Shown one piece after another: positions 1 to 64,000 of a stretch of DNA of 64,000 nt. The DNA is taken from positions 14,521 through 78,520 of the forward strand of contig JAKLIA010000002.1 of NCBI GenBank assembly GCA_022709865.1, in the 5' to 3' direction. The notes beneath the pieces are model-generated. The model saw only the letters and a list, made by a program, of their open reading frames with translations. It was not told where the DNA came from and ran no database searches. The DNA is from Patescibacteria group bacterium. GTDB taxonomy: Bacteria > Patescibacteriota > Minisyncoccia > Portnoybacterales > GWB1-42-6. The first letter of the stretch is position 1, and every line of letters starts with the position of its first letter. A program made the translations under genes and the position numbers.

Positions 1-2
1 TA

Positions 3-878
3 TTGGCTGCCTGTTTGATCAAGCTGGCTTTCTGGTTGGCAGGCTTAATGGGCTTCAATTTGAACCAACAAATAATAGGCGCGGCGGTTTTTTCTTTGGC
101 AATCCTTTTTTCTGTTTATGGCTTTTGGAACGCTTTTAATCCCAGAATAAAGTCCATAGATGTAAAAATTAAAAATCTTCCTTTGGAATGGCAAGGAAAA
201 ACTATTGTTCAACTTTCTGATATCCATTTAGGCCACGTTCATGGGGCGGGTTTTTTGCAAAACATAGTAGAAAAAACTAATAGCCAGAAACCGGACCTGA
301 TCTTAATTACCGGAGACTTGTTCGATGGCATGGACGGCGATCTAAGCATTTTTGTTAAACCCTTAAGCGATCTTGAGGCTAAAAACGGAGTTTTCTTTGT
401 GACCGGAAACCACGAAGCTTATGTGGGCCTGGAAAGAGTTATGGCAATTCTTGAGCAAACGGATATTAAGGTTTTAAATAACGAGTTTGTTGATATAGAA
501 GGCTTGCAAATAATCGGGCTTAGCTATTCTTTGGGCGGCGATTCGGCCGGAGTGGCAGGCGAGATAAGCAACGAAGCAAAGATGATCAATTCTCTAAGCG
601 GTTTTGAAAAAAATAGATCCAGCATTTTAATGTATCACGCCCCAGCTAATATTGACCAAGCGATAAATAGCGGCGTGGATCTTCAGCTATCTGGCCACAC
701 CCATGACGGGCAAGTTTGGCCGCTTAATATTTTTACTCGGCTGATATATGGCAGTTATAATTATGGCTTGCGCGTTAAGGGAGATTTTTCGATCTATACT
801 TCCAGCGGCGCCGGCACTTGGGGCCCGCCGATGAGAACGGGCAATAGGCCGGAAATAGTATCGATTAAAATAAAATAG
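3..878 (+). CDS. Calcineurin-like metallophosphoesterase (YkuE-like). Possibly 5'-truncated by the window edge.
   Basis: Phosphoesterase motifs DIHLG, GDLFDG, GNHE, GHTHDG in the translation. ORF begins at nt 3. Confidence 0.75.
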   Translation: MAACLIKLAFWLAGLMGFNLNQQIIGAAVFSLAILFSVYGFWNAFNPRIKSIDVKIKNLPLEWQGKTIVQLSDIHLGHVHGAGFLQNIVEKTNSQKPDLILITGDLFDGMDGDLSIFVKPLSDLEAKNGVFFVTGNHEAYVGLERVMAILEQTDIKVLNNEFVDIEGLQIIGLSYSLGGDSAGVAGEISNEAKMINSLSGFEKNRSSILMYHAPANIDQAINSGVDLQLSGHTHDGQVWPLNIFTRLIYGSYNYGLRVKGDFSIYTSSGAGTWGPPMRTGNRPEIVSIKIK

Positions 879-884
879 ACTGAT

Positions 885-2036
885 ATGGCAACAAAAAAAT
901 CTAATTCCTTTGGCGAAAAAGCGATTATTTTACACAAAAAGCTTAAAGGAAAAATAGAAACAAAAAGTAAGGCGCCGGTTAAATCAGCTAAGGATCTGAG
1001 CTTGTGCTACACTCCGGGCGTTGGCGCAGTTTCTAGTTTTTTAGCTGAACACAAAGACCAGGTGCGTGATTACACAATAAAGCGCAATACCGTGGCAGTG
1101 GTTTCGGACGGTTCAGCCGTGCTGGGTTTGGGGAATATAGGCCCGGAGGGAGCTATACCGGTAATGGAGGGAAAATGCCAACTATTTAAGGCCTTTGGCG
1201 ATGTTAATGCTTTTCCGATAGTTTTAAATACCCAAGACGTAGAAAAAATTATTGAGACGGTTAAATTAATTTCGCCGGTTTTTGGCGGCATAAACCTGGA
1301 AGATATTTCCGCGCCGCGATGCTTTGAAATAGAAAATCGCCTGATCGAAGAACTAGATATTCCGGTGATGCATGATGACCAGCACGGCACGGCAATCGTG
1401 TCGTTGGCTGCCCTGATCAACGCCGCTAAAGTGGCCAATAAAAAAATACCGCAAATGAAGATAGTGATTGTTGGCGCTGGCGCGGCGGCCATTGCGGTGG
1501 CTAAGCTTTTATTGTTGGAGGGAGCCAAAGATATAATCTTGGTTGATAGCAAAGCGATCATTAGCCGCGATCGGACAGACCTTAACCCAGCTAAGTTTGA
1601 AATGGTCCAAAAAACTAATCCGCGCAACATTTCCGGCTCAATGGAAGAGGCGATTAAGGGCGCTGATGTTTTGATCGGCTTGTCAAAGGCAGGGCTTTTT
1701 AAAGTTGAACATATAAAAAGCATGGCGCCTCGCGCTATAGTTTTCGCTATGGCAAATCCCGTGCCCGAAATCCTGCCCAACGAAGCTAAAAAAGCCGGCG
1801 CTTTAGTGGTGGCCACCGGGCGTTCCGATTTTGCCAATCAGATAAATAATGTGTTGGGTTTTCCTGGCATTTTTCGGGGAGCGTTGGATAATAATGTAAA
1901 AAAAATTACGCCGGAGATGAAAATAAAAGCCGCTAGAAGCCTGGCGGCGCTGATCAAGAAGCCAACCGCCGATTATATTATTCCTTCGCCGTTTGATAAG
2001 CGGGTAGCTAAAGCGGTCGCTAAAGTCATAAAATAA
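885..2036 (+). CDS. NAD(P)-dependent malic enzyme (short, about 380-aa form)
   Basis: Typical malic enzyme blocks: SLCYTPGV, VVSDGSAVLGLGNIGP, AIPVMEGK, Rossmann VIVGAGAAAIA. Confidence 0.85.
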   Translation: MATKKSNSFGEKAIILHKKLKGKIETKSKAPVKSAKDLSLCYTPGVGAVSSFLAEHKDQVRDYTIKRNTVAVVSDGSAVLGLGNIGPEGAIPVMEGKCQLFKAFGDVNAFPIVLNTQDVEKIIETVKLISPVFGGINLEDISAPRCFEIENRLIEELDIPVMHDDQHGTAIVSLAALINAAKVANKKIPQMKIVIVGAGAAAIAVAKLLLLEGAKDIILVDSKAIISRDRTDLNPAKFEMVQKTNPRNISGSMEEAIKGADVLIGLSKAGLFKVEHIKSMAPRAIVFAMANPVPEILPNEAKKAGALVVATGRSDFANQINNVLGFPGIFRGALDNNVKKITPEMKIKAARSLAALIKKPTADYIIPSPFDKRVAKAVAKVIK

Positions 2037-2041
2037 ATTAA

Positions 2042-2818
2042 ATGGACCTATTCCATTCGATAATTTTAGGTTTTGTCCAGGGCATAACGGAGTTTTTGCC
2101 TATTTCTTCTACGGGGCATTTGATCTTAGTTGAAAAAGTTTTAAATCTTTCCCAGACCGATTTTTTAAAAAGCTTCGATATTATTATCCAATTGGGCTCT
2201 ATTTTAGCGGTGGTGGTTTTATATTGGCGCGAGTTATTCACTAATTGGGAAGTGCAAAAAAGGATTGTCGTCGCTTTTATTCCCACAGGCATTTTGGGAT
2301 TAGTTTTTTATAAGATCGTTAAAGCTTATTTGTTGGGAAACGACACGGTGGTTTTATGGTCATTGGCCCTAGGTGGCATTGCCTTGATCTTATTTGAGCT
2401 AAGGCATAAGGAAGAAGAGACTGATTTTGGAGAGCTAGCAAACTTGCCGTATAAAAATGCTTTTATAGTCGGGATTTTCCAATCTGTGGCGATGGTTCCG
2501 GGCGTGTCGCGTTCAGCCGCCACGATCTTGGGAGGCTTATTGATGGGCATTAAGCGGCGCACGATAGTAGAGTTTTCTTTTTTGCTGGCCGTGCCAACGA
2601 TGCTGGCGGCGACAGGGCTGGATCTAATAAAAAATGCAGAACAATTTTCAGGGGCGCAATGGGATTTTCTGGCAGCGGGATTTATTATGTCTTTTGTGGT
2701 GGCGATATTAAGCATAAAGTTCTTGCTGAGCTTTATTAAGAAGAGAAGCTTTATTCCTTTTGGCGTTTATCGTATAATAATAGCAGCCTTATTTTTCCTC
2801 TATATAATTTATAAATAA
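2042..2818 (+). CDS. uppP: Undecaprenyl-diphosphate phosphatase
   Basis: N-terminal GFVQGITEFLPISSTGHLIL signature of UppP/BacA and a polytopic membrane profile. Confidence 0.9.
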   Translation: MDLFHSIILGFVQGITEFLPISSTGHLILVEKVLNLSQTDFLKSFDIIIQLGSILAVVVLYWRELFTNWEVQKRIVVAFIPTGILGLVFYKIVKAYLLGNDTVVLWSLALGGIALILFELRHKEEETDFGELANLPYKNAFIVGIFQSVAMVPGVSRSAATILGGLLMGIKRRTIVEFSFLLAVPTMLAATGLDLIKNAEQFSGAQWDFLAAGFIMSFVVAILSIKFLLSFIKKRSFIPFGVYRIIIAALFFLYIIYK

Positions 2819-2833
2819 ATAATAACAAGACAA

Positions 2834-3832
2834 ATGATTTTTAGCTTAGCTTTATTATTAATCCTTGGTCTTATTATTATCACTGTTATGTCCTCAATAG
2901 CAGATAAAAAGATCGGCCCAAAAGAGGTCTTCTTGCAGCTGTTAAGCACGGCTGTCTTATATTTTTCAGCTATCAGTCTGGGAGTTTTGCTTTTTCAATT
3001 TATCAATATCTATTTCCCCGACATTTTAAAAGTTGATTTTTACCAGCGAGAAAGCTATTTTTCTTCGATGCGTTGGGCAGTGGCGGTGCTGGTGATAGTT
3101 TTTCCGGTATATATTTGGTCTTTGTGGTATACCAGGAAGGCAGAATTGGCCACGCCGGAGCTTAAAGAGATGCTAACTCGCAAGTGGCTTCTTTATTTTA
3201 CTGTTTTTGCGGCGGCGGCCGTGATCATTGGGGACCTGGTGACCTTAATCTTTAATTATCTGCAAGGCGAAACAACGACTCGTTTTGTTCTTAAAATAGC
3301 TTCGGTGTTATTTATTGCGGCGGCGGTTTTTGGTTATTATTTTTGGGAATTGCGCCAAGAAAAGAATCCTAAAGCGGCTAAGTTCGTTAAGATCGCCAAA
3401 TGGGGGATTGTTATTATTGTGGCCGGGTTGGTGGTTTTTGGGTTCTATTCAGCCGGCTCTCCGCAATCAGCCAGGGTTTTAAGGCTGGACCAGCAAAGGC
3501 TGAGCGATCTGCAAGGCATGCAAAACCAGATAGTTTATTTTTGGCAGCAGAAAAATCGTTTGCCCCTTAACGCAGCGGAATTAACGGATAGCATTTCCGG
3601 ATACGTAGTGCCTCAAGATCCGGAAACAGGCCTTTCTTATGAATATAATGTTTTAGGCAATTTAAAGTTTGAACTTTGCGGCGTCTTTAAAACAGAAGGC
3701 GAAACCGGGAATGTCCAAGTGCCGACAGAAGTTTCAAAGATTAACTTATACGCTGATAATTGGCAGCATAGCATTGGCCGGGTTTGCTTTGAGCGCGCCA
3801 TTGATCCGCAGTTATATAAGCTGAATAAATAG
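2834..3832 (+). CDS. Hypothetical polytopic membrane protein
   Basis: 332-aa ORF with multiple hydrophobic helices; no recognisable catalytic motif. Followed by an imperfect hairpin terminator (3845-3879). Confidence 0.5.
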   Translation: MIFSLALLLILGLIIITVMSSIADKKIGPKEVFLQLLSTAVLYFSAISLGVLLFQFINIYFPDILKVDFYQRESYFSSMRWAVAVLVIVFPVYIWSLWYTRKAELATPELKEMLTRKWLLYFTVFAAAAVIIGDLVTLIFNYLQGETTTRFVLKIASVLFIAAAVFGYYFWELRQEKNPKAAKFVKIAKWGIVIIVAGLVVFGFYSAGSPQSARVLRLDQQRLSDLQGMQNQIVYFWQQKNRLPLNAAELTDSISGYVVPQDPETGLSYEYNVLGNLKFELCGVFKTEGETGNVQVPTEVSKINLYADNWQHSIGRVCFERAIDPQLYKLNK

Positions 3833-3883
3833 GGCTATTTAAAAAACAGCCAAAAGCTATTGCTTGGGCTGTTTTTTATCGCC

Positions 3884-3912
3884 TTGACAAGGCCCAAGGG
3901 GAGCAATATACT
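3884..3912 (+). promoter_or_regulatory. Sigma70-like promoter for marR and the efflux operon (TTGACA, 17-bp spacer, TATACT). A short palindrome ATACT-TAG-AGTAT overlaps the -10 and could be a MarR operator.
   Basis: TTGACA at 3884-3889, 17-nt spacer, TATACT at 3907-3912, 21 nt upstream of the marR ATG. Confidence 0.4.
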
Positions 3913-3933
3913 TAGAGTATCTAACTATTATAT

Positions 3934-4383
3934 ATGTTAACAGCAAACGCTAAAAAAGGCGCTGATGAATTCGAAACTTTATTGCTGGGCATGCTAAGAA
4001 TGATTCATCTTCATCTTAAAAAATGCCACCGCGAAGATATAAAGTTCGGTTCGCCCTTGCAGATACAGGTTCTTCATTATATTAATGAGCGCCCAAAACT
4101 ATTAATGAAGGAATTAGCGGAGTTTTTAGCGGTTGCGCCGCCTTCAGTAACTTCTTTAGTCGATTCAATGGCTAAGGACGGCCTAATTGGCCGGAAATTA
4201 GATAAAGCCGACAGGCGGATCGTCCATTTGCAAATAACGGCCAAAGGAAAAAGCTTTCTGCAAAGGGGTTTTAAACAAATGAGAACTCATATCCGGGAAA
4301 TATTCGCCCATTTAACCGAACAGGAAAGGCAACAGATGACAGAGGTCTATAAAAAAATATATAATTATTTTAGTAAAAATTAA
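3934..4383 (+). CDS. MarR-family transcriptional regulator
   Basis: 149 aa with a winged-HTH MarR pattern (LQIQVLHYINE...PPSVTSLVDSMAKDGLIGR...DRR). Immediately upstream of the efflux genes. Confidence 0.8.
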   Translation: MLTANAKKGADEFETLLLGMLRMIHLHLKKCHREDIKFGSPLQIQVLHYINERPKLLMKELAEFLAVAPPSVTSLVDSMAKDGLIGRKLDKADRRIVHLQITAKGKSFLQRGFKQMRTHIREIFAHLTEQERQQMTEVYKKIYNYFSKN

Positions 4384-4387
4384 GCAT

Positions 4388-5992
4388 ATGAAAACTTTCA
4401 TAAAACAACATTATATTTGGACATCAATTATCATTTTAGTGGTTCTTGGCCTTGGCGCTTGGATATTTTTCGGTTCCGGCCAGAAATCTTCTTACGAGCT
4501 TACCAAAGTGGTAAAAGGAGATATTTCTCAGATAGTCAGCGTGACCGGCAAGGTTAGGCCGGCCGACAGCGTTGAGCTGGCTTTTGAAAAAAGCGGGAAG
4601 ATCGCTTACATCGGGGCAGATATAGGAGATAAAGTTTCAGCCGGACAGCGTTTAGCCAGCTTGAATAATTCTGATGTCTTAGCGCAGCTGGCACAGGCTC
4701 AAGCATCGCTTGATAAAGAAGAAGTGAAGCTGGCCGAGCTAAAAGCCGGAACTAGGGCTGAGGAGCTGCAAATCGCCCAAACCACAGTGGCTAATGCCGA
4801 AAGAACTTTAGCTGATGTGCAAAGTAAGGCGGAAGTAGACTTGAACAATTATTATGATGATGTAGAGAACATTCTAAATGATGCCTATGTTAAGGCCGAT
4901 GACGCAGTTAATAAACAAACAGATGAACTATTTACTAATGACAGCTCCGATAGCCCGAACCTAACTTTTTATACCGGCAGCCAGGCCGAAACCAATGCTG
5001 AATCCAAGCGCCGCCAAGCGGGCGTGGAATTAGCCGCGTTTAAAACGGAGATAGACAATTTATCAACCAGCCAAAGCAGTTTGGACTTAGCGCTGACCAA
5101 GGGAGAGGGCCACTTAAATATTATTTTAGACTTTTTAAATAGCGCGAGCACGGCTGTTAATGAAGCAATTGGTTTATCGGCAACCAACCAGACCAATTAT
5201 AAATATTATGTAAATGCCGGCCGGACCAATGTTAGCGCCGCTTTAACTAGCATTAGCACTCAGAAACAATATATTTCAGCCCAAAAAGCCACCAATCAAA
5301 GCAATATATCTGGTGCCCAAAACACCTTGGCGGCAGCGCAGGACCAACTGGCCTTGAAACGGGCCGGAAGCACTGCCGAAGAGGTTTCCGCACAAGAAGC
5401 ACAGGTAAAATATGCCCAAGCAAATGTGCAAAATTATCAAGCGGCTTTATCAAAAACAATTATTTCTTCGCCGTTAGACGGTATTGTGACCAAGCGCGAT
5501 ATCGAGCTTGGAGAAATTGTAGCTGCTAATACCACAGTTTATTCTATTCTTAGCGCGGCTAAGTTTGAGATAGAAGCGAATGTCTCAGAGAACGAAATAG
5601 CCAAAGTTGAATTGGGCGACTCGGTGAGCATCACTTTAGATGCTTTGGGTTCGGACGAAAAATTCGTGGGAAAAATAGTTAAAATAGACCCGGCCGAAAC
5701 CATTGTTTCTGGCGTTATCTATTATAAAGTCACTTCGGTTTTTGATATGGAAGACAGCCGCATTAAATCCGGCATGACCGCCAACCTTGATATCCAGACA
5801 GAGCAAAAGATCGGCGTGTTGACCCTGCCATATTATTTAGTCAAAGAAAAAGACGGGAAAAAATACGTCCAAATCATGGAAAATGGAGGAATAAAAGAAC
5901 AGCCTGTGCAGACGGGCCTGGAAGGAGAAACAATGGTAGAGATTATCAGCGGTTTATCCGAAGGGCAAGAAGTTATAACCAACGGGCAATAA
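4388..5992 (+). CDS. HlyD/MacA-type periplasmic adaptor (membrane fusion protein) with a long coiled-coil insert
   Basis: N-terminal TM anchor, biotinyl/lipoyl-like hairpin (VKPADSVELAFEKSGKIAYIGADIGDKVSAGQRLASL), an extended coiled-coil Q/A-rich region, and a C-terminal beta-barrel typical of RND/ABC adaptor subunits. Confidence 0.75.
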   Translation: MKTFIKQHYIWTSIIILVVLGLGAWIFFGSGQKSSYELTKVVKGDISQIVSVTGKVRPADSVELAFEKSGKIAYIGADIGDKVSAGQRLASLNNSDVLAQLAQAQASLDKEEVKLAELKAGTRAEELQIAQTTVANAERTLADVQSKAEVDLNNYYDDVENILNDAYVKADDAVNKQTDELFTNDSSDSPNLTFYTGSQAETNAESKRRQAGVELAAFKTEIDNLSTSQSSLDLALTKGEGHLNIILDFLNSASTAVNEAIGLSATNQTNYKYYVNAGRTNVSAALTSISTQKQYISAQKATNQSNISGAQNTLAAAQDQLALKRAGSTAEEVSAQEAQVKYAQANVQNYQAALSKTIISSPLDGIVTKRDIELGEIVAANTTVYSILSAAKFEIEANVSENEIAKVELGDSVSITLDALGSDEKFVGKIVKIDPAETIVSGVIYYKVTSVFDMEDSRIKSGMTANLDIQTEQKIGVLTLPYYLVKEKDGKKYVQIMENGGIKEQPVQTGLEGETMVEIISGLSEGQEVITNGQ

Positions 5993-5997
5993 AAGCC

Positions 5998-6714
5998 ATG
6001 CTTATTAAATTAGAGAATATTACAAAAAATTATCTTGATGACGGAGAGCCGACAACCGCTTTGCGCGGCGTTAGCTTGAATGTCGCCGAAGGCGAGTTTG
6101 TGGCTATTATGGGCGCATCGGGTTCGGGCAAATCAACGCTGATGCATATTATCGGTTTTCTGGACAAAAAAACTTCCGGCCAATATTTCTTTGATAATGA
6201 AGACATGGGGGATTTTGATGATGCTAAACTAGCGGAAATCCGGAACCAGAAGATAGGTTTTATTTTTCAGGCTTATAATCTTTTAGCGCGCACTTCGATC
6301 ATTGATAATGTGTTGTTGCCAACAATTTATACGCCGCATTTAGATAAGGCGGCGGTAGAAAAAAGGGCTTATGAGCTTTTGGGCCGCTTAAAACTGTCGC
6401 ACCGCATTAATTTTCCGCCTAACCAATTATCCGGCGGCGAACAGCAAAGAGCGGCGATAGTCCGAGCCTTGATCAATAATCCGCGCTTGGTGCTGGCGGA
6501 TGAACCGACCGGGAACCTCGACAGCAAATCCGGTCAGGAAGTTATGGAAATACTGCAAAGCTTAAATGATGAGGGCCACGCCATAGTTATGGTCACGCAT
6601 GAAAAAGACGTGGCCGAATGCGCTAAGCGCATTATCACCCTAAGAGATGGCGTGATCATCTCGGATGAATTGGTTGCCAATCGCCGCCAAGCAAAAGACG
6701 GGCTTATCAGATAG
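5998..6714 (+). CDS. ABC transporter ATP-binding protein (MacB/LolD-type ATPase, stand-alone)
   Basis: Walker A GASGSGKST, Q-loop, signature LSGGEQQR, Walker B LVLADEPTGNLD, H-loop VTHE. Confidence 0.9.
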   Translation: MLIKLENITKNYLDDGEPTTALRGVSLNVAEGEFVAIMGASGSGKSTLMHIIGFLDKKTSGQYFFDNEDMGDFDDAKLAEIRNQKIGFIFQAYNLLARTSIIDNVLLPTIYTPHLDKAAVEKRAYELLGRLKLSHRINFPPNQLSGGEQQRAAIVRALINNPRLVLADEPTGNLDSKSGQEVMEILQSLNDEGHAIVMVTHEKDVAECAKRIITLRDGVIISDELVANRRQAKDGLIR

Positions 6715-6733
6715 CTTTTGTTAAAAAAAGAGC

Positions 6734-7963
6734 ATGCGTTTTTTACAGATTTTAAAAAATACTCGCCGTAATCTTTCTTTGAATAAAACCCGGTCTCTCT
6801 TAACGATGCTGGGTATTATTATTGGCGTGGCGGCGGTAATCGCTATTGTTTCGGTTGGCGCCGGCGCGCAAGAATTGCTTTTAGCGCAAGTTAAAGCCAT
6901 GGGAACTAATCTCATTGGCATTTTACCCGGGGCGTCCGATGACCAAGGCCCGCCCGCGGCGGCTTTTGGCATTGAGATCACAACATTAAAATACGAAGAC
7001 GCCTTGGAGATAAGGAAGTTGCCCCATATCATTGCTATTAGCGCTTATGTCACGGGCCGCGGAACCGCCAGCTATTTTAATAAAACCAAAGAATATAATT
7101 ATTCCGGTGTTTTGCCTGAATATCCGACCGTGGAAGACACGGCGGTGGGAACAGGCCGGTTTTTGAAACAAGACGATATTGATAGTTTGGCCCGGGTTGT
7201 TGTTATTGGCAGCCAGGTGGCCAAAGACCTCTTTGGGCAAGATGACCCGCTGGAAAAACAGATAAAGATAAACCAGGTGGTTTTTAAAGTGGTGGGCGTG
7301 ATGAAAGAGCGCGGTGGGGGCGGTTTGCAAAACCAAGATGAGCAAGTTTTTATTCCTTTGCGCACTGCGCAAAAAATAATGCTGGGCATTGACCACGTAG
7401 CTTATATCCGGGCAAAGGTTGATAAAGAAGAAAATATCGACCCGGCAATTATCCAGGTTAAAAATATTTTATTGTTCCGGCACCATATAAAAGATGCGGC
7501 TAAAGGAGATTTTTCCGTGCGCTCAACCGCGCAAGCCTTGGATATTTTAAGTTCGATCACCCAAGCCCTAAAAATGTTCTTGGGGGCGGTGGCAGGAATC
7601 TCTTTAATTGTGGGCGGCATTGGCATTATGAATATTATGTTCGTGACGGTAACTGAGCGCACCAAAGAAATTGGTTTGCGCAAAGCCATTGGCGCCAAGC
7701 GCCGCGATATTTTGTTGCAGTTTTTAGCGGAAAGCGCCGTTATGACATTAGTCGGCGGATTGATAGGCATTGCTGTTGGGATTTTGATATCGGCTGCCAT
7801 TGCCTTGGGCGTTAATTATTTTGGCTATGAATGGCAGTTAATAATTTCTTGGTCTTCGATCCTGACGGCCGTTATTATGGCGGTTGGCGTTGGTTTGATA
7901 TTTGGTTTATGGCCCGCTAACCGCGCTTCTCTTTTAAGCCCGATGGAAGCGTTAAGGCGATAA
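6734..7963 (+). CDS. ABC transporter permease, FtsX/MacB family (first of two)
   Basis: MacB-type topology: TM1, a large periplasmic domain, then three C-terminal TM helices with the conserved GIGIMNIMFVTVTERTKEIGLRKAIGA block. Confidence 0.85.
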   Translation: MRFLQILKNTRRNLSLNKTRSLLTMLGIIIGVAAVIAIVSVGAGAQELLLAQVKAMGTNLIGILPGASDDQGPPAAAFGIEITTLKYEDALEIRKLPHIIAISAYVTGRGTASYFNKTKEYNYSGVLPEYPTVEDTAVGTGRFLKQDDIDSLARVVVIGSQVAKDLFGQDDPLEKQIKINQVVFKVVGVMKERGGGGLQNQDEQVFIPLRTAQKIMLGIDHVAYIRAKVDKEENIDPAIIQVKNILLFRHHIKDAAKGDFSVRSTAQALDILSSITQALKMFLGAVAGISLIVGGIGIMNIMFVTVTERTKEIGLRKAIGAKRRDILLQFLAESAVMTLVGGLIGIAVGILISAAIALGVNYFGYEWQLIISWSSILTAVIMAVGVGLIFGLWPANRASLLSPMEALRR

Positions 7964-7969
7964 CTTTTT

Positions 7970-9235
7970 ATGGATTTTTTAGCTACCACAAAACAATCTT
8001 TGATCGCCCTTAAAGCCAATAAAATGCGCTCGCTTCTTTCGGTTCTGGGAATTGTGATAGGAGTTGGCGCCGTAGTGATGATCTTATCTTTGGGGCAAGG
8101 CTTGAAGGGCCTGGTAACTAATGAAATGAATGCCTTTGGCCCGAATCTTTTGGATATTGCCGTAAAAATACCGGGAGTTAGCCAAACTCAATCTGTGGCT
8201 TCCATGGTCCAAGGCATCCAGATAACAACTTTCAAGTCAAAAGATATTAAGGATTTGAAAAATAAACAAGTTTTTCCTTATATAACAGCGGTTAACGGCC
8301 AAGCTATTGGGCAAGAATGGGTGGTCTATAGTAATAAGGAGAGGCGGGTTTTAGTTTATGGCTGCAGCCCTGATTATCCGCTGATCATGAAAACCACTAA
8401 ATTAGCTGCCGGCCGATTTTTTAATGATAATGAAAACGACAGTTTGGCTAAGGTGGCGGTTTTGGGCAGCACGCTGGCGGAAAAATTATTCAACCAAGAA
8501 GACCCTTTGGGAAAAAGCGTTAGAATGAAAGGCATGAACTTTAAGGTGGTGGGAGTTTTGGAGCCCGTGGGCGGCATGATGAGTTCGGCTGGAATGGACA
8601 TGAACGATTTTATTTATGTGCCGTTGGAAGTCACGCTGAAAGAGATCCTGGGCATTGATTATTTGACCGAAGCCCATGTTGACGTGAGCGACCAGCAATA
8701 TGTTGACCGCGCTATCGCCGATATCAGCCGCTTATTGCGCCGCAACCATAATATTACCGATCCCGATAAAGATGATTTTGAGATAATTACCATGGCAGAG
8801 ATATTAAAGCGCGTGGAGCAGGTGAGCGTTATTTTAAATCTATTGCTTGGTTTTTTGGCGGCTATTTCTTTATTGGTCGGCGGCATTGGTATTATGAATA
8901 TTATGCTGGTTTCGGTTAGCGAACGCACGCGAGAAATAGGTTTGCGCAAATCATTGGGAGCAACGAGCCAAAATATTCTTTATCAATTTTTAATCGAAAG
9001 CCTGGTAATCACGGGGCTAGGAGGCATAATCGGCGTTATCGGGGGAATGACCTTGTCGACTTTAATTGGCCTAGTGGCGCGCACTCAAGGTTTGCCTGAT
9101 TGGCCGTTAACAATATCGTGGCTAGCGGTTTTTGGCTCTTTTATGATATCGGTTTTGATCGGTCTGGTGTTTGGTGTTTATCCTGCCCGCCAAGCCGCTA
9201 AGAAGAGTCCGATGGAGGCGTTAAGATACGAATAG
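7970..9235 (+). CDS. ABC transporter permease, FtsX/MacB family (second paralog)
   Basis: Same architecture as the preceding gene; GIGIMNIMLVSVSERTREIGLRKSLGA block. Confidence 0.85.
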   Translation: MDFLATTKQSLIALKANKMRSLLSVLGIVIGVGAVVMILSLGQGLKGLVTNEMNAFGPNLLDIAVKIPGVSQTQSVASMVQGIQITTFKSKDIKDLKNKQVFPYITAVNGQAIGQEWVVYSNKERRVLVYGCSPDYPLIMKTTKLAAGRFFNDNENDSLAKVAVLGSTLAEKLFNQEDPLGKSVRMKGMNFKVVGVLEPVGGMMSSAGMDMNDFIYVPLEVTLKEILGIDYLTEAHVDVSDQQYVDRAIADISRLLRRNHNITDPDKDDFEIITMAEILKRVEQVSVILNLLLGFLAAISLLVGGIGIMNIMLVSVSERTREIGLRKSLGATSQNILYQFLIESLVITGLGGIIGVIGGMTLSTLIGLVARTQGLPDWPLTISWLAVFGSFMISVLIGLVFGVYPARQAAKKSPMEALRYE

Positions 9236-9331
9236 GCGAAGACCACTAGACAAAAATTAATAAGTGTTGTATATTATAAAGAGTCTTTCTTGAGAAAGCC
9301 GTAGTTCTTTAAAAAAAATATAGGGGGGAAA

Positions 9332-9727
9332 ATGAAAAAGATAATGATTGTAGACGACAGTCGGGATGAACGTGAGCTTTTAATCTGTTATTTAAAAAGT
9401 TTTTTTGAGTCTTTATCTGTATCTAATAAAGTTATGCCGGAGTTTATTGAAGCAAAAGACGGACAGGAGGCTTGGAGTTTTTTGACAAAAGAAAAACTTA
9501 TTCCGGACCTGATGATAGTTGATTTTCAGATGCCTGGAATGAACGGGGTTGAGCTAATAGAGAAGATAAAAAAAGAACTGAAACTTAATTCAGAGATAGT
9601 TTTGCATAGCGGCTGGATACCGGCCGACGCGGAGGCAAGAAGGATAAGCTGTAGATTTGTCTCCAAAATTGGAGGGCAAAAAAAGATCTTTGATCTAGCT
9701 TCAGAGTTAGGGTTATTTATTCCTTAA
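9332..9727 (+). CDS. Orphan response-regulator receiver domain protein (CheY-like, no output domain)
   Basis: 131 aa; acidic pocket DDSRDE, phospho-acceptor Asp in IVDFQMPGMNG. RBS GGGGGG 6 nt upstream. No histidine kinase in the window. Confidence 0.75.
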   Translation: MKKIMIVDDSRDERELLICYLKSFFESLSVSNKVMPEFIEAKDGQEAWSFLTKEKLIPDLMIVDFQMPGMNGVELIEKIKKELKLNSEIVLHSGWIPADAEARRISCRFVSKIGGQKKIFDLASELGLFIP

Positions 9728-9734
9728 ATAGCCA

Positions 9735-9766
9735 AAGGCGCTTTTAAACAAAAGCGCCTTTTTTAT
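9735..9766 (+). terminator. Rho-independent terminator after the receiver gene
   Basis: Perfect 11-bp stem AAGGCGCTTTT / AAAAGCGCCTT, 4-nt loop, followed by TTTTTTAT. Confidence 0.55.
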
Positions 9767-10053
9767 TTGCGCAAGAGCGTGATTCCTTATGCACTTATTA
9801 TCCGCCTTAATACTTGACAAGCTTTTAGACACTTGGTATCACTAATATATTAGAAATCTAGACATGTTCAAGAAGGGTTGTTTAGGTTTTTTTATTTATA
9901 AAATTAATAATATAAAGTGAAGGCAATGAAGCTCAGTCTTTATGTGGACGCCTAGACCGAGTGGAGCCAACGGCGTAACCGCTCACTCAATAAAGACTGT
10001 TCTGGCGGGCTGATTCCACAATTTACTCGCGGAAACAGCACTTTATAAAAAAA

Positions 10054-13000
10054 ATGAATAAGCAGAATAGGGGTTTTGTTTCCTCTGTTAAGAACGCCAA
10101 AAAGGGGCTCGTTTTTCTTGTTGCCGCAATCATAATGATTGGCGGTTTTTTTGTTTTATTTGCTCCACCGGCACATGCGGCGACGATCAATGTGAACGTT
10201 GCTTGTGTTGATACTGATTTAGAAACAGCTGTTTGTGATGACGGCGCTACTTATCGCACTATTCAAGGAGCGATTGATGCTGCCGTTACTGGAGACACGG
10301 TAGAGGTCGCAGCCGGAATCTATACCGAGCAGATTTTAATACAGAAAGATTTAATTTTAACTGGCGCTGGCAAGGAGGCAACCACTATTAAAGCCCCGGC
10401 CATTGTTCGCAACAGTGCACCGGGCTACACCAGCACAACTTGGTCTAGTGATAACTGGGAAAGCGATTATTTATTAGCGGCTTATCCAATGGCTCTTGGC
10501 GACAGCGACCCAACAATTAGCGTGAAGGTCACTGGTTTTACTTTTGACGCAGATAATCAACCAGGGCAGTTTAGCCGGTTTACGGGGATTTTATTCAGAA
10601 AAGTAGCGGGATCAACGGTTGCGGATGCGGGTTTATTCAACAGCGATATAAAAGGCTTTGCTAGCTCGGGAAGCACGGTTACCGGAATTAGGATTCTAGA
10701 TGGCTCAAAACTAACCTTAGATAATAATACGGTTGAAAAATATTATATGGGCGCAATCTCTTACGGGACGACTAACTTAACGCGTCCTATAGTTAATATG
10801 ACCAATAATATTTTTTACCCAAACTCCGGCAATATTAACGACGATATAGAATACCGAGAAGCTAGAGCAGGTTTAATTAGCGGTAACACGGTTAATTATA
10901 ACGGAATGAGCAGTAGCTTAAAGTACCCAATAGTTCTTGTCTCGTCTCACGGGTTAACGGTAGAAAACAACATCCTTTCCTATGCGGTAAATGGAATATA
11001 TATTTATAGTAACTCCGACAGCAACACTATTTCTGGCAATACAATATCTAATTGTAGTAGTAATGGTATTTATCTTTCCAACTCCGACAGCAACACTATT
11101 TCTGGCAATACAATATCTAATGTTAAATATTCTGGTTTTGGGAATACCATCGCCGAAGTTAATAATGGGGCGGCTGGCTGGGGAATTGGCTTTGACGGAG
11201 AGTATAATGACGGAAGCTTAATTGCCGGCACCGGCTCAAACAATAATACAGTAACCGGTAACACAGTTTCAGACAGCGATGTGGCGGTTGACGTTTATGT
11301 TGGGGCTGGGAATACAGTTAATAATAAAAATAATTTTTCGGGTAATTTTATTGCTGTTCACAATAACGAAGTCGCATTATTAGATGCAACAGAAAACTAT
11401 TGGGGTAGCGCGACTCCTGTTTGGGCTTCAACAATTTCCGGCAATATAACCTATGACCCCTGGTATGCTGATGAAGCAATGACAATTTTAAGCACACCGG
11501 AAGAGGTCTATGTTGATGATGACTATAAGGCCGAAAGTGCCGGCAGTCATATTTGGGGCATAGATGCCTTTGCAACGATCCAAGAAGGAATAAATAAAGT
11601 TGCGACCGGTGGAACCGTTAATGTGGCGGCAGGAACTTATGCGGATAATCTAACGATAAATAAATCAATAACTATTAATGGTGCTAATGCTGGAATAGCG
11701 GGTAATGCGTCTCGTGGTTCTGAGTCCATCGTTGATGGCGGAGATTCAGGCGCAGTGGTAACAATCACGGCAGACGACGTAACATTTGATGGATTTAAAG
11801 TTCAAAATTCTGGACTAACGGGTGTTGAGGCAGGAATTTTTATACAAGGAGTATCTGGCGTTAATGTTAAAAATAATATTGTAACGGATAACTTTGCTGG
11901 TATTGCACTAGCTGCCGCTACATTAAATACTGTCGAAAATAATGCGTTAACCCTTAATTATTTTGGTATCTATGTAGGTACCGACACAAATCCTTCAACG
12001 GGAAATACAATTAAGGAAAATGATGTTGCGACTACAATAAAAACCCCTCTAGGAGAAGACAAGTATTCAGGAGATGGTATTTACGTGGATAAAGATTGTA
12101 ATGAAAACATCTTTACTGATAACAATGTACACAATAACGACAAGGATGGCTTTTACTTCTGGAAATCGAGTAATAGTGAAGTGACCGGCAACATTATTTC
12201 CGGGAATGTTGCCTTTGGAATCGAAATGAAAGGTTCAAGTAACAACGCCGTCACCGATAATACGATTACTGAAAACAAAGATGGATTCCATATAAGAAAT
12301 ACTGCCGAAGTAGGATACTCGATAATAGGTAACAACATCAGTACGAATAAGATTTACGACAACACTCGTGTAAATCTTTATACGGATGCAAATCAAGACA
12401 CCAACTTTAAGGCGGAAAATAACTGGTGGGGAAGTGCCAACAAAACAACAATTGAAAGTAAATTGGCCGGCTATGGCTTTGATTTGTCCTCAGAAACCAA
12501 TACGACGCCAGGAACTCTAGAATATATAGATTTTGAGCCATACTATATCAGTAATGCTAAGGATATTTTAAATACCGACGCCGTAGATACTGTTTATGTA
12601 GATGATGGTTATTCAGACAATAACGCTGGCACTCACAGTTTCGGCTATGACGCATTCACCACAATTGCAGAAGGCATCAACGCGGTTGCTTCCGGCGGTA
12701 CGGTTAATGTAATGGCCGGAACTTATACTGAAAATTTAACGATTAGCAAATCGATTACTATTTTAGGAGAAGATAAAACCACGACCATTATTGACGGCAA
12801 CGGCTCCGGAGCAGTAGTAAAAATTACAGCTAACGACGTAGCGTTAAAAAACTTTACCGTGCAAAATTCCGGAACTGATATTCTTGAAAACGACGGAACA
12901 AATGGCGGTATTTTGGTTCAGGATGCCACCGGCTGTACCATTGAAAATAATATTTTTACAAATGACTTAAACAGCGTTCTTCTTTTAGCTTCAAGCAGTA

Positions 13001-16000
13001 ATAATGTTAAAGATAATACCATTACCGGAAGTGCTCGATATGGCATAGTCTTGGATTATAATCCTCTTGAGGGTGATCAAGGGACTATTCCTTCTACGGC
13101 AAACACAATTTCCGGAAACACGATTACGCTTAGCGGAAGAGACGGAATTTATATCGGAAGAGAGAGCGATGATAATATAATCACTACTAATACCGTTAGC
13201 GGAACCGTTGGAACCGATGAAACGCTTGTAACTGATAACGGCTTAGAAGGAAACGGTATTTATTTTTGGAAATCAAGCGGGAACACCGTAACAAATAATA
13301 CCATCTCTGATAACAATACAAATGGTATTGAGATGATGGGCTCAAATAACAATACTATTACAGGGAATTCTATCACGGGGAATAAAATAGGATTGCTTGC
13401 AAGACGCAGCGACTCTTTCGTCTTTTTCCCAAATACCTTCAGTGGAAATACTCTTACGGGTAATACGGAATATGCTGTTAGTACAAATTTTACTGAATCA
13501 GACGGATCTTTTATCGCCACTAGTAACTGGTGGGGCAGCGCGGACTACCAAACTATAAAAACAAAAGTTTCTAATAATGTTGATTATGCCCCTTGGTACG
13601 TTGACGAAAATAAAATCATCTTAAGCAATGACGTTTCCAGAAAACCGACAATCACGCTTTTGTCTCCGGCGGATGGTTTTTATTCCAAATCTGAAACAAC
13701 CTCCCATAAATTTAAAGTTTCCGATTCGGTGGATAGCTTAATAAGCTGCATTCTTCATTGGGGAGAAGCCGGCTCACAATCTTTTATCGATGTTCCGGCT
13801 GATAGCAGCGAATTTGATGCTGGCACATTAACTAATTCCGACGGCACGACAAATACTTGGTATGTTACTTGCTCCGATGGCGCGGGTAATTCCGGTGAAA
13901 GCGACCATTGGACTTTTACGGTTGATACTAGCGCGCCGGCAGAACCAACTATAGACGAAGTTTCTACCCCGACCAATATTTCTTCCCAAACCATTTCCGG
14001 AACAAAAGAAGCTAATACTTCGGTTTGGTTAAATGGTTTTGAAATTGTTTCTTTAGATGGCGGAGTAAATTGGTCTTATAACTTGTCTTTAACCGAGGGA
14101 ATTAATGAAATTTCAATTACCACAAAAGATGCGGCCGGCAACGAAAGCGAGGCGGTAACTTCAGCAATTATTTACGATACAACCGCCCCAGAAGGAACAT
14201 TGAGCATTAATGATGGCGCCGCATATACTAATAGCAGCGAGGTAACCTTAACTGTTTCAGCAACCGATGACGGTTCAGGCGTTAAATTAATGGCTTTTAA
14301 TAATGGAACAGGGGATTACAGCGAATGGGAAGAATACGCGACAACTAAAACCTGGACGCTTTCTGACAATGATGGCGCAAAAAAAGTTAGGGTAAAATTC
14401 CAAGATAACTTAGGCAATGTTACTGAAATTGGTATTCTGGCAGAAATAATTTTAGACACTGTGGCGCCGGTTATTACCATTGAACCTTATGACGACACCA
14501 CGCCAACCAGCCAAGATATAACGGTAACAGCCACGGCCGACCACGGATCATTTAACGAAAATCCGCATACTTTTACAGAAAACTCTTCATTCACTTTTAT
14601 CGCCACTGACTTGGCAGGAAACAGTACCAGTGAAAGCGTAGAGATAACTAATATCGATAAAGAAGAACCGGTTATTACCATTAATGGTCCGGATGTTGTT
14701 GAGATTGCATACGGTTCTTCTTATTCGGATGCCGGTGCGACCGCAACGGATAACCACGACGGCAGTATTACTGTAATTTCAAGCGGGGTAGATTCAGTTG
14801 ATACAAGCAAATTAGGCGATTATACGATTACTTATAACGCCACTGATAGCGCGGGCAATGCGGCTGTAGAAAAAACGCGAACAGTTAGTGTTGTTAAAGC
14901 GCTTTTAACAATAACCGCTAATGATGCCAGTAAAACTTATGGTGATGAAAAAGTTTTTGCCGGCACAGAATTTACGGCTACAGGCTTACAAAATAGCGAC
15001 ACCATAACAAGCACAACTATTGTCAGTAGCGGCTCTGATGCCAGTGTTTTCGCGGGAAGCTATGATATTGAAATTACCGATGCTCAGGGTAGCGGGCTTA
15101 GCAATTACGAGATTGCTTATAACAAAGGAACTTTAACGGTTAATAAAAAAGCTCTCACGGTTACGGCTGAAGCCAACAAAAAGACTTACGATGGCGATAC
15201 AGTCGCCGCCGCAATTCCGGTTATAACGGGAACTTTAGCCAATAGCGACACGGCCGGTTTTATTGAAGCTTACAGCAACGCCAATGTCGGCACAGGCAAA
15301 ACACTTGTGCCCAGCGGAATAGTTAATGACGGCAACGACGGAAATAATTATGCCGTGACTTTTGTAAATAACACCGCCGGTATTATTGTGGCTCAAGCGC
15401 CAAGTAGCTTCGCGGCAGATTCGGCAACGACTAATAGTTTAGCTTTGTCATGGACCAACCCTAATGCGAATTCTAATGATCATTATATTGTTAAGCGTTC
15501 AGCCAGCGAAATTACCGCAGAAAATTTTGATACGGCATTAACTTTAGGCGGCACACCAATACCGGCGACAGGCAATCAAGGTTATGCGGTTAAAAATTTA
15601 TCAGCTGACACAACATATTATTTCGCGATTAAATTAGTTGATAGCCTTGGCAACACGGCTGGTATCTCTACAGCTTCCGGCAAAACCTTGGCGGCGACTG
15701 ATATTTCCACCGATACCGTGGCTCCGAGCGCGATAGGCGACTTGGCGGCTCAGGCCGGAACAATAGCTACCAGTCAAATTAAATTAACCTGGACGGCAAC
15801 AGGCGACGATGAAACAACCGGCATCGCTACCAAATACATTATTAAGCGCTCTGGAAGCACTATAACGGCCGATAATTTTGATGCGGCCACAACCGTGTTT
15901 AATTCGCTATCACCGCAAAGCGCGGGTTCAGCCGAATCTTTCACGGTTACCGGTTTAACCTCGGGTACGACTTATTATTTCGCGATTAAGGCGCAAGACG

Positions 16001-17862
16001 AAGCCGGAAAGATTTCGGATATCAGTAATATCGCCAATAGAACAACCAGCTCTGATTTACCGACAAACACAAACGTGAATCCGGCGACCGGACAAAATGA
16101 CGGAGCGGTGGCGATAACGGTGACCGGAACAAATTTCGTTGATGGCGCCAATACTTTAAGATTTTCCAATTCCCAAAATTCTTTTGATTTAACGGCAACC
16201 TATATTAGCGCGACCAGCTTAACGGCCTCAGTGCCGGTGGGCACGCCGGTTGGCACTTATAGCTTGAAGGTTATTAATTCCAACGGCACCTCAGCTGCTT
16301 TGCTTTCAGCCTATGAAGTCACAGCCGCGCCGATTCCGCCGCCAACTGTCAACGATGTTATACCGTCAACTGTTGGCACTAACGACACTAATATTAATCT
16401 AACAATTATCGGTTCTAACTTTACGGGCGCGACTTCAGTGACAATCAATGGTGTGGCTCTTGATGTCCTAAGTGTGGATAGCGATACCAGTATCACCGGG
16501 GCGCTATCCGGTATTGGCGTAGCGGGCAGTTATGATGTAAAAGTTACAGCTAATGGCACCAATGAAATGAGCTCGGTTAAATTAACTGTTAAGGCGCCGC
16601 TAATTATTGATTCCACTACCCTGGAACAAACAACTAATGATCCGATTGATTTGAGTACCACCAACACTATTCCGGTTCAAATAACTTTGCAATCCGACGA
16701 CACAATTGTTAATACCGAAACCGTTGGTTCGGTAGAAGTGGTTATTCCACCGGCCACAGAGATATTGAAAGCCGATGGCACCGCCTACACCGGCAACATT
16801 AATCCACCGCAGATCGTTAAGCCGACCGAAGAAATTATCGCTAAAGCCGGAGCTGACGCGGTGGTCATAACGATGGGTAATCCAGAAGAAAAAATTACTT
16901 TTAGCAACGATTTTGTCACGACTGTTACGTTGGAAACAACCAATACCGCGGCTCCGTTAATTTGGTATTATAAACCGGATGGCACATTGGAATTAGCGGG
17001 TAAAGCCGGAATTAAGGATGGAGTGACTTACGCGGTTGGCGGTACGGTTTTAAACACGGTCAATAACGGCTCAATCTACACCTACACTATCGGCATTCTG
17101 ATGGATCATATGTCTAGTTATGTGGCGGGCGTTAATCCGACTATCAGCTCTCTTTCGCCGACTGCCAGTCAGTCCGGCAATACGATAACTATTACCGGCA
17201 CTAATTTTAGTGTTGGCGCCACGGTTACCTTTAACGGAGCAACCGTAATAAGTTCATACTTAAATACCACCAGTATGTCGGCAATCGTACCGGCTAGCAG
17301 CGTAGGAACTTATAATGTAGCCGTAATTAATACCGATGGTTTAAGTAGTAACAATAAGACCTTTGATATTATCCCAGTCCCATACAATCTTACTAGTGGT
17401 GGTTCTTTAGGAGGTAGCAGTGGTACTTCAATGGTGCAACCAACAATTACTGCTCCGGCAACTGAAATTACCGGCCAAGTCTTAGGCGAACAGACATTCG
17501 CGGATGGCGCAATGATCCGAGCGACTAACGGTTTTGATGTTTATATCGTTAAATATACGGGTAATAAAAAGTTTAAGCGCTTAATCTTAAATCCATCGGT
17601 GTTCAATAGCTATCAGCATTTGAAATGGGCCGATGTTCTGAATGTTGACCAAAGCGTGATAGACTCGTTCACAACCTCGGAGTTGGTCCGGGTAGTGGGC
17701 GACACCAGAGTCTACAAGCTGGCTCCAGCTGGTGATACCGGAACCAAGCAATGGGTTAAGACAGCTGCCGCGTTCAACAATAGAAGCTTTGATTGGGATG
17801 CAATCTATGAAATTAATGCCACCGATCGCAACTCCTATATCACCGGCGCAGAGATAGAATAA
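10054..17862 (+). CDS. Giant (2602-aa) cell-surface protein. N-terminal signal anchor; two blocks of right-handed parallel beta-helix (pectate-lyase/NosD-like) repeats; Ig-like and DUF5011-like domains; MBG domains; two FN3 domains; three IPT/TIG-like domains.
   Basis: N-terminal TM/signal (LVFLVAAIIMIGGFFVLFAPPAHA). Repeated NxISGNTI / GIYL beta-helix rungs. NWWGS...YDPWY capping motifs occur twice. ATDNHDGSITV...YTITYNATDSAGN (DUF5011-like). KTYGDE / KTYDGD MBG-type repeats. SWTNP...YYFAIK FN3 repeats (x2). ITVTGTNF...Y..KVIN IPT/TIG-like repeats (x3). No C-terminal TM or LPXTG. Confidence 0.85.
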   Translation: MNKQNRGFVSSVKNAKKGLVFLVAAIIMIGGFFVLFAPPAHAATINVNVACVDTDLETAVCDDGATYRTIQGAIDAAVTGDTVEVAAGIYTEQILIQKDLILTGAGKEATTIKAPAIVRNSAPGYTSTTWSSDNWESDYLLAAYPMALGDSDPTISVKVTGFTFDADNQPGQFSRFTGILFRKVAGSTVADAGLFNSDIKGFASSGSTVTGIRILDGSKLTLDNNTVEKYYMGAISYGTTNLTRPIVNMTNNIFYPNSGNINDDIEYREARAGLISGNTVNYNGMSSSLKYPIVLVSSHGLTVENNILSYAVNGIYIYSNSDSNTISGNTISNCSSNGIYLSNSDSNTISGNTISNVKYSGFGNTIAEVNNGAAGWGIGFDGEYNDGSLIAGTGSNNNTVTGNTVSDSDVAVDVYVGAGNTVNNKNNFSGNFIAVHNNEVALLDATENYWGSATPVWASTISGNITYDPWYADEAMTILSTPEEVYVDDDYKAESAGSHIWGIDAFATIQEGINKVATGGTVNVAAGTYADNLTINKSITINGANAGIAGNASRGSESIVDGGDSGAVVTITADDVTFDGFKVQNSGLTGVEAGIFIQGVSGVNVKNNIVTDNFAGIALAAATLNTVENNALTLNYFGIYVGTDTNPSTGNTIKENDVATTIKTPLGEDKYSGDGIYVDKDCNENIFTDNNVHNNDKDGFYFWKSSNSEVTGNIISGNVAFGIEMKGSSNNAVTDNTITENKDGFHIRNTAEVGYSIIGNNISTNKIYDNTRVNLYTDANQDTNFKAENNWWGSANKTTIESKLAGYGFDLSSETNTTPGTLEYIDFEPYYISNAKDILNTDAVDTVYVDDGYSDNNAGTHSFGYDAFTTIAEGINAVASGGTVNVMAGTYTENLTISKSITILGEDKTTTIIDGNGSGAVVKITANDVALKNFTVQNSGTDILENDGTNGGILVQDATGCTIENNIFTNDLNSVLLLASSSNNVKDNTITGSARYGIVLDYNPLEGDQGTIPSTANTISGNTITLSGRDGIYIGRESDDNIITTNTVSGTVGTDETLVTDNGLEGNGIYFWKSSGNTVTNNTISDNNTNGIEMMGSNNNTITGNSITGNKIGLLARRSDSFVFFPNTFSGNTLTGNTEYAVSTNFTESDGSFIATSNWWGSADYQTIKTKVSNNVDYAPWYVDENKIILSNDVSRKPTITLLSPADGFYSKSETTSHKFKVSDSVDSLISCILHWGEAGSQSFIDVPADSSEFDAGTLTNSDGTTNTWYVTCSDGAGNSGESDHWTFTVDTSAPAEPTIDEVSTPTNISSQTISGTKEANTSVWLNGFEIVSLDGGVNWSYNLSLTEGINEISITTKDAAGNESEAVTSAIIYDTTAPEGTLSINDGAAYTNSSEVTLTVSATDDGSGVKLMAFNNGTGDYSEWEEYATTKTWTLSDNDGAKKVRVKFQDNLGNVTEIGILAEIILDTVAPVITIEPYDDTTPTSQDITVTATADHGSFNENPHTFTENSSFTFIATDLAGNSTSESVEITNIDKEEPVITINGPDVVEIAYGSSYSDAGATATDNHDGSITVISSGVDSVDTSKLGDYTITYNATDSAGNAAVEKTRTVSVVKALLTITANDASKTYGDEKVFAGTEFTATGLQNSDTITSTTIVSSGSDASVFAGSYDIEITDAQGSGLSNYEIAYNKGTLTVNKKALTVTAEANKKTYDGDTVAAAIPVITGTLANSDTAGFIEAYSNANVGTGKTLVPSGIVNDGNDGNNYAVTFVNNTAGIIVAQAPSSFAADSATTNSLALSWTNPNANSNDHYIVKRSASEITAENFDTALTLGGTPIPATGNQGYAVKNLSADTTYYFAIKLVDSLGNTAGISTASGKTLAATDISTDTVAPSAIGDLAAQAGTIATSQIKLTWTATGDDETTGIATKYIIKRSGSTITADNFDAATTVFNSLSPQSAGSAESFTVTGLTSGTTYYFAIKAQDEAGKISDISNIANRTTSSDLPTNTNVNPATGQNDGAVAITVTGTNFVDGANTLRFSNSQNSFDLTATYISATSLTASVPVGTPVGTYSLKVINSNGTSAALLSAYEVTAAPIPPPTVNDVIPSTVGTNDTNINLTIIGSNFTGATSVTINGVALDVLSVDSDTSITGALSGIGVAGSYDVKVTANGTNEMSSVKLTVKAPLIIDSTTLEQTTNDPIDLSTTNTIPVQITLQSDDTIVNTETVGSVEVVIPPATEILKADGTAYTGNINPPQIVKPTEEIIAKAGADAVVITMGNPEEKITFSNDFVTTVTLETTNTAAPLIWYYKPDGTLELAGKAGIKDGVTYAVGGTVLNTVNNGSIYTYTIGILMDHMSSYVAGVNPTISSLSPTASQSGNTITITGTNFSVGATVTFNGATVISSYLNTTSMSAIVPASSVGTYNVAVINTDGLSSNNKTFDIIPVPYNLTSGGSLGGSSGTSMVQPTITAPATEITGQVLGEQTFADGAMIRATNGFDVYIVKYTGNKKFKRLILNPSVFNSYQHLKWADVLNVDQSVIDSFTTSELVRVVGDTRVYKLAPAGDTGTKQWVKTAAAFNNRSFDWDAIYEINATDRNSYITGAEIE
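11011..11121 (+). repeat. Perfect 42-bp direct repeat (two copies, 69-bp period) inside the giant gene, corresponding to duplicated beta-helix rungs
   Basis: aactccgacagcaacactatttctggcaatacaatatctaat occurs at 11011-11052 and again at 11080-11121. The 69-bp (23-aa) period matches the beta-helix coil length. In frame (NSDSNTISGNTISN x2). Confidence 0.8.
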
Positions 17863-17877
17863 ACATTGAGACAGAAA

Positions 17878-17903
17878 GAGCCCCGAGCTAATAAGCAAAG
17901 GGC
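17878..17903 (+). terminator. Rho-independent terminator after the giant gene
   Basis: AAGAGCCC / GGGCTCTT 8-bp stem followed by TTTGTT. Confidence 0.5.
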
Positions 17904-17944
17904 TCTTTTGTTAAGAGACAAATAATTGTGGTATTATATAAATA

Positions 17945-18979
17945 ATGTTTCATTTGCTAAAAAAGGACTTTATTCCTCATGAAGCCAATGGCCACCAGCC
18001 TCATATTTTAAGATGGGAGGCTCTTTTAGCTGTTTTAGGCTTAGCCCTTGGAATAGAGGTCTTTTTTTTAGCCCAAGTTTTTGTTTTAGGACCGCTTGGC
18101 AATATTTTTTCTTCTATTTTGCCTTCAACCTTAACCAGCTTAACGAATCTTGATCGCCAAAAGGATAATCTGTCGACCTTAACCGTTAATCCTATTTTAC
18201 AAAAAGCAGCCGAACTTAAAGCGCAGGATATGGCGGCTAAAAGTTATTTTGCTCACACGAGCCCCGAAGGCTTAACTCCGTGGTATTGGCTGGAAGAAGC
18301 CGGGTATAAGTTTATTGTCGCTGGCGAAAACCTGGCTATTAACTTTGTGGATTCGCAAGACGTGGAGAATGCCTGGATGAACTCTCCTGCGCACCGCGCT
18401 AATATTTTAAATAATAACTTCACAGAAATCGGCATTGCGACAGCCAAGGGGGTTTATAATGGCAAGGAAACATTTTTTATTGCACAATTTTTTGGCCGGC
18501 CGGCAGCAGCTGCTGCAATTGAACAAAAAGAAAAAGAAGTTGAACCGATAGCCACACCTTCTTTTTCTCTAAAGCCAAGCCCGGCTACCACCAGCCCAGA
18601 AATCGAGAGCCAAGAAACCTTCGCTTTAGTTATGGGAGAAACCAAAGAAGCGCAAGAGACACTAATAGTGTCGGAGCTGCCAATAACTCCAACTGCGCCC
18701 CAAAAAGAACAATTGGAATCATATAAATCCGTATTGGCAAACAAATCGGCTTTTTTATCTCAAGTGCAAAAAATCCTATCCGAGCCTCACAGTATGACTA
18801 ATTATCTTTTTATTATGCTTTTTACTATAATTTTACTGGCGTTAGTTTTAAAGATTTTTGTTAAAATTAAAATCCAATACCCTGCATTAATTGCTAACGG
18901 ATTAGTTGCCTTGTTAGTCATCTCTTCTATTATGTTGATTAACCAGTTTTTAAGCTTATATCAGGTTAAGATCTTTTAG
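17945..18979 (+). CDS. CAP-domain (SCP/PR-1/YkwD-like) protein with N-terminal TM anchor, Ala/Pro-rich linker and C-terminal hydrophobic helices
   Basis: CAP motifs YFAHTSPEG...WMNSPAHRANIL. N-terminal TM. C-terminal two hydrophobic segments. Confidence 0.8.
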   Translation: MFHLLKKDFIPHEANGHQPHILRWEALLAVLGLALGIEVFFLAQVFVLGPLGNIFSSILPSTLTSLTNLDRQKDNLSTLTVNPILQKAAELKAQDMAAKSYFAHTSPEGLTPWYWLEEAGYKFIVAGENLAINFVDSQDVENAWMNSPAHRANILNNNFTEIGIATAKGVYNGKETFFIAQFFGRPAAAAAIEQKEKEVEPIATPSFSLKPSPATTSPEIESQETFALVMGETKEAQETLIVSELPITPTAPQKEQLESYKSVLANKSAFLSQVQKILSEPHSMTNYLFIMLFTIILLALVLKIFVKIKIQYPALIANGLVALLVISSIMLINQFLSLYQVKIF

Positions 18980-19073
18980 TTCTTTGAGCTGTTTTGTTGA
19001 TTATTTTTTCGAATAGATTATAATTTAATAAGTTCTTTTTTATCCACAAAAATACTAAAAAAGGAGATTGTTT

Positions 19074-19244
19074 ATGGTGCAGCCGAAGATTGAGTCTTAT
19101 AAAAATGAAATAAACGACATCAAAGAAAAAATGTACAATGAGAGCAAGAGAGTTTCTTTAAGAAAGAGAAAAAGACGCTTAAAAAGAATTGACTTATTGA
19201 TGAGCAAAATAAACGATACTAATTTTAGGGAAGCAAATCCCTAA
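19074..19244 (+). CDS. Small basic ORF (56 aa), hypothetical
   Basis: ATG at 19074, 7 nt downstream of a canonical AAGGAG. Product MVQPKIESYKNEINDIKEKMYNESKRVSLRKRKRRLKRIDLLMSKINDTNFREANP is Lys/Arg-rich with a coiled-coil-like N-terminus. Below the 60-aa ORF-track cutoff. Confidence 0.35.
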   Translation: MVQPKIESYKNEINDIKEKMYNESKRVSLRKRKRRLKRIDLLMSKINDTNFREANP

Positions 19245-19349
19245 ACTCTTTAATGCCTTGGGCAACAATAATGCCTGGGGCATTTTTATTTTTATTGAAA
19301 TAGGGTTATTTTAAAAGCAGGGGATAAACAGGAGACAAAAGAGAAATTA

Positions 19350-20447
19350 TTGACAAGATATATCTTTTCTGTTATAATTTTACATATGGAATATTTGGCT
19401 CAAACAAAACAAAAAATAACCGGCTGGCTGGCAAAAGTAAGAATTGTTTTGCTGGAAGTTTTTGTGCCGAAAGAAACAAATAATTATTTACCCAAAGCTT
19501 TAAAGTCAAAGTATCTGTTTTGGTATGGCGCGTCTCTTTTGGCCGTTAAAATTATTTTTTTGTCTTTGGCTTTGGTTTTGCCATCGACCAGCCTTTTTTC
19601 ATCAATTACCTCACAGCAGCTCATAGCTATGATAAACCAAGAGCGCCAGGCCAGGAATCTTTCAACCTTAACGCTAGATAGCAACTTAAACTCTGTGGCC
19701 GGCTTGAAAGTAAACGATATGTTGGCAAAAAATTATTTTGACCACACCAGCCCTTCGGGCATCACTCCTTGGTATTGGTTTAAGCAGATCGGCTACAACT
19801 ATGTTTATGCTGGGGAAAACTTAGCTATGGGCTTTACCGAAACTGAGGCGGTTTTTCAAGCCTGGATGAACTCGCCGACCCATCGGGATAACATCTTGAA
19901 TCCTAATTATTCTGAAATAGGGCTGGCAGTAAAATCCGGCCAGATATTAAACCACGAAGACACCTTAGCGGTGCTAGTTTTTGGCAAAGAGCAATCTTCG
20001 GCAGTTAAAACTCAAGTTGCCCAGGCTTCGCCAACTCCTAGTGCTGTCGCGCCTGCGGCTCAAAAAACCGCAATTCCTTCTCCGGTAAAAACAACTCTGC
20101 CTAATGCTGAGCCGGTTATTTCAAATAGCCCTGTGGTAGCCGCGGCTACTCCTTCATCCAGCCCATCAATGGCGAACCAGATCGAATTAAAAACTATTGC
20201 CAAAGAAGAGGCGCCGATCTCTCGGGCAGCCCAAGAGGTAGCCCAAACCGGCTATGCGCCGCGGGTTTTAGGCGCGTTTGTTTCTAAGTCCGACGAAATA
20301 TTTAAAAGCCTTTATTTATACTTTACTTTATTCTTAGCTTGCGCCTTACTGGTTAATATCTTTGTGAAAATACGGATACAATATTGGCCAACCGTTATCG
20401 CTACGACTTTAATAACTTTATTGTCGGCTATATTAATTTTTGTTTAA
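19350..20447 (+). CDS. CAP-domain protein, tandem paralog of 17945-18979 (true start may be the internal Met at 19386)
   Basis: NYFDHTSPSG...WMNSPTHRDNIL. Same TM-CAP-linker-TM architecture as the upstream paralog. Confidence 0.8.
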   Translation: MTRYIFSVIILHMEYLAQTKQKITGWLAKVRIVLLEVFVPKETNNYLPKALKSKYLFWYGASLLAVKIIFLSLALVLPSTSLFSSITSQQLIAMINQERQARNLSTLTLDSNLNSVAGLKVNDMLAKNYFDHTSPSGITPWYWFKQIGYNYVYAGENLAMGFTETEAVFQAWMNSPTHRDNILNPNYSEIGLAVKSGQILNHEDTLAVLVFGKEQSSAVKTQVAQASPTPSAVAPAAQKTAIPSPVKTTLPNAEPVISNSPVVAAATPSSSPSMANQIELKTIAKEEAPISRAAQEVAQTGYAPRVLGAFVSKSDEIFKSLYLYFTLFLACALLVNIFVKIRIQYWPTVIATTLITLLSAILIFV

Positions 20448-20452
20448 CTATC

Positions 20453-21598
20453 ATGATGAAAAAGAACATAAAAGATATTCTTGGCTGTTTGCCTAAAGCC
20501 TTATTTGGCAATTTTATGATCGGCGCGGGCGCTTTATCTTTGGGCATTATCTTGGGTGGGCCTAAAATCTATATTTCTCTTAATACCGCAATCATTTCTT
20601 TTGCAGTTTTATTGGCTCTATATATTGTTTTAACTTGGTGGAGCGTTTGGGCATTATCTAGGGGGTGCAAAAACGACAATCTTTCTGAGCTAGTTATTAA
20701 TGGACCGTATGCGCTGACTAGAAATCCAATGTACGCGGCGATAATTTTTATTTTAAATCCGGCGCTAGGGATCCTTTTCCGTTCCTGGCTGTTATTTATA
20801 GCAATTATCCCGATCTATTTTTTTTGGCGCAAATGCGTGATAGCGGAAGAGCGAGGTTCGCTAACTACTAAGTTCGGCGCGGCGCACGAAGAATATTTAA
20901 AAACTACTCCGCGATTTTTTCCTAATTTTCGCCGCGTTAGCCCATTTTTATCCTATGGCCTAATCGGCATTTTTATCTTCTCGGTCAGTTTTATCTTTTT
21001 GAACTTTAACGCGCTGTATTTGCGCTGGGTGGTTTTTGAAACTAATGGCAAGATCACTTACGATGAGCCGGCTCCTAAAATGAGCGTTTTTCCGTCTACC
21101 CAATCGGGGAGTTTAACGACTAATAAAACGCCTTATTCGACTGAAACGCCCAATATCAATAGCGTAGAATATAATGCTAACGCCAATATGATAATCATTA
21201 GTCGTCTTGGCATTCGAGCTCCTTTGGTTATGGCTAGCGGCACAACCCAGAAGCAATTAAACGAATCGTTGAATCAGGGCGTAATAATCTATCCGGGCAG
21301 CGCTTTACCCGGGCAAAATGGTGAACTTGTTTTGTCGGGCCATAGTTCAATATTTCCATGGGTAAAAACCCAATACGGCCAAGTTTTTACTCTGCTGGAT
21401 AAACTTCAAGCAGGGGATACGGTTTCGGTGATATATAACCATCGCCAATATGATTACCAAATTACGGGGCAGGAAGTGTTGAATCCAAACCAAGTAAAAA
21501 TAGCCGAATCGGCTACACCGGCATTAAAAATGACAACTTGCTGGCCAATTGGCACTTCGGCTAAGAGATTGGTTGTTTATGGAGCGTTGATTCAGTAA
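20453..21598 (+). CDS. Fusion protein: N-terminal ICMT/PEMT-like membrane methyltransferase-family domain plus C-terminal sortase (transpeptidase) domain
   Basis: N-terminus: 4-5 TM helices with NGPYALTRNPMYAAII and EERGSLTTKFGAAHEEYLKTTPRFFP (ICMT family RHPxY and EE...Y motifs, with His replaced by Asn). C-terminus: sortase fold motifs LVLSGHSS (catalytic His), LKMTTCWP (TLxTC catalytic Cys), AKRLVV (Arg). Start taken at the in-frame ATG 20453, just after the upstream stop at 20447. Confidence 0.75.
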   Translation: MMKKNIKDILGCLPKALFGNFMIGAGALSLGIILGGPKIYISLNTAIISFAVLLALYIVLTWWSVWALSRGCKNDNLSELVINGPYALTRNPMYAAIIFILNPALGILFRSWLLFIAIIPIYFFWRKCVIAEERGSLTTKFGAAHEEYLKTTPRFFPNFRRVSPFLSYGLIGIFIFSVSFIFLNFNALYLRWVVFETNGKITYDEPAPKMSVFPSTQSGSLTTNKTPYSTETPNINSVEYNANANMIIISRLGIRAPLVMASGTTQKQLNESLNQGVIIYPGSALPGQNGELVLSGHSSIFPWVKTQYGQVFTLLDKLQAGDTVSVIYNHRQYDYQITGQEVLNPNQVKIAESATPALKMTTCWPIGTSAKRLVVYGALIQ

Positions 21599-21611
21599 AA
21601 CTCCAAGGGGC

Positions 21612-21641
21612 TTGACAAGAATAGATAAAATAGTATATAAT
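21612..21641 (+). promoter_or_regulatory. Sigma70-like promoter upstream of the secreted-protein and lipoprotein genes
   Basis: TTGACA at 21612-21617, 17-18 nt spacer, TATAAT-like ATATAAT at 21635-21641. Confidence 0.45.
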
Positions 21642-21725
21642 ACAAGATTACAGAAAAGGGTAGTAAATAAGAGAAAAAAAGGCAGTTCTTTAAACAAAAA
21701 AATAAAGAGATAAGGAGGCTAGACC

Positions 21726-22100
21726 ATGAAAAAGACCGTTATTACTATTTTCGTGTTAGCGGTATTGTTGGTGGGTAGCGGTCAAGTTTTTGGTTGCTCC
21801 CTCTGTGATAGGCTTACAAAGCTCGGTTATTCTAACCAGGAAATTGTAAGCATCATTAGCGGCAGCGCTACGCGCGCTGAAGCTGAAGACAGGATGCGGC
21901 AAGTGATTCTTCGGGGCGGAAACGTTCCTGTGAAAATGGCCCGTTATTCGCCTAACCGATCTGTTTTAGTTCCGTCGCAAAAAGCGAAAATACCAGATCT
22001 TTTTCCGGAGCAAAAACAAAAATACAAATATTCGGAAGAGGAACAAGAGGTTCCTCCGATGAATGGATCGGCCATGGCCGAAACGAAAAAGAGGAGGTAA
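21726..22100 (+). CDS. Small secreted hypothetical protein (signal peptide, CxxC, Lys/Glu-rich tail)
   Basis: RBS AAGGAGG 6 nt upstream. Cleavable N-terminal signal MKKTVITIFVLAVLLVGSGQVFG. Confidence 0.5.
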   Translation: MKKTVITIFVLAVLLVGSGQVFGCSLCDRLTKLGYSNQEIVSIISGSATRAEAEDRMRQVILRGGNVPVKMARYSPNRSVLVPSQKAKIPDLFPEQKQKYKYSEEEQEVPPMNGSAMAETKKRR

Positions 22101-22104
22101 GAAA

Positions 22105-22830
22105 ATGAAGAAGGAATATTTGTTGTTGAATGTTATTTTCTTGTGCCTCTTGTTTTTCCAAGGCTGCACAGGATTAATAGTCTCGCGCGCGGATGCGCCC
22201 GAGGAAATCATAATGCGGGAAGCTAAAACGGTAAAAGCCACGGAGCCTTATGAGGTGGACCAAAAACTTCTGCCGGCCAGAATGGATTTAATTTCTTCGA
22301 TTCCCCAAGGGGAATATAAGAAATTAAAGCTTGGCGGCAATCCCGTTGGCCCGGTATCCAAAAATACTGTGAAAAAACTTCAGGACGAAGCCCGAGAGTC
22401 AAAATCAGTCATTTTTATCAATAGAGAAAAAATGATAATTGAGACTCAAGGCGGCAACGGCAAATGGTATCGTGGTTGGGTAGAGCCTGAAACTGTTTTT
22501 CTAGCTAAGGCTAATTATGATGCTTCCACCGGCATTACCGAATATGAATTATATAAGCTCGGTATTTGCTGGAACCCGGTGCGAAATGTAAAAGTTCGCC
22601 AATTGCCGGTAATCTTGAAGATCACAGAACGATATCGCGATACGACAAAACAAATTATCGAACAGCGGTATCGAGACACCGACTATACGCCTGCTCTTTG
22701 GGCAGGGCTTGGAGGGCTTGCAGTTGGCGGCGTGCTTGGTTGGATATTGCATCCGGCGGCCACGACAACGGTTATTACTAAGACCCTCGGTTGTATCGGC
22801 GGTCCTGCACCCCTTCCCTTAGTTCCTTAA
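22105..22830 (+). CDS. Putative lipoprotein, hypothetical
   Basis: RBS GAGGAGG 7 nt upstream of the ATG at 22105. Signal with lipobox-like LFFQGC. Gly-rich hydrophobic C-terminus. Confidence 0.55.
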   Translation: MKKEYLLLNVIFLCLLFFQGCTGLIVSRADAPEEIIMREAKTVKATEPYEVDQKLLPARMDLISSIPQGEYKKLKLGGNPVGPVSKNTVKKLQDEARESKSVIFINREKMIIETQGGNGKWYRGWVEPETVFLAKANYDASTGITEYELYKLGICWNPVRNVKVRQLPVILKITERYRDTTKQIIEQRYRDTDYTPALWAGLGGLAVGGVLGWILHPAATTTVITKTLGCIGGPAPLPLVP

Positions 22831-23000
22831 CTCTTTATTTATCCAGGCGAGGCGCAAAGACAAAAAATCTTTAGCGCTTCGCCCTTCTACTTTTTTTCAT
22901 AAAAAATTGCGGAAAAAAGTAGGAGAAAAAAATAATTCACCCTGTTAAATAATTGCTTCGCAATTCCTGCGCAGCAGAAATTAACAGGATAAATAAAAAT

Positions 23001-25493
23001 ATGAAAAAGATAATTTCCATTTTAACCGTATTTTTAACTATAAGCGCTATCGTAGCGCCGATTTTGGCGAACGCCGATGGCTCACCGCAATTTAATATTC
23101 AGAGCGGTGATCTAAAAACATTAGCCGTGGCCAACAGAACCACCGCTACCGGCTGGCAGGATAACAGCGTATCCGCTAGCAGCAATAATAGCGTGGCTTT
23201 TAGGGTTTATTATCACAATGGAGTGATAGATTCAGTGGCCCATAACACTCGGGTCCGCTTAACGTTTTCCAATAACGCCCAAAGCACCATTACGGTAAAC
23301 GCGGCTTTAAGCGCCGACAACGCGCCGACAAAAAATGACAGCGTGATTATCTATAGTTCTCCGGCGCAAACATTAGCCATGGAAACTAGCTCGATTCGCT
23401 GGTACCCGAACCAATCAACAACTCCGACCTATGTTTCGGCGACTTCTTATGGTTCAAATTATATTGAGTTAAATATTGGAGATATTCAAGGCTGCTGGCC
23501 ATATCAGGGTTATATTACTTTTATTGGTAATTTATCTCCTGTTGCTACTCCCACCCCGACTCCAACTCCGACCCCTACACCTACTCCTACCCCAACACCT
23601 ACCCCAAACTTAAATTACAACCTAACTGTCAGCAAGACCGTTCGGAACCAATCAAGCGGAACTAGCTATGGGTATAGCACCAGCGCTGTTTTAAATGATA
23701 CTTTAAACTTTCAAATTAGCGTTGTTAACACCGGAAACACCTCGTTAAGCAATGTTGTGGTGAGGGATAATATTCCTTATCCTTTAACTTACGTTAACGG
23801 CTCAACCAATGAAAATGGCTCTTATTTGGCGGATGGCATAACCGGCAACGGAATAAATATCGGCTCGTTAGCGCAAGGCGCCACCAGGACGATCACTTTT
23901 AGCGCTTTAGTAAATTATTATTATTCCTCTCAGACTGCCACTAACTATGGGTATGCCCGCGCGGACAATGTGAGCGAGAAGAGTTCCTCAGCTTATATTT
24001 ACTTATCTTCGGCAACTCCGACCCCGACTCCAACACCTGGTTATAGTTATTTAACTATCAATAAAACCGTCCGCAATTTAACTAGCGGCACAAGCGGCTA
24101 TATGGAAAGCGTAAATGCTAATGGTAATGACCGCATATCTTTCCAGGTTCAGATCCAAAATACCGGCAATACCACGCTGAATAATGTTTATGTCTATGAT
24201 ACTTTGCCTAGCTACCTTTCTTATGTTTCGGGCTCAGCTCGATTAGATGGTTCATATATGTCTGATGGAATAGTTTCCGGCGGAGTGAATATCGGTTCGC
24301 TGTCTTCAGGCTCTACCAGAACCATAGTTTTTGAAGTTACGGCTAACTATTATTCGTATGCTTCAAACCAAAACTTGATTAACTACGCTTATGCCCGCGC
24401 GGACCAAGTAAGCGAGCGCAGCGATACAGCCACAGTGTATTTGGGCCAAAGTTATAGCCAAGGAAATCTTAATATTTCCAAGACCGTCCGCAATACAACC
24501 ACCGGCACAAGCATGCAAAGCTCTGTTAATGCCAGCATCGGCGACCGAGTGATGTTTTTAATTCAAGTCTCAACGCCTTCAAGCTTAGGTAATCTTTATA
24601 ACGTGCGCGTTTGGGATACTTTGCCTTCCGGTTTAACTTATGTTCCGGGCTCAACCCGCATTGATAATGCTTATACCAGCGACGGCTTAACAACCGGCGG
24701 AATAAGCTTAGGCACGATGTCTGCCAACCAAAATCGCAGCATTAACTTTGAGGCGACAGTCAATTCTTATGGCGGCGCCCAAACCATTACTAACTATGCT
24801 TATGCTTCGGCGGATAATGTTGGCCAGCAGTCATCTTTTGCGCAAGTGGTAACGACCACAGGCTCGGCTTCAACTGTTTATGTTCCGGCAGCGACAATTT
24901 CTACTTCCGGATTGACTAAACGGGTAGATAATTTAACTTCCGCCAATGGAACGCAAACCGATAACACGGCTTCTGTGGGCCATGCCTTAAAATATACTTT
25001 GAGCTACTATAACAGCGGCTCTAGCATATTAACCAATGTCCGGTTCGTTGATACTTTGCCTTCATATACGACTTTTGTCAGCGCTGATAATGGCGGCAGC
25101 TATAACGCCAGCACTAATCAAATAACTTGGTATATGGGCAGCTTGTCTTCAGGTGCTACCGCTACTGTTTCTTATCAGGTTAATGTGATGCAGGTGCCGT
25201 ATAACGGCTATGTTATTGCCAATAGCGCGGCTTTTGCAGCTGATAATTTAAGCGCTATCAATTCCAACGAGGTTCGCACGACTGTGTCGACCGGCGTGGT
25301 CTTAGGCGCATCAATTGCGGCTGTCACCGGCAGCAACGACTTGGCGCGCAATATAGCTATTTCTCTGATGGTTTCTTTATGGGGCATATTCTTGGTATAT
25401 CTCTACAATGAATACGGCCTAGCGATCAATTGGAACAAACTAAAGTTTAAGTTCGCGGTTTGGCGGATTAGGGTTAAAGAAAAGTTGATGTAA
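23001..25493 (+). CDS. Cell-surface protein with four DUF11 (conserved repeat domain) modules joined by Pro-Thr linkers. C-terminal TM segment plus basic tail.
   Basis: Signal peptide (MKKIISILTVFLTISAIVAPILANA). Repeated TVRN..SGTS...V.NTGNT.L.NV.V.DTLP..L.YV.GS....G.Y..DG...GG...G domain (x4), which is the DUF11 pattern. (PT)n linkers at 23546-23606 and 24012-24037. C-terminal ...AAVTGSN...TM...KLKFKFAVWRIRVKEK. Confidence 0.8.
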   Translation: MKKIISILTVFLTISAIVAPILANADGSPQFNIQSGDLKTLAVANRTTATGWQDNSVSASSNNSVAFRVYYHNGVIDSVAHNTRVRLTFSNNAQSTITVNAALSADNAPTKNDSVIIYSSPAQTLAMETSSIRWYPNQSTTPTYVSATSYGSNYIELNIGDIQGCWPYQGYITFIGNLSPVATPTPTPTPTPTPTPTPTPTPNLNYNLTVSKTVRNQSSGTSYGYSTSAVLNDTLNFQISVVNTGNTSLSNVVVRDNIPYPLTYVNGSTNENGSYLADGITGNGINIGSLAQGATRTITFSALVNYYYSSQTATNYGYARADNVSEKSSSAYIYLSSATPTPTPTPGYSYLTINKTVRNLTSGTSGYMESVNANGNDRISFQVQIQNTGNTTLNNVYVYDTLPSYLSYVSGSARLDGSYMSDGIVSGGVNIGSLSSGSTRTIVFEVTANYYSYASNQNLINYAYARADQVSERSDTATVYLGQSYSQGNLNISKTVRNTTTGTSMQSSVNASIGDRVMFLIQVSTPSSLGNLYNVRVWDTLPSGLTYVPGSTRIDNAYTSDGLTTGGISLGTMSANQNRSINFEATVNSYGGAQTITNYAYASADNVGQQSSFAQVVTTTGSASTVYVPAATISTSGLTKRVDNLTSANGTQTDNTASVGHALKYTLSYYNSGSSILTNVRFVDTLPSYTTFVSADNGGSYNASTNQITWYMGSLSSGATATVSYQVNVMQVPYNGYVIANSAAFAADNLSAINSNEVRTTVSTGVVLGASIAAVTGSNDLARNIAISLMVSLWGIFLVYLYNEYGLAINWNKLKFKFAVWRIRVKEKLM

Positions 25494-25502
25494 TTTTAGC
25501 TT

Positions 25503-25555
25503 GGGGCTTAATTCTTTTTGCAGAGCAAAAAGAATTAAGCCCCGTTTCTTTGTTT
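25503..25555 (+). terminator. Strong Rho-independent terminator after the DUF11 gene
   Basis: 17-bp perfect stem GGGGCTTAATTCTTTTT / AAAAAGAATTAAGCCCC, loop GCAGAGC, then a T-rich tract. Confidence 0.7.
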
Positions 25556-25670
25556 ATTTTTGTCATTCTGAGCAAAGCGAAGAATCTATAGATATCCTTC
25601 ATTTTGCTTAAAACAACAGAGAAGTTCTTAAACAAATTTAAAATATATAACAAAAAAATGGAGGCGCATT

Positions 25671-25853
25671 ATGACAGACTCTTTTTTAAGAGAATTTGCT
25701 GGTTTAATTATTGTCTTTATATTTAATTCTTTACTCTGTGGAATAACAGCCTGGAAATACCATAAAGATAGGATTATTTTGATTCCTGCCGTAGCAATGC
25801 TAGTTATCACAAGCTTGATAGTGGGATTTAATTTTGGTAAATTGTTAAAATAA
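25671..25853 (+). CDS. Small (60-aa) two-helix membrane protein, hypothetical
   Basis: GGAGG 6 nt upstream of the ATG. Two hydrophobic helices. An intrinsic terminator lies directly downstream (25879-25916). Confidence 0.3.
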   Translation: MTDSFLREFAGLIIVFIFNSLLCGITAWKYHKDRIILIPAVAMLVITSLIVGFNFGKLLK

Positions 25854-25878
25854 ATAGCAAAAGTTTGCCGGAAACCGA

Positions 25879-25916
25879 CCCATTAAGGATTTTATCCTTA
25901 ATGGGCTTTTATTTTG
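25879..25916 (+). terminator. Rho-independent terminator upstream of the hydrogenase genes
   Basis: 10-bp perfect stem CCCATTAAGG / CCTTAATGGG, 7-nt loop, then TTTTATTTTG. Confidence 0.55.
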
Positions 25917-25973
25917 CCCACAAAAAATTATCCACACTTTTTTATTTGAACTATTTTTGGTATAATTTTAATA

Positions 25974-27005
25974 ATGACTCAAGGAGGGTTGGAAAAATTC
26001 GTGGCTTATCTGCGCCAGAACGGCTGGCCGATTTTTGGGCCGGTTTTCTCAGCTGAAAAAACCGAAGAGGTTTCGCCGTTCTTAGCTGCTCACCAGCCAA
26101 AATCAGCGCATAAAGACGGACAGATCTATATTAAAGAAATCCAAAAAGCTGAAGACCTGGACTTATCCGGGCAATTGCCGTTCTATTCTTTTAAGCGTTT
26201 TTTTGTGCCGGAGCAAGAATGCCTTTTCCAATACGAAAAAGAGAAACTAGACCAGCCGGAAAAAGAACAAAAGGCAGCTTTGCTTGGCATGAGCATTTTA
26301 GACCTGAAAGCGGTTAACCTTTATGATCAAGTCTTTGAAAAGGACCCATATTATCAGCTCCGCCGGCGTAATTTGCTGATAATCGGCTATTCCTTAACTC
26401 CCGAGATACAAGGCAATCTTTTTGAAATAGAATATGAGGAAAATATTTTAGAGCATTTGCCTTTTGATATTTTTTTAGTAAAAACAGATAAAGCCTTTAA
26501 GGTTTTTACCGGCTCGATAAAAGGGCAAAGAGTGCTGGAGGATTTTGGCTATAAAGATTACCAGCATATCCAATACAGCGGGCCGGTCAAAGAAGGAAAG
26601 TTAGAAGAACGGATGGAGCGCTTGCGCGACCGGCTAAAAAACCATCCCAATCCCCAAATCTGGGAGGAGCTGGGCAAGATTTGTATTGAATGCGGCAAAT
26701 GCACCTTGGCTTGCCCGACTTGTTTTTGCTTCCGTATAGACGATAAGCCGGCTTTAAAAGAGGGCGCGGGCAAAAGGACTCGGGAATGGGATTCTTGTTT
26801 TTACCAAGAGTTTTCCGAAGTGGCTGGTGGGCACAAGTTTTTAAAGACCACAGCCGCCAGGATACTTTTTTGGTATTACCATAAGTTTGCCCGAATCCCT
26901 GACGAGTTTGATTTTATGGGTTGCGTGGGGTGCAAGCGATGCGCTAAAGTTTGCCCTGTGGGCATAAATATAGAAGAAGTTTTAAAGAAAATAGAGAACT
27001 CTTAA
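25974..27005 (+). CDS. Group 3b [NiFe]-hydrogenase (sulfhydrogenase-type) beta subunit, 4Fe-4S protein (HydB/AsrA-like)
   Basis: Two ferredoxin-type cluster motifs, CIECGKCTLACPTCFC and CVGCKRCAKVCPVG. Directly upstream of, and stop/start-coupled to, the gamma subunit. Confidence 0.7.
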   Translation: MTQGGLEKFVAYLRQNGWPIFGPVFSAEKTEEVSPFLAAHQPKSAHKDGQIYIKEIQKAEDLDLSGQLPFYSFKRFFVPEQECLFQYEKEKLDQPEKEQKAALLGMSILDLKAVNLYDQVFEKDPYYQLRRRNLLIIGYSLTPEIQGNLFEIEYEENILEHLPFDIFLVKTDKAFKVFTGSIKGQRVLEDFGYKDYQHIQYSGPVKEGKLEERMERLRDRLKNHPNPQIWEELGKICIECGKCTLACPTCFCFRIDDKPALKEGAGKRTREWDSCFYQEFSEVAGGHKFLKTTAARILFWYYHKFARIPDEFDFMGCVGCKRCAKVCPVGINIEEVLKKIENS

Positions 27006-27830
27006 TTGCTGCTGATGAATAATCCCTACGAATCACAATCAGCCAGAATATCTTTTATTTCCAGGCAGACAGACAATATTAAATTGTTCCGTTTTGAATT
27101 GGGCAAAAAAATTAAATACCAACCTGGGCAATTCGTGGAGTTGTCTTTGCCGGGTTTTGGCGAAGCGCCCTTTGCGCCTTGCGGCGATGCCAAAGAAAAC
27201 TATATTGAGCTTTGCGTTAGAAACGCAGGCAAATTAACCGCCAAGCTCCATGAAATGAAGGTTGGGGACAAAGTTGGCCTTCGCGGGCCTTTTGGCAATG
27301 GGGTTTGGCCGTTGAATAAATATGATTTTAAAAAGCAGAAAAATCTTTTTATTGCGGTTGGCGGGCTGGGCTTTGTTCCTTTGCGGACTTTGATCCTTGG
27401 TAAAGACGACTTATTGGGCAGTGGCACAAAAGTGCAGATATTTTATGGCGCCAAATCTCCGGATGATATGCTTTTCCGACACGAATACGACCGGTGGAAA
27501 AAGCAAAACATCCAATTGGAGCTCACGGTGGATAAAGAATGCGTTGGTTGGAAAGGGTGCACAGGGCTGGTTACGACGCTTTTTGACAAACATGAAGTTG
27601 TCCAAAACTCAGTCGCTTTTATTTGTGGGCCGCCTGTAATGTACCGGCCGATATTGGAAAAGCTTCAAAAATTGGGCTTTGCGGATGAGGATATTTATTT
27701 GTCGCTGGAGAGGAGAATGCACTGCGGCATAGGAGTTTGCCAACATTGCGCCGTTGGCCCATACTATACTTGCAAAGATGGCCCGGTTTTCAGCTGGGCG
27801 CAGCTAAAAACCATTCCTGAAGCAATTTAA
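27006..27830 (+). CDS. Group 3b hydrogenase gamma subunit: FAD/NAD(P)-binding oxidoreductase with C-terminal 2Fe-2S (HydG/AsrB-like)
   Basis: Ferredoxin-NADP reductase-like fold (RFELGKKIKYQPGQFVEL, GGLGFVPL). C-terminal CGIGVCQHCAV cluster motif. Confidence 0.75.
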   Translation: MLLMNNPYESQSARISFISRQTDNIKLFRFELGKKIKYQPGQFVELSLPGFGEAPFAPCGDAKENYIELCVRNAGKLTAKLHEMKVGDKVGLRGPFGNGVWPLNKYDFKKQKNLFIAVGGLGFVPLRTLILGKDDLLGSGTKVQIFYGAKSPDDMLFRHEYDRWKKQNIQLELTVDKECVGWKGCTGLVTTLFDKHEVVQNSVAFICGPPVMYRPILEKLQKLGFADEDIYLSLERRMHCGIGVCQHCAVGPYYTCKDGPVFSWAQLKTIPEAI

Positions 27831-27993
27831 ATTAGATAAGCTAATAATTAATAATTAAGATAATTTTTAAGGTTTTATGCGAAAATTCAAGTTAATGGTA
27901 GGAGACGATATAATGGACCTTCTTCCGTCTATCCTGACCGCATTTATCATAATTGCCGGATTTGTCACTTTAATAATAAAAAACTTATAGACC

Positions 27994-28188
27994 ATGTGCC
28001 TCACTATCCCCAAAAAAGTTATTTCAGCTGGAAAGGAGGCTATTGTTGTCAAAGCTGGGGAGAAAAAAGAAATAGTAGCCAGCCTCTTGCCGGTCAAAAA
28101 AGGGGATTGGGTCTTAACGCAGAGCCAAGTCATAATCAAAAAAATAACCGCTAAGCAGGCTAAAGAAATAAATAATCTCATTATTTAA
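27994..28188 (+). CDS. hypC: Hydrogenase maturation factor HypC/HupF family
   Basis: 64 aa beginning MCLTIP (the essential N-terminal Cys2 motif of HypC) and GDWVL near the C-terminus. Confidence 0.75.
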   Translation: MCLTIPKKVISAGKEAIVVKAGEKKEIVASLLPVKKGDWVLTQSQVIIKKITAKQAKEINNLII

Positions 28189-28198
28189 AAACTATCAT

Positions 28199-29104
28199 AT
28201 GCCAAATAAAGGATTTATTTTAGTTTTTTCGACCGCCATAATTTCCGGTTTTTCGGTTTTTATCAATAAGTTCGGCGTGGCGATAAATAATTCCGATATT
28301 TTTGCTTTTGCCAAGATCGCCTTGGTGGCGCTTTTTATCGGAGCGATTATTTTATTTTTTAATAAAAAACAGGAGTTTTTAGAGCTTTCCAAAAAACAGT
28401 GGCTTCATTTGTTTTTGCTTGGTTTAATTGGCGGCTCAATTCCTTTTTTGCTATTTTTCAGGGGGTTGTCGTTAACCGGAGCAGCTCAAGGCGCCTTTAT
28501 CCATAAAACTTTATTTATTTTTGTGGCGGCCGGAGCTGTTATTTTTCTTAAAGAAAAAGTTAATAAGGGCTTTTTTATCGGCGGATTAAGCTTATTGGCT
28601 GGTTTGATGTTAACTTTAAAAAGCTTTAATCTGTCATTTGGCTGGGGAGACTTGCTGATTTTGGCGGCAGTTTTGTTCTGGTCGGCGGAAAACATTTTAG
28701 CCAAACACATCCTAAAAAATCTTTCGGGGAATATGGTGGCTTTTGGCCGAATGTTCTTTGGTGCTATTTTAATTTTTGTTTATCTTGTTCTATCGGGCCA
28801 AAGCGCGCAATTGTTAAGTTTAAGCTGGCCGCAATTTGGCTGGATAGCAATAACCGCCGCCCTGCTTTTAGGCTACACGCTTACCTGGTATAACGGATTA
28901 AAACTCATGCCGGTTTCTGTGGCTACCACGATTTTACTAGCCGGTTTGCCGATAACCACCTTGCTTTCCGCTATAAACGTCGGCCAAGTCTCTGCCAAAA
29001 ATATTTATTCTGGAGCGCTGATTCTAAGCGGTTTAATTTTAATTATGGGCTTTGACCGAATATGGGAAAGAATAAAAATGGTAAAAAAATATGTCCGGTC
29101 CTAA
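28199..29104 (+). CDS. DMT-superfamily (EamA-like) transporter
   Basis: 10-TM pattern with two EamA-like halves. Embedded between hydrogenase genes. Confidence 0.7.
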   Translation: MPNKGFILVFSTAIISGFSVFINKFGVAINNSDIFAFAKIALVALFIGAIILFFNKKQEFLELSKKQWLHLFLLGLIGGSIPFLLFFRGLSLTGAAQGAFIHKTLFIFVAAGAVIFLKEKVNKGFFIGGLSLLAGLMLTLKSFNLSFGWGDLLILAAVLFWSAENILAKHILKNLSGNMVAFGRMFFGAILIFVYLVLSGQSAQLLSLSWPQFGWIAITAALLLGYTLTWYNGLKLMPVSVATTILLAGLPITTLLSAINVGQVSAKNIYSGALILSGLILIMGFDRIWERIKMVKKYVRS

Positions 29105-29807
29105 AATAGCTGCGCTTTACGGGCTAATCCCCAATAAGCTTGGCTTTTGCGGGCCAAAGCAGGAGTTGCTTAAAAAGTTTCTTGTTGGCAAGCTGTCTAT
29201 CCCGGAAATAATCCCGACCCTGGAAAAGTTTGAAGCTGCTTATGCTTATTATCAGTTAATAGCGAAAAAGAATAAAATAAGCAGCCCATTTAATAAAAAA
29301 GTTGTCGAAGCTTATTGGTTAGGGAATGATCTTCTGGATAAGTTCACTGCCAATGATCTGCGGCGGTTTGTTGAAGAAAGGTTTTGCCGGCCAGGGCTTC
29401 TATCCAAGAGTGAAGCTAAAAAACGCGCCCAATTGATTCCGGAAGGGGTAAAACCCCACCATAGCTTCCATGTTTTGGTTTTAGGCTCAATTACCGGCAG
29501 CGTTGATTTTACAGGTAATACTAAGCTAAAGGATATTTGCCGCATTGGCTGGGGAAAGGTAAAGCGAATAATAAAAAACAAGATTGTTATCAGCTACGTG
29601 CCTCTGGCGGGCAAAAAAAATATAAGCTTTGCCCCCCCAACGAACAAAACCATAAATTGGAACAAAGAGATTTTACCGTCGATTGATATTGGGGATTGGG
29701 TTTCTGTCCATTGGAATCACGCTATCCAAAAATTGAATGAAGAAAATATTATTAATTTGTTTAAATATACCCAGGACACATTAAACGCTTTAAATGCCAA
29801 AGAATAA
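29091..29807 (+). CDS. Hypothetical protein with a C-terminal HypC-like motif (GDWVSVHWNHAI)
   Basis: 238 aa. The C-terminal IDIGDWVSVHWNHAIQKL resembles the conserved GDYVLVHVGFAI core of HypC/HupF, but the protein lacks the N-terminal MCxxP. Overlaps the upstream stop and the downstream start, so it is translationally coupled into the hydrogenase operon. Confidence 0.45.
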   Translation: MSGPKIAALYGLIPNKLGFCGPKQELLKKFLVGKLSIPEIIPTLEKFEAAYAYYQLIAKKNKISSPFNKKVVEAYWLGNDLLDKFTANDLRRFVEERFCRPGLLSKSEAKKRAQLIPEGVKPHHSFHVLVLGSITGSVDFTGNTKLKDICRIGWGKVKRIIKNKIVISYVPLAGKKNISFAPPTNKTINWNKEILPSIDIGDWVSVHWNHAIQKLNEENIINLFKYTQDTLNALNAKE

Positions 29808-30564
29808 GAAACCAACCATCGCTATTGTTTCTTTGACCTGCTGCGAAGGCTGCCAGGTGGCAATTTTGGATTTGGGAACCAGGTTTTTAAAATTAGCTGA
29901 ACATATTAAGATCGGGGATTTTGCTTTATTGGAAGACGAGCCGGAAGCGCCAAATTACGACATTGTTTTTGTTGAGGGTTCGCCGATCACCAAAGAAAAT
30001 ATTGAGCGGTTGAAAGATCTGCGCGCCCGCTCTAAGGTTTTAGTGGCTTTGGGCGCCTGCGCGGCGCTGGGCGGCATTGCGGAAATTAAAAATTACCAGG
30101 ATAAGAACGAACGGATGCATTATGTATATAAAAACGTTGAGAGCATTAATAACCCCGATATCAAGCCTTTAAGTTATTATGTAAAAGTTGATTGGGAAGT
30201 TCCCGGTTGCCCTATAAATAAAGAAGAGTTTTTAAAAATCGTTAAACAGCTTCTGGCCGGCGTTCCGCCAACTATTGCCAGGCGCCCGGTGTGTTATGAA
30301 TGCCAGATAAGGCAGAATAAATGCTTATTGCAAGAAGGTTTGCCTTGCCTTGGTCCTTTAATGCTGGCTGGTTGCGGCGCTCCTTGCCCTTCAAGCGGTT
30401 ATCCCTGCGATGGTTGCCGAGGGCCGATTCCGGGCCTAGATCCCGAAAAATTAACGAAACAGCTTTTGTCGCAAAAATACAGCCAGGAAGAAGTGAATCT
30501 GATTTTAGAAAGATTTGGCTTGCAAGATAAGGTCTATCCGGAAGCGCCAACAAAACAATTATAA
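29794..30564 (+). CDS. Group 3b [NiFe]-hydrogenase small (delta) subunit
   Basis: N-terminal proximal-cluster motif IVSLTCCEGCQV and GSPIT. C-terminal Cys-rich region (CPINK...CYEC...C...CLGP...CGAPC...C..C). Confidence 0.75.
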   Translation: MPKNKKPTIAIVSLTCCEGCQVAILDLGTRFLKLAEHIKIGDFALLEDEPEAPNYDIVFVEGSPITKENIERLKDLRARSKVLVALGACAALGGIAEIKNYQDKNERMHYVYKNVESINNPDIKPLSYYVKVDWEVPGCPINKEEFLKIVKQLLAGVPPTIARRPVCYECQIRQNKCLLQEGLPCLGPLMLAGCGAPCPSSGYPCDGCRGPIPGLDPEKLTKQLLSQKYSQEEVNLILERFGLQDKVYPEAPTKQL

Positions 30565-30576
30565 TTTTGTCTTTTT

Positions 30577-31872
30577 ATGCATATTAAAATAGACCACATC
30601 GCTAAAATTGAGGGCCATGCCGGTTTTACGGCTGATATTATCGGTGGAAACGTCAGCAAAGCCCGGATAGACGTTATGGAAGGAGCCCGGCTTCTGGAGG
30701 GCATTTTGCGCGACCGCAGCATTTTTGAGGTTTCGCAAATAACCTCGCGCATTTGCGGGGTCTGCCCGGTAGTGCATAATTTAACCAGCCTTAAAGCATT
30801 GGAGCGGGCATTAAAAATAGAGATTTCGCCGGAAACGGTTTTATTGCGCAAACTAATGATGATGGGGCAAATCCTGAATAGCCACGCTTTGCATCTTTTC
30901 TTTTTTTCTTTATCTGATTTTTTCGGTTTTACTAACGACTTGGCCTTAATAGAAAAATATCCTAATCGCGCCCAGGACGCTTTAGCGCTGCGAGAGTTTG
31001 GCAATAAAATAATTGAGGTTATTGGCGGCCGCTCGATCCACCCATTAACTCCGACCATCGGCGGATTTTTAAAATTGCCCAACAAAGCCAAGCTAGCCGA
31101 ACTTTTCAATGAAAGCGACAAGGCTTTGGCCTCGGCAAAAAACCTAGTTAAACTTTTTCTCAGCCTGGACTACGAAAACTTTAGCCGCTCCGCGCCTTAT
31201 GCCAGCTTAACCCATATAAAAGATTATGCTTTCTATGATGGCTTGATCAAGGCAACGACAAAAGACAAAATTAATCCGGCGGATTTTATGGAAACCATAA
31301 AAGAGCATCAGCTGCAAAACAGCGTGGTCAAGCAATCTTATTATCAGGGCAAGCCCTTTATGGTTGGGGCTATATCGCGCCTGAACAATAACCATAGCCA
31401 ACTAAACCCTGAAGCTAAAAAAGCTTTAAAATCAGTTAAAATAACTCTACCGACTTTCAATCCTTTCCATAATATTTTAGGCCAGGCAATCGAGCTTATC
31501 CACTGCACGGAAGAAGCGCAAAAATTATTGCGCCAGACGCTGCAAAAAGATCTTCAGGAAGAAACAAGAGCCAAGCGCGACGAATTGATACAGGAAAAAC
31601 TAAAAGCCATAAAGAACACCGCCATGGGAATTGATGCCATCGAAGCTCCGCGGGGCACACTTTACTATTTTTATGAAATAAACGGCCAAGGAAAGATTAT
31701 AAATTGCAATATTATCACGCCAACCTCGCAGAACTTGGCTCGCCTGGAAAGGGACCTAGAAGAATATCTGCCGCAGCTAGTCGCCAAAAAAACAATAAAA
31801 AAGGAAATAGAAGAAAAAATTAAAGCGCTGATCAGGGCCTACGATCCCTGCATTACCTGCGCTACGCATTAA
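30577..31872 (+). CDS. [NiFe]-hydrogenase large (alpha) subunit, group 3b-like
   Basis: L1 motif RICGVCPVVH near the N-terminus and L2 motif DPCITCATH at the extreme C-terminus. The stop codon follows the His directly. Confidence 0.9.
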   Translation: MHIKIDHIAKIEGHAGFTADIIGGNVSKARIDVMEGARLLEGILRDRSIFEVSQITSRICGVCPVVHNLTSLKALERALKIEISPETVLLRKLMMMGQILNSHALHLFFFSLSDFFGFTNDLALIEKYPNRAQDALALREFGNKIIEVIGGRSIHPLTPTIGGFLKLPNKAKLAELFNESDKALASAKNLVKLFLSLDYENFSRSAPYASLTHIKDYAFYDGLIKATTKDKINPADFMETIKEHQLQNSVVKQSYYQGKPFMVGAISRLNNNHSQLNPEAKKALKSVKITLPTFNPFHNILGQAIELIHCTEEAQKLLRQTLQKDLQEETRAKRDELIQEKLKAIKNTAMGIDAIEAPRGTLYYFYEINGQGKIINCNIITPTSQNLARLERDLEEYLPQLVAKKTIKKEIEEKIKALIRAYDPCITCATH

Positions 31873-31875
31873 AAT

Positions 31876-32115
31876 ATGCACGATTTTCATTTAGCAGACC
31901 AAATAGTCAAGCTAGCCAAAGAATACGCTGCCAAGAATAATCTAGCCAAAATAACCAAGATCGTGTTAGAATTGGGCGACATTATAGAACACGGAGAAGG
32001 CATCAAGCCGGCCAATTTGGAATACAATATTAAATTATTAATGCCAATAGAAAAAGTGGAAATAAAAAAAATAGAAGGGGATAGCTGGAAATTGGTGAGC
32101 CTAGATGGCGAATAA
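31876..32115 (+). CDS. HypA-like N-terminal domain protein lacking the Zn-finger (79 aa, no cysteines)
   Basis: Begins MHDFHLADQIVKLAKEYAAKNNLAKI, resembling the Ni-binding MHE-start N-domain of HypA/HybF. No CxxC...CxxC is present. Confidence 0.45.
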   Translation: MHDFHLADQIVKLAKEYAAKNNLAKITKIVLELGDIIEHGEGIKPANLEYNIKLLMPIEKVEIKKIEGDSWKLVSLDGE

Positions 32116-32182
32116 AAAAAACACATTAACATCCAAACATTTTAACAAAAATGTTTTTTATATTTGTGTGTTAAAAAATAAA

Positions 32183-33103
32183 ATGCTATACGATCTAATC
32201 ATTATTGGTGCCGGTCCCGCTGGGCTTTCAGCCGCGATCTACGCCGTGCGCAAAAAAATAAAGACCTTGGTCCTAACCGATTCTTTTGGCGGCCAAATAG
32301 TAGATGCTCCTATGGTTGAAAATTATCTTGGTTTGCCGGAAATCTCCGGGCTCGACTTGATAGAAAAGTTCCGCGCTCACGCCAAGAAGTTTGCTCTGGA
32401 GATAAAGGAGAATTGCGAAATACAGAAGATCTCTCCAATGAGCAACGATCTTTTTGAAATAGAAACGGACCTGGGTTCTTTTTCGGCTAAAGCCATAATT
32501 GTTACCAGCGGCAAGAAATACCGGGAGCTCGATGTGCCGGGCGCTAAAGAGTTTGACGGCAAAGGGATCAGCTATTGCGCCACTTGCGATGCCCCGCTTT
32601 TTAAAAATAAGAACGTGGCGGTTATTGGCGCCGGAGATGCGGGGCAGGATGCGGTTTGGCAACTAACCCAATATGCCGCCAAGATCTATTTATTAAATAA
32701 ATATCCCGATCTGCGCGGCGCCAATATCCAAATGCAAGAGAAATTAAAGAGCAATGAAAAAGTTGAGATATACAACAACTACGAGCCGATCGAGGTAAAA
32801 GGCGATAAATTCGTTAAGGCTTTGGTCTTTAAGCATAATGGGCATGGCGAGATCAAAGAGATCGCAGTTAACGGGATTTTTGTGGAAATAGGCTCTGTGC
32901 CAGCTTCAAAGTTTTTAGCCGATATTGTAAAATTAAATGAAAAGGGAGAAGTTGTTATTGACCAAAAAACCAATGAAACTTCCCGGCCCGGCATCTTTGC
33001 GGCTGGCGATATCACCGATATTGCCCATAAGCAAATGATCATTGCGGCTGGCGAAGGCGCCAAAGCGGCCTTAACAGCCTGGGAATATTTAAAAAATAAA
33101 TAA
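32183..33103 (+). CDS. trxB: Thioredoxin-disulfide reductase
   Basis: FAD motif IIIGAGPAGLSAAIY, redox-active CATCD, NAD(P) motif VIGAGDAG, C-terminal GDITD. Start set at the internal ATG 32183 (MLYDLIIIGAG). Confidence 0.85.
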   Translation: MLYDLIIIGAGPAGLSAAIYAVRKKIKTLVLTDSFGGQIVDAPMVENYLGLPEISGLDLIEKFRAHAKKFALEIKENCEIQKISPMSNDLFEIETDLGSFSAKAIIVTSGKKYRELDVPGAKEFDGKGISYCATCDAPLFKNKNVAVIGAGDAGQDAVWQLTQYAAKIYLLNKYPDLRGANIQMQEKLKSNEKVEIYNNYEPIEVKGDKFVKALVFKHNGHGEIKEIAVNGIFVEIGSVPASKFLADIVKLNEKGEVVIDQKTNETSRPGIFAAGDITDIAHKQMIIAAGEGAKAALTAWEYLKNK

Positions 33104-33118
33104 TTAATATAAAACAAA

Positions 33119-33352
33119 ATGATAAAAGTATACAGCACCCCAACCTGCACTTATTGTGTGACCTTAAAAAAGTTCTTGACCGAAAAGGGGATAAAGTTCG
33201 AGGCAGTCGATGTTTCGCAAAACGAAGCCGACTTGCAAGAAATGGTTGATAAATCGGGCCAAATGGGCGTGCCGGTTATTGATATCGACGGACAAGTAAT
33301 AGTCGGCTTTAATCGAAACAAAATAGTAGAGCTATTAAATATAAAAGATTAA
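33119..33352 (+). CDS. Glutaredoxin-like / NrdH-like small thioredoxin-fold protein
   Basis: 77 aa, active site TPTCTYC, C-terminal GVPVIDIDGQVIVGFN. Confidence 0.7.
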   Translation: MIKVYSTPTCTYCVTLKKFLTEKGIKFEAVDVSQNEADLQEMVDKSGQMGVPVIDIDGQVIVGFNRNKIVELLNIKD

Positions 33353-33439
33353 CCATATAATAAAACTTGCCTTTTTGGGGCAGTAAATTAAAGAATCGTT
33401 GATTCTTTGTCTTTCTCAGAACGGCAAAAAAACAAAAAT

Positions 33440-33994
33440 ATGAATAAAGGATTAATAATTTTGCTAGTCGTTGTTTTGCTGATCGGCGGCTATGCTTGGT
33501 CGTTTTATAACGGCTTAGTCGGCCAAAGCCAGGCAATAGATAGCCAATGGGCGCAAGTGGAAAACCAATTCCAGCGCCGGTTCGACCTGATACCAAACTT
33601 AGTCTCTTCGGTCCAGGGCGCTATGAAACAGGAGCAAAAAGTTTTCAGCGATATCACTGATGCGCGCACTAAATATAGCGGAGCGCAAACCATAAATGAA
33701 AAAGCTGTTGCTGCCACGCAAGTTGAATCAGCGCTAGGCCGGCTTTTGGTTGTCATGGAAAATTATCCGCAACTAGCCTCTATTGAAACTGTGCAAACCC
33801 TAATGGCGCAATTAGAAGGAGCGGAAAACCGCATTGCGGTAGAACGTGGCCGTTTTAATGAATTAACTCGCGATTACAACACTCGCGTTACCCAACTGCC
33901 GGGAAAGTTCCTAGCGCCGATGTTTGGTTTTTCTGCCAGAGATTATTTTGAAGCCGCGGCCGGCGCAGAAGTAGCGCCGGAAGTGAAGATCTAA
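33440..33994 (+). CDS. LemA family protein
   Basis: N-terminal TM then the LemA core (QVENQFQRRFDLIPNLV...ENYPQL...RGRFNE). Start set at the ATG at 33440. Confidence 0.8.
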   Translation: MNKGLIILLVVVLLIGGYAWSFYNGLVGQSQAIDSQWAQVENQFQRRFDLIPNLVSSVQGAMKQEQKVFSDITDARTKYSGAQTINEKAVAATQVESALGRLLVVMENYPQLASIETVQTLMAQLEGAENRIAVERGRFNELTRDYNTRVTQLPGKFLAPMFGFSARDYFEAAAGAEVAPEVKI

Positions 33995-34010
33995 TTAAGC
34001 CAGCCCTTCA

Positions 34011-34907
34011 TTGATTTTGCCAAATAAAATAATTATCGTTTTGTCGGCTGTTATCTGCTTGATCGGCGGTTCTGTTTTGGCTTATTCTTCTCCTGGCTCT
34101 CCTTCGGGTTTTGTTAACGATTACGCCCAAATGATGTCGGCTGACGCGCGAGGGCAGCTAGAGCAAAAATTAGTCCAATTCGAAAAGGATACCGGCAACG
34201 AAATATCTGTTGCCACTATAAATAGCTTAGAGGGTGATACTATAGAAAACTTTGCTAATAAACTGTTTAAGGAATGGGGTATAGGCAAGAAAGATAAAGA
34301 TAACGGCGTTCTTCTCTTAATAGCTAAAAATGACAAGAAAATGAGAATTGAACCGGGTTATGGATTAGAAGGTGTATTACCGGATGCTACTTGCGATGAC
34401 ATCGTAAGAAATACTTTGCGCCCAGCTTTTCAAGCAGGCGATTATGATCTGGGTATAACCGGCGCAGTTGATAAAATTATCTCCGCAACTAAGGGTGAAT
34501 ATGTGCCTTCAGAAAGCCAACAAAGTTCTAGCAATAAAAATGCGATAGACTTATTTGATTGGTTTTGGATAATTCTATTTGTTCCTGTCTGGATAAGCAG
34601 TGTTTTAGCGCGTTCAAAATCCTGGTGGGCCGGTGGAGTGCTCGGCGCAATTATCGGTATTATTTTGATTTTTGTTTTTTCTTGGACAATTGGCTTAATC
34701 GCTATCTTGGTCCTAACTCCTTTGGGATTGTTATTTGACTACGGGGTCTCCAAAACCTATCAAAAGCATAAATCCTCCGGCACGCATTTTCCTTGGTGGA
34801 TTGGCGGCTTTGGCGGAGGGAGGGGTGGTTTTGGGGGCAGCAGCGGGGGTTTTGGCGGCTTTGGCGGCGGAAGTTCGGGCGGCGGAGGGAGCTCAGGAAG
34901 CTGGTAA
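34011..34907 (+). CDS. TPM-domain (YgcG/MOLO-1 phosphatase-like) membrane protein with Gly-rich C-terminal tail
   Basis: Signal, TPM core (VNDYAQMMSADARGQLEQKL...ISVATINSLEGD...KDNGVLLLIAKNDKKMRIE), TM, and a GGFGG-rich tail. Uses a TTG start. LemA-TPM is a conserved pair. Confidence 0.75.
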   Translation: MILPNKIIIVLSAVICLIGGSVLAYSSPGSPSGFVNDYAQMMSADARGQLEQKLVQFEKDTGNEISVATINSLEGDTIENFANKLFKEWGIGKKDKDNGVLLLIAKNDKKMRIEPGYGLEGVLPDATCDDIVRNTLRPAFQAGDYDLGITGAVDKIISATKGEYVPSESQQSSSNKNAIDLFDWFWIILFVPVWISSVLARSKSWWAGGVLGAIIGIILIFVFSWTIGLIAILVLTPLGLLFDYGVSKTYQKHKSSGTHFPWWIGGFGGGRGGFGGSSGGFGGFGGGSSGGGGSSGSW

Positions 34908-34934
34908 TAAAGAATAAAAAAATAAAATAAAAAA

Positions 34935-35204
34935 ATGAAACTATTTATAAAAAAATTATTGAACAACAGAATAGTTTCTTTTTTTATCCGTGGCCTGAAA
35001 AAAATTAGCCGCGGACTTAATTTTATTATTAACACAGCTCTTCTGTTAATTGTTTATATCTTTGGCGTTGGATTAACATGGCTCTTTGCCAAGATCCTAA
35101 AAAAGCACTTTCTTGAAATGCAACCCTCCAAAAACCGGCAAACATATTGGTCTGATGCAGAATTAAGAGGATCCGATGTAAGCGATTATTATAGGCAATT
35201 TTGA
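34935..35204 (+). CDS. Small membrane protein upstream of the carbamoyltransferase (possibly SxtJ-like), hypothetical
   Basis: 89 aa with one central TM helix. Position immediately 5' of the NodU/CmcH-family carbamoyltransferase. Confidence 0.4.
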   Translation: MKLFIKKLLNNRIVSFFIRGLKKISRGLNFIINTALLLIVYIFGVGLTWLFAKILKKHFLEMQPSKNRQTYWSDAELRGSDVSDYYRQF

Positions 35205-35208
35205 AACA

Positions 35209-36927
35209 ATGTATATTCTCGGCCTTAGCTGTTTTTATCACGATTCATCAGCTGCCTTATTAAGGGACGGCAAAATTGTGGCTGCTGCCGAAGAGGAAAG
35301 GTTTACCAGAAAAAAACACGATAGCTCTTTCCCTCTGAGCGCAATAAATTATTGTTTAAGCAGCCAAGGCATAACTATTAATGACATAGCTTATATAGGT
35401 TTTTACGAAAAGCCGTTTTTAAAGTTTGAGCGGCTTTTATCCCAATATTTAGAAACCTTTCCAAAGGGATTGTGGTCTTTTGTAAGCACACTGCCTATCT
35501 GGTTCAGCCAGAAATTGCGCCTTATAAAAATTGTCCGCAAAAAATTAAAATATAAAGGGAGCGTTTTATTTGTGCCGCACCACCTGGCGCATGCTGCCAG
35601 CGCTTTTTTAATAAGCCCATTCCAAAAAGCCGCTATTTTAACGATTGACGGAGTAGGCGAGTGGTCAACGACAACTTATGGAATAGGCGAAGAAAACGAG
35701 ATCAAGCTGTTAAAACACCTGGCCTTTCCTCATTCCTTGGGTCTGCTATATTCGGCTATCACGGCCTATCTTGGCTTTAGGGTGAACAACTGCGAATATA
35801 AAGTAATGGGGCTCAGCGCTTACGGAGAAAGCGATAAGGACAAAAACCAATATTATAAAAAGCTAAAAAATACCATTGATATAAAGGCTGACGGCAGCTT
35901 CTGTTTGGATATGGATTACTTTTCTTATTGTTTTGCCCAAAAAATGCCGTCAAAAAAACTTTGCCAATTATTGGGCTTGCCGATCAGGAAAGCCAGCGAA
36001 GAACTAACCCAAAGCCACAAAGATATTGCCGCTGCCTTGCAGACGATTACCGAAGAGGTGATCATGAAAATAATCAATCACCTGCATAAAGAAGTTGCTT
36101 GCGAGAACTTGGTGCTGGCTGGCGGCGTAGCTTTAAACAGCGTTTGCAACGGTAAGATCTTAAAAAATGCTCCTTTTAAAAATATTTGGATACAGCCTAA
36201 CGCTTCCGACGGTGGAACAAGCATCGGCGCAATATCCTATATATATAATTCTTTGCTTGGCAACGCCAGAAATTATCAGATGGAGGATGCTTTTCTGGGG
36301 CCATCTTTTTCAAACGAGGAGATAAAAACATTTTTAGATAAAGAAAAAATAAGCTACCAATTTCTTGGCGATAGCGAACTTGTAGAAATAGGCGCAAAAT
36401 TAATATTCGAAAATAAAATTATAGGCTGGTTTCAAGGAAGAATGGAGTGGGGCCCTAGAGCCTTAGGGAATAGAAGCATATTGGCCAACCCCTTAAATCC
36501 CGAGATGAAAGATATTCTAAATAGCCGCATTAAACACCGGGAATCGTTCCGGCCATTTGCGCCGGCTGTTTGCGAAGAATCTGTTTCAACTTATTTTGAA
36601 TGCGATAGCCCCTTGCCTGAAGCCGCCCGGTATATGCTTTTGGTCTATCCCATAAAAGAAGCGTGGCGCAGCGACTTGCCAGCTGTAACGCATTTTGACG
36701 GCACCGGACGTCTGCAAGCTGTGAATAAGGACCGAAACCCCTTATTTTATCGATTAATAGAGGAGTTTAAAGCTTTATCCGGCTTCTCGGTAATTTTAAA
36801 TACCTCTTTTAATACAAATAATGAGCCTATAGTTTGCACGCCAAGCGAAGCGTGGAATTGCGCCAAGCGCGCCGGGCTTAATTATTTGGCCATAGGCAAC
36901 TTTCTAATTAAACTAGATGAAAAATAA
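35209..36927 (+). CDS. Carbamoyltransferase, NodU/CmcH/NolO family
   Basis: Hallmark N-terminus MYILGLSCFYHDSSAALLRDGKIVAAAEEERFTRKKHD, the HHLAHAASAF motif, and a YrdC/Kae1-like C-terminal domain (RMEWGPRALGNRSIL). Confidence 0.9.
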   Translation: MYILGLSCFYHDSSAALLRDGKIVAAAEEERFTRKKHDSSFPLSAINYCLSSQGITINDIAYIGFYEKPFLKFERLLSQYLETFPKGLWSFVSTLPIWFSQKLRLIKIVRKKLKYKGSVLFVPHHLAHAASAFLISPFQKAAILTIDGVGEWSTTTYGIGEENEIKLLKHLAFPHSLGLLYSAITAYLGFRVNNCEYKVMGLSAYGESDKDKNQYYKKLKNTIDIKADGSFCLDMDYFSYCFAQKMPSKKLCQLLGLPIRKASEELTQSHKDIAAALQTITEEVIMKIINHLHKEVACENLVLAGGVALNSVCNGKILKNAPFKNIWIQPNASDGGTSIGAISYIYNSLLGNARNYQMEDAFLGPSFSNEEIKTFLDKEKISYQFLGDSELVEIGAKLIFENKIIGWFQGRMEWGPRALGNRSILANPLNPEMKDILNSRIKHRESFRPFAPAVCEESVSTYFECDSPLPEAARYMLLVYPIKEAWRSDLPAVTHFDGTGRLQAVNKDRNPLFYRLIEEFKALSGFSVILNTSFNTNNEPIVCTPSEAWNCAKRAGLNYLAIGNFLIKLDEK

Positions 36928-38014
36928 ACTGAAACTCTTTACTAAAAACATCTTATTACTAATAGCAACTTGTTTAGTTGTTTTTGCCGTTGCTGAATGC
37001 TTATCCAGGCTGTTTTTTAAGCCGCAAGAGCTTTTTAACGATGTTATTATAACGGCTCCTAAAAATACCGTGGTAAATAAAGATAATGGGCTTTCTTATA
37101 ATTTAACCACCAAGAAATTATTGACAGATAGATATACTCAATTTTTTTCTAATAATCCGCTTATAAAAAAAGAAAAACCGCCAGGAACATACAGAATAAT
37201 CACTCTTGGCGATTCGTATACTCGTGGGGCAGGCACTAAAAATATTTATGATGACAGCTATAGCATCCAATTGATGAAATTATTAAATAGCGGCCAAGAA
37301 ATAAAGGGTATTAGCAATTTTGAGATCCTGCCGATTTGCTATGATGGACTTAACACTTATCAGGAGCTTATTTTACTGCAAGAAATAGCGTTGGCCTATA
37401 ATCCGGATCTGGTCATTTTGCAATACACCGATAACGATGTTGAATACCCCCGCAATGAGATTGGGATAATGAAAAGTTCCGCGGAACATAAAAACGGAGA
37501 GTATTTTCAGTTTCAAAAGTTTTCAAGAATGAACTTTATTATCTATGACAATATATTTATCCCCGCACTGCCTCATTTTGATAACGAACTTGGCTGGCGA
37601 ATGCTAAAATATTCTAACTTTCTTCGCTTTGTCTCTTATAAATTAAATTATATTTTGCGGGAAGAAGAGGTTCCGGAAAATGATATAAACTCCAGCTTCA
37701 AATCTCTTGAAAAGATATCCGAGATAACAAAAGAAAAAAATATTCCCTTGATAATGTTCTATTTTCCGCCAGCGTCATGGACAGAAAATTATTGTGGCAC
37801 CAGGAACGCTGATTTTAGAAAAAGCCTAGCCGCCGAAGCTGCCAAGCTTCAAATTAAATATTTTTCAATGTGCGATTATGTGGCGGACATTAATTCGATC
37901 AGGGGCTTAACCGATGCTCCAAGCAACAACCATTATAATAAAGAAGGTTATGGTATTGCCGCCGAAGTCTTGAAGAACGGGGTTATTGATATTATTAATG
38001 TTGGTATTAAATAA
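36917..38014 (+). CDS. SGNH/GDSL-hydrolase-like protein with N-terminal TM anchor (paralog 1 of 3)
   Basis: N-terminal TM. GDS(L) block IITLGDSYTRGAG. C-terminal His block SNNHYNKEGY. Tandem with two paralogs. Confidence 0.6.
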   Translation: MKNKLKLFTKNILLLIATCLVVFAVAECLSRLFFKPQELFNDVIITAPKNTVVNKDNGLSYNLTTKKLLTDRYTQFFSNNPLIKKEKPPGTYRIITLGDSYTRGAGTKNIYDDSYSIQLMKLLNSGQEIKGISNFEILPICYDGLNTYQELILLQEIALAYNPDLVILQYTDNDVEYPRNEIGIMKSSAEHKNGEYFQFQKFSRMNFIIYDNIFIPALPHFDNELGWRMLKYSNFLRFVSYKLNYILREEEVPENDINSSFKSLEKISEITKEKNIPLIMFYFPPASWTENYCGTRNADFRKSLAAEAAKLQIKYFSMCDYVADINSIRGLTDAPSNNHYNKEGYGIAAEVLKNGVIDIINVGIK

Positions 38015-39103
38015 ATGGCAGGAAAATTAAAGCCGTTATTAAAAAACATACTGCTCTTATTGGCTGCTTGTGCGTTCTTTTTTTTATGCGCCGAGATAGC
38101 TTGCCGGCTGTTTTATGATGAAAAAGTTAATTATACTCCTTGGATATGGGAAAAGCTGCAAGAAGATGGCGCAAAAACTTTTTCCCTCACAGATCAAGAT
38201 ACTTATGTTAATAAAGATAATGGCTTATATTATTTGTTAGATAGCAATTCTTTAAATAAACAGAGATACGCCAGATTTAATTACCAAAAGACAGTAAAAA
38301 AAGAAAAAACAGCAGAAGAATACCGCGTTGCCATCATTGGCGATTCTTTTACCGGCTCTTCTGGTTTATCTCCCGATGAAAAAAACTATACAGCCATGCT
38401 ATCAGAGGCCTTAAATAATGCTGGCCAAAAAAGTTTTAATATCCTTCCTTTTTCCGAAGGGGGAATAAATACCTATCAAGAATTAACTATACTGAAAGAG
38501 TTCTTAGGAGATATAAAGCCCGATTTAGTTGTTCTCCAATATTGCGATAATGACGTTGAAGCGATAAAAACTCCCTATGGAGTAAACAACCATAATCTTT
38601 GGATCGATAGCCGAACAGATCCCATAATACTTGATAAACAAATCGTTCCCGCGCTGCCGTATTTGCCTAAAAGCCTAAGCAAGTTTTTATTGAGCAATTC
38701 GGCTTTCTGGCGTTTTTTTTCTTATAAATTAAATATCATTTCCACTTATTATGTCGACGCCACTGACACAAACTCAAGCCTCGAATCCTTAAAACAGATG
38801 AAACTGCTGCTGGCTAGCAAAGGAATCCCTCTGGTGGTTATCGATTTTCCGCCCGCGGTTAACGAACAAGATTATTGCGGCTATGTGTCTGGGGAGGGTG
38901 GGAAAAAACTTCAAGATGAGATCAGAAAGATGGCCGTAGAATTAAACTTTTCTTTCTTGAGCTTATGTGATTATGTTGATGATATCCATTCTTTGCAATC
39001 CAGCATAGAAAGCAACCATTATCACTATAATACGGAAGGCCATCGCCTTGCGGCCGAAGCGCTAAAAAAAGAGATATTAAACATAACAAAGAATGAAGAA
39101 TAG
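38015..39103 (+). CDS. SGNH/GDSL-hydrolase-like protein with N-terminal TM anchor (paralog 2 of 3)
   Basis: AIIGDSFTGSSG and SNHYHYNTEGH blocks. Same length and organisation as the flanking paralogs. Confidence 0.6.
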   Translation: MAGKLKPLLKNILLLLAACAFFFLCAEIACRLFYDEKVNYTPWIWEKLQEDGAKTFSLTDQDTYVNKDNGLYYLLDSNSLNKQRYARFNYQKTVKKEKTAEEYRVAIIGDSFTGSSGLSPDEKNYTAMLSEALNNAGQKSFNILPFSEGGINTYQELTILKEFLGDIKPDLVVLQYCDNDVEAIKTPYGVNNHNLWIDSRTDPIILDKQIVPALPYLPKSLSKFLLSNSAFWRFFSYKLNIISTYYVDATDTNSSLESLKQMKLLLASKGIPLVVIDFPPAVNEQDYCGYVSGEGGKKLQDEIRKMAVELNFSFLSLCDYVDDIHSLQSSIESNHYHYNTEGHRLAAEALKKEILNITKNEE

Positions 39104-40124
39104 ACTTCTAAAAAATATTATTTTAATTATTATTTCCCTTTTGATAACGCTGTTTTTTTTGGAAACTATTTTTAAGATTTGGGAGATCGATAAAAACATA
39201 AACGGCTCTGTGGTTTGGCCAGAGATAAACCGAATAAGCGGAGAAGGTTTGAATAATAGTTATATAAAAAAAGACAATGGCCTCTCCTACAAATTAGAAG
39301 ATGATAGCCTAAACGAAGATTTGTATATTCTTTTTGATAAGAGCCATTTTACCAAAACTAAACCGCCCGGAGTTTACCGAATAGCCATAGTCGGCGATTC
39401 TTATACCTGGATACCTAAAAATATCGATTGGATAAAGTTTTATGCCCCGCAATTAACAGAAATGCTGTCTAAAGAAAAAACGCTTTTCGAAGTTTTGCCG
39501 TTCGCCCAGCCCGGGCTAAACACCGAGCAGGAGTTCACTATCATCAAAGAGCTCGCTTTAAGTTATAATCCCAACCTAGTGATCCTCCAGAGCACAAACA
39601 ACGACAATGAATTGCCTAGAGCCTCCTTGCGTTTAGGCCCATCCACAGAATACGTAATTTCTAAAAGCGAAGTTATCGTCATTAACAACCGCGCTATTCC
39701 GGCTTTTTCTTTTTTGAGCCATAAAATAAACCTATTCATCCTTCAAAACTCGTCCTTCTTGCGCTATATCGCTTATAATTGGAACGTTATATTATATAAA
39801 TATCAGGCTCAGCCCTGGCAAAAAAATCTTGATACCATAAAAGAAATAAAAAAAATTACGGAAGAAAAAAATATTGATTTTTTAGTTATTTTTACTCCAT
39901 CAGCATTGAATAACCCCTGCGCCGAAGAAACCATTAAAAGCTTGGGCGAACAATTTAAGAGCCTGAGCGAAGAGATCAAAACCCCTATCCTTAATCTTTG
40001 TGATAATGTTCTGGATTTTAGCGCTTATAAGGCTAAGGAAGGGGACGGCCACTACAACACCGAAGGATATAAAATAGTAGCCGAAGCTTTAAAAAACGAG
40101 ATATTAAAAATAATAAAAAAATAA
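39093..40124 (+). CDS. SGNH/GDSL-hydrolase-like protein with N-terminal TM anchor (paralog 3 of 3)
   Basis: IAIVGDSYTW and DGHYNTEGY blocks. Confidence 0.6.
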   Translation: MKNRLLKNIILIIISLLITLFFLETIFKIWEIDKNINGSVVWPEINRISGEGLNNSYIKKDNGLSYKLEDDSLNEDLYILFDKSHFTKTKPPGVYRIAIVGDSYTWIPKNIDWIKFYAPQLTEMLSKEKTLFEVLPFAQPGLNTEQEFTIIKELALSYNPNLVILQSTNNDNELPRASLRLGPSTEYVISKSEVIVINNRAIPAFSFLSHKINLFILQNSSFLRYIAYNWNVILYKYQAQPWQKNLDTIKEIKKITEEKNIDFLVIFTPSALNNPCAEETIKSLGEQFKSLSEEIKTPILNLCDNVLDFSAYKAKEGDGHYNTEGYKIVAEALKNEILKIIKK

Positions 40125-40128
40125 ACAT

Positions 40129-40290
40129 ATGCCAGAAAATAAAAGTTTCCTGATAGAGCTTTGGGATTTTTTAAAGATCCGTAAAAAATGGTGGCTGTTG
40201 CCGATCATTATTATGTTAGCTCTGGTAGGCCTTCTGATCATTTTTGGCCAAGAAAGCGCACTTTCGCCTTTAATTTATACGATTTTTTAA
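40129..40290 (+). CDS. DUF5989-like micro-protein (53 aa) of the kind found next to carbamoyltransferases (SxtK-like)
   Basis: Below the ORF-track cutoff. Product MPENKSFLIELWDFLKIRKKWWLLPIIIMLALVGLLIIFGQESALSPLIYTIF has the L..LW.FLK.RKKWWLLPI...L.LGLL...G.S...PFIYTLF pattern I recall for DUF5989. Tightly packed between its neighbours (5-nt and 1-nt gaps). Confidence 0.55.
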   Translation: MPENKSFLIELWDFLKIRKKWWLLPIIIMLALVGLLIIFGQESALSPLIYTIF

Positions 40291-40291
40291 T

Positions 40292-42043
40292 ATGGCCGCA
40301 CTGAGCGGATACTTGAAAAATATTGCCCTGAACATAAAAAAAATAGCTCTGTTGCCGGCTAATTTTGTTTTGTTAACCGCTGTTTTAATAATTTTGACAG
40401 TTTTTTTTAATAAACAAATCCTGGCTGATTATCTAACAATAAGGCCTTTTTTTAGCTACTATTTTTTTGGGGCTATAATCCTTTTGATAGTCGCTATTAT
40501 AGTTTTGGCAACTATTAACTGGAAACGGTTAAAGTTAGTGCTAGTTCAAGACAAATATTTAATAGTTTTAATTATTATTTTATTGGCTATTTTAGTCGGA
40601 TTGATCATGGCTGGGCCGGTTCTGGTCAGGGTAGACAAAGAAACGTCCGCTGTCTTGGGGAGCCTGGACTTTGAATTAAACGCCTTATCATCTTTTTCGG
40701 TAATTTTTCGCGCTAAAGCATATTTTTTAATAATGCATTTTTTGGCATATATTATGCCCATAACGATAAAAAGCCTGTCTGTGATAAATGCTTTTTTGAT
40801 AGTTTTTCAGATGTTATTAGTGTATTTAATATTAAAATTGCTGCTGAATAATAATCGCCTAGCTTTTCTAGCCAGCCTTTTATTCATATTTTATCCCAAC
40901 AATTTATTGATCGGGCGGGCGCCAGACTATGCTTTTGCTGGGCAGATCTTCGGCACCTTTAGCTTGTTTACGCTGCTTCTTTTTGTAAAATACAAAGACC
41001 GGCTTTTGCTTTTTTGGAGCTTGGCTATTTTGAGCTTGTCTTTGTTTTTGAGAATAGAGATGATCTTTTGGCTGCCTTTCTATCTTTTTCTTTTATGGCG
41101 CAATTTAGATGATGAACAAATAAGGAAAATCAAGAACATTATTAATGTTTTTCTTTTGCTAAGCCTGCCCTTAATGCTGGCAACGATCATTTGTTTTTTT
41201 ATCAGCCCAACCGGTTCGATTTCTGATGTCAGCTTTTACAACTTAAGGCTGACTAGCGGCTGGAATCTTTTACAGCAAATAACAAATTACTATCATTTTG
41301 TTATAGACAGAAACTTAGCCTTTAATTTGAGCTATCTGATTTTTGCCATACCTCTTTTTTGGATTACGCCTTTGGCTTTAGTGTTTTTTCGCGATAAAAA
41401 GATATGGGATTACATATTATATTTTTTCTTTTTTTGGGCTATCATTACTGTTTTCCATTGTAACGAAAGAATCGATTCTTATGAGTTCCTTTCTTATTTA
41501 ATAGTTCCTCTGGTAATTTTGGCTGGTTTGGTTATAGGGCATCTTTCAAAAATCCATAAATACGGCTGGTTGGCTTCTGCCGCCTTAGTCCTGTTTCTTA
41601 TCATTTTTGGCTTTAAGCTCTATCAGCCAGCTTGGTTTTTCACTGATAACGTCACAATTTTTTGGAATAACGAATACCAGCTTATAGAAAAACATCTGGG
41701 CCAAATAAATAATGACTCAGTTATTATTACTAATGATAAAATAAGCTTGATCTCTTCGGTGGTAAACAAAAAAAACGAAAAGATCGTCCAGGCCTTGCCC
41801 GATATAACTAAACAGATCAAGGAGCTAAAAAACAAGTATAATAATGTTTTTGTTATACAAGGCTCGCTTAACGCTTCCCGGCCAAGCATATCGACTTTTG
41901 AAGCAAATCAATTTGAAAAAATAATAAAAGATAATTTTAATTTGGAAGTGGTCTATCGGGAAAGGCTCGGAGAAGACGGCTTAAACCAGCCCGGAATAGC
42001 ACCGATAAAAAACGCTTTAATTTTTCTATACAAGATTAACTAA
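40292..42043 (+). CDS. Large polytopic membrane protein (about 11 TM helices plus a 170-aa C-terminal soluble domain). Putative GT-C-fold glycosyltransferase or related glycan-modifying enzyme.
   Basis: 583 aa, dense hydrophobic helices through about residue 410, then a hydrophilic C-terminal domain. This architecture is shared with ArnT/PMT-type GT-C enzymes. No family-specific motif recognised. Confidence 0.55.
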   Translation: MAALSGYLKNIALNIKKIALLPANFVLLTAVLIILTVFFNKQILADYLTIRPFFSYYFFGAIILLIVAIIVLATINWKRLKLVLVQDKYLIVLIIILLAILVGLIMAGPVLVRVDKETSAVLGSLDFELNALSSFSVIFRAKAYFLIMHFLAYIMPITIKSLSVINAFLIVFQMLLVYLILKLLLNNNRLAFLASLLFIFYPNNLLIGRAPDYAFAGQIFGTFSLFTLLLFVKYKDRLLLFWSLAILSLSLFLRIEMIFWLPFYLFLLWRNLDDEQIRKIKNIINVFLLLSLPLMLATIICFFISPTGSISDVSFYNLRLTSGWNLLQQITNYYHFVIDRNLAFNLSYLIFAIPLFWITPLALVFFRDKKIWDYILYFFFFWAIITVFHCNERIDSYEFLSYLIVPLVILAGLVIGHLSKIHKYGWLASAALVLFLIIFGFKLYQPAWFFTDNVTIFWNNEYQLIEKHLGQINNDSVIITNDKISLISSVVNKKNEKIVQALPDITKQIKELKNKYNNVFVIQGSLNASRPSISTFEANQFEKIIKDNFNLEVVYRERLGEDGLNQPGIAPIKNALIFLYKIN

Positions 42044-42117
42044 GTATGCCTAGGCATTATATTAAAATAAAAATAGTGATATAATATAAAAATAAACGAT
42101 AATAACTATTTAAAATT

Positions 42118-43107
42118 ATGATAAAAATTGCTATTAATGGCTTTGGCCGAATAGGCCGGCCGGTTTTAAGAAGGATCTTAGACAAGCATCCTAATCTTGA
42201 GGTGGTGGCTATAAATGACCTGACGGACGCACTAACTCTAGCACATCTTTTAAAATATGATTCTTCTTATGGGCGATACGATAAAGAGGTAAAAACCGAG
42301 GGAAGCGACCTAGTGGTTGGCGGCAAAAAAATAAAGATATTAGCAGAAAAAGACCCGGCTAAGCTTCCTTGGAAAGAGCTGGGTATCGACGTGGTTTTAG
42401 AGTGCACGGGACTTTTTACTAAAATTGATGGCGCGAAAAAACATATTGAAGCTGGAGCTAAAAAAGTTGTTCTGTCCGCGCCCACCGACAGCGAAGAAAT
42501 ACCCACATACCTGCTAGGCGTTAACGCCGATAAATACCAGGGCGAACAGATTATTTCTATGGGTTCCTGCACCACCAACTGCTTGGCGCCAGTGGTTAAA
42601 ATATTAAATGACGCCCTGGACATTGAGCATGGCTTCATGACCACTATCCATTCTTACACCAACGATCAGCGTATTTTGGATCTACCGCATAAGGATTTGC
42701 GTCGAGCTCGGGCTGCTGGGCAGAATATAATCCCAACTACGACCGGAGCGGCTAAAACTTTAGGAAAATGCATTCCGGAAATTGCTGGCAAGCTTGATGG
42801 GCTGGCGATGCGGGTTCCAACGCCAACAGTCTCGATTACCGATTTTGTCTGCACCGTTAAAAACCCGCTAGGCGCACCGGGCATAAATGATCTTTTTATT
42901 AAAGCAGCCCAAGGTTTATTGCAGGGAATCCTAGCCACCACCAACGAACCCTTAGTTTCTATGGATTTTAAAGGGGATAGCCATTCCAGCATCGTCGACC
43001 TGTCTTTAACTATGGTTAAAGATGGCATGATAAAAGTTGTGTCTTGGTATGACAACGAATGGGGTTATGCTTGCCGGCTAGCTGAAATGGCCGAATATAT
43101 AAAATAA
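42118..43107 (+). CDS. gap: Glyceraldehyde-3-phosphate dehydrogenase (type I)
   Basis: INGFGRIGR NAD motif, catalytic SCTTNCLAP, YDNEWGY near the C-terminus. Confidence 0.9.
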   Translation: MIKIAINGFGRIGRPVLRRILDKHPNLEVVAINDLTDALTLAHLLKYDSSYGRYDKEVKTEGSDLVVGGKKIKILAEKDPAKLPWKELGIDVVLECTGLFTKIDGAKKHIEAGAKKVVLSAPTDSEEIPTYLLGVNADKYQGEQIISMGSCTTNCLAPVVKILNDALDIEHGFMTTIHSYTNDQRILDLPHKDLRRARAAGQNIIPTTTGAAKTLGKCIPEIAGKLDGLAMRVPTPTVSITDFVCTVKNPLGAPGINDLFIKAAQGLLQGILATTNEPLVSMDFKGDSHSSIVDLSLTMVKDGMIKVVSWYDNEWGYACRLAEMAEYIK

Positions 43108-43329
43108 CTATTTTTTATTGAATATTTGCTATCCCATCCCATTCGTTGAGGGGGCGAAGGGGGAGCGTAGCTCCCGCCTTGGCGGAAACATTAAAACCGA
43201 GGGGTTTTAAGGAGTGAGAAGAAAAACGACGAACGACAGAATGGTGGTTATGCTTGTAGATTGGCAGAGATGGGGGAACAGATAGCCAAATAATAGCTTT
43301 CTGAAAAACCGATGGAGGGACATAAGATT

Positions 43330-44958
43330 ATGAAGATCCTATTTATTTTTCCTTTTATAAACACTAAGGGAGGCGATCCTATTAAGTTTTTGCCAATTGG
43401 CCCAGCGGCTTTAATTGGAACTTTGAAGCCAGATTTTCCAGAAATTATATTTGAGCAAATAGAACTAGAAGAAGAAATAAGAGAAAAAAAGAGACAAGGA
43501 AAGATTGATAAAAAATACGAAAAATTATTAGAGAGCTTTAATCAGAATAAAGCTCTTTTTCCGTCTAGCAATGCTGTAAAAGAATATAAAGGGTTTTTTG
43601 ACAAATTAATTAATTTTTTTCAAATAGACCAATACGACCACTACTTTTTTTCTCGCTATGATGACGATTGCGGCCTAAGAGCTAATCTTTTTTTTGCCAA
43701 ATATTTAAAAAGCCTTTTTCCTGACAAAAAAATTATTTTTGGCGGAATTAATAACGCTAGAAGCAATGAAATCGACAATAGCCTTTTTAATAGTTTGAAC
43801 TTCATTGATTCTTTTATAGTTGGTCCGGGAGAAAAATCAATGAGGCTAATTTTGCAGAAGCTTTTAGATAGCGAAAAACTAGATACAAAATATTCTTTTT
43901 GGGTTTCGCCTCAAGAAAAAATTAAAAACCTTCCCGACTACAAAAGCAATCGGAGTTTATCCCTTTTTAAGCACTCGGTAAAAGAACTGGAAGGCAAAGA
44001 GGGTGGCTCAAAAAACTTAATATCAATACCGTATTATTTTTCAATTGGCTGTTTTTGGAGTCAATGCGCTTATTGCGCTAACTCGCACTTTAAGGGGTCT
44101 AGCCCCAGCCAAAAACAAGCGCATAAATCAATTGACCAGATAATCTCTGATTTGACCAGACTAAAGAAAGATTATAAAACAAAGCATTTTATTTTTTTTA
44201 ATCAAAACTTTAATTTTGACCTGGATTTCACTAAGCAACTATTAAAAAGGATCATAAGCGAGAAATTAGATATTTTATGGACGGATTATTTTAATTTAAC
44301 GATTTTTGACGAAGAGTTGCCCAGCCTTCTAACTCAGGCGGGGTGCTATCGAATAGATCTTGGAACTGTCACTTTTAATGATAAGCTTCAAAAGCTTTAT
44401 AGTAATTTATTTAAAAATCAACAGCTCAAATATTTAAAATATATCAGCGACGCCGGAATATGGATTAACTTAAACATCATCGCCAATCTCCCTTATTCTT
44501 ATTCAATAGAGGGAGAAAAGAAGGTATTGAAAAACTATTTAAAATATTTTGATTCGGCAGACATTAATTTTTATAGGAACTTTTCTATTTCTGATTTAGC
44601 CTTAAATTATCGCTTCTACGATTTAAAAACCGCTGATAAAAAAATAGTTTTTAAAGAAGGATTGACCGGCAATTTATCGTTTATCGAAAAAAATGGAGGC
44701 AAAAGCGTAGACGAAAAAGCGGTAATCTCGCAAAAAAACTACTTAGATTGGGAAAGATTTTTAATTAAAAACGGCAAGGTAATAAATAACCATAATTTTG
44801 CCTATTTATCGTATTTGTACGATGCCCATGGTTTTAATAATAAAGAAAGAATCAAAAAACTTTTCTGTTCTGCCAAGAATAATACCTGTCTGCTACCAAA
44901 AGAATCAAAAGATAAAGTAGGGCCAAAGGGACGGCTATCTTTAGTTAAAAAGCCCTAA
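43330..44958 (+). CDS. B12-binding-domain / radical-SAM-like protein with a non-canonical Cx4Cx2C cluster motif (hypothetical)
   Basis: N-terminal MKILFIFPF... (B12-binding-radical-SAM-like start). Putative cluster motif GCFWSQCAYC. Start set at ATG 43330; an alternative is the upstream in-frame ATG at 43312. Confidence 0.45.
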   Translation: MKILFIFPFINTKGGDPIKFLPIGPAALIGTLKPDFPEIIFEQIELEEEIREKKRQGKIDKKYEKLLESFNQNKALFPSSNAVKEYKGFFDKLINFFQIDQYDHYFFSRYDDDCGLRANLFFAKYLKSLFPDKKIIFGGINNARSNEIDNSLFNSLNFIDSFIVGPGEKSMRLILQKLLDSEKLDTKYSFWVSPQEKIKNLPDYKSNRSLSLFKHSVKELEGKEGGSKNLISIPYYFSIGCFWSQCAYCANSHFKGSSPSQKQAHKSIDQIISDLTRLKKDYKTKHFIFFNQNFNFDLDFTKQLLKRIISEKLDILWTDYFNLTIFDEELPSLLTQAGCYRIDLGTVTFNDKLQKLYSNLFKNQQLKYLKYISDAGIWINLNIIANLPYSYSIEGEKKVLKNYLKYFDSADINFYRNFSISDLALNYRFYDLKTADKKIVFKEGLTGNLSFIEKNGGKSVDEKAVISQKNYLDWERFLIKNGKVINNHNFAYLSYLYDAHGFNNKERIKKLFCSAKNNTCLLPKESKDKVGPKGRLSLVKKP

Positions 44959-45003
44959 TTTTAGAGATTTTAGAGTATTTCTAGCTGCCTCTGTTATGGG
45001 GCT

Positions 45004-45037
45004 TGACAGAGCCCTATAAACGAGTAAAATAGACTGT
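45004..45037 (+). promoter_or_regulatory. Candidate rRNA promoter (TTGACA, 16-bp spacer, TAAAAT)
   Basis: gcTTGACAgagccctataaacgagTAAAATag, about 370 nt upstream of the 16S gene. Confidence 0.35.
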
Positions 45038-45399
45038 GTTAGCAATAATAGAAACTTATATGTAAAAACTCATTTTTTACATCGTGAAGATTTAGTGGTA
45101 TTTTATGCCCGCTTCTTCGCGGGTTTTCTAGTGCATGAATTAAACCGCAAGGCTAACAAAAATGAACCTTAACAATTGAAGACCTTTGAATTTCCAATAA
45201 TTCCATACAATTTAGTTTAGTTTCCACAACAGTGAAAATAACAAAAGATTAGTTTCTTTTAGTTATCTCGTAAAATCCGTGTCTATAGCAACTCTGCAAA
45301 GATTTGCGGCAAGACGCGGGAAGATCGGAGCGTATGATTTATTAAACCGCTTTACCTTAACGGGTCGAAGATCGGTTTAATGAATTGAAACTCTTTTCT

Positions 45400-46902
<1,503 letters not shown>

Positions 46903-47081
46903 CTAGATTTTTTTATTTACTTTATGTAAATGCATCTTCTAGAAAAGTGTCGATTATTCTGTTTACAGAGTAGGTCGCGGCGTAGACCTTAAATTCGCTG
47001 GTTCATAATTGTGTAACCCTTAAATGACCAATTCGAGATAACTAAAAGAACCTAATTGTGGAATTGCGAAATAACAAAAAA

Positions 47082-47108
47082 TGCCTCTTGATTTGAGGCG
47101 TTTTTTTG
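47082..47108 (+). terminator. Hairpin plus T-tract downstream of the 16S gene
   Basis: GCCTC-TTGATTT-GAGGC followed by TTTTTTTGTT. Confidence 0.4.
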
Positions 47109-47142
47109 TTTATAATAAAAACTGCGTAAATAAGGGCGATTA

Positions 47143-47428
47143 GCCCCTCACTTGAAAAGGATATGTTTTATGTTTATGTCCTAAAAAGTGAAGTAGATGA
47201 TAAACTGTATATTGGCTATACAGATGATCTACGACGCAGAATTGAAGAACATAGCAAAGGAAAGTCAAAGGCAACAAATCCAAGGAAACCATTTAAGCTG
47301 GTTTATTACGAGGCCTACTTCTCCCGAAGCGATGCTAAATATAGGGAAAGTCAATTAAAAAGATTTTCTGGTTCATACACACATCTGAAAAGAAGAATTA
47401 AAAATTCAATCCTTTTCAAGTGAGGGGC
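47143..47428 (+). mobile_element. GIY-YIG ORF cassette bracketed by a perfect 20-bp inverted repeat, inserted at the 5' end of tRNA-Ile
   Basis: Left arm gcccctcacttgaaaaggat (47143-47162) and right arm atccttttcaagtgaggggc (47409-47428) are exact reverse complements. The 11-nt gggcgattagc is directly repeated at 47134-47144 and 47425-47435; the second copy is the start of tRNA-Ile. Confidence 0.5.
47163..47423 (+). CDS. Small GIY-YIG nuclease-family protein (86 aa)
   Basis: MFYVYVLKSEVDDKLYIGYTDDLRRRIEEH: the GIY-(10 aa)-YIG spacing and the conserved Arg and Glu of the GIY-YIG fold. The stop codon lies inside the right IR arm. Confidence 0.8.
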   Translation: MFYVYVLKSEVDDKLYIGYTDDLRRRIEEHSKGKSKATNPRKPFKLVYYEAYFSRSDAKYRESQLKRFSGSYTHLKRRIKNSILFK

Positions 47429-47498
47429 GATTAGCTCAGGTGGTTAGAGCGCGTCACTGATAATGACGAGGTCCGAGGTTCAACTCCTCGATCGCCCA
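47425..47498 (+). tRNA. tRNA-Ile (anticodon GAT)
   Basis: GGGCGAT acceptor, D-arm AGCTCAGGTGGTTAGAGC, anticodon loop CTGATAA, T-arm GGTTCAACTCC, 3' ATCGCCC plus discriminator A. CCA not encoded. Confidence 0.9.
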
Positions 47499-47565
47499 CA
47501 AAAAAAGGGAGAGACAAAAAACTGTCCCGATAAACCTCCTTTTTAAGGAGGTCATTTTGTATCAG

Positions 47566-47638
47566 GGGCCGATAGCTCAGTTGGTAGAGCACCTCGTTTG
47601 CAACGAGGGGGTCTGGAGTTCGAATCTCCATCGGTCCA
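47566..47638 (+). tRNA. tRNA-Ala (anticodon TGC)
   Basis: Acceptor GGGCCGA/TCGGTCC with the G3:U70 Ala identity pair. Anticodon loop TTTGCAA. T-arm GGAGTTCGAATCTCC. Confidence 0.9.
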
Positions 47639-47656
47639 CTTTTCTTTTATCAATTT

Positions 47657-47932
47657 ATGAAAAAGAGACTGGAATGTTTTATTTTTGGCCGAGTCCAATT
47701 GGTGATGTTTCGGGATTTTACCCAGCGCAAGGCTAAATCTCTGGGCTTGGTTGGCACGGTTAAGAACCTGCCGGATGGCTCGGTTTTTGTGGTGGCGGAA
47801 GGCGAAGAAGAAAAACTTGCTCGGCTGCTAGAAAAATTAAAAAAAGGTTCTTTATTATCCCGGGTAGACAAGCTTGAAGAAAAATGGCTGCCAGCAACAG
47901 GGGAGTTTATTAATTTTAAAATAGTATTTTAA
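47657..47932 (+). CDS. Acylphosphatase
   Basis: 91 aa. The GRVQLVMFRDFTQRKAKSLGLVGTVKNLPDGSV pattern resembles the acylphosphatase VQGVxFR / GxVxN signatures. Confidence 0.7.
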   Translation: MKKRLECFIFGRVQLVMFRDFTQRKAKSLGLVGTVKNLPDGSVFVVAEGEEEKLARLLEKLKKGSLLSRVDKLEEKWLPATGEFINFKIVF

Positions 47933-47938
47933 TTTTCT

Positions 47939-48646
47939 ATGCCTAACGACAAAATACCAGGCGGCCCAAAAACCATCGGCGTTATCATGGATGGCAACCG
48001 GCGCTGGGCCAAAGAACAAAGTTTACCAACCATGGAAGGGCACAAAGTCGGGCTTAAAAAAATAAAAGATCTGACTAAGTGGGCCAAAGACCTAGGAGTC
48101 TCTACAATTTATCTCTACGCTTTTTCAACTGAAAATTGGAACCGCGAAAAAGAAGAAGTGAATTATTTGATGAAGCTTTTTTTACAAGCTTTTAGAGAAG
48201 ACTCAAAAGAACTAGTAAAACAAAAGGTGCGAGTTAAGTTTGCCGGCCAAACAGAAAGGTTTTTTCCGATTTTGCGCCAGAGCATTAAAGCGCTAGAAAG
48301 AATGACCAAAAACTTTTCTGGCTTAACCCTGGTTTTTTGCCTTTCTTATGGCGGGCGGGCAGAGATCGTTGCTGCCATTAAAAAAATAGCAAAACAAAAA
48401 ACCGCCCAGGAAATAGAAACCCTTACCGAGGATGATTTTTCTCGATTTTTATGGACCAACGGGCTGCCAAACCCAGAGCTGGTAATCCGCACTTCCGGAG
48501 AAGTCCGCACCTCAAACTTTTTGCCCTGGCAAACTGCTTATAGTGAATGGTTTTTCTCTAAGACTTATTGGCCAGCCTTTACCAAAGAAGAGCTTAAACA
48601 AATATTAGAAGATTTCTCAAAACGGGAGATTCGCCGCGGCCGATAA
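47939..48646 (+). CDS. uppS: Undecaprenyl (isoprenyl) diphosphate synthase
   Basis: GVIMDGNRRWA, YAFSTENWNR, RTSGEVRTSNFLPWQ blocks. Confidence 0.9.
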   Translation: MPNDKIPGGPKTIGVIMDGNRRWAKEQSLPTMEGHKVGLKKIKDLTKWAKDLGVSTIYLYAFSTENWNREKEEVNYLMKLFLQAFREDSKELVKQKVRVKFAGQTERFFPILRQSIKALERMTKNFSGLTLVFCLSYGGRAEIVAAIKKIAKQKTAQEIETLTEDDFSRFLWTNGLPNPELVIRTSGEVRTSNFLPWQTAYSEWFFSKTYWPAFTKEELKQILEDFSKREIRRGR

Positions 48647-48883
48647 TTGTTCATTGCCCGGCTTTTTGCTATAATTTTCAATAAGTAATCTTTAATTTAA
48701 AAATATGGTCGAGGACATAAAATATGAGCTTCAAAAAATTAAAGACTCCATAGGGGAGCTGGAAAGGGGTAATCTATATATGGTTAAAGAAAGGCTGCGA
48801 GAAATCCTCTCCACGCTAAACGATATCAAGAGCCGGCTGGACGATATTAAAAACAGCTCTCAAAACTAGCTTAGATCAATTTT

Positions 48884-49390
48884 ATGCTAAACAAAACCAT
48901 TCAGAAGTTTTTGGATTTAAATAAAACAAAATACGAAGTCATCGAGCATAAAACGGTTTATACCGCCTTTGATAAGGCTGCCACGCTGCGCGCCAAACCC
49001 CAAGAAGTAGGGAAAACTGTAGTGGTTTCGCTAGACAACAAAGAATACGCTTTGGGCCTGATTCCCTCTAATAAAAATCTGGACAAGAAAAAGGTTTTGC
49101 TGATTTTTAATAAATTGCGCGCTAAAAATAAAGAAAAAAACTATAAAAAAATAGATTTTGCCAAAGAGCAATGGATGAAAAAAAGCTTTAAGGGGGTTGC
49201 CCTTGGCGCCACACCGCCCTTGGGCGAACTTTACAAATTACCATTTTTTATAGATAACGCCTTAACCAAGCCAAGCAAAATTGTCGTTAATGGGGGAGCC
49301 TATGAAGTTTCTCTGAAGCTTTCGCCGGCCAATCTGATAAAGCTAAACCAGAATTCCTTAAAAGGCAGCTTTTCAATGGCAAAAAAATAA
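48884..49390 (+). CDS. YbaK/ProX-family aminoacyl-tRNA deacylase-like protein
   Basis: KTVVVSLDNKEYALGLIP and GVALGATPPLGE...IVVNGGAYEVSLKLSPANL resemble YbaK (KTLLVA...LAVAVTP; GGISPLG...VSGGKRGLDIEL). Confidence 0.55.
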   Translation: MLNKTIQKFLDLNKTKYEVIEHKTVYTAFDKAATLRAKPQEVGKTVVVSLDNKEYALGLIPSNKNLDKKKVLLIFNKLRAKNKEKNYKKIDFAKEQWMKKSFKGVALGATPPLGELYKLPFFIDNALTKPSKIVVNGGAYEVSLKLSPANLIKLNQNSLKGSFSMAKK

Positions 49391-49508
49391 AACTTTTTCG
49401 ATAACTCGTTTTTATTTGGAGCCTTCGGGCTCCTTTTTTGTCTTCGCGCCGAGTAAAGCAGGGGTTTATTTGAAAAACACAACTAATAAAGTATAATGGA
49501 CTAAGAAT

Positions 49509-50465
49509 ATGCTTCAGATATTAACCTCACTTTTAATACTCCTTAATCCGGCAGTGGCTTTTTTTACTCCCAGCCACCAACCGGCACAAAACGCTTCTCC
49601 TTCTATCGAAAAAGAAGCGGCTTTTATTGATTTTGACGAATACAAACTACCTTTATCAGAAAATATCTTTTTAGCGGCCCAACTCATTCCAACTTATCCC
49701 ATTAGAAATTGGAACTCAGCCGACCCGGAAATATCCGCTAAGATCGCTTTTGTTTTTGAGGCAACCCGACAAAAAGTTCTATGGCAAAAAGATGGTTTGC
49801 GAGAAGCGCGGCCTATTGCCAGCTTGACCAAACTAATGACAGCTTTGGTGGTGATAGAAAATAGCAAGCTAGATGATGTTTTTGTTGTTAGCAAAAAGGC
49901 CGTCCAAACGCCAGGAGAACTTGGCGGGCTAATCGTTGGCGAAGAATTATCCGCTGAAAAACTCCTCTATGCTTTGTTGGTTGAATCCAGCAACGATGCG
50001 GCGGTGGCGTTGGCTGAAAACATCTCATCAAAAACCGCTAAAGATTTTGTTGGCCTGATGAACCAGAAGGCTAAAGCCTTAGGGCTAAACAACACAACTT
50101 TTTCCGACCCCAGCGGCCTAGACCCCGAAAACCAATCTAGCGCTTGGGACCTAAATATCATAATGCAGGAGTTTTTAAAGTATCCTATTTTGCAAAAAAT
50201 AACTCAGACCGCTTCCATTGATTTTACCTCCCAAGACGGGAAGTTCAACCATCATTTGGCCAGCACGGATAAATTATTAGGCTTATATCCGGAAATTATC
50301 GCCGGTAAGACCGGCTACACGGAAGAAGCGGGAAATTGCATGATCCTAGCCTGGCATGCGCCAAATAGCCAAGGAACTGTCATCTCTATCATAATGGATA
50401 GCCAAGATAGAATGGCAGAAAGCGCTGCGCTCCTAAAGTGGACGAAAGAGGCCTACTTGTGGTAA
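49509..50465 (+). CDS. D-alanyl-D-alanine carboxypeptidase (low-molecular-weight PBP, class A serine peptidase)
   Basis: SxxK (ASLTKLMTA), SxN (SSND), KTG (KTGYT) motifs. Signal peptide. Confidence 0.8.
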   Translation: MLQILTSLLILLNPAVAFFTPSHQPAQNASPSIEKEAAFIDFDEYKLPLSENIFLAAQLIPTYPIRNWNSADPEISAKIAFVFEATRQKVLWQKDGLREARPIASLTKLMTALVVIENSKLDDVFVVSKKAVQTPGELGGLIVGEELSAEKLLYALLVESSNDAAVALAENISSKTAKDFVGLMNQKAKALGLNNTTFSDPSGLDPENQSSAWDLNIIMQEFLKYPILQKITQTASIDFTSQDGKFNHHLASTDKLLGLYPEIIAGKTGYTEEAGNCMILAWHAPNSQGTVISIIMDSQDRMAESAALLKWTKEAYLW

Positions 50466-50558
50466 AATCCGTATAAGCAGATAGGGTTTAGCCACCAGAA
50501 ACTAAGCCTATTTTGTTTTATATCTCTTAACTAATCGTTATTGCTTAGCCGTTAAATT

Positions 50559-51611
50559 ATGTCTGATTTATTCCAAATCTCACGAATTTTAGGCCTAGGA
50601 GCGTTTTCTTTCGTAGTCGCTTTTGCCCTGACCCCTCTCTGGGTCCATTTCTTAACTAAATACCGCTTAGGAAAACAGATCCGCTCGGAAGGCGCGCCGG
50701 TTTTTAATCAGCTGCACCGCAAAAAAGAAGGCACGCCAACTATGGGAGGGCTTTTGATTTGGCTGACGGTCCTGGTTCTAGCCCTTCTTTTTTGGATACT
50801 AAATTGGCTGGGCGTAGATAATTTTATGGGCAAGCTAAACTTTTTAAGCCGCTCCCAAACTTTTCTTCCCTTGGGCGCGTTAATTGCTTCCGCTCTGGTT
50901 GGTTTAATGGACGATCTATTGGGAATATTCCGCATCGGGCCCAAAGGGGGCGGGTTAAAAATGCGCCACCGAATATGGATCTACACAGCTATTGCCAGCT
51001 TTGGCGCTTGGTGGTTTTTTTCTAAACTTGAATGGAGCACAGTCCATATTCCTTTTGTCGGAAACTTTGACATCGGACTTTGGTATATCCCAATTTTTAT
51101 TTTTATTTTAGTGGCCACTTCTTTTTCGGTTAATGAAACCGATGGGCTAGACGGGTTGGCTGGTGGCACTTTAATGACGGCTTTTGGTGCTTATGGCGTT
51201 ATTGCTTATGCGCAAGGCCATTATGATCTATCGGCTTTTTGCGGCGTGATTCTAGGGGCATTATTAGCTTTCTTGTGGTTCAATATTAATCCGGCTAAGT
51301 TTTTTATGGGCGACACCGGCGCTATGTCTTTGGGCATTACTTTGGGCATTATCGCCATGCTAACCAATCAATTCCTGCTCTTGCCGCTCATCGGCTTTAT
51401 TTTAGTGGCAGAATCATCTTCTGTTTTAATTCAACTAGTTTCAAAAAAGCTGCGCGGCGGGAAAAAAGTATTCATATCAGCGCCGCTCCATCACCACTTA
51501 GAAGCTATCGGCTGGCCCGAATCCCAAATCACTATGCGATTTTGGATAGTTTCTTTTATGGCGGCGGCTATCGGATTAATAATCGTGTTTCTGGATAGAT
51601 TTTATCTTTAA
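50559..51611 (+). CDS. mraY: Phospho-N-acetylmuramoyl-pentapeptide transferase
   Basis: 10-TM protein with MraY blocks (KEGTPTMGG, DDLLGI, NETDGLDGLA, GDTGAMSLG, APLHHHLE). Confidence 0.9.
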   Translation: MSDLFQISRILGLGAFSFVVAFALTPLWVHFLTKYRLGKQIRSEGAPVFNQLHRKKEGTPTMGGLLIWLTVLVLALLFWILNWLGVDNFMGKLNFLSRSQTFLPLGALIASALVGLMDDLLGIFRIGPKGGGLKMRHRIWIYTAIASFGAWWFFSKLEWSTVHIPFVGNFDIGLWYIPIFIFILVATSFSVNETDGLDGLAGGTLMTAFGAYGVIAYAQGHYDLSAFCGVILGALLAFLWFNINPAKFFMGDTGAMSLGITLGIIAMLTNQFLLLPLIGFILVAESSSVLIQLVSKKLRGGKKVFISAPLHHHLEAIGWPESQITMRFWIVSFMAAAIGLIIVFLDRFYL

Positions 51612-51619
51612 ACCTTTTT

Positions 51620-53059
51620 ATGGAATTAAAAGATTTTAAAGACAAAAAAATAACAGTTATGGGCATCGGGCTCCACGGCGGGGGAGTCGGTGTGATTAAG
51701 TTTTTGGCTGAACAGGGCGCCAAGATCATAGCGACTGACTTGCGCCAGAAAGAAGAATTAACGAGCTCCCTTGAAGCTTTGGCCGGACTAGAAAACATTG
51801 AGTATGTTTTAGGAGGACATCGGCTAGAAGACTTTGCAGGCGTTGATATGATAATAAAAAACCCGGGCGTGCCCGAGGATTCAGAATATCTGGCTGCTGC
51901 CCGCGATAAAAACATATCCATTGAAAGCGATATTGGCATTTTTCTGGAACTCTGCCCTGCCCCGATAATCGGAATTACCGGCACCAAAGGAAAATCCACC
52001 ACCGCCTCTTTGCTGGCCCATATTTTAAGGCAGCATTATCCCCAAGTTGTTTTAGCCGGTAATATTCGCAGCTCGGTGCTAGCCGAATTGCCGGAGATAA
52101 CCAAAGACACTATTGTAGTTTTGGAACTTTCTTCTTGGCAGCTAGCCGATGCCCAAAAACACAAAAAAAGCCCGTATGTTTCCGTTATAACCAATATCAA
52201 ACAAGACCATCTGAACCGTTATGGCAATTTCCAAGATTACATAGAAGATAAAAAACTTATTTTTAAGTTCCAAAAAGAAAAAGATTATTTGTTTTTGAAT
52301 TATGATGAGGAGATCCTGCGCGATCTTTCCCGAGAGGCAGCCTCCCGAATCTATTTTTATTCAACAGAAGGCGACAAACTTATCCACGCCGAACTTCCGG
52401 CTTTAAACCAAAAAGCCAGAATGGGCGCATATGTGAAAAGCAAAAAAATATATTACGGCGCAGCCCAAAGGCTTATTTCAAGCGTTAAAGACGTGAAGAT
52501 AATCGGCCAGCATAATATTAGCAACGTCCTGGCGGCAATTTCCGTTGCCGACCTTTATAATGTTCCAGCTGAGAAGATCAAGGCCGCTTTACGCTCTTTT
52601 AAGGGGCTGGAAGGCCGATTGCAATTTATCAGTAAAATAAAAGACGTAAAGTATATAAACGACACTACCGCCACCGCTCCCGATGCGGCTATTGCGGCTA
52701 TTGAGACTATCCACGAAGAGTTTCCCAGAAAAGACAAGCAGAAAAATATTATTTTGATTTCCGGCGGCGCAGATAAAAAATTAGACTTTGACCATCTTGG
52801 CAAAACTATTTCCGAACATGCCAAAGCCGTTATTTTATTGCCCGGCACCGCTACCAAAAAATTGGCCAAAGAAATCTCTCCGGAAATAAAGATAGAATTA
52901 GCCGATACCATGGCGCAAGCCGTGTTGTTGGCCAGCCAATTAGCCGAGCCCCAAGATATCGTTCTGCTCGCCCCGGGTTGCGCCAGCTTTGGCTTATTTC
53001 AACACGAGTTCGATAGGGGGCGCCAATTTAACGAAGCAGTGCTTTCATTAAAATCATAA
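51620..53059 (+). CDS. murD: UDP-N-acetylmuramoyl-L-alanine--D-glutamate ligase
   Basis: N-terminal Rossmann VMGIGLHGGG, Mur ligase P-loop GITGTKGKSTT, C-terminal domain. Confidence 0.85.
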   Translation: MELKDFKDKKITVMGIGLHGGGVGVIKFLAEQGAKIIATDLRQKEELTSSLEALAGLENIEYVLGGHRLEDFAGVDMIIKNPGVPEDSEYLAAARDKNISIESDIGIFLELCPAPIIGITGTKGKSTTASLLAHILRQHYPQVVLAGNIRSSVLAELPEITKDTIVVLELSSWQLADAQKHKKSPYVSVITNIKQDHLNRYGNFQDYIEDKKLIFKFQKEKDYLFLNYDEEILRDLSREAASRIYFYSTEGDKLIHAELPALNQKARMGAYVKSKKIYYGAAQRLISSVKDVKIIGQHNISNVLAAISVADLYNVPAEKIKAALRSFKGLEGRLQFISKIKDVKYINDTTATAPDAAIAAIETIHEEFPRKDKQKNIILISGGADKKLDFDHLGKTISEHAKAVILLPGTATKKLAKEISPEIKIELADTMAQAVLLASQLAEPQDIVLLAPGCASFGLFQHEFDRGRQFNEAVLSLKS

Positions 53060-53077
53060 ACGAAACTTCAGTTCAGA

Positions 53078-54175
53078 ATGAAACCTAACCAGCCCGATTA
53101 TATTTTATTATCGGTTATCGCCATCTTGGTTGTTTTTGGTTTAATTATGGTCTCTTCGGCTAGCGTGGGCTTATCTCAAGAGCGTTTTGGCGAAAGCTAT
53201 TATTACCTAAAAAGCCAATTGCTCAAAGGTGTTTTGCCGGGCTTGTTTCTGGGCCTCATTGCTTATTTTTTACCCTATCGATATTTAAAACCTTTAGCCT
53301 TGCCGGCGCTTATTGCCACTATCATTGCCTTAATTATGGTTTTCGTTCCGGGCATCGGGCAAGAACACGGCGGCGCTAATCGCTGGATAAAGATCGGGCC
53401 TTTAGTCCTCCAGCCAACAGAGTTTTTAAAATTAAGCTTTATAATTTATTTATCCGCTTGGCTATCTAGCAAGGGAAAAGCGGTCAAAGATTTTTCCCAA
53501 GGGCTAATTCCGTTCTTATTCATTGTGGGGGCAGTGGCTCTTTTAATAATAAAAGAACCGGACATTGGCACTCTTGGCGTTATCGGTTTTAGCTCCGTTA
53601 TTATTTATTTTCTAGCCGGCGCGCGCATCTCGCATCTGGGCATCATCGGCTTTGGCTCAGTAATTGCTTTTTATCTTTTGACAAAGTTCTATGCCCACGC
53701 GGCTAGCCGCTTGCAGGTTTTCATGAATCCGGAGCTTGACCCAAAAGGCATTGGCTATCAAATTAACCAAGCAGCGCTGGCTTTGGGTTCAGGAGGATTT
53801 TTTGGTGTGGGGCTAGGCCAAGGCCTGCAAAAGTTCAAATACTTGCCCGAGCCCGCTTCCGATTCTATCGTAGCAGTGATTGGTGAAGAGCTGGGTTTCA
53901 TGGGCATTATGGCCGTGCTGTTATTGTTTTTGATTTTTACCTTTCGCGGCCTCAAGGTTGCGCAAGGAGCGCCTGATGATTTTGGCCGCTTGCTGGCCGG
54001 AGGTTTAACCGCTTGGGTAGTAGTTCAGGCTTTAATAAATATCGCCGCTATCTGCGGCCTGATTCCTTTAACCGGCATCACCTTGCCATTTATTTCGCTG
54101 GGCGGCTCTTCCTTGGCTATTACTCTGGCAGGCATGGGCATACTTTTGAATATTTCAAAATATAGTAAAATCTAA
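53078..54175 (+). CDS. ftsW: SEDS-family peptidoglycan glycosyltransferase (FtsW/RodA)
   Basis: 10-TM SEDS pattern with the conserved periplasmic-loop blocks (QPTEFLK, PEPASDSIVAVIGEELGF). Located between murD and murG. Confidence 0.85.
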   Translation: MKPNQPDYILLSVIAILVVFGLIMVSSASVGLSQERFGESYYYLKSQLLKGVLPGLFLGLIAYFLPYRYLKPLALPALIATIIALIMVFVPGIGQEHGGANRWIKIGPLVLQPTEFLKLSFIIYLSAWLSSKGKAVKDFSQGLIPFLFIVGAVALLIIKEPDIGTLGVIGFSSVIIYFLAGARISHLGIIGFGSVIAFYLLTKFYAHAASRLQVFMNPELDPKGIGYQINQAALALGSGGFFGVGLGQGLQKFKYLPEPASDSIVAVIGEELGFMGIMAVLLLFLIFTFRGLKVAQGAPDDFGRLLAGGLTAWVVVQALINIAAICGLIPLTGITLPFISLGGSSLAITLAGMGILLNISKYSKI

Positions 54176-54192
54176 TTTTAACTTTTAATTTT

Positions 54193-55320
54193 ATGAGAAT
54201 TGTTTTAACCGGCGGCGGCACAGGCGGGCACCTTTTCCCAATCCTAGCTGTTGTCCAAGAAATAAAAAATCTAACTAGCGCCAATATTTTCCAAATCCCG
54301 TTCGGCGAGGGCAATAGCGTTGAGTTCATGTTCATCGGCCCCAAGACCGTCGGAGAAGAAGCGCTAGCCAAAGAAGGAATCGTCCATAAAATAATAATGG
54401 CCGGGAAACTCCGCCGTTATGCCTCGCTGCAGAATATTTTTGATATCTTCAAGATTCCGCTCGGCATACTCCAATCTTTTTGGCACCTTTTCTGGTTTAT
54501 GCCTAATGTAGTTTTTAGCAAAGGAGGATACGGTTCAGTGCCGGTGGTTATTGTGGCTTGGCTTTTCCGCATTCCTATCATTATCCACGAAAGCGATTCC
54601 GTGCCCGGGCTGTCTAATAGGATCTGCGCTTTTTTCAGCCGCCGGGTAGCTATTTCTTTCGACGAGTCCGCTAAATATTTTTCCAAAGAAAAAACCGCCT
54701 TGATCGGCAATCCTGTCCGGCCGTCGCTTTTTGGCGGCGATAAAGAAACCGCTAAGCAATTATTCGGCTTAAGCGGCACCAAGCCGGTTCTTTTGATCTT
54801 AGGCGGCAGCCAGGGTGCGCAAGCAATTAACGACCTAATTATTTCTTCCTTAATTCTTATTTCTAAAAGATGCGAGATTATCCATCAATGCGGGGCGGCC
54901 AATTTTGAATCGGTTAAACAAACTATCGGCAATCGAATGCCTACCGATTATCATCTCTATCCTTTTTTGGACGATGAACAAATGAAACAGGGCATGACCA
55001 TAGCGGATCTTATCATAGCGCGCGCTGGAGCCGGCACCATCGCGGAAATTGCCGCCCTAAGCACTCCTAGTATCTTAATCCCTCTGCCTAACGCCGCTGC
55101 AGACCACCAATTAAAGAACGCCACTGAGTTTGCTAACTTTGGCGCCACCGTTATTATGGAAGAAATGAACTTGACTCCCCATCTTTTCCAAAACCAGGTT
55201 TTTTCCTTGCTGGATAATCCGGAACTTTTGAAAAAAATGGGGGATAATGCCAAGGCTTTTTCCCGGCCCGATTCAGCCCAAAGATTAGCGCAGGAAGTTT
55301 TAAATCTGGCTAAATATTAG
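54193..55320 (+). CDS. murG: UDP-N-acetylglucosamine--N-acetylmuramyl-(pentapeptide) pyrophosphoryl-undecaprenol GlcNAc transferase
   Basis: GGGTGGHLFP N-terminal motif and GT-B fold. C-terminal GAGTIAEI / DHQ..NA blocks. Confidence 0.9.
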   Translation: MRIVLTGGGTGGHLFPILAVVQEIKNLTSANIFQIPFGEGNSVEFMFIGPKTVGEEALAKEGIVHKIIMAGKLRRYASLQNIFDIFKIPLGILQSFWHLFWFMPNVVFSKGGYGSVPVVIVAWLFRIPIIIHESDSVPGLSNRICAFFSRRVAISFDESAKYFSKEKTALIGNPVRPSLFGGDKETAKQLFGLSGTKPVLLILGGSQGAQAINDLIISSLILISKRCEIIHQCGAANFESVKQTIGNRMPTDYHLYPFLDDEQMKQGMTIADLIIARAGAGTIAEIAALSTPSILIPLPNAAADHQLKNATEFANFGATVIMEEMNLTPHLFQNQVFSLLDNPELLKKMGDNAKAFSRPDSAQRLAQEVLNLAKY

Positions 55321-55332
55321 AGATAATTAGAA

Positions 55333-55370
55333 ATAAAAAAACGGCGAATTTTTTTAATCCGCCGTTCCGA
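55333..55370. terminator. Bidirectional terminator between murG (+) and the convergent minus-strand gene
   Basis: AACGGCG / CGCCGTT stem flanked by A-rich (5') and T-rich (loop/3') tracts. Confidence 0.5.
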
Positions 55371-55377
55371 GCACCTT

Positions 55378-55758
55378 TCATTTTACCATCAATTTTTCTG
55401 CCAGCCTTTTTTCAACGGCCGCCTGTTTTTCTTGGTATCGATATATTATTATCGAAGCCCCGATCCAAAGAGCAAGCGCTAGCACCACAGACCAAAACCA
55501 ACCCCAAAAATTAGAAAAGTCGCGGAAGAAAGTAATTCGAAATATTATGCTGGCAACACCGGCAACAATAACAATATCCAGCAACGCAACGCCAAACGCA
55601 ATCAAAAACTCCTTTTTGCTTAATTTTCCCATCTCGCTAAAAAAGTCCGATGAGTTCTGTTTTCTAGCCCAGCCTTTGATTTTTTCCCGGCATTGGCTTA
55701 AAAACAATTCCTTCCTGCCATCTCTTATACACCGACTCTTTGCCCTTAAAATTGACAT
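55378..55758 (-). CDS. Hypothetical small membrane protein (start set at the internal Met with GGAGG RBS)
   Basis: Minus-strand ORF. GGAGGT lies 5 nt upstream of the ATG at 55758 (reverse complement of acacCTCCaaaag). Two hydrophobic helices. The longer ORF-track version would run into the gltX promoter region. Confidence 0.5.
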   Translation of the reverse strand: MSILRAKSRCIRDGRKELFLSQCREKIKGWARKQNSSDFFSEMGKLSKKEFLIAFGVALLDIVIVAGVASIIFRITFFRDFSNFWGWFWSVVLALALWIGASIIIYRYQEKQAAVEKRLAEKLMVK

Positions 55759-55843
55759 AAACACCTCCAAAAGAAAATGTTTGTTATTTGTTGAAAAGAA
55801 CAAAAAAGACCCTTTAAACGTATATAAATAGTATAAACAATTT

Positions 55844-57316
55844 ATGAACAAAAGTCAAGTCCGAACCCGTTTTGCCCCCAGCCCCACCGGTTATCTCCAT
55901 ATCGGCTCTTTGCGCACCGCGCTCTATTCTTATTTATTTGCCAAACAGCATAACGGCAAGTTTATTTTGCGTTTGGAAGACACGGACCAAAAGCGTTTTG
56001 TTGAAGGCGCCACCGACGCTATTTATAGCGGCTTGAAATGGGCGGGTGTTAATCACGATGAAGGCCCGGATATTGGCGGGCCGTTCGTGCCGTATATCCA
56101 ATCGCAGCGTTTGGACTTATATAAAAAATACGCGCAAGAATTAATTGATAAAGACAAAGCCTATTATTGTTTTTGCGATGCTAAAACCTTGGAAGAAATG
56201 CGCAACGAACAGGTCGCCAGAAAACAGGCACCTAAATACGACCGGCGCTGCCTAAAGCTATCTAAAGAAGAAATCGCGCAAAAATTAGCCGCCGAAGAGC
56301 CGTATGTTATCCGAATGAAAATACCAGAGAATAGGACTATTGAAATAAACGATCTAGTGCGCGGCAAAGTGGCGTATAGGTCCGAAGAGCTGGACGACCA
56401 AGTCCTATTAAAATCCGACGGCTACCCAACGTATCACTTAGCAGTGGTGGTGGATGACCACTTAATGCAAATAACCCACGTCACCCGCACGGAAGAATGG
56501 TTGCCCTCAACCCCAAAGCATATTTTGCTTTATGAGTATTTTGGCTGGGAGGCGCCGCTTTTTGCGCATTTGCCGCTGCTGTTAAATGCCGACAAAACTA
56601 AAATGTCCAAACGCAAAGGAGACGTGGCGGTGGGAGATTATATTAAAAAAGGCTATCTGCCCGAAGCCATGGTCAACTATCTGGCGTTTTTGGGTTGGAA
56701 TCCCGGCTTGTCCTCCGAAGCCTCGGCGAAGGGGGAGCGAGAAAAAGAAACCTATTCCATGGAAGAATTATTAAAAGACTTCTCCTTGGAGCGGGTGCAT
56801 AAAGCCGGTGCAGTTTTTAACATTGAAAAATTAAATTGGTATAATAATTATTATTTAAAACAAAAAAGCGCCCAGGACCTAAGCGCCTTTGTTTGGCAGG
56901 GAGAAGAAAAGCCCAAAGCCCCAGAACCTCAAATCACCAAAGCCACGGCGATAGAATGCGAACGCAGCAATAACGCAGAGGAAATCAGAGAAAAGGTTAA
57001 TTTGCTTTTTAATCCGCCCGCTTTTGATAAATCCTTGCTTAATTGGAAAGCCATGGAAGAAAAAGATATAAAAGAATCTTTGGAATCATCGCAAAAAATA
57101 ATTGCCGGCATTCCAGAAAAAGATTTTAATTCTGAAAACCTAAAAAACATCTTAATGGAAGAAGCGGCCAAAAGAGGGGATAAGGGTTCTCTGCTTTGGC
57201 CCTTGCGCGTTTCGCTCTCGGGCCTAAAAAACTCTCCGCCGCCGTTTGATATTGCCGAAATTATTGGAAAAGAAAAAAGTTTAGCTAGAATAGCCCAGGC
57301 GATTAAATTGCTTTAA
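55844..57316 (+). CDS. gltX: Glutamate--tRNA ligase
   Basis: Class I HIGH motif (PTGYLHIGSLRTA), KMSKS motif (KMSKRKG). Typical GluRS catalytic-domain blocks. Confidence 0.9.
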   Translation: MNKSQVRTRFAPSPTGYLHIGSLRTALYSYLFAKQHNGKFILRLEDTDQKRFVEGATDAIYSGLKWAGVNHDEGPDIGGPFVPYIQSQRLDLYKKYAQELIDKDKAYYCFCDAKTLEEMRNEQVARKQAPKYDRRCLKLSKEEIAQKLAAEEPYVIRMKIPENRTIEINDLVRGKVAYRSEELDDQVLLKSDGYPTYHLAVVVDDHLMQITHVTRTEEWLPSTPKHILLYEYFGWEAPLFAHLPLLLNADKTKMSKRKGDVAVGDYIKKGYLPEAMVNYLAFLGWNPGLSSEASAKGEREKETYSMEELLKDFSLERVHKAGAVFNIEKLNWYNNYYLKQKSAQDLSAFVWQGEEKPKAPEPQITKATAIECERSNNAEEIREKVNLLFNPPAFDKSLLNWKAMEEKDIKESLESSQKIIAGIPEKDFNSENLKNILMEEAAKRGDKGSLLWPLRVSLSGLKNSPPPFDIAEIIGKEKSLARIAQAIKLL

Positions 57317-57328
57317 TAAAACTTTTTA

Positions 57329-58582
57329 ATGTTTAGAAATCTGCTTATTTTTATTGCCGCATTGGTTATGGCTTTTGGCCAGCCGGTTTTTGTTCTAGCC
57401 GAAACCACCGCGGAGCTGGAAAGTGAAATAAGCCAAAAACAGGCGCAAATCCTGGAATTAGAAAAGCAAATCGCCCAATATAAAGAAACATTAAAAAGCA
57501 CCCAAACCCAAAGCGCCACTCTAAAAAACGCGGTGGCTAAAATGGAAGCACAGATCAAAAAGTTGGAAACGGAAATCAGATTGACCCAAACAAAGATTTC
57601 CCAAACCACCCTCAAAATACAAAGCCTTGATAGCGATATCACCACTCAAAACGTAGAACTAGAAAAACAAAAAAATAACCTAGCGCAAACTATCCTGCTC
57701 CTTAACGAATACGACCAGACCGGCCCGCTGGAGCTAATTTTAGGCAACGGAAACTTTTCCGATATTCTAAACCAGGCCCAATATATCACTAATCTGCAAG
57801 GCGGCCTGCAGCAAAAGCTGGTTGCCATCAAGGAATTAAAATCCCAGCTAGAAGGACAGAAAGCCCAATCCGAAGCGCAAAAAGCGGCGTTGCAAAATCT
57901 GCAAACCCAATTGCGCGGCCAGACTTTGGTGCTGGATAATGAACGAGACGAGCAAAAAAGTTTATTAACCACCAGCAAAAACCAAGAAAAAATATATCAA
58001 GCCACTTTAACCACTCTGCAAAAACAGCAAGCACAAGTAGAAAATGATATTTTCCTGGCTGAAGAAAAATTGCGCCAAAAGATTAACGCCAATTCCATCC
58101 CCGGCGCCAAAACAGGAATCTTGGCGCGGCCGGTTTCCGGCACCATGACCCAAACCTACGGCTGCATAGTTTCTTATTTTGCCCGCATTTCCTATCCCGC
58201 TTGCAACGAAGGCAAAGGAAACGGAGGATTCCATAATGGCATAGACCTTGATTTGGATACGGGTGATTCTGTTTATGCGGCACTGGACGGCACGGTCTCT
58301 GGCGTTGCCAATATGGGCAAATACGCTTATGGCAAATGGATAACCATTAAGCATGATAACGGATTAACCACGCTATACGCCCATCTTTCCGTGCAAAGCG
58401 TGAGCGTTGGCCAAAGAGTAAAAACAGGCGACTTAATCGGTTATGGCGGCTCAACGGGTTATTCCACCGGCTCCCATTTGCATTTCTCGGTTTACGCCAC
58501 TAACACTTTCTCGATTGGCTCCAACCGCTACGGATATCCCACACCTCTTGGCGGCCCGCTAAGCCCGTTGTCATATCTATAA
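57329..58582 (+). CDS. M23-family metallopeptidase with N-terminal coiled-coil (EnvC-like murein hydrolase activator/peptidase)
   Basis: Signal peptide, about 230-aa Q/L-rich coiled coil, then the LytM domain with HNGIDLD and GYSTGSHLHFSVY zinc-ligand motifs. Confidence 0.8.
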   Translation: MFRNLLIFIAALVMAFGQPVFVLAETTAELESEISQKQAQILELEKQIAQYKETLKSTQTQSATLKNAVAKMEAQIKKLETEIRLTQTKISQTTLKIQSLDSDITTQNVELEKQKNNLAQTILLLNEYDQTGPLELILGNGNFSDILNQAQYITNLQGGLQQKLVAIKELKSQLEGQKAQSEAQKAALQNLQTQLRGQTLVLDNERDEQKSLLTTSKNQEKIYQATLTTLQKQQAQVENDIFLAEEKLRQKINANSIPGAKTGILARPVSGTMTQTYGCIVSYFARISYPACNEGKGNGGFHNGIDLDLDTGDSVYAALDGTVSGVANMGKYAYGKWITIKHDNGLTTLYAHLSVQSVSVGQRVKTGDLIGYGGSTGYSTGSHLHFSVYATNTFSIGSNRYGYPTPLGGPLSPLSYL

Positions 58583-58628
58583 AATTAAAGGTCGAACAAT
58601 TTTTATAATTTTTAACCACTAATTTTTT

Positions 58629-58847
58629 ATGAAAATAATCAATTGCATTTGTTTTGGTTTAGTGCTGATTGGCGCTTTGAATTGGGGCCTAGTTGGCGTT
58701 TGGGATTTCGATCTGGTTGCCTGGCTCTTGGGCGTTGGCTCAACCTGGACCAAAATTGTTTATGATCTAGTCGGTTTAGCTGCAATCTATACAGCCGTAT
58801 TTGGTTGCCGGAAAATGTGTTCTTGCTGCAACGGCAACACCCAATAA
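58629..58847 (+). CDS. DUF378-family small membrane protein
   Basis: 72 aa. The LIGALNWGLVGVW...DLV hallmark of DUF378. Confidence 0.6.
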   Translation: MKIINCICFGLVLIGALNWGLVGVWDFDLVAWLLGVGSTWTKIVYDLVGLAAIYTAVFGCRKMCSCCNGNTQ

Positions 58848-58906
58848 TTTTTTCGCCAAGGCTAATAAAAAACTCCTGCTAGCATTTTGGCTTCGGGAGT
58901 TTTTTA

Positions 58907-59245
58907 ATGGACAAATTATCGCAAAAATGCTATAGTTATTTTGTTCTTCAAAATCAAAATAACGAAAGGAGAAGGCTTATGGACAAGATGGTAGAAAAGA
59001 TAGTAATAGCCGTTAAACAGTTAAGAACTTGGCCGGTCAAATATCCGCCATTTTTTTACGCAATCACAACTATTTTAGTCATTTTACCGGCTAATATCTG
59101 CATATTTTTAGCCATAAAAGAAAATCCCATACTCAAAACCGCTCCGGAAATTATCGCCTCGCTCATCCTGCCTTCTGCTATCGCTATTCTCTGGATCAAA
59201 GCTCTTTGGCTTCTTCAAAATAAGCAATTTGCCAACGAGCAATAA
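58907..59245 (+). CDS. Hypothetical small membrane protein
   Basis: 112 aa, two or three hydrophobic helices. A terminator hairpin follows (59258-59285). Confidence 0.4.
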   Translation: MDKLSQKCYSYFVLQNQNNERRRLMDKMVEKIVIAVKQLRTWPVKYPPFFYAITTILVILPANICIFLAIKENPILKTAPEIIASLILPSAIAILWIKALWLLQNKQFANEQ

Positions 59246-59316
59246 CCCCCCGCCAAGGAGCTGCCAAAAACAGCTCCTTTTTTATTATCCCGTCGGTCGA
59301 GACTGACAGGATTTAT

Positions 59317-59346
59317 TTGACCCCAAAACCCTATTTGCAGTATTAT
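59317..59346 (+). promoter_or_regulatory. Sigma70-like promoter driving the Cys-rich micro-ORF
   Basis: TTGACC at 59317-59322, 18-nt spacer, TATTAT at 59341-59346. Confidence 0.4.
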
Positions 59347-59376
59347 TTAAATATAAGCAAATAATCCAACAAAACC

Positions 59377-59520
59377 ATGGCCGATAGAAAATGCCAATGC
59401 GGCATGCCGTTGGACGAAACTACCGAATGCTCCTGCCAGCCAGGTGTTTGCTGCTATTGCTGCACCTGCCAACCGGATTGCGAATGCGGCTGCCAGCAAA
59501 AAAAGGCGGAGCAAAAATAA
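59377..59520 (+). CDS. Cysteine-rich micro-protein (47 aa, 12 Cys), metallothionein-like
   Basis: MADRKCQCGMPLDETTECSCQPGVCCYCCTCQPDCECGCQQKKAEQK, rich in CxC and CC motifs. Has its own promoter and a downstream hairpin terminator (about 59588-59615). Weak RBS. Confidence 0.4.
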   Translation: MADRKCQCGMPLDETTECSCQPGVCCYCCTCQPDCECGCQQKKAEQK

Positions 59521-59655
59521 CTTGATTTTATTATGTTAACCAAATCCCACAACCAAATAGGGAAGTGGGCGATTGATGCTTATCCCCCAAGCGCATTTTA
59601 AAGTGCGCTTTTTATTAACCTTAAATAAAAAATTAGCTAATAGCCAATAAAAAGT

Positions 59656-61389
59656 ATGCCAGACACATTTACATTTGATGCCGAAGACAAAAAAATAGAA
59701 GATATTTTATTTTCTAGTAATAAATTTAGAATACCCCGATATCAGCGCCCTTATTCGTGGGATACAGATAAGGTAGAAGAGTTTTGGAATGACATTCAAA
59801 CAAATAAAGAAACTTTTTTTCTTGGTTCATTTGTTTTTAATTTCGAAAATTTTAAAGAAAACCAATACATAGAAATTATTGATGGCCAACAACGCCTCTT
59901 AACAATTACTCTTTTTATGGCCAGCATTAGAGATCTCGCAAAAAAAATGGGAGAGAATGATCTGGCTAAAAGAATTCAAACTAGCTGTATTGCCTTTGAG
60001 GATCGCAGAGGCAATCAAGAATATAGGATAGAATGCGGAGATTCAATTAAGGATTTTTTTAAAAACTATATCCAAAATCTTGATGCAGTCAATTTTCCAG
60101 GAAAAACCACAAAAGAGCAAAAATTAATAATAGATAATTATAATTTTTTTAAAAAAAGATTAGAGGACGAAATAAACAGTATAACTGAAAAGACAGAAAA
60201 AAAGGATTTTTTATTAAATCTTTGGGATAAAATTGCTGATCTTCGTGTTATCTGGATAGAAATTAATAGTGATGAGGAAGCATACACTATTTTTGAAACC
60301 GTTAACGCTCGAGGAGCAGAATTGACAGTGGCTGACCTCTTAAAAAATATGATTTTTAAAAACGTAAGAAAGAAAGACGGAGGGATAGATATCGCTAAAC
60401 AAAAATGGACAAAACTAGAAGAATCCATTTCAGAAACAGATATAGAAATATCTAAATTTATTCGCCACTATTGGCTATCAAAATATTCCTTTGTTGGAGA
60501 AAAAAATCTATATAAAGAAATAAAAAAACATATCGGAGATTTTGAAAAGTTTTTAAACGAACTAGTAGAAGCGTCATGTTGGTATAATAAATTAATTGCC
60601 GGCAACAATGATGACTGGCAAGAGATTAAAAACGGCAAAAAAATCTATGATACGCTTTTAGGCATCAAAGCTATGGGAGCAAAACAATGTCAAGTTCTAT
60701 TTTTAAGCCTTTTAAGAAATGTAAGTAAAGTTAATTTCAGCATCGCATATTATTTCCAAATTATAGAAAATTTTACATTTAATTATTCGGCTGTTTGTAA
60801 ATTACAAGCCAACAGAATAGAAAAGCTATATTCAAAAACAGCTATTGAGATAGAAAAGCAAATTTCAAATTCTAATAAAAAATTGGCTCAAAAAAACACA
60901 CAAAGAGCATTAGATTTACTAGTTAGAGAGTTAAAAGACCTACTGCCACCATATTCTCTTTTTGAAGAAAAATTTAAAGAAATCTCTTATAAAAATTCTG
61001 GAGTGTCTAGAATTTTTATAAAATACTTACTTTCAAAAATCAACAAAGAGAAAAGCGGAGGAGAGATAAAATTAGATTTCGATATCGTTAATATAGAGCA
61101 TGTTTTACCACATAAACCAAGTGATAAATGGAAAATTAAAAAATCAGAAATAAGAGACTATGTTGATTTACTTGGAAACCTAACCCTTGTTGATAAAAAG
61201 ATAAACTCTGAAGCGGGGAATAGATCCCCAAGAGAAAAAAGTAAAATATTAAAAAAATCTAAAATAGAGATAACGAAAGAAATTGCAAAACTTTTAAAAG
61301 ACCAAGATTATAGATGGAATCAAGAAGATATACTAAAAAGACAAAAACAATTATCTAAAACTTCCTATGCAAAAATCTGGAAGTTATAA
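59656..61389 (+). CDS. GmrSD-family type IV (modification-dependent) restriction endonuclease-like protein: DUF262 (ParB-like NTPase) plus DUF1524 (His-Me finger) domains
   Basis: N-terminal DUF262 motifs (RYQRPYSW, IIDGQQRLLTITLF, FETVNARG). C-terminal DUF1524/HNH-like motifs (NIEHVLPHKP, GNLTLVDKKINSEAGNRS). Very AT-rich, Lys-rich composition relative to its neighbours. Confidence 0.8.
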   Translation: MPDTFTFDAEDKKIEDILFSSNKFRIPRYQRPYSWDTDKVEEFWNDIQTNKETFFLGSFVFNFENFKENQYIEIIDGQQRLLTITLFMASIRDLAKKMGENDLAKRIQTSCIAFEDRRGNQEYRIECGDSIKDFFKNYIQNLDAVNFPGKTTKEQKLIIDNYNFFKKRLEDEINSITEKTEKKDFLLNLWDKIADLRVIWIEINSDEEAYTIFETVNARGAELTVADLLKNMIFKNVRKKDGGIDIAKQKWTKLEESISETDIEISKFIRHYWLSKYSFVGEKNLYKEIKKHIGDFEKFLNELVEASCWYNKLIAGNNDDWQEIKNGKKIYDTLLGIKAMGAKQCQVLFLSLLRNVSKVNFSIAYYFQIIENFTFNYSAVCKLQANRIEKLYSKTAIEIEKQISNSNKKLAQKNTQRALDLLVRELKDLLPPYSLFEEKFKEISYKNSGVSRIFIKYLLSKINKEKSGGEIKLDFDIVNIEHVLPHKPSDKWKIKKSEIRDYVDLLGNLTLVDKKINSEAGNRSPREKSKILKKSKIEITKEIAKLLKDQDYRWNQEDILKRQKQLSKTSYAKIWKL

Positions 61390-61453
61390 AATAATAATAG
61401 TATTGTGCGACATAATAAGTGTAATCAACCTAAATTAACTTAAATCAACCAAT

Positions 61454-61885
61454 ATGCCTCAAATAGCGCTTATAGCCATAGTTTTACCCTTACTTTTAGC
61501 CCCATTAGGCTCTGTTTTGGCCCAGGACGCGGCTTCAAGCACCGAGGCGGTAAATCCTGCGTTTGAGCTGCCAAAAACGCCTTTAGACGATGTTATAAAT
61601 AAGTGGTTCGGGGACGGCAAACTGCAGGAGGCAGCCCAAGATGCCATGAATAAGGCTCAATCAGGGCTGCAGAACGCTGCCGGGCAGGCTGTTGATACTG
61701 CCAAAGACGCTGCTCAAGCCGAAATTGAACGCCAGGCTGATTTGGCTATCCAAGGCGCCAGAGAAAAAGCCGAGGGATATGTAGGCGGGGTGGTATCTAT
61801 AGTTAAGAATGTAATAAATGATTTCATTTCTAAAATAAAATCTTTTTTCTCTGATCTGTTTGCTAAAGAAGCATCAACGTACTAA
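61454..61885 (+). CDS. Small secreted Ala/Gln-rich hypothetical protein
   Basis: Signal peptide MPQIALIAIVLPLLLAPLGSVLA. A hairpin terminator (GAGGGCT...AGCCCTC) follows at about 61905-61930. Confidence 0.45.
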   Translation: MPQIALIAIVLPLLLAPLGSVLAQDAASSTEAVNPAFELPKTPLDDVINKWFGDGKLQEAAQDAMNKAQSGLQNAAGQAVDTAKDAAQAEIERQADLAIQGAREKAEGYVGGVVSIVKNVINDFISKIKSFFSDLFAKEASTY

Positions 61886-62189
61886 AAAATAAAAAGACAG
61901 AAGTGGGTGAGGGCTTACGAAACAAGCCCTCTCTTATTAGGCTTATTCAGTCGCAAAAGGTATCTTGTGCGACATACTGTATAGCTCGCCTTGACACTTC
62001 CCTCTAAGTTATCCACAGCTAGTTTTTGTCCTTGCCTCCAAACCTTACTAGGCTATCTTTTAAATATTTATTACAAAAATATTTTTATATAAATAATTAT
62101 TTTATTTATTTTTCTTTTTTTATTTTTTGTAAATAAAAAGGGGCAGTCTTTTTTGACTTGCCCCTATCCCCTAAGGTTGGCCCTACCCC

Positions 62190-62495
62190 TTATTGAAGCG
62201 TTAGCTTATTAAGGTTAAGAAAGGGGTTAGATATTTTAACATGCCAACCCGTCGGCCTGACAATATAACTTTGCTGCGGCCTGATATTTGTCCATTTGCC
62301 ATTCTCATCAACCCATTTTACTTTTTTTGAAACGCCGCTAACCAATTCATACCCCAGAGATCTTATAGAAACCCTTTCTCCGCAAGTGGGGCATAACAAG
62401 TCGCCCTTCAGCATAAGCATCACCTCTGTTGAAAGCAGCACGCCGCAATACTCGCAAATGCCAAGATTATTAACTCCGACTATTATATCGGCCAT
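62190..62495 (-). CDS. Zinc-ribbon hypothetical protein (CxxC...CxxC)
   Basis: 101 aa, CEYCG...CPTCG. Imperfect hairpin plus T-tract downstream on the minus strand (about 62130-62165). Confidence 0.45.
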   Translation of the reverse strand: MADIIVGVNNLGICEYCGVLLSTEVMLMLKGDLLCPTCGERVSIRSLGYELVSGVSKKVKWVDENGKWTNIRPQQSYIVRPTGWHVKISNPFLNLNKLTLQ

Positions 62496-62609
62496 ATTAT
62501 GACCTCCTTTTAAGAACTATTTTAATATAACCATTATACAACAATAATTGCTCTTAGTCAATATTTTAGGCAAAATAAAACCTAGCTGATTGCAGCTAGG
62601 TTTTTATGG

Positions 62610-62999
62610 TTAATGGAGGGTTATGGCTTGGCCTAATGATTTTATTTTGGCTTCCTGGGTTTTAGCAATTTGTTCGTCCAGGATTTTTATAAAATCTTCA
62701 GGCTGCACAAACTCTCCCTGCTCAACTATATCTTCTAATCGCTCCTTCACTGTTAAATAAAGAAGGAAGGCGTTTTGGAACAGGCGGTCTTTTGCTTCCT
62801 CCAAAGCTTCATCAAGGGTTCCGCCAAACTCCCCTTCTTCTGTTTCTTGAATAAATAATTGGTCGCTGAAGCACTGAGCGATAATTTCTTTGTTCTCTTC
62901 TTTTTCTTCCTCCGAAAGAATGTTTAAGATCTGGTCAAAATTAATTAACGCTTGCTTATCTGATATGGAAACCGCGAAAAGTACAGAACGCATAAACAT
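62610..62999 (-). CDS. Highly acidic hypothetical protein (129 aa). Start set at the internal Met with a GAGGAGG RBS.
   Basis: GAGGAGGG 8 nt upstream of the ATG at 62999. Glu/Asp-rich. The longer ORF-track form would overlap the upstream gene by 89 nt. Confidence 0.45.
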   Translation of the reverse strand: MFMRSVLFAVSISDKQALINFDQILNILSEEEKEENKEIIAQCFSDQLFIQETEEGEFGGTLDEALEEAKDRLFQNAFLLYLTVKERLEDIVEQGEFVQPEDFIKILDEQIAKTQEAKIKSLGQAITLH

Positions 63000-63027
63000 A
63001 CGCAATCCCTCCTCTTGGTTCGTTTGG

Positions 63028-63351
63028 TTAAGCGTGGCCGACTTTATTCCAGTCGAATTGTTCGTGCCAGGTATCCCCGATAGAAATTGAGAAAGTGGCT
63101 CCCGGACGAAAAGCATTTCCCTTTTCTTTATTTATACAAGAATATAGTTCGAGTAGCTTAGAATTAAGGGAAACTATGACTTCTTTTTTTTCTTCCTCGG
63201 AAAAATATAGCTTATGCTTGTTTTTTTGGATCACTTCAGCGTATACTACCATATCATTTATCTCTTGAATTAAATAACAATGTTTTCTTTTTTCTTTCTC
63301 GGTCAACGACGACAAATACTGCTCAACATCAATTTCAAAAACAGTCTTCAT
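63028..63351 (-). CDS. Hypothetical protein (107 aa), first gene of a three-gene minus-strand block
   Basis: ORF with no recognisable motif. Divergent from the PD-(D/E)XK nuclease gene. Confidence 0.4.
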   Translation of the reverse strand: MKTVFEIDVEQYLSSLTEKEKRKHCYLIQEINDMVVYAEVIQKNKHKLYFSEEEKKEVIVSLNSKLLELYSCINKEKGNAFRPGATFSISIGDTWHEQFDWNKVGHA

Positions 63352-63481
63352 ATTTCCCCCTTTCTGTTCAATTGTTAAACAACAAAGGTGTAATTATCTT
63401 CTTCTATTTTTAGAATACGCCCAATTTAATTTAGGGTCAATCTTTCGTTTTATTGCCTAGAATGTTAAAATTGCCCTATAT

Positions 63482-64000
63482 ATGAGAATCTCTTATTCGG
63501 CGCTGGAAACCTTTAAGCGCTGCCCATTAAAGTTTAAGTTCCAATATATTGACCGCCTTAAAACGCGAAAATCCAAAGACGCGCTTTTTGGCACGTTGTT
63601 GCATAGCGCTTTAAAACTCCTGCATGAACCGGGGCTTATAATTCCCACCGAGGAAGATATTTTAAAGTTTGTCAGCGATAAGTGGGACTCTACCCCCTAC
63701 TCCACCGAGCAGGAATCTGCGCTGGCTTTTGGCCAGGCAATAAAAATCGTTAAAGATTATTACGCCAAAAATTATCCGGCTGATTTTGACGTGCTGGCGC
63801 TGGAAACTCCTTTTGAAGTGCCACTGCAAATCGGAAGTGAGCAGCATTTGATTACCGGTAAAATTGACCGGGTGGATAAGCTGGCCGACGGAGCGCTGGA
63901 AATCATCGATTATAAAACCACTAAAAAAATGCCTTCGCAGGAAAGCGTGGATAAAGATTTGCAGCTGGCAATTTATCACTTGGGAGTGGCTAATCGCTGG
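63482..64000 (+). CDS. PD-(D/E)XK nuclease-superfamily protein (RecB/Cas4-like nuclease domain). 3'-partial; it runs off the window.
   Basis: N-terminal SYSALETFKRCPLKFKFQYI (typical of RecB-family nuclease domains) and GKIDRVDK...LEIIDYKTT (D...D/ExK catalytic core). No stop before nt 64000. Confidence 0.7.
   Translation, partial: MRISYSALETFKRCPLKFKFQYIDRLKTRKSKDALFGTLLHSALKLLHEPGLIIPTEEDILKFVSDKWDSTPYSTEQESALAFGQAIKIVKDYYAKNYPADFDVLALETPFEVPLQIGSEQHLITGKIDRVDKLADGALEIIDYKTTKKMPSQESVDKDLQLAIYHLGVANRW

Follow-up and report, generated by a model that had tools for sequence, protein, structure and literature searches.

A carbamoyltransferase operon of a Portnoybacteria genome is a rearranged form of a widespread module that elsewhere lies among cell-surface sugar genes

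What does a carbamoyltransferase do in a CPR bacterium when its gene is packed together with those of three SGNH-like proteins, two very small membrane proteins and one large polytopic membrane protein? An initial annotation of the stretch of DNA of an uncultured Portnoybacteria (CPR) member analysed here (the window, 64,000 nucleotides) proposed that such a locus carbamoylates an envelope glycan and tailors it by acylation or deacylation. Seven open reading frames, all on the plus strand between 34935 and 42043, constitute the locus (Table 1), and their coordinates and spacing agree with the original description of packed, partly overlapping genes. The CT and SG1 genes overlap by 11 nt, as do SG2 and SG3, each overlap having the form ATGAA[A/G]AATA[A/G]. 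SG1 and SG2 abut (gap 0 nt), and the remaining gaps measure 4 nt (tm89 to CT), 4 nt (SG3 to DUF5989) and 1 nt (DUF5989 to GT-C). This arrangement is not due to chance, since the complete seven-gene set recurs in two other loci, L003 and L004 (CT identity 58-62%), and a DUF5989 gene stands beside CT in 77 of 80 reference-genome loci, which are the best-scoring matches and not a random sample. The 53-aa DUF5989 frame, which had been expected to escape gene calling, is indeed absent from the calls of an ENA record (L002) and of the Logan record L003, but was called by JGI.

Table 1. Genes of the carbamoyltransferase operon and a downstream gene, in positions of the window.
Feature	Coordinates	Strand	Description
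tm89, truncated SxtJ homolog (by profile alignment)	34935..35204	+	89 aa, single-pass membrane protein
NodU/CmcH/TobZ-family O-carbamoyltransferase (CT)	35209..36927	+	572 aa
SGNH paralog 1 (SG1)	36917..38014	+	365 aa
SGNH paralog 2 (SG2)	38015..39103	+	362 aa
SGNH paralog 3 (SG3)	39093..40124	+	343 aa
DUF5989 micro-protein	40129..40290	+	53 aa, single-pass
Divergent GT-C-fold membrane glycosyltransferase	40292..42043	+	583 aa
B12-binding-type (class B) radical SAM enzyme, possibly associated	43312..44958	+	weak link

The assignment of the second gene to the NodU/CmcH carbamoyltransferases was borne out by matches to both Pfam families (Carbam_trans_N, E 5.9e-83; Carbam_trans_C, E 1.4e-70), and the protein combines a Kae1-like N-terminal domain with a YrdC-like C-terminal domain. 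It aligns over its full length with the solved carbamoyltransferases 7xb6 (E 1e-93), GdmN, NovN and TobZ (E 1e-79 to 1e-93), and shares the conserved HHxxH and GPRALGxRS motifs with TobZ, NovN, GdmN and NodU. The second of these reads GPRALGNRS, which bioRxiv 10.64898/2026.06.11.731795 names as a motif. CT has neither a TM segment nor a signal peptide and is predicted to be cytoplasmic. With a CT 61-64% identical to archaeal copies, the module in the window is of the DPANN-archaeal type.

Two small membrane proteins accompany CT. Although the Pfam SxtJ HMM does not match tm89, the suspected kinship with SxtJ emerged when 18 tm89 orthologs (alignment A4) were compared by hhalign with 15 Pfam-SxtJ proteins (A3), giving a probability of 98.2% and an E value of 3.4e-14. 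Residues 21-89 of tm89 align with SxtJ residues 72-140, the C-terminal half, so that of SxtJ just the final TM helix and the conserved tail at the C-terminus (...YW...YYRQF) are retained. By this profile comparison tm89 is a truncated SxtJ homolog; its orthologs lie directly upstream of CT in 27 type-A loci, and its membrane orientation is ambiguous by K+R counts. The micro-protein proved to be a DUF5989 protein as first thought (Pfam E 7.3e-22), with a mean column identity of 68% across phyla and domains and with both of its faces strongly conserved. It has K+R counts of 4.0 ahead of the TM segment and 0 behind it, and the predicted topology is N-in with the C-terminal tail outside. CT, SxtJ and DUF5989 together form a conserved triad.

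The three SGNH paralogs are divergent but colinear, as described initially: they are 36-40% identical (SG1-SG2 40%, SG1-SG3 36%), keep the GDS...HYN signature and represent old duplications. SG2 is the most conservative copy and alone passes the Lipase_GDSL_2 gathering score (37.5 versus 32.9 bits), while SG1 falls slightly under it (30.4, E 6.6e-7) and SG3, the most divergent, shows only a weak Lipase_GDSL match (E 0.004). The expected SGNH fold was recovered in an AF2 model of SG2 (pLDDT 87.9, pTM 0.86), for which the best Foldseek matches are EstL5, TesA and acetyl-xylan esterases and all top PDB matches are SGNH esterases. Residues S111, G150, N179 and H337 of SG2 are invariant in the SGNH family; SG1 keeps the Ser, Gly, Asn and His, and SG3 the catalytic Ser, Asn and His. 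Within the family the Ser is retained in 71 of 72 members and the His in 70 of 72, an N-terminal TM anchor is present in 59 of 60, and a Glu occupies the outer end of the anchor in 63 of 72. The paralogs of the window carry this anchor, and family K+R counts of 4.0 before and 1.8 after the TM segment predict, by the positive-inside rule, an extracytoplasmic catalytic domain. The partners had been called all envelope-facing, which fits the SGNH domains and not CT. The genome has a fourth SGNH paralog (P0006) at another site, where it adjoins a GT4 gene and is apart from any CT.

The last gene encodes a protein with a polytopic N-terminal part of ~450 aa and a C-terminal alpha/beta domain. It has no significant Pfam match, and its fold is that of a divergent GT-C membrane glycosyltransferase. 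The family is rare (91 representatives), and 10 of 80 loci (~12%) have a GT-C/PMT_2-like gene no more than 10 kb from the triad. The closest homolog resides in locus L089, a 12-kb contig with PMT_2, GT2, DegT and B12-rSAM genes and no CT. Unlike ArnT/PMT_2-type GT-C proteins and the Gtr/Arn systems, which glycosylate in the periplasm with three components, the window's GT-C is below Pfam PMT_2 detection, and neither a polyprenyl-phosphate GT2 nor a GtrA/ArnEF-type flippase to feed it was found in the window. Further downstream, beyond a GAPDH gene, is a radical SAM gene whose NCBIfam matches, to B12-rSAM methyltransferase families, are all sub-threshold. It is ~25-33% identical to radical SAM genes adjoining SGNH/GT-C genes in L004 and L005, and similar genes occur near the triad in L014, L034, L035 and L068.

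The locus had been taken for a peculiar CPR assembly. However, DUF5989 is carried by at least 523 species, and CT with SxtJ and DUF5989, in part also with SGNH, is widespread in many bacterial phyla and in DPANN archaea. Type-B loci have the order CT, Pfam SxtJ, DUF5989 (50-52 aa); the 15 ORFs tested at the middle position of such loci are all Pfam SxtJ. An SGNH gene of the same family is found within 10 kb in 43 of 77 loci, and ~44% lack one in that range. Often it is placed between CT and DUF5989; besides the window and L003, at least nine further type-A loci show this order. The type-A neighbourhood census yielded Lipase_GDSL_2 (14), Radical_SAM (11), Epimerase (9), GT2 (9), Polysacc_synt_2 (8) and GT1 (7), as well as methyltransferases and Wzx, whereas the type-B census yielded GDSL (13), GT2, GT4, GT9, AlgX, exosortase and Wzy_C. 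SGNH genes are the commonest neighbours of the triad in both, and no PKS or NRPS family is among the 25 commonest in either (241 neighbouring ORFs). Related loci therefore have envelope-glycan and not natural-product surroundings, as the initial annotation anticipated. The context in the window itself is envelope-related, with UppS, BacA and MraY-MurD-FtsW-MurG within 6-33 kb of the operon.

TobZ, NovN, GdmN and NodU modify soluble antibiotics or Nod factors on their own, while in the CT subfamily of the window two small membrane proteins are almost always encoded alongside the enzyme. Since TobZ, GdmN and NovN work without membrane partners, catalysis as such does not require SxtJ and DUF5989. 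As a counterpoint to a glycan reading, these three structurally characterised relatives are all natural-product enzymes. The same gene set as in the window is found in the saxitoxin cluster, where an O-carbamoyltransferase (612 aa), SxtJ (134 aa), SxtK (54 aa) and a GDSL lipase (426 aa) are adjacent (PMC2679770, PMC2684587). Gene order and size, not sequence comparison, suggest that DUF5989 is the equivalent of SxtK and the SGNH family that of SxtL. In the window, however, SxtJ is cut to 89 aa and lies upstream of CT, three SGNH genes separate CT from DUF5989, and the operon ends with an additional GT-C gene. The surroundings are glycan or housekeeping genes, not toxin genes, so that the synteny with a natural-product cluster about which the initial annotation was wary extends to the gene set and not to its neighbours. 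In saxitoxin clusters sxtJ and sxtK are uncharacterised; as a further counterpoint, the substrate of that pathway is a soluble small molecule, yet both genes are kept. The carbamoyltransferase family was said to tailor mostly secondary metabolites or Nod factors, but glycan precedents exist in NodU and in WapO (PA5005), a putative carbamoyltransferase of the Pseudomonas LPS core heptose encoded among glycosyltransferase genes (PMC8005017). The gene table of the WapO cluster (PMC8005017) lists no SxtJ/DUF5989, SGNH or GT-C partners.

Domains, SGNH fold and neighbourhoods support the envelope-glycan reading, and we consider it somewhat better than an even bet that the operon serves to O-carbamoylate a lipid-linked or surface glycan at the membrane and to edit its esters, with a substrate and mechanism that we infer as follows. 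By analogy with TobZ/NodU-type enzymes, soluble cytoplasmic CT would use carbamoyl phosphate and ATP to carbamoylate a hydroxyl of a sugar. The truncated SxtJ and DUF5989/SxtK may tether CT to the inner membrane face or offer it a substrate bound to the membrane, most probably a sugar or glycan linked to polyprenyl phosphate. After export, the three outward-facing anchored SGNH enzymes could edit acyl or carbamoyl ester substituents, each paralog perhaps serving a different position or substrate, and the GT-C protein might take a sugar from a polyprenyl-phosphate donor and attach it to the final acceptor outside the cytoplasm.

It seems unlikely that the SGNH enzymes are instead decarbamoylases that make carbamoylation reversible or proof-read, with three specificities. 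Their frequency beside the triad would suit such a role, and SxtL, the GDSL lipase beside sxtIJK, has been proposed to cleave a carbamoyl group (PMC2885083, PMC2679770). However, that function is itself a proposal, the likeness to SxtL is one of gene order and size, the fourth paralog has no CT beside it, and, if the topology is as predicted, the membrane separates CT from the SGNH domains. The operon could also join two unrelated modules in one transcription unit, CT-SxtJ-DUF5989 and SGNH/GT-C (with radical SAM), each with its own target, because GT-C genes accompany so few triads, L089 lacks CT and P0006 adjoins only GT4. We find this similarly improbable, given that SGNH genes are embedded in the triad at many loci, that L003 and L004 keep the seven-gene set despite their modest CT identity, and that start and stop codons overlap within the operon.

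There is a slim chance that the operon forms a transmembrane carbamoyl relay, in which CT activates carbamate, SxtJ/DUF5989 take either the carbamoyl group itself or a carrier that bears it through the membrane, and SGNH transferases load the exported glycan. This would parallel O-acetylation by AT3-SGNH (OafA/OatA) and MBOAT-SGNH (PatA/PatB, AlgI/J/X) systems, which likewise have outward, membrane-tethered SGNH domains encoded with glycan genes. The near-constant coupling of CT to two small membrane proteins, the frequent embedding of anchored SGNH genes, the conserved anchor Glu and DUF5989 faces, and the AlgX-like genes of type-B loci are all consistent with a relay. In the window, however, the cytoplasmic activating enzyme is a carbamoyltransferase and an AT3 or MBOAT translocator is absent. 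SxtJ (~135 aa) and DUF5989 (~50 aa) are far smaller than such translocators, tm89 has one TM helix, carbamoyl-adenylate is labile, TobZ-related enzymes transfer directly to the acceptor, and many loci lack a nearby SGNH gene. It is very improbable that the operon instead tailors a secondary metabolite, as in clusters of the saxitoxin or aminoglycoside type, even though the gene set is that of sxtI-J-K-L (PMC2679770), radical SAM genes abound in L003, L004 and L089, and L003 encodes a phosphopantetheinyl transferase. The best PDB matches of CT are natural-product enzymes, but this bias mirrors what has been crystallised; scaffold-forming families, like PKS and NRPS, are absent from the commonest neighbours, among which glycan genes dominate. 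Moreover, the partners are membrane-anchored or GT-C proteins, and the operon belongs to a CPR bacterium of small genome and lies near peptidoglycan and UppS genes.

The operon is thus a rearranged version of an uncharacterised, widespread module that in other genomes has genes for cell-surface sugars around it. The CT-SxtJ-DUF5989(-SGNH) core is best explained as an ancient mobile module, of which sxtI-J-K-L would be another instance.

We identify the operon as an archaeal-type version, rearranged and expanded, of a gene module that is widespread but unstudied, CT-SxtJ-SxtK(-SGNH), where CT is the carbamoyltransferase; this is our main addition to the initial annotation of the locus. All seven open reading frames (ORFs) proposed there are present on the plus strand (see table). 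Two 11-nt overlaps (CT with SG1, and SG2 with SG3, SG1 to SG3 being the three SGNH paralogs) both have the form ATGAA[A/G]AATA[A/G], and at the other junctions the genes abut directly once, are 4 nt apart twice and are 1 nt apart once. A scan for promoters and terminators returned counts equal to the shuffled expectation. The flanking genes, LemA/TPM upstream and GAPDH downstream, were rejected as operon members because neither is conserved in two related loci, L003 and L004. UppS, BacA and MraY-MurD-FtsW-MurG are also encoded near the operon. Further downstream lies a radical SAM gene, class-B-like, whose similarity to counterparts in L004 and in a further compared locus, L005, is weak.

Judged by its sequence, CT is a NodU/CmcH/TobZ-type O-carbamoyltransferase. 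The protein matches the Pfam domains Carbam_trans_N (Kae1-like; 279.6 bits versus a cut-off of 24, E 6e-83) and Carbam_trans_C (YrdC-like; 236.7 bits versus 27, E 1e-70). It also aligns over its full length with the solved enzymes 7xb6, GdmN, NovN and TobZ (E 1e-93 to 4e-79), with residues 8-570 spanning the alignments to 7xb6 (E 1e-93) and TobZ (E 4e-79). The motifs PHHLAH, DG, SDGG and GPRALGNRS align with those of the solved members, and the predicted activity is O-carbamoylation dependent on carbamoyl phosphate and ATP. A precedent for carbamoylation of glycans by this family is the putative WapO of the Pseudomonas LPS core (PMC8005017).

The kinship of tm89, the small membrane protein encoded upstream of CT, is revealed only by profile-profile comparison. 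The Pfam SxtJ HMM (PF19588) gave no match at E <= 1 to tm89 or 17 orthologs, and the NCBIfam SxtJ model gave none to tm89, whereas an alignment of 18 orthologs matched one of 15 bona fide SxtJ proteins with an hhalign probability of 98.2% (E 3.4e-14). The match is confined to the C-terminal half of SxtJ, namely its last transmembrane helix and C-terminal tail, and the sequence YW...Y[YE]RQF forms the C-terminal end of both families. By this comparison, tm89 is a truncated SxtJ. Its 89 residues include one transmembrane helix and its gene precedes CT, whereas SxtJ has ~130-140 residues and its gene lies between those of CT and DUF5989. The positive-inside rule gives no clear orientation for tm89.

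The 53-aa protein that was originally called DUF5989-like indeed belongs to this family, matching PF19451 at 77.6 bits (cut-off 27, E 7e-22) over profile positions 2-49 of 49. The accompanying suggestion that such a short ORF would be missed by gene calling is correct for the ENA copy of the contig and for a relative's Logan record, both of which lack it, but not for JGI, which called the ORF (metagenome 3300010429, contig Ga0116241_10000301). Its C-terminal tail is predicted to be outside by the positive-inside rule. The mean column identity of this family of ~50-aa proteins is 68% across domains.

Scanning the DUF5989 alignment against 185,579 species genomes yielded at least 523 confirmed hits, and the 80 best-scoring loci were used for locus statistics. 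CT adjoins DUF5989 on the same strand in 77 of these 80. Two gene orders are found for the triad of CT, SxtJ or SxtJ-like protein, and DUF5989. Type B loci, present in many bacterial phyla, are arranged as CT - SxtJ (~135 aa) - DUF5989, and Pfam SxtJ was matched by all 15 middle ORFs tested. Type A loci, which include the window, are arranged as truncated SxtJ - CT - [SGNH] - DUF5989; 24 of the 25 in the sample carry archaeal record titles (Woese-, Nano- and Pacearchaeota, together with MAGs labelled Methanosarcinales) and one is from Patescibacteria. None of the NCBIfam models covers the partner proteins in other phyla. SGNH genes of one coherent family are located <=10 kb away in 43 of 77 loci (iterated HMM), in most cases directly adjacent and frequently lying between CT and DUF5989, and 10 of 80 loci have GT-C/PMT_2-like genes alongside the triad.

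The entire seven-gene set, including the GT-C gene, is found again in L003 and L004, whose CT proteins are 58-62% identical and where the surrounding clusters contain GT2 and numerous radical SAM genes. These two loci and a third relative, L089, carry up to nine radical SAM genes per 21 kb, among them B12-binding types and GT2-radical SAM fusions, along with PMT_2 paralogs, DegT and phosphopantetheinyl transferase. They form an unusual glycan or lipid modification cluster, perhaps deserving its own study.

Surface-glycan genes dominate the neighbourhoods of both types, in keeping with the envelope role originally proposed for the operon. Among 134 genes near type A loci the dominant families are Lipase_GDSL_2, radical SAM, nucleotide-sugar epimerases/dehydratases, GT2, Polysacc_synt_2, GT1/GT4, methyltransferases and Wzx flippases, and type B neighbours (n=107) include GDSL, GT2, GT4, GT9, AlgX-like, exosortase and Wzy_C. 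PKS/NRPS families are absent from the top 25 in either census. Two known envelope systems were rejected as assignments. The three-component Gtr/Arn type of periplasmic glycosylation (polyprenyl-phosphate GT2, flippase and GT-C) was set aside because the window lacks a GT2 or flippase: no GT2 or GtrA/ArnEF-like gene is among the gene calls of window ~25.2-63 kb and none was seen upstream; L003, L004 and L089 each carry GT2 genes. An AT3/MBOAT-SGNH O-acyl relay was set aside because there is no translocator, neither AT3 nor MBOAT acyltransferases being found in the operon or among the top 25 neighbour families.

Saxitoxin clusters provide the closest comparison, as they carry adjacent sxtI (carbamoyltransferase, 1839 bp), sxtJ (405 bp), sxtK (165 bp) and sxtL (GDSL lipase, 1281 bp) genes (PMC2679770, PMC2885083, PMC2684587). 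SxtJ and SxtK have been uncharacterised ever since the cluster was reported and are hypothesised to act alongside SxtI (PMC2679770), and are still so described in bioRxiv 10.64898/2026.06.11.731795. All four gene types are present in the window operon in a rearranged order. Type B loci match the sxtIJKL order and sizes exactly, and this agreement leads us to propose SxtK as a DUF5989 protein and sxtIJKL as a co-opted version of the module. Among the source names of 120 listed DUF5989 clusters none is SxtK, all being 'hypothetical' or 'DUF5989 family'. In the literature library that was searched, there was no paper on DUF5989, PF19451 or PF19588, and nothing relevant on SxtJ outside saxitoxin or on carbamoyltransferase in Patescibacteria.

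The window comes from a Candidatus Portnoybacteria MAG. In a comparison with loci L009-L038, its CT shares 61-64.5% identity with DPANN archaeal copies and only 43-49% with other bacterial copies, even those of the CPR groups Peregrinibacteria and Peribacteria. Aenigmarchaeota are among the sources of the closest SGNH homologs. This pattern suggests that the module has crossed between domains, in an exchange involving DPANN archaea and CPR bacteria.

The three SGNH paralogs (343-365 aa) share 36-40% mutual identity. Only SG2 (37.5) exceeds the Pfam gathering threshold of 32.9 for Lipase_GDSL_2; SG1 scores 30.4, and SG3 matches only Lipase_GDSL (E 0.004). An AlphaFold model of SG2 (pLDDT 87.9, pTM 0.86) has 107 PDB matches at E <= 1e-3, with target-normalised TM-scores of up to 0.79. 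Nearly all of the top 50 are natural SGNH esterases or thioesterases (EstL5, TesA, acetyl-xylan esterases), the exceptions being a few designed scaffolds and CgnD. The model and these matches confirm the alpha/beta SGNH fold for SG2.

The Ser-His-Asp catalytic triad that was expected of these proteins is retained only in part. Ser111 (block I), Gly150 (block II), Asn179 (block III) and His337 (block V) of SG2 do not vary within the close family, and each of the three paralogs has these residues; the wider family preserves the block I serine in 71 of 72 members and the block V histidine in 70 of 72. However, the usual aspartate of the DxxH motif is absent, as the residue three before the histidine is Ser (SG1), Asn (SG2) or Gly (SG3), implying a Ser-His dyad or the use of another acidic residue. 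Of 60 family members that carry a GDS motif, 59 have an N-terminal hydrophobic anchor, and the positive-inside rule predicts that the SGNH domain lies outside. At the predicted outer end of this anchor, 63 of 72 members carry a glutamate that is as strongly conserved as the catalytic-block residues.

In a neighbour-joining tree (not bootstrapped), SG1-3 form one clade with homologs from L003/L004, Aenigmarchaeota and P0006, a fourth paralog in the same genome. SG2 pairs with the distant P0006 while SG1 and SG3 branch deeper, so the duplications are old and a recent tandem triplication was rejected. The sub-functionalisation proposed earlier is compatible with old duplications and with retention of catalytic residues in all copies. 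P0006 is 38% identical to SG2 and is encoded beside a GT4 glycosyltransferase, with no carbamoyltransferase nearby. In L004, a ~1.3 kb insert carrying a 159-aa ORF separates the N- and C-terminal fragments of one SGNH copy, and therefore paralog number varies by decay as well as by duplication.

The last protein of the operon yields no PMT_2 match in Pfam (only TgpA_N, at a subthreshold E of 1.4e-4), and an exhaustive profile search of 1.84 billion representatives recovered only 91 relatives. Nevertheless, the L003 homolog is called PMT_2, and the distant relatives (n=65) include 51 PMT_2, 9 PMT and 2 STT3 proteins. The protein has the GT-C membrane fold that had been suggested. Residues most conserved in PMT_2-type relatives are kept, namely a loop Asp, R254/E256 and three prolines. 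As a candidate for the acidic catalytic residue of the first large outer loop, the RVDK sequence (D115) is invariant in the close family, and in the sequence alignment the adjacent column is Asp in 39 of 65 distant relatives.

Several other features of the window were recorded. A c-di-GMP-II riboswitch lies ~60 nt upstream of a giant surface protein gene and downstream of a response-regulator ORF, an arrangement suggesting that a CPR bacterium regulates a giant surface adhesin through c-di-GMP. A complete 16S rRNA gene is followed by a GIY-YIG ORF, tRNA-Ile(GAT) and tRNA-Ala(TGC), and then by the protein genes for acylphosphatase and UppS; the window contains no 23S rRNA gene. The rRNA genes therefore look unlinked, and their spacer seems to hold a homing-endonuclease-like ORF. 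A GmrSD-type gene is located where the GC content of the window is lowest (33% at 60-62 kb) and may mark a small defence island.

Coordinates of the operon and of other features in the window and in compared loci
Feature	Source	Positions	Strand	Details
tm89	window	34935-35204	+	truncated SxtJ, 89 aa
CT	window	35209-36927	+	572 aa
SG1	window	36917-38014	+	SGNH paralog
SG2	window	38015-39103	+	SGNH paralog
Conserved anchor Glu	window	about 38093-38095		SG2 residue 27
SG3	window	39093-40124	+	SGNH paralog
DUF5989	window	40129-40290	+	53 aa
GT-C protein	window	40292-42043	+	583 aa
c-di-GMP-II riboswitch	window	9910-9993	+	Rfam RF01786, 64 bits vs gathering 53.5
Giant surface protein	window	10054-17862		2602 aa; beta-helix/NosD/Ig/fn3/TIG
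Secreted/surface gene run	window	17945-25493		two CAP-domain proteins, 846-aa DUF11-repeat protein, sortase fused to PEMT-like membrane domain
Radical SAM gene	window	43312-44958		class-B-like
16S rRNA	window	45400-46902		complete; region 45400-47639
GIY-YIG ORF	window	about 47163-47423		86 aa
GmrSD-type gene	window	59656-61389		type IV restriction-like
P0006	L087, same genome, outside window	10001-11116		fourth SGNH paralog, 371 aa
Split SGNH copy	L004	5167-5475, 6779-7075		N- and C-terminal fragments
Radical SAM-rich cluster	L003	1-21083
Radical SAM-rich cluster	L004	1-21143
Radical SAM-rich cluster	L089	1-11929

As far as computation allows, these results support the glycan-modification interpretation with which the locus was first described. 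In the model that we favour, with confidence only slightly above even, cytoplasmic CT would carbamoylate a lipid-linked sugar or glycan, and the SxtJ-like and DUF5989 proteins would hold CT at the membrane. The SGNH paralogs, predicted to face outward, would then edit ester substituents (the direction of the reaction is presumed), and the GT-C protein would pass a polyprenyl-phosphate-borne sugar to the final acceptor; the substrates of CT and of the GT-C protein are putative. This model builds on the observed identities, folds, catalytic residues and synteny.

Other explanations can be considered. The SGNH enzymes may be decarbamoylases, a role proposed for SxtL (PMC2679770, PMC2885083, PMC2684587; bioRxiv 10.64898/2026.06.11.731795), which we regard as unlikely here. 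The existence of L089 and of P0006 would fit two unrelated modules fused in one operon, an arrangement that we find improbable. A transmembrane carbamoyl relay seems quite unlikely. Assignment to a natural-product cluster was rejected because the neighbours are glycan genes, and we consider this origin highly improbable. A bolder proposal, of which we are quite doubtful, is that SxtJ, DUF5989/SxtK and anchored SGNH proteins constitute an unrecognised membrane machine that delivers CT-made carbamoyl groups or carbamoylated lipid-linked sugars to extracytoplasmic glycans. If true, this machine would be the carbamoyl counterpart of AT3/MBOAT-SGNH O-acetylation relays; it would occur in DPANN archaea as well as in many bacterial phyla, and saxitoxin biosynthesis would have recruited it later.

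The near-obligatory triad, present in at least 523 species of bacteria and DPANN archaea, usually accompanied by an anchored SGNH enzyme and located in surface-glycan clusters, provides a wider setting for SxtJ and SxtK and shifts the question they pose from toxin chemistry to envelope biology. This question is testable in tractable carriers, where a +43 Da substituent should depend on the triad genes. Our findings also add two subfamilies, one of GT-C proteins, which is rare, and one of SGNH enzymes, whose membrane anchor contains an unexplained conserved glutamate. For CPR bacteria and DPANN archaea, the module points to a shared, probably horizontally exchanged surface-glycan modification in organisms that are attached to other cells.

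Follow-up and report, generated by a model that had tools for sequence, protein, structure and literature searches.

A 286-bp GIY-YIG cassette in a patescibacterial tRNA-Ile gene, likely a selfish mobile element

We consider a short cassette in the spacer between the 16S rRNA and tRNA-Ile genes of a 64-kb stretch of patescibacterial DNA (the window, by which we mean the whole stretch analysed). The cassette is most likely a 286-bp selfish mobile element inserted in the tRNA-Ile gene, although the mechanism of its insertion is inferred. It belongs to a large family of ~0.3-kb cassettes in Patescibacteria, with a common plan: terminal inverted repeats with a conserved outer motif, a promoter-less nuclease gene (84-90 aa) inside them, and a 4-5 bp target duplication. 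In the open-access literature searched (subscription journals were outside the coverage) no description of this architecture was found, and the family probably represents a minimal transposon type that this literature does not describe.

The cassette and its host gene

The features of the locus are collected in Table 1. We place the element at 47143-47428, the boundaries being likely rather than established. Its contents are the two 20-bp terminal inverted repeats and the promoter-less gene for an 86-aa GIY-YIG protein, and nothing else; the ORF takes all the space between the arms and overlaps the right one. The arms form a perfect 20-nt inverted repeat, which can be extended to 27 nt with 89% complementarity (47136-47162 / 47409-47435), and none of 100 dinucleotide shuffles gave even one inverted-repeat match with up to 3 mismatches. 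The inner part of the left arm holds a Shine-Dalgarno-like AAAGGA abutting the ATG. The right arm takes in the final 15 nt of the ORF with its TGA stop (47421-47423), and the last 4 nt of the arm (GGGC) are nt 1-4 of tRNA-Ile(GAU). An 11-nt direct repeat, GGGCGATTAGC, is found at 47134-47144 and again at 47425-47435. An earlier note, made from the sequence alone, had claimed the ORF, the 20-bp arms, the passage of the right arm through the stop codon into the tRNA and the 11-nt repeat, all of which held, positions included; the TATAAT and the terminator-like hairpin that it placed upstream held as sequence features in a consensus scan. This hairpin is kept in the relatives L084 and L085, in a spacer stretch that both share with the window. 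At the Rfam gathering threshold there is no intron match in the window and no known RNA family at the element, and tblastn and motif searches of the 64-kb window gave no further copy, solo terminus or extra pair of terminus motifs.

Table 1. Features of the 16S-tRNA spacer and the inserted cassette (window positions).
Feature	Position	Strand	Basis or remark
16S rRNA gene	45400..46902	+	Rfam RF00177, 1412.9 bits; upstream of the element-holding spacer
Terminator-like hairpin after the 16S gene	47076..47106	+	Consensus scan
Promoter-like TTGATT-17-TATAAT	47088..47116	+	Consensus scan; 17 nt upstream of the orphaned tRNA start
GGGC, inferred original tRNA-Ile nt 1-4, orphaned by the insertion	47134..47137	+	
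Left copy of 5-bp target-site duplication GATTA (tRNA nt 5-9)	47138..47142	+	
Left terminal inverted repeat GCCCCTCACTTGAAAAGGAT	47143..47162	+	
GIY-YIG nuclease gene, 86 aa, intact	47163..47423	+	
Right terminal inverted repeat ATCCTTTTCAAGTGAGGGGC	47409..47428	+	
tRNA-Ile(GAU), intact host gene	47425..47499	+	ARAGORN; Rfam tRNA, 69.7 bits
Right copy of target-site duplication GATTA (nt 5-9 of working tRNA)	47429..47433	+	
tRNA-Ala(UGC)	47566..47639	+	Starts GGGGC CGATA GC
Element terminal motif pair			Outer motif GCCCCTCAC ... GTGAGGGGC

The next question is how much of the 11-nt repeat is a target duplication. It is best read as a composite of the orphaned tRNA start GGGC, a 5-bp duplication GATTA and the GC of the element's left terminus, so that the 11-nt duplication claimed in the earlier note is upheld only in part, with 5 bp as the most likely length. 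In 15 loci with the GCCCCTCAC terminus the adjacent direct repeat is exactly 5 nt (NNNTA); among mismatched control pairs, about 0.6% reach 5 nt or more and about 1% reach 4 bp or more. Other subfamilies and ORF-less copies have 4-bp duplications (TAAA, TTTA, ATAA, CCTA, TATG, TTGA), some of them at AT-rich non-genic sites. Remnants of the orphaned start have decayed in relatives (GGGAC in L017, GGGTC in L004, GGGT in L025). We assign the right-side G-run to the element because it has no counterpart in the left flank of L026, L036, L061, L074 and the miniature copies.

A duplication of 10-12 bp around an asymmetric element (CCCTCAC...GTGAG) was dropped as a general solution, as it implies lengths from 4 to 12 bp and fails at those same four loci and at the miniature copies, where the left flank has no G-run. 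The longer duplication does fit better at L002, where the left terminus GT matches the tRNA, and at L057, where an A in the right G-run matches the tRNA. No target duplication is present at the 16S insertion (L015 compared with the window's empty site) or at the RNase P insertions examined, and the flanking repeats do not match in L084 and L007. Three further mechanisms, namely fold-back synthesis, P-nucleotide-like hairpin opening and synthesis-dependent strand annealing with microhomology, could each account for the left-junction hairpin; under the 5-bp reading none of them is needed.

The encoded protein, listed in NCBI under Candidatus Portnoybacteria, matches the Pfam GIY-YIG family (PF01541, E = 4.9e-17, 62.4 bits against a cut-off of 22.6). 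Y5, Y16, G18, R26, H30 and E62 are invariant in 29 sequences, and we take these to correspond to the catalytic residues of I-TevI and UvrC (Tyr of GIY, Tyr of YIG, Arg, His, Glu). The nearest sequence matches in the PDB are UPF0213 structures (1zg2, E = 1.3e-8; 1ywl, 5.7e-5). An AlphaFold model (pLDDT 90.2) contains the three-stranded sheet and helices of the GIY-YIG superfamily, and its top Foldseek matches are UPF0213 1zg2, Slx1 (ranks 2-6), I-TevI and the N-terminal domain of UvrC. With little doubt this is a GIY-YIG nuclease of the UPF0213/YhbQ-Slx1 branch that has retained its catalytic residues, its activity being inferred from the sequence and the model. The 86 residues make up the catalytic core and one long C-terminal helix; the C-terminal zinc-finger domain of Slx1 proper is absent, and neither Pfam nor the predicted structure gives a separate DNA-binding module beyond the ~85-aa core. 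NCBIfam and PHROGs return only weak matches limited to the N-terminal motif (a group I intron endonuclease model and homing-endonuclease families). The element's sole ORF being of the GIY-YIG type, there is no transposase of the DDE, HUH, serine or tyrosine class. The ORF is under purifying selection, with dN/dS of 0.04-0.09 among relatives at dS > 1.2.

A family of cassettes at stable-RNA genes and elsewhere

The comparison set consists of ~100 related loci, with target counts taken on 80 homologous loci. A conserved outer motif, C-run-CAC, marks the repeats that bracket nearly all relatives, and almost every family member has both arms plus an intact ORF. The arrangement is the norm for a large family, and the earlier note's claim that it is unusual failed. 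Within the window's subfamily (17/17 sequences) the outer 8 nt of the terminus are invariant and the ninth nearly so. Among the 12 varying pairs of the arms, 11 have changed in both partners and 95% of cells keep their pairing, values that no shuffle out of 500 matched. The arms remain nearly identical among relatives while the synonymous sites of the ORF are saturated (dS > 1.2).

The cassettes are concentrated at stable-RNA genes: at least 38 of the 80 relatives are at or inside tRNA ends, RNase P RNA, tmRNA, 16S or 23S genes. A same-strand tRNA lies within 60 nt downstream in 23 of the 80 homologous loci against 0.42 expected (P about 2e-33), and these tRNAs are of twelve different species of tRNA. 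Relatives are found inside or at the RNase P RNA gene in 8 loci, inside 16S in L015 and L085 and inside 23S in L041; in the 16S, 23S and RNase P RNAs they sit at helix tips. For stable-RNA genes other than tRNAs, the 12 insertions counted within the gene or at its 5' end all run in the direction of the host gene (P = 2.4e-4), and together with those at tRNA 5' ends the count is 35/35. The same arms are also seen ahead of protein genes and between genes, again with target duplications, and no other gene is consistently nearby across the relatives' loci. Protein clades sort with terminus type and target type in a neighbour-joining ordering. Several genomes hold multiple diverged copies (L001/L003, L017/L025, L027/L065, two in L081), and decayed copies are seen in L085 and L027. 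The cassette of L039 and the second one of L081 have no inverted repeats and are accompanied by 26-43 nt duplications of the 5' part of the tRNA. L085 also gives evidence that palindrome-mobilising Y1 transposases exist in these genomes.

Does the same element occupy different sites? Among relatives whose flanking tRNAs are confirmed, the closest (79-80% aa identity, nearly identical 20-nt arms) precede tRNA-Ala(GGC) in L081/L082 and tRNA-Ala(UGC) in L083, and the flanking repeat matches the local tRNA in each. Further cases of the same element at different sites are L096, L106 and L111; altogether the element is found before tRNA-Ile, tRNA-Ala(GGC) and tRNA-Ala(UGC), and at a non-tRNA site. 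The start of the window's own tRNA-Ala(UGC) makes it an unoccupied copy of the site filled in L083. In L085, from a related organism that shares the spacer and the sole locus with the spacer pattern returned by a metagenome scan, tRNA-Ile has neither cassette nor repeat, that is, an empty site. L002 has full copies in tandem. Copies of 80 bp that lack the ORF and have the same termini and duplications occur as a tandem pair in L001 and singly in L108. Within 0.5 Mb there are 17 short ORF-less copies, several of them with 4-5 bp duplications.

These other tRNA sites, the empty site and the tandem and miniature copies support the earlier note's proposal of a small mobile cassette that inserted at, and duplicated, its tRNA target. 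That note would have abandoned the proposal had there been no empty sites and no further copies of the repeat, which is ruled out by L085 and by the same arms at other loci. Nor is the direct repeat an assembly artefact, since dozens of independent assemblies have this architecture in common. No recent jumps were seen in this material: the identical proteins P0020 and P0093 each occur in one context (at least 10 samples apiece), the nearest copies at different sites differ by ~20% in protein sequence, and identical copies at two sites were not found.

Alternative explanations

The cassette could be a free-standing homing endonuclease gene whose product cuts the cassette-free tRNA gene, double-strand-break repair then copying the cassette into the cut. 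In that case the tRNA fragment upstream would have been displaced from the recipient gene, as happens when mobile GIY-YIG ORFs duplicate a portion of the gene they occupy, and the inverted repeat would be incidental or regulatory. In favour of homing are the fold common to I-TevI, the weak matches to the intron endonuclease model and the PHROG homing families, and the precedent of the GIY-YIG homing enzyme T4 SegB from a cluster of tRNA genes (PMC2330249). L039 and the second L081 cassette, with long tRNA 5' duplications and no inverted repeats, are also of the kind expected, L002 and L057 fit a longer duplication, and the copies are stable in place. However, terminal repeats and short target duplications are not left behind by homing, and both are present. 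The same arms stand at different tRNAs, each time beside 5-bp repeats that match exactly, duplications of 4 bp occur at non-genic, AT-rich sites, and ORF-less miniature copies have duplications of their own; the protein has no DNA-binding domain past its catalytic core and the window has no intron match. We regard homing as unlikely.

Also improbable in our judgement is a passive palindromic (MITE-like) element moved in trans by another enzyme, with the GIY-YIG gene as a passenger, addiction or stabilising gene. ORF-less copies with the same termini are common, L085 gives evidence of palindrome-mobilising Y1 transposases in these genomes, and GIY-YIG enzymes are not known as transposases. Against this, the arms are accompanied by an intact ORF under strong purifying selection in almost every member, the protein clades follow the terminus motif and the class of target, and there is no consistent neighbouring gene and no spare sequence besides arms and ORF.

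A third possibility is that the inverted repeat acts primarily as RNA, folding within the 16S-tRNA precursor into an RNase III-type processing stem that leaves the ORF in a loop, and that the cassette is an ancestral spacer gene comparable to ORF-carrying rRNA intervening sequences. The full 20-bp stem is present in the predicted MFE and centroid structures (MFE -111.5 kcal/mol, z = -5.9), a trivial consequence of the perfect repeat. The placement of relatives at helix tips, always co-oriented, and the fact that the GIY-YIG ORF-carrying rRNA insertions of CPR bacteria are not introns (PMC11270868) also speak for it. But the mismatches in the arms show no G:U preference (28 of G:U type, 24 of A:C type), so that the RNA role has no support in the sequence, and pairs change doubly with almost no one-sided intermediates. 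The arms also occur with target duplications upstream of protein genes and in intergenic DNA, an empty site exists, and the outer 8-9 nt are conserved in sequence and not merely paired. As the primary explanation the stem is very unlikely. The missing G:U excess does not rule out an RNA role, and the processing stem, which the earlier note had offered as its alternative, is neither excluded nor supported; it remains compatible with mobility as a second role.

A domesticated YhbQ-like housekeeping nuclease for DNA repair or tRNA/rRNA maturation, with the repeats as relics of an ancient insertion and the position beside stable-RNA genes explained by co-expression, would suit the low dN/dS (0.04-0.09 over saturated dS), the location fixed across many samples and the wide, single-copy occurrence of UPF0213 proteins in ordinary bacteria (3,894 clusters at E <= 1e-10 in a profile search), but is highly improbable given several diverged copies per genome, the decayed copies, arms that stay perfect while synonymous sites of the ORF are saturated, and the existence of tandem and miniature copies.

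Proposed mechanism and relation to known systems

For the selfish mobile element, which we favour, the following course of events is proposed. The element would have inserted between nt 9 and nt 10 of tRNA-Ile, duplicating the 5 bp GATTA. Its right terminal GGGC would now serve as tRNA nt 1-4, with the original GGGC orphaned upstream; the right terminus ends GGGGC, as the target tRNAs begin, and the downstream sequence is therefore again a complete tRNA gene. The data show the termini, the target duplications, the variety of targets, the empty sites, the miniature derivatives, the purifying selection and the sorting of protein clades by terminus and target type; the enzymology, transcription and RNA processing of the element are inferred. 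The nuclease may recognise the terminal motif, or a hairpin or cruciform formed by the repeats, and make a 4-5 nt staggered cut just outside the GGGG(C) run, both at the ends of the element and in naive targets; the host's repair or ligation would finish the move. GIY-YIG enzymes, which are hydrolytic nucleases, are not known to perform strand transfer, and this counts against the favoured reading. The long-term purifying selection could alternatively reflect a host function.

The ORF would be transcribed from the host tRNA promoter, within the 5' leader. TTGATT-17-TATAAT is probably the promoter of tRNA-Ile and tRNA-Ala, an inference from the sequence only, and we read it as now driving the cassette too because the element leaves no space for another inside it. 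The earlier note had suggested independent expression of the ORF from this TATAAT; a displaced tRNA promoter on which the promoter-less ORF depends is more likely. With its Shine-Dalgarno sequence in the left arm, translation would be shut off by the 20-bp stem once the right arm is transcribed. The stem could also be excised from the precursor, after which RNase P would mature the tRNA.

In a bolder reading, which we would neither back nor discount, the cassettes are autonomous DNA transposons of a new class, with the 84-90 aa Slx1-like nuclease as the mobility enzyme. Here the terminal motif would itself be the recognition motif (GGGGC), and insertion 5 bp downstream would therefore regenerate the host gene from the motif onward. 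If this is true, the target-restoring design would open tRNA and tmRNA 5' ends, as well as helix tips in rRNA and RNase P RNA, to insertion without host death, and the cassettes would borrow the host's strongest promoters. A nuclease that drives mobility would be a new enzyme class for prokaryotic transposons and would set a new lower size limit for an autonomous element. The smallest known insertion sequences are around 0.7 kb, far above 286 bp, and to our knowledge no self-mobilising element smaller than ~286 bp would then be known.

The family may account for a so far unexplained class of insertions, other than introns, at the rRNA, RNase P RNA and tRNA loci of CPR bacteria. Annotation of tRNA and rRNA genes is affected wherever a tRNA start has been orphaned, an RNase P gene split so that its match drops below the Rfam threshold, or a 16S gene interrupted. 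Restoring the target is an economical way to insert into essential single-copy genes, and an 86-aa nuclease whose specificity perhaps comes from DNA structure or a short motif, with a cut at a fixed offset, is a possible tool.

The closest published observation is that of non-intron insertion sequences encoding GIY-YIG proteins in CPR rRNA genes (Tsurumaki et al., J Bacteriol 2024, PMC11270868). The host group and the protein type are the same, and relatives of the cassette lie inside 16S (L015, L085) and 23S (L041), whereas the window cassette is in a tRNA gene. That paper treats the rRNA insertions as sparse, and the passages of it considered here mention neither terminal inverted repeats, target duplications and miniature derivatives nor any target in tRNA, RNase P or tmRNA genes. 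The element also resembles the 23S rRNA intervening sequences removed by RNase III, in its long inverted-repeat stem that possibly permits removal and in the helix-tip positions of its relatives. The classical intervening sequences, however, are confined to rRNA helices, have no reported target duplication and, where they carry an ORF, encode an unrelated four-helix protein of the '23S_rRNA_IVP' family (PMC11270868).

The family resembles insertion sequences and MITEs in several respects: inverted repeats at its ends whose outer motif is conserved, target duplications of 4-5 bp, non-autonomous miniature copies, insertion in tandem, and the exchange of flanks from one copy to another. It differs from insertion sequences in that its only protein is a GIY-YIG hydrolytic nuclease and not a DDE, HUH, serine or tyrosine enzyme, and in having no promoter and an ORF that overlaps a terminus. 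The REP/RAYT and IS200/IS605 hairpin elements use HUH Y1 enzymes and leave no target duplication, in contrast to the GIY-YIG ORF and duplications seen here. Free-standing GIY-YIG homing endonucleases (T4 SegB, PMC2330249; I-TevI) have the catalytic fold, the selfish behaviour and the association with tRNA genes in common with the cassette, but they have additional modules for binding DNA, and neither terminal repeats nor short duplications mark their insertions, while the window protein is a bare catalytic core and its element has both. Slx1 and YhbQ/YazA (UPF0213) give the best sequence and fold matches, and a structure-selective nuclease of the Slx1/YhbQ kind would suit termini that form hairpins or cruciforms; unlike Slx1, the window protein has no zinc-finger domain and no Slx4 partner, and ordinary UPF0213 genes are not known to have flanking repeats.

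Integrative elements that target tRNA genes likewise insert inside the gene, supply the displaced part and orphan a fragment on the far side, and in both cases the tRNA gene still works because the element supplies that part. They use tyrosine integrases, the 3' end and tens of bases of tRNA sequence, whereas in the window element 4-5 terminal bases plus the duplication rebuild the tRNA 5' end.

The locus and its protein

We begin by considering the locus itself, the features of which are collected in the table below. The ORF, the arms, the direct repeat, the hairpin and the promoter-like site that the earlier note described are all present and confirmed. The stop codon of the ORF lies within the right arm, and the last bases of that arm are the first four of tRNA-Ile. 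The sequence GGGCGATTAGC is present twice, at 47134-47144 and at the start of tRNA-Ile. For the arms, none of 100 shuffles yielded any match, even with 3 mismatches permitted. No 23S gene follows the 16S, tRNA-Ile and tRNA-Ala genes in the window, and the rRNA genes are therefore unlinked.

Features of the cassette locus and their coordinates in the window
Feature	Position	Remark
16S rRNA gene	45400-46902	
Terminator-like hairpin	47076-47106	just 5' of the cassette
Promoter-like TTGATT-17-TATAAT	47088-47116	just 5' of the cassette
Inverted-repeat arms	47143-47162 and 47409-47428	perfect, 20 nt
GIY-YIG ORF	47163-47423	86 codons; between the 16S gene and tRNA-Ile
tRNA-Ile(GAU)	47425-47499	
tRNA-Ala(UGC)	47566-47639	
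Acylphosphatase-like ORF	47657-47932	3' of tRNA-Ala
UppS-like ORF	47939-48646	after the acylphosphatase-like ORF

The ORF matches the Pfam GIY-YIG family (E = 4.9e-17) and the solved structure of the UPF0213 protein BH0048 (E = 1.3e-8). The residues Y5 (the GIY Tyr), Y16 (the YIG Tyr), G18, R26, H30 and E62 do not vary among 29 aligned relatives. The AlphaFold model of the 86-aa protein (pLDDT 90.2) consists of the catalytic core and a long C-terminal helix and nothing else, with no additional DNA-binding module; in structure it comes closest to UPF0213 BH0048, to several Slx1 chains, and to the catalytic domain of I-TevI and the N-terminal domain of UvrC. The wider protein family is large, since the profile search returns 3,894 clusters at E <= 1e-10. 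When the window is compared with the related loci L082, L083 and L084, dN/dS is 0.04-0.09 with dS from 0.45 to above 3, and the arms are nearly unchanged despite the high dS. It follows that the protein is maintained, and so are the terminal sequences.

Evidence for mobility, and the probable extent of the inserted unit

The interpretation of a mobile cassette inserted at a tRNA gene, as proposed in the earlier note, is supported. The nearest relatives have almost identical 20-nt arms at other sites: the protein P0003 (80% aa; L081/L082) is encoded before tRNA-Ala(GGC) with the flank GGGC CATTA, and P0004 (79%; L083) before tRNA-Ala(UGC) with the flank GGGGC CGATA. The same element is also found at different targets in L096 (Ala-GGC), L106 (Ala-UGC), L111 and L086 (a non-tRNA site). 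An empty site is provided by the metagenome contig L085, which shares the 3' end of 16S and 38 nt of spacer with the window and in which tRNA-Ile has neither the cassette nor the upstream repeat; likewise, the tRNA-Ala(UGC) of the window is the unoccupied version of the site occupied in L083. Two sequence-identical full cassettes lie in tandem before tRNA-Ala in L002 (1821-2431), and two ORF-less copies of 80 bp, which have the same 13-bp termini and are each flanked by CGGTA, lie in tandem before tRNA-Ala(GGC) in L001 (1265-1435). In both tandems the same 5-bp repeat separates all units. L108 holds a similar miniature copy, short ORF-less copies number 17 in 0.5 Mb of loci, and decayed copies are present in L085 (inside 16S) and L027. 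Where identical proteins recur in ten or more samples each, their neighbors are always the same. On population time scales, then, the element moves rarely, which counts against a highly active transposon.

The next question is what exactly was inserted. An inverted repeat brackets nearly every member of the family, including those beside protein genes or in intergenic DNA. Its outer end is a C-run followed by CAC, and its inner part is lineage-specific yet complementary. In the window's subfamily, GCCCCTCAC is invariant in its outer 8 nt and nearly so in the ninth; both sides have changed in 11 of the 12 variable pairs and 95% of cells are paired, values that none of 500 shuffles matched. We measured the duplication by stretching the inverted repeat to its maximum and then taking the directly adjacent direct repeat. 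This repeat is exactly 5 nt (NNNTA, tRNA nt 5-9) in 15 loci whose terminus is GCCCCTCAC, and 4 nt (TAAA, TTTA, ATAA, CCTA, TATG, TTGA) in other subfamilies and miniature copies; among mismatched left/right flank pairs, taken as a control, no more than about 1% give 4 nt or more. The G-run at the right terminus is retained even at sites that lack one in the left flank (L026, L036, L061, L074 and several miniature copies), and it is therefore part of the element.

With moderate confidence, the most economical reading is that the element in the window is 47143-47428 (286 bp). On balance we favor GATTA (47138-47142 and 47429-47433) as the target duplication; GGGC at 47134-47137 is then probably the orphaned original tRNA start, and the working tRNA more plausibly than otherwise takes its nt 1-4 from the final four bases of the right terminus. 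In relatives the orphaned copy has decayed (GGGAC, GGGTC, GGGT), which is what one would expect if it is a relic. An element ending in GGGGC, inserted five bases past a GGGGC, would regenerate everything from the motif onward, and this would account for tRNA survival, the tandem arrays and the choice of genes beginning with a G-run. Against the 5-bp reading, a longer duplication is the better fit for L002, whose left terminus GT agrees with the tRNA, and for L057, whose right G-run contains an A, again as in the tRNA. At the L015 insertion in 16S, compared with the window's empty site, there is no target duplication.

Targets, inferred expression and relation to known systems

In the family scan, which took one genome per species, 80 loci were obtained, nearly all from Patescibacteria. 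A same-strand tRNA gene starts no more than 60 nt past the stop codon in 23 of them, where the local background predicts 0.42 (P about 2e-33); at seven loci the tRNA starts exactly 1 nt past the stop, the arrangement seen in the window. Twelve tRNA species adjoin cassettes. Other members are located inside or at RNase P RNA (L011, L019, L022, L028, L035, L044, L051, L059), at the tmRNA 5' end (L025), inside 16S (L015) and inside 23S (L041). Of the insertions that were counted within non-tRNA stable-RNA genes or at their 5' ends, all 12 run in the same direction as the host RNA (P = 2.4e-4). In a neighbor-joining ordering, the protein clades group by terminus motif and by target class; the classes are the 5' ends of tRNAs, RNase P RNA, and positions just 5' of the start codons of protein genes.

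Two sets of loci may be described separately. L023, L034, L053, L061 and L063 (around 2970-3280) form one protein clade with CCCGCACAC-type termini directly upstream of protein-coding genes, and the start codon of the downstream gene is in or beside the duplicated TATG (...GTGTGCGGG TATG...). The RNase P RNA genes with a full cassette at P3 also have, at other points on the periphery, ORF-less hairpins that share its termini (L044 3640-3700; L035 3240-3800). In L044 the hairpin CCCCCCACTTTCTATGAAAGTGGGGG lies between the 3' strands of P2 and P1, and L035 has three such hairpins. Because of the insertions, several of these RNase P genes fall below the Rfam gathering threshold.

The left arm directly abuts the ATG and contains a Shine-Dalgarno-like AAAGGA, and there is no room for a promoter within the element. 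From these features and the strict co-orientation we infer that the ORF may be read from host stable-RNA transcripts. The alternative in the earlier note was that the arms form an RNA processing stem. The predicted fold of 47118-47505 does contain the full 20-bp stem (MFE -111.5 kcal/mol, z = -5.9). Among arm mismatches there is no G:U excess (28 against 24), and arm pairs change almost solely via double substitutions; thus no sequence evidence exists for selection on RNA instead of DNA. In the same predicted fold, the orphaned GGGCGAU (47134-47140) pairs with the 3' acceptor strand (47492-47498) in place of the true tRNA 5' end, which is held in the 20-bp stem. This predicted pairing could influence processing by RNase P, or it could be of no significance.

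The element has the terminal inverted repeats and target duplications of a transposon, but no transposase of any known class. It has the enzyme fold of homing endonucleases, but also features that homing does not produce. It forms a closing stem, as do rRNA intervening sequences, and it restores its target, as do tRNA-targeting integrative elements. In the literature searched, the sole relevant paper found is that of Tsurumaki et al., which deals with non-intron insertions in CPR rRNA genes that encode GIY-YIG proteins. The passages retrieved from it make no mention of terminal repeats or target duplications, of miniature derivatives, or of targets in tRNA, RNase P or tmRNA. The cassette is a member of a widespread mobile-element family of which we found no description in that literature. 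Its anatomy is well defined and its enzymology is inferred; the likelihood that it represents a new transposon class is considerable, though a little less than even.

Neighboring features and divergent relatives

Elsewhere in the window, a cyclic di-GMP-II riboswitch aptamer is found at 9910-9993 on the + strand, scoring 64 bits against Rfam RF01786 and so exceeding the gathering score. The tip of helix 44 in the window's 16S (46811-46824) is GCCACATTCGTGGT, and in L085 this exact position is occupied by a decayed GIY-YIG cassette (CCCCCCACTTTTG...CAAAAGTGGGGG); the CCAC...GTGG tip in the window could be native or, conceivably, the scar of such an element. The same 16S-tRNA spacer in L085 (1010-1770) contains a 229-aa ORF resembling, as judged by sequence motifs alone, an IS200/RAYT-type Y1 transposase. 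Four copies of the palindrome TCTATTGAGGTTGAACCTCGATAGA flank this ORF, which makes it a different mobile element occupying the same spacer.

The closest relative (93% aa; L084 506-842) has the window's left spacer and an Ile-type left repeat (GGGGC GATTA), and its right side adjoins a tRNA-Ala-like gene (GGGGC CCGTA GTCTCAG). These mismatched flanks suggest that recombination between two copies may have deleted tRNA-Ile, or that the short contig may be chimeric. More distant GIY-YIG cassettes without terminal inverted repeats are found in L039 (2925-3330) and L081 (1005-1520), and might reflect a second mode of spread that is nearer to homing. Located 5' of them are duplicated tRNA-Trp or tRNA-Ser 5' parts of 26-43 nt, and the anticodon loop of these pseudo-copies contains GC-rich mini-hairpins such as CCCCGTCGCTCGCGAGCGACGGGG with TCCA flanks.

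Follow-up and report, generated by a model that had tools for sequence, protein, structure and literature searches.

We analysed the 4.3-kb stretch from position 59,656 to the right end of a 64,000-nt DNA segment (hereafter the window) of Candidatus Portnoybacteria (CPR), together with the DNA immediately to its left and with related loci, which are indicated below by an L and a number (L001 being the locus of the window itself). The features of the locus are the following:

59378-59521 (+): ORF of a 47-aa Cys-rich microprotein (13 Cys); backbone, left edge of the GmrSD insertion
59522-61402 (+): inserted segment of at most 1.88 kb, with GmrSD as its sole gene (blastn versus L100 and L096)
59656-61389 (+): GmrSD, single-chain (DUF262 + DUF1524) type IV restriction endonuclease of 577 aa (Pfam, PADLOC, motifs)
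61403-61425 (+): half-site TTGTGCGACATAATAAG plus a -10-like TGTAAT, conserved, directly 5′ of the 143-aa gene
61454-61885 (+): sp143, 143-aa signal-peptide protein, backbone (ORF, orthologues)
61909-61931 (+): terminator-like hairpin 3′ of the 143-aa gene
61948-61975 (+): candidate chromosomal dif (Xer) site, a 28-bp 11-6-11 palindrome, CAGTCGCAAAA-GGTATC-TTGTGCGACAT
61990-62140 (no strand): conserved non-coding block CTTGACA..CCC..AAGTTATCCACAG, CCAAACCTTAnTAG, then a 95-bp tract of 9.5% GC
62110-63302 (-): variable slot (1.2 kb) with three small genes, the trio (blastn of L001 versus L096/L098)
62135-62175 (-): hairpin GGGGCAAGTC-AAAAAA-GACTGCCCC followed by TTTTTATTT, likely terminator of the 101-aa gene
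62190-62495 (-): t101, 101-aa Zn-ribbon protein (C14, C17, C35, C38) with its own promoter
62577-62604 (-): intrinsic terminator with a 12-bp stem, ending the 107+129-aa bicistron; best terminator match in the region
62610-62999 (-): t129, acidic protein of 129 aa (pI 4.28, net charge -16)
63028-63351 (-): t107, 107 aa; predicted fold of one strand, a helical hairpin and a beta-hairpin
63482-64000 (+): first 173 codons of a 385-aa Fe-S PD-(D/E)XK nuclease, a core gene that runs off the window

The five genes described in the initial annotation (GmrSD, the trio and the nuclease) are all real and lie at these coordinates. The trio had been placed immediately downstream of GmrSD, but the 143-aa signal-peptide gene and a conserved non-coding stretch of about 300 bp intervene; this conserved gene of a secreted protein and the 28-bp palindrome, both between GmrSD and the trio, had been overlooked.

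The GmrSD protein matches GmrSD_N (E=8e-38) and GmrSD_C (E=2.3e-23) in Pfam and HEC-06 (E=2.6e-112) in PADLOC, and it carries the motifs IIDGQQRLLT (residues 74-83), IEHVLPH (residues 480-486) and LGNLTLVDKKIN, in agreement with the family motifs of PMC4619093. With a GC content of 0.291 (GC3 0.223), the gene is the lowest-GC 1.7-kb stretch in the entire 64 kb (mean 0.414, sd 0.034), and Lys reaches 13.3% versus 4.7-10% in the neighbouring FtsW, MurG, GltX and M23, backbone genes with a GC of 0.44-0.46 and a GC3 of 0.47-0.50. Hence GmrSD is, as proposed, AT- and Lys-richer than the flanking housekeeping genes, but it alone justifies the term AT-rich island: GC rises through 0.352 (107-aa gene), 0.392 (129-aa gene) and 0.425 (101-aa gene) to the backbone-like 0.453 of the nuclease. 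By tblastn, GmrSD was found in none of 80 syntenic loci, and its 90%-identity cluster has one member. In blastn versus L100 and L096, homology to the relatives ends at window position 59520 and restarts at 61402/61403, and in L100 the same two flanks are about 190 bp apart. Because the gene combines the lowest GC with absence from every syntenic relative, we considered it a single-gene horizontal insertion. Judged from its domains, motifs, foreign GC, distribution and insertion boundaries, GmrSD truly encodes a type IV restriction (defence) enzyme and was horizontally acquired, and the earlier assignment of both identity and origin was correct. By homology, its DUF262 domain (ParB-like, DGQQR) would hydrolyse NTP and its DUF1524 domain (His-Me finger) would cut modified-base DNA, e.g. 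phage hmC/glucosyl-hmC, and the enzyme should need no methyltransferase partner.

This lone GmrSD/HEC-06-type gene was inserted between the genes of the Cys-rich microprotein and of the 143-aa secreted protein. The microprotein ORF, with a promoter-like site before it (59317-59346) and a terminator after it (59589-59610), has a homologue of 49 aa in L100 (2125-2274), with L001 12976-13098, L100 2125-2247 and window 59398-59520 corresponding to each other in blastn. On the other side, sp143 (GC 0.465) has orthologues with 89.5% identity in L096, 54% in L003 and 40% in L006, and no family match in Pfam, PADLOC or further family-model searches; it is a backbone gene, bracketed by the half-site on the left and by the full 28-bp palindrome on the right. 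The half-site has the same sequence as the palindrome's right arm (an exact 12-mer repeat at 61403 and 61965), and it is kept in L003, L006, L010, L011, L012, L096 and L100, where it lies about 550 bp leftward of the palindrome.

The palindrome is present in a single copy in the window, and 69 of the 99 related loci have one copy each, in which the arms are conserved (0-3 substitutions) and the central 6 bp vary; five of the six pairs at positions 7-12/17-22 are formed, according to the palindrome-pair criterion for dif taken from PMC3025954. In all the 49 species loci compared, the palindrome marks a switch in both GC skew and gene orientation; skew is confounded with coding strand, and the comparisons are not fully independent because all the loci are syntenic. 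Since it occurs once per locus and exactly at the skew/orientation switch, the palindrome is probably the chromosomal dif/Xer site, an assignment based on 72 kb of this genome and on syntenic loci only, and Xer recombinases would resolve chromosome dimers there. An Xer recombinase gene was absent from the listed Pfam matches of the ORFs in window 1-53 kb (the first 25 of 63 families) and from the Pfam annotations of genes called near the locus, and a literature search found no description of dif in CPR bacteria. The adjoining non-coding block (61990-62140), which includes TTATCCACA at 62009-62017, is conserved in an alignment of 9 relatives and has no Rfam match.

The terminus-proximal region is a variable hot spot, and the defence setting proposed earlier was supported in so far as relatives carry near the same spot a pVip-like (viperin-like) gene (L012, E=6.8e-35), a REase_II, i.e. 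a type II REase (L005, E=1e-42), or ORF6N/PDC-S05 (L096-98, E=8e-24). Alternatively, the small genes, and potentially GmrSD with its segment, could be cargo or remnants of mobile elements that use the host Xer recombinases to integrate at dif (IMEX/pdif-like). Variable slots lie on both sides of the dif-like site, and both IMEX elements and modules flanked by dif, such as the pdif modules of Acinetobacter, are well documented (PMC5357621, PMC7399989). The cargo of the window (GmrSD), of L012 (pVip-like) and of L096 (ORF6N) ends 12-70 bp to the left of the conserved half-site, itself identical to the right dif arm. However, the half-site may just belong to the promoter conserved in front of the 143-aa gene, in which case any upstream insertion would seem to abut it. 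Moreover, a second hybrid site was found neither at the left edge of GmrSD nor at either edge of the trio slot, the trio slot begins about 135 bp from dif and not at dif, and phage or viral-contig homologues were not found, nor were replication or transfer genes. On balance, we considered integration at dif an unlikely origin of these segments.

The divergent ORF that runs off the window had been read as a RecB/Cas4-like PD-(D/E)XK nuclease, rightly so: PDDEXK_1 is matched by its in-window part with E=7.6e-30 and by the complete gene (L001 7857-9014, 385 aa) with E=3e-38 (1-247/247). The protein has the residues D129, D143-Y-K145 and Q161xxxY and the cysteines C14/C236/C239/C245, and among solved structures the AdnAB nuclease domains come closest to it. 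Full-length homologues (covering residues 1 to about 379) occur in at least 163 species, mostly without the trio, and the gene belongs to the conserved backbone order FtsW-MurG-GltX-M23 ... nuclease-s145-L27-PyrG, with M23 on the upstream side in 42 loci and with L27, PyrG and s145 on the downstream side in 52-66. The N-terminus of AddB/RecB was rejected as an assignment (length of 385 aa; AddB model score of 29 bits versus a cutoff of 486), and the Cas4 model also scores far below its cutoff (29 versus 65). The 20-kb locus has no helicase-like, AddA-like or cas gene among its called genes, nor any CRISPR-like repeat array. By its residues the nuclease is a stand-alone Cas4/AddB-type Fe-S enzyme and, by its distribution and synteny, a vertically inherited core gene of housekeeping type; as a member of the RecB family it would serve general DNA end processing or repair, outside any mobile or defence cassette.

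In the blastn comparison of L001 with L096/L098, the slot of the three small genes corresponds to the unmatched interval L001 9194-10386, with no DNA homology to the closest relative, whose slot contains a single gene, for a 101-aa homologue (37% identity) of the 107-aa protein. The backbone shares about 89% nucleotide identity with L096 and PyrG is 97.6% identical, and the small proteins diverge far faster than the backbone (37%, for t107, versus 87-98% identity). The slot contains t107, t129 and t101 in the window, t107 and t129 in L100, only t107 in L096-99 and L003, t101 in L004, L084 and L089, and no trio gene in L006, L008, L010 and L012. A strong Shine-Dalgarno site precedes each of the three genes (AGGAGGT for t101); for t129, the mechanical ORF extends to 63116, yet AGGAGGG lies 7 nt 5′ of the ATG at 62999, and the initial description of an extremely acidic protein with a strong RBS was appropriate. 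The trio is indeed co-directional on the minus strand, but it is predicted to form two transcription units (107+129 aa and 101 aa) and not one, because the 12-bp-stem terminator and the best sigma-70-like promoter (62561-62533, minus strand, TTGACT-17-TATAAT, 11/12) fall between the 129-aa and 101-aa genes. According to the alignment columns, the hairpin at 62135-62175 is kept in relatives irrespective of cargo. An expression slot lies to the right of dif: this conserved terminator delimits it on the side of dif, and a conserved promoter with the initial ~17 codons of the 107-aa gene delimits it towards the nuclease. Its contents vary between related genomes, in combinations of small genes from few CPR-restricted families, which we infer to be swapped by homologous recombination via the conserved flanks.

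Searches of PADLOC, PHROGs, Pfam, NCBIfam and phage DNA gave nothing above noise for any member of the trio, and in a word-indexed search of 5.8 billion proteins the trio genes matched only themselves. An exhaustive search of 1.84 billion representatives gave 4 small homologues of t107, the sole homologue of t129 is a 114-aa protein (50% identity) in the same slot of L100, and the t101 family has 13 members (a metagenome scan gave 11 relatives). Judged from these searches, the trio genes are members of tiny CPR-restricted families and not orphans. The zinc ribbon proposed for t101 agrees with its CxxC...CxxC pattern (Cys invariant in the family); its C-terminal part reads KKVKWV..G.W..P and its AF2 model has a pLDDT of 38.8. 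For t107 (pLDDT 76.5), structural matches were limited to generic helical-hairpin folds. In the loci of the Portnoybacteria clade with enough flank, t107 homologues always lie directly upstream of, and divergent from, the nuclease, an adjacency that could reflect function rather than shared ancestry; the L003 copy is truncated.

The 107+129-aa genes form a tight bicistron with its own terminator, in which a strongly acidic second product, a possible neutraliser, is encoded 28 bp downstream of t107, and the two are found together again in L100. These features, and the fast divergence typical of such pairs, would suit a toxin-antitoxin or effector-immunity pair, with t101 as an unrelated small nucleic-acid-binding protein. 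We judged this very unlikely: L096-99, L003 and L095 have t107 but no t129, in L094 the partner of t107 is an unrelated protein of 109 aa, no toxin or antitoxin family is matched, the fold predicted for t107 is simple (a helical hairpin with a small sheet), and the two proteins may be distant paralogues (hhalign E=9e-4, probability 23%), which would be unusual for toxin-antitoxin pairs. We prefer to consider the small genes as fast-turning-over accessory genes, with t107 and t129 as a putative helical pair made from one transcript and the Zn-ribbon protein presumably transcribed independently.

The initial annotation had tentatively combined the trio and the nuclease in an uncharacterised defence or anti-defence module. 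A new multi-gene anti-phage system of this kind, possibly including GmrSD, would fit a variable locus with recognised defence genes within 1-2 kb of the same position in relatives, and t107 homologues adjoin the nuclease in the window, L003, L096-L099 and L100. In addition, extreme divergence beside a slot that collects defence genes is a pattern typical of conflict genes, and inhibitor or sensor parts could plausibly be supplied by an acidic protein and a Zn ribbon. Against it, the nuclease has backbone GC and fixed synteny in addition to its wide full-length distribution, and only 2 of 80 nuclease loci (L003 and L004; tblastn and jackhmmer) have any trio-gene homologue, L006, L008, L010 and L012 having none in the slot adjoining the nuclease. 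Relatives of t101 also adjoin housekeeping genes (L11/NusG/SecE, ribonucleotide reductase, NusA/H+-PPase) with no nuclease within 6 kb, and the t107 homologue of L095 lies away from any nuclease. Finally, the trio is split into two transcription units, none of its members has a PADLOC, PHROG or phage match, and a backbone gene and the dif-like site separate it from GmrSD. A trio-plus-nuclease defence system is not supported, and we considered it improbable. The module was to be doubted, according to the initial annotation, if the nuclease ORF was the N-terminus of a housekeeping AddB/RecB-type enzyme and the small genes were non-conserved singletons; neither is literally the case, but in spirit the first is, the nuclease being a housekeeping-type core gene.

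We consider it likely, instead, that the 4.3-kb stretch is a mosaic around a candidate dif at the replication terminus and not a single functional island. With comparable confidence we distinguish three separate elements, i.e. the acquired GmrSD, a swappable small-gene set and the vertically inherited nuclease, and reject a single defence module. Of the earlier reading of the locus, the defence role and acquisition of GmrSD and a setting that collects defence genes are retained, and the module of trio and nuclease is dropped.

As for known systems, the candidate dif has the 28 bp of canonical dif/Xer sites, with two 11-bp imperfect inverted arms and a 6-bp centre, and the inner arm bases CAAAA/TTGTG (CATAA/TTATG in some relatives) are also dif-like. 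Predicted from sequence, it matches E. coli dif at 17/28 positions only, and it shares with dif sites (PMC3025954, PMC5357621) the position at a skew/orientation switch, the one copy per locus and the variable DNA adjoining it. The t101 protein resembles small zinc ribbons (Zn_ribbon_3/DZR/TFIIB-type) in its two CxxC knuckles with 17 residues between them (a spacing invariant in the family except for one variant in L086/L091), although all matches to Pfam ribbon models are below threshold (E 0.02-0.3) and its conserved C-terminal half, KK(V/I)KW(V/I)..G.W...P, is without known counterpart. The nuclease has the PD-(D/E)XK core (D129, D143-x-K145, QxxxY) of Cas4 and of the C-terminal domains of AddB and mycobacterial AdnA/AdnB, its residues 3-247 align to the AdnAB nuclease domains (phmmer, E about 1e-7), and its C-X221-C-X2-C-X5-C is like that of the RecB-family 4-Cys Fe-S nuclease domains; unlike AddB/AdnAB, it is stand-alone and has no helicase domain, and a Lys-rich tail of about 135 aa extends it at the C-terminus (weak DUF7376 match). 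The nearest known systems to GmrSD are Eco94GmrSD, BrxU and PADLOC 'HEC-06' (PF03235+PF07510). It differs from plasmid and phage relatives in sharing only about 27-32% identity with them (about 32% with the best) and in having an ultra-small CPR bacterium as host, and the fourth family motif (W....I..R...L......IW) is displaced by one residue. Like its family, it is one chain that has a DUF262/ParB-like domain (DGQQR) at the N-terminus and a DUF1524 His-Me finger (motifs (I/L/V)(E/D)H..P and LGNLxL...N) at the C-terminus, connected by a helical linker of about 200 aa, and its setting as a solitary gene of foreign composition in a variable region is also shared.

We recovered by ORF calling all five genes on which the initial annotation had built a single AT-rich defence island, each where it had been placed. 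Between the GmrSD gene and the trio of small minus-strand genes there are, besides these, a 143-aa signal-peptide gene and about 300 bp of non-coding DNA, both of which that annotation had missed. The ORF calls were as follows:

59656-61389 (+), GmrSD gene
61454-61885 (+), 143-aa signal-peptide gene
62190-62495 (-), 101-aa CxxC...CxxC gene (t101)
62610-62999 (-), 129-aa acidic gene (t129)
63028-63351 (-), 107-aa gene (t107)
from 63482 (+), PD-(D/E)XK nuclease ORF

We considered the window together with loci from related genomes and metagenomes, numbered L001 to L100. L001 is this same locus extended past the window end: 20 kb of the JGI metagenome contig 3300010429, Ga0116241_10000301, 100% identical to the window over an 11.8-kb overlap. 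It lies in the reverse orientation, so that position p of L001 corresponds to window position 72496 - p. Public records assign the proteins to Candidatus Portnoybacteria, a lineage of CPR/Patescibacteria. The 143-aa gene belongs to the conserved syntenic backbone (89.5% identical in L096), and, together with a probable dif site, it keeps the GmrSD gene and the trio apart.

In the GmrSD protein, Pfam recognised GmrSD_N (PF03235, E=8e-38, residues 15-234) and GmrSD_C (PF07510, E=2.3e-23, residues 436-568). The best PADLOC match, HEC-06 (PDLC04157, E=2.6e-112), was full length, with residues 14-576 aligned to positions 14-556 of the 558 in the profile; HEC-06 is a single-gene candidate defence system. 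Solved structures among its relatives were limited to SspE and to 9jfl, a DUF262 protein (E=6e-13). The motifs described for the GmrSD family by Machnicka et al. (PMC4619093) are (I/V)(I/V)DGQQR in the N-terminal DUF262 (ParB/Srx-like) domain and (I/L/V)(E/D)H(I/L/V)xPQ plus L(G/A)NLxLLxxxN in the DUF1524 His-Me finger; the protein carries IIDGQQRLLT (74-83), IEHVLPH (480-486, with H replacing the Q of the motif) and LGNLTLVDKKIN.

No 1.7-kb stretch of the window is poorer in GC than this gene, which has a GC of 0.291 and a GC3 of 0.223, against 0.44-0.46 and 0.47-0.50 in FtsW, MurG, GltX and M23. By tblastn, it was found in 0/80 syntenic loci of related species. DNA comparison with relatives bounded the insertion at window positions 59520 and 61403, and in L100 the flanks are only ~190 bp apart; hence, the inserted segment holds one gene. 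The protein is the single member of its 90%-identity cluster, and its best plasmid or phage relatives are ~27-32% identical. The horizontal acquisition of a restriction gene, as initially proposed, is thus borne out by the motifs, the low GC, the result in the 80 syntenic loci and the insertion boundaries, and we conclude that a stand-alone gene for a predicted type IV restriction enzyme was acquired here by horizontal transfer.

The nuclease had tentatively been assigned to the same defence module. Its gene is complete in L001 and encodes 385 aa, of which residues 2-246 match PDDEXK_1 (profile 1-247/247, E=3e-38) and the rest is a Lys-rich tail of ~135 aa. The catalytic residues are in place (D129, D143-Y-K145, Q161xxxY), and the nearest solved sequences are mycobacterial AdnAB nuclease domains (E ~1e-7). 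An AddB/RecB subunit has ~1000 aa or more, a helicase-like N-terminal region and a C-terminal nuclease domain. The initial annotation had allowed that the ORF might be the N-terminus of such an enzyme; taken literally this does not hold, since the whole gene is 385 aa with the nuclease domain N-terminal, and TIGR02786 (addB) gave 29.3 bits vs a cutoff of 486.5. None of the genes called in the 20-kb locus has a helicase family in its Pfam annotation, so that no partner of the AddA/UvrD type was seen.

We found homologues of the nuclease in 163 species in a scan of one genome per species, and the best 80 of these 163, which belong to Portnoybacteria, Moranbacteria and other Parcubacteria, align over residues 1-~379 with 41-83% identity. 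The surrounding backbone (FtsW-MurG-GltX-M23 ... nuclease-s145-L27-PyrG-L9-CtpB) is conserved, and the nuclease GC equals the backbone GC. These observations argue against a defence module including this gene, which, judging by its distribution, synteny and composition, is a vertically inherited core gene merely bordering a hot spot. In more distant lineages the M23-nuclease interval spans 0.6-6 kb and contains housekeeping genes (IscR-IscS-NifU, a Xer-like recombinase, GNAT). Moranbacteria-type loci (e.g. L026 7651-9723, L036, L038) have the IscR-IscS-NifU Fe-S assembly operon between the nuclease and a dif-like site. The SspA/DndA labels that PADLOC assigned in the slots of relatives were discarded as false defence calls, being IscS-type cysteine desulfurases adjoining IscR and NifU. 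A third variable slot lies beyond the window end, between the nuclease and s145 (L001 5837-7823). In L001 it holds four small basic ORFs, mostly membrane-anchored (97, 98, 114 and 78 aa), of which the 97-aa one alone has relatives, and in the closest genome the same interval carries a different gene set.

As for the small genes, each of the three is preceded by a strong Shine-Dalgarno site. The best terminator match of the region (62604-62577) and its best promoter match (62561-62533, TTGACT-17-TATAAT) both fall between t129 and t101, hence the trio, initially described as co-directional, is split by these predictions into a 107+129 bicistron and an independent unit for t101. Of the relatives found, that represented by L096-L098 is the closest, with a backbone nucleotide identity of ~89% and PyrG 97.6% identical. 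DNA homology to these loci breaks at window position 63302, ~17 codons into t107, and resumes at 62110, just past the terminator hairpin of t101; their slot holds a single gene, a 101-aa homologue of t107 that is 37% identical. The slot content in the window and in the related loci was as follows:

Small genes in the variable slot (107, 129 and 101 denote the t107, t129 and t101 families)
Window: 107 + 129 + 101
L100: 107 + 129
L096-99, L003: 107 only
L004, L084, L089: 101
L083, L087, L088: 101 + another small family
L094: 107 + an unrelated 109-aa gene + 101 (59% identical)
L006, L008, L010, L012: none

When 5.8 billion proteins were searched by word index, each of the three proteins matched nothing but itself. 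Among 1.84 billion representatives, t107 had four homologues (101-110 aa, 36-41% identity), to which a truncated copy in L003 is added. The t101 family has 13 members, in which four Cys (with one spacing variant) and a KK(V/I)KW(V/I)..G.W...P motif are kept, and t129 has one homologue, 50% identical, in L100. The small genes are therefore not the singletons that the initial annotation had allowed for. A single-sequence structure model of t101 was unusable (pLDDT 38.8).

We looked for a defence or mobile-element signature in the trio in several ways. Pfam, NCBIfam, PADLOC and PHROGs gave no above-noise match for t107, t129 or t101; in PADLOC-DB 2.0, there was nothing for t107 and t101, and a 168-aa ORF containing t129 matched only DpdG (E=0.026, 12 bits), so that a role of the trio as defence component finds no significant model behind it. 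A phage or prophage origin was set aside after IMG/VR pattern scans, INPHARED tblastn and PHROGs returned nothing. The minimal CRISPR polymerase mCpol (PF18182) has a palm-domain fold, a metal-binding Asp and a GGDD/GGDEF-like hairpin; t107 matched it weakly in Pfam (E=0.12), its candidate catalytic turn was not conserved and its fold matches were generic, and we rejected this assignment. Integron cassettes are ORFs without promoters of their own, each ending in an imperfect inverted repeat (attC), and an IntI integrase gene lies beside them. The trio shares no attC-like repeats, only low-complexity ones, t101 has its own sigma-70-like promoter and no integrase occurs among the gene annotations of the locus; consequently, we discarded an integron or att-repeat unit as well.

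We also considered where members of the trio occur together with the nuclease. Outside the clade, members of the t101 Zn-ribbon family adjoin L11/NusG/SecE, a ribonucleotide reductase or NusA/H+-PPase, and 6 kb around them are free of nuclease genes; the t107 homologue of L095 is not adjacent to a nuclease. All observed trio-nuclease co-occurrences thus fall within one syntenic locus and are indistinguishable from shared ancestry; most nuclease-bearing genomes lack the trio. That the trio and the nuclease form a true system we hold to be unlikely. The trio amounts to two units of small genes that turn over fast and carry no defence signature. In L095, inverted repeat copies at 72-281 (+) and 1502-1765 (-), translating as ...FWRELKRPIESRATK..., flank the t107 homologue and a TM/Zn-ribbon gene, and may delimit a MITE-like element on this short contig.

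With the flanks of nine genomes aligned, we found strongly conserved non-coding DNA 3' of the 143-aa gene. Its conserved core, GTCG(C/T)AAAA-N6-TTGTGCGAC, lies at window 61950-61973, and the features considered here and below are:

61403-61425 (+), half-site TTGTGCGACATAATAAG, equal to the right dif arm, then a -10-like hexamer; conserved upstream of the 143-aa gene
61948-61975 (+), 28-bp 11-6-11 palindrome CAGTCGCAAAA-GGTATC-TTGTGCGACAT, the core with two bases added on each side
61990-62140, conserved non-coding block CTTGACA..CCC..AAGTTATCCACAG, then CCAAACCTTAnTAG and a 95-bp tract of 9.5% GC

A single perfect copy of the dif-like motif is present in 38 loci, and a single copy in 69/99 loci if up to 3 arm mismatches are allowed (e.g. 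L003 9132-9155; L012 9925-9948; L044 410-433); these 69 include Moranbacteria whose nuclease is only ~45% identical. In the 64-kb window the 28-mer has 1 copy, against 0.10 expected by chance, and in the 69 loci 1 per locus. In the nuclease-anchored loci the copy is always upstream of the nuclease, in constant orientation except in L030; its arms are nearly invariant and variation is mostly in the central 6 bp. According to the criterion of Kono et al. (PMC3025954), a 28-bp dif site has two arms around a 6-bp centre, and positions 7-12 must pair with positions 17-22 in at least 4 places; the palindrome has 5 of 6 pairs.

We compared GC skew and gene orientation on the two sides of the site. 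Among species loci that extend 3 kb or more to both sides, skew was higher on the left in 49/49 (mean +0.111 vs -0.070, Wilcoxon p=1e-9); these loci are all syntenic, and skew in them is confounded with coding strand. ORFs of at least 150 aa occupy 212 kb on the + strand vs 6.9 kb on the - strand to the left, and 64 kb vs 117 kb, respectively, to the right. In the window, all ORFs of at least 100 aa in the first 62 kb are on the + strand, save two short doubtful minus ORFs (27867-28181; 55378-55851), and cumulative G-C reaches a plateau at 48-64 kb and then falls. Since a change of skew from + to - with converging genes is a terminus signature, we read the palindrome as the probable dif/Xer site of the chromosome in Portnoybacteria, Moranbacteria and related Parcubacteria. 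Over 72 kb, no Xer/Phage_integrase gene appeared in the best 25 of 63 Pfam families (window 1-53 kb) or in the locus annotations; a Phage_integrase-type gene adjoins the nuclease in some relatives (L009, L013-L021). Our literature search returned no paper describing dif in CPR bacteria.

Other readings of the conserved non-coding DNA were weighed. A perfect DnaA-box-like 9-mer, TTATCCACA, at 62009-62017 inside the block, next to the tract of 9.5% GC, would suit a replication origin; despite both features, this was rejected because skew runs from + to - and genes converge, as at a terminus, and the window has hardly more TTATCCACA-like 9-mers than expected (21 vs 14). A small minus-strand ORF was excluded by 1-nt indels between conserved blocks, which break the frame. 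For a structured RNA, the hairpin of the block showed one G-U change and no compensatory pairs, and Rfam gave no match at E<=1; this reading is less well supported than that of a dif site.

The half-site (TTGTGCGAC(A/G)TAA) lies ~550 bp left of the full dif-like site and is kept in all close relatives. Different cargo genes end 12-70 bp to its left: GmrSD in the window, a pVip-like gene in L012 and ORF6N in L096-98. The defence-related genes of the relatives were:

L012 8560-9423, viperin-like radical-SAM gene (PADLOC pVip, E=6.8e-35)
L096 9257-9691 and L098 4156-4804, split/frameshifted ORF6N gene (PADLOC PDC-S05, E=8e-24)
L005 11-901, type II REase-like gene directly upstream of the nuclease (E=1e-42)

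These genes support a terminus-proximal region that collects defence genes, and cargo at the half-site is compatible with Xer-dependent (IMEX-like) capture (PMC5357621). The half-site could be an Xer-type hybrid site or part of a promoter/operator, e.g. of the conserved one that would serve the 143-aa gene, and the other edges showed no matching site. An exact 12-mer repeat on the two sides of the 143-aa gene was not accepted as proving insertion at a specific site: an estimated ~2 such pairs (within 600 bp) are expected by chance per 64 kb, and, given this expectation and the possible promoter role, the repeat is only a lead. Near the left insertion edge, a 47-aa ORF at 59378-59521 (+) with 13 cysteines (MADRKCQCGMPLDETTECSCQPGVCCYCCTCQPDCECGCQQKKAEQK) lies between a promoter-like site and a terminator. 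It encodes a microprotein resembling metallothioneins, with a 49-aa homologue in L100, and an exact-sequence look-up in the protein collection gave no match. In L091, L092 and L093, unrelated Cys-rich small ORFs precede the t101 relatives.

Elsewhere in the window, a c-di-GMP-II riboswitch (64 bits) at 9910-9993 (+) is directly upstream of the gene of a 2602-aa giant protein (10054-17862, +). The 16S rRNA gene (45400-46902) is followed by two tRNAs (47425-47498 and 47566-47638); as neither 23S nor 5S rRNA was detected in the 64-kb window, the rRNA genes appear unlinked. A second low-GC region (0.32-0.38), at 36917-42043 and 43312-44958, contains three consecutive ORFs of ~345-365 aa with similar N-termini and two larger membrane proteins, with an adjoining carbamoyltransferase gene; the two GDSL-lipase-like members in the Pfam summary of the window may be among its ORFs, and it may be a surface-glycan modification island. 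In window 1-53056, one ORF matches PADLOC mad3 (E=8.9e-33), and there are weaker single matches to AriA, mad8 and CARF-fusion models.

Of the proposed island, then, one part stands, namely that GmrSD is a defence gene of horizontal origin and that the region around it is variable and prone to gain such genes; the nuclease, as a core gene, and the trio, as two units without a defence signature, fall outside it. Most likely, GmrSD, the nuclease and the small genes would act independently: GmrSD would restrict modified phage DNA, the nuclease would serve general DNA end processing, and the small genes would be accessory proteins exchanged through conserved flanks. Alternatively, the DNA flanking dif could be an Xer/dif-anchored conflict locus, with a defence-gene slot and a small-protein expression cassette. 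One slot would collect GmrSD here and viperin-like, type II REase and PDC-S05 genes in relatives, and a promoter-to-terminator cassette would swap a t107/t129 helical paralogue family and the t101 Zn-ribbon family, whose products would act in defence, in anti-defence or on Xer, possibly with the nuclease. We regard this as unlikely, and prefer independent action.

CPR/Patescibacteria have tiny genomes and their phage defence is poorly known. In this locus, one CPR lineage keeps a type IV restriction enzyme encoded by a single gene within a short variable stretch by a probable dif site, where relatives have other defence genes. This suggests a practical rule for fragmentary CPR assemblies: accessory and defence genes should be sought beside the conserved 28-bp palindrome and the nuclease. 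Further outcomes are a candidate dif sequence for a large clade of uncultured bacteria, three families of small proteins with unusually fast turnover, and a warning that adjacency alone does not make a gene cluster a 'system'.

Compared with known systems, GmrSD type IV restriction enzymes cut only DNA with modified bases and are NTP-stimulated, and the window protein has both their N-terminal DUF262 and their C-terminal DUF1524 features. The nuclease shares with Cas4 the PD-(D/E)XK core and four cysteines, C14...C236-x2-C239-x5-C245, similar to the Fe-S cluster set of Cas4 and AddB; nevertheless, we did not consider it a Cas4, as TIGR00372 gave 29.2 bits vs a cutoff of 65 and the cas1/cas2/CRISPR context is missing, with no cas genes among the annotated neighbours and no CRISPR-like tandem array in the 20-kb locus. 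Finally, the window 28-mer is identical to E. coli dif at 17/28 positions, and the variants of some relatives, GTCGCATAA-N6-TTATGCGAC, closely resemble the canonical dif core.
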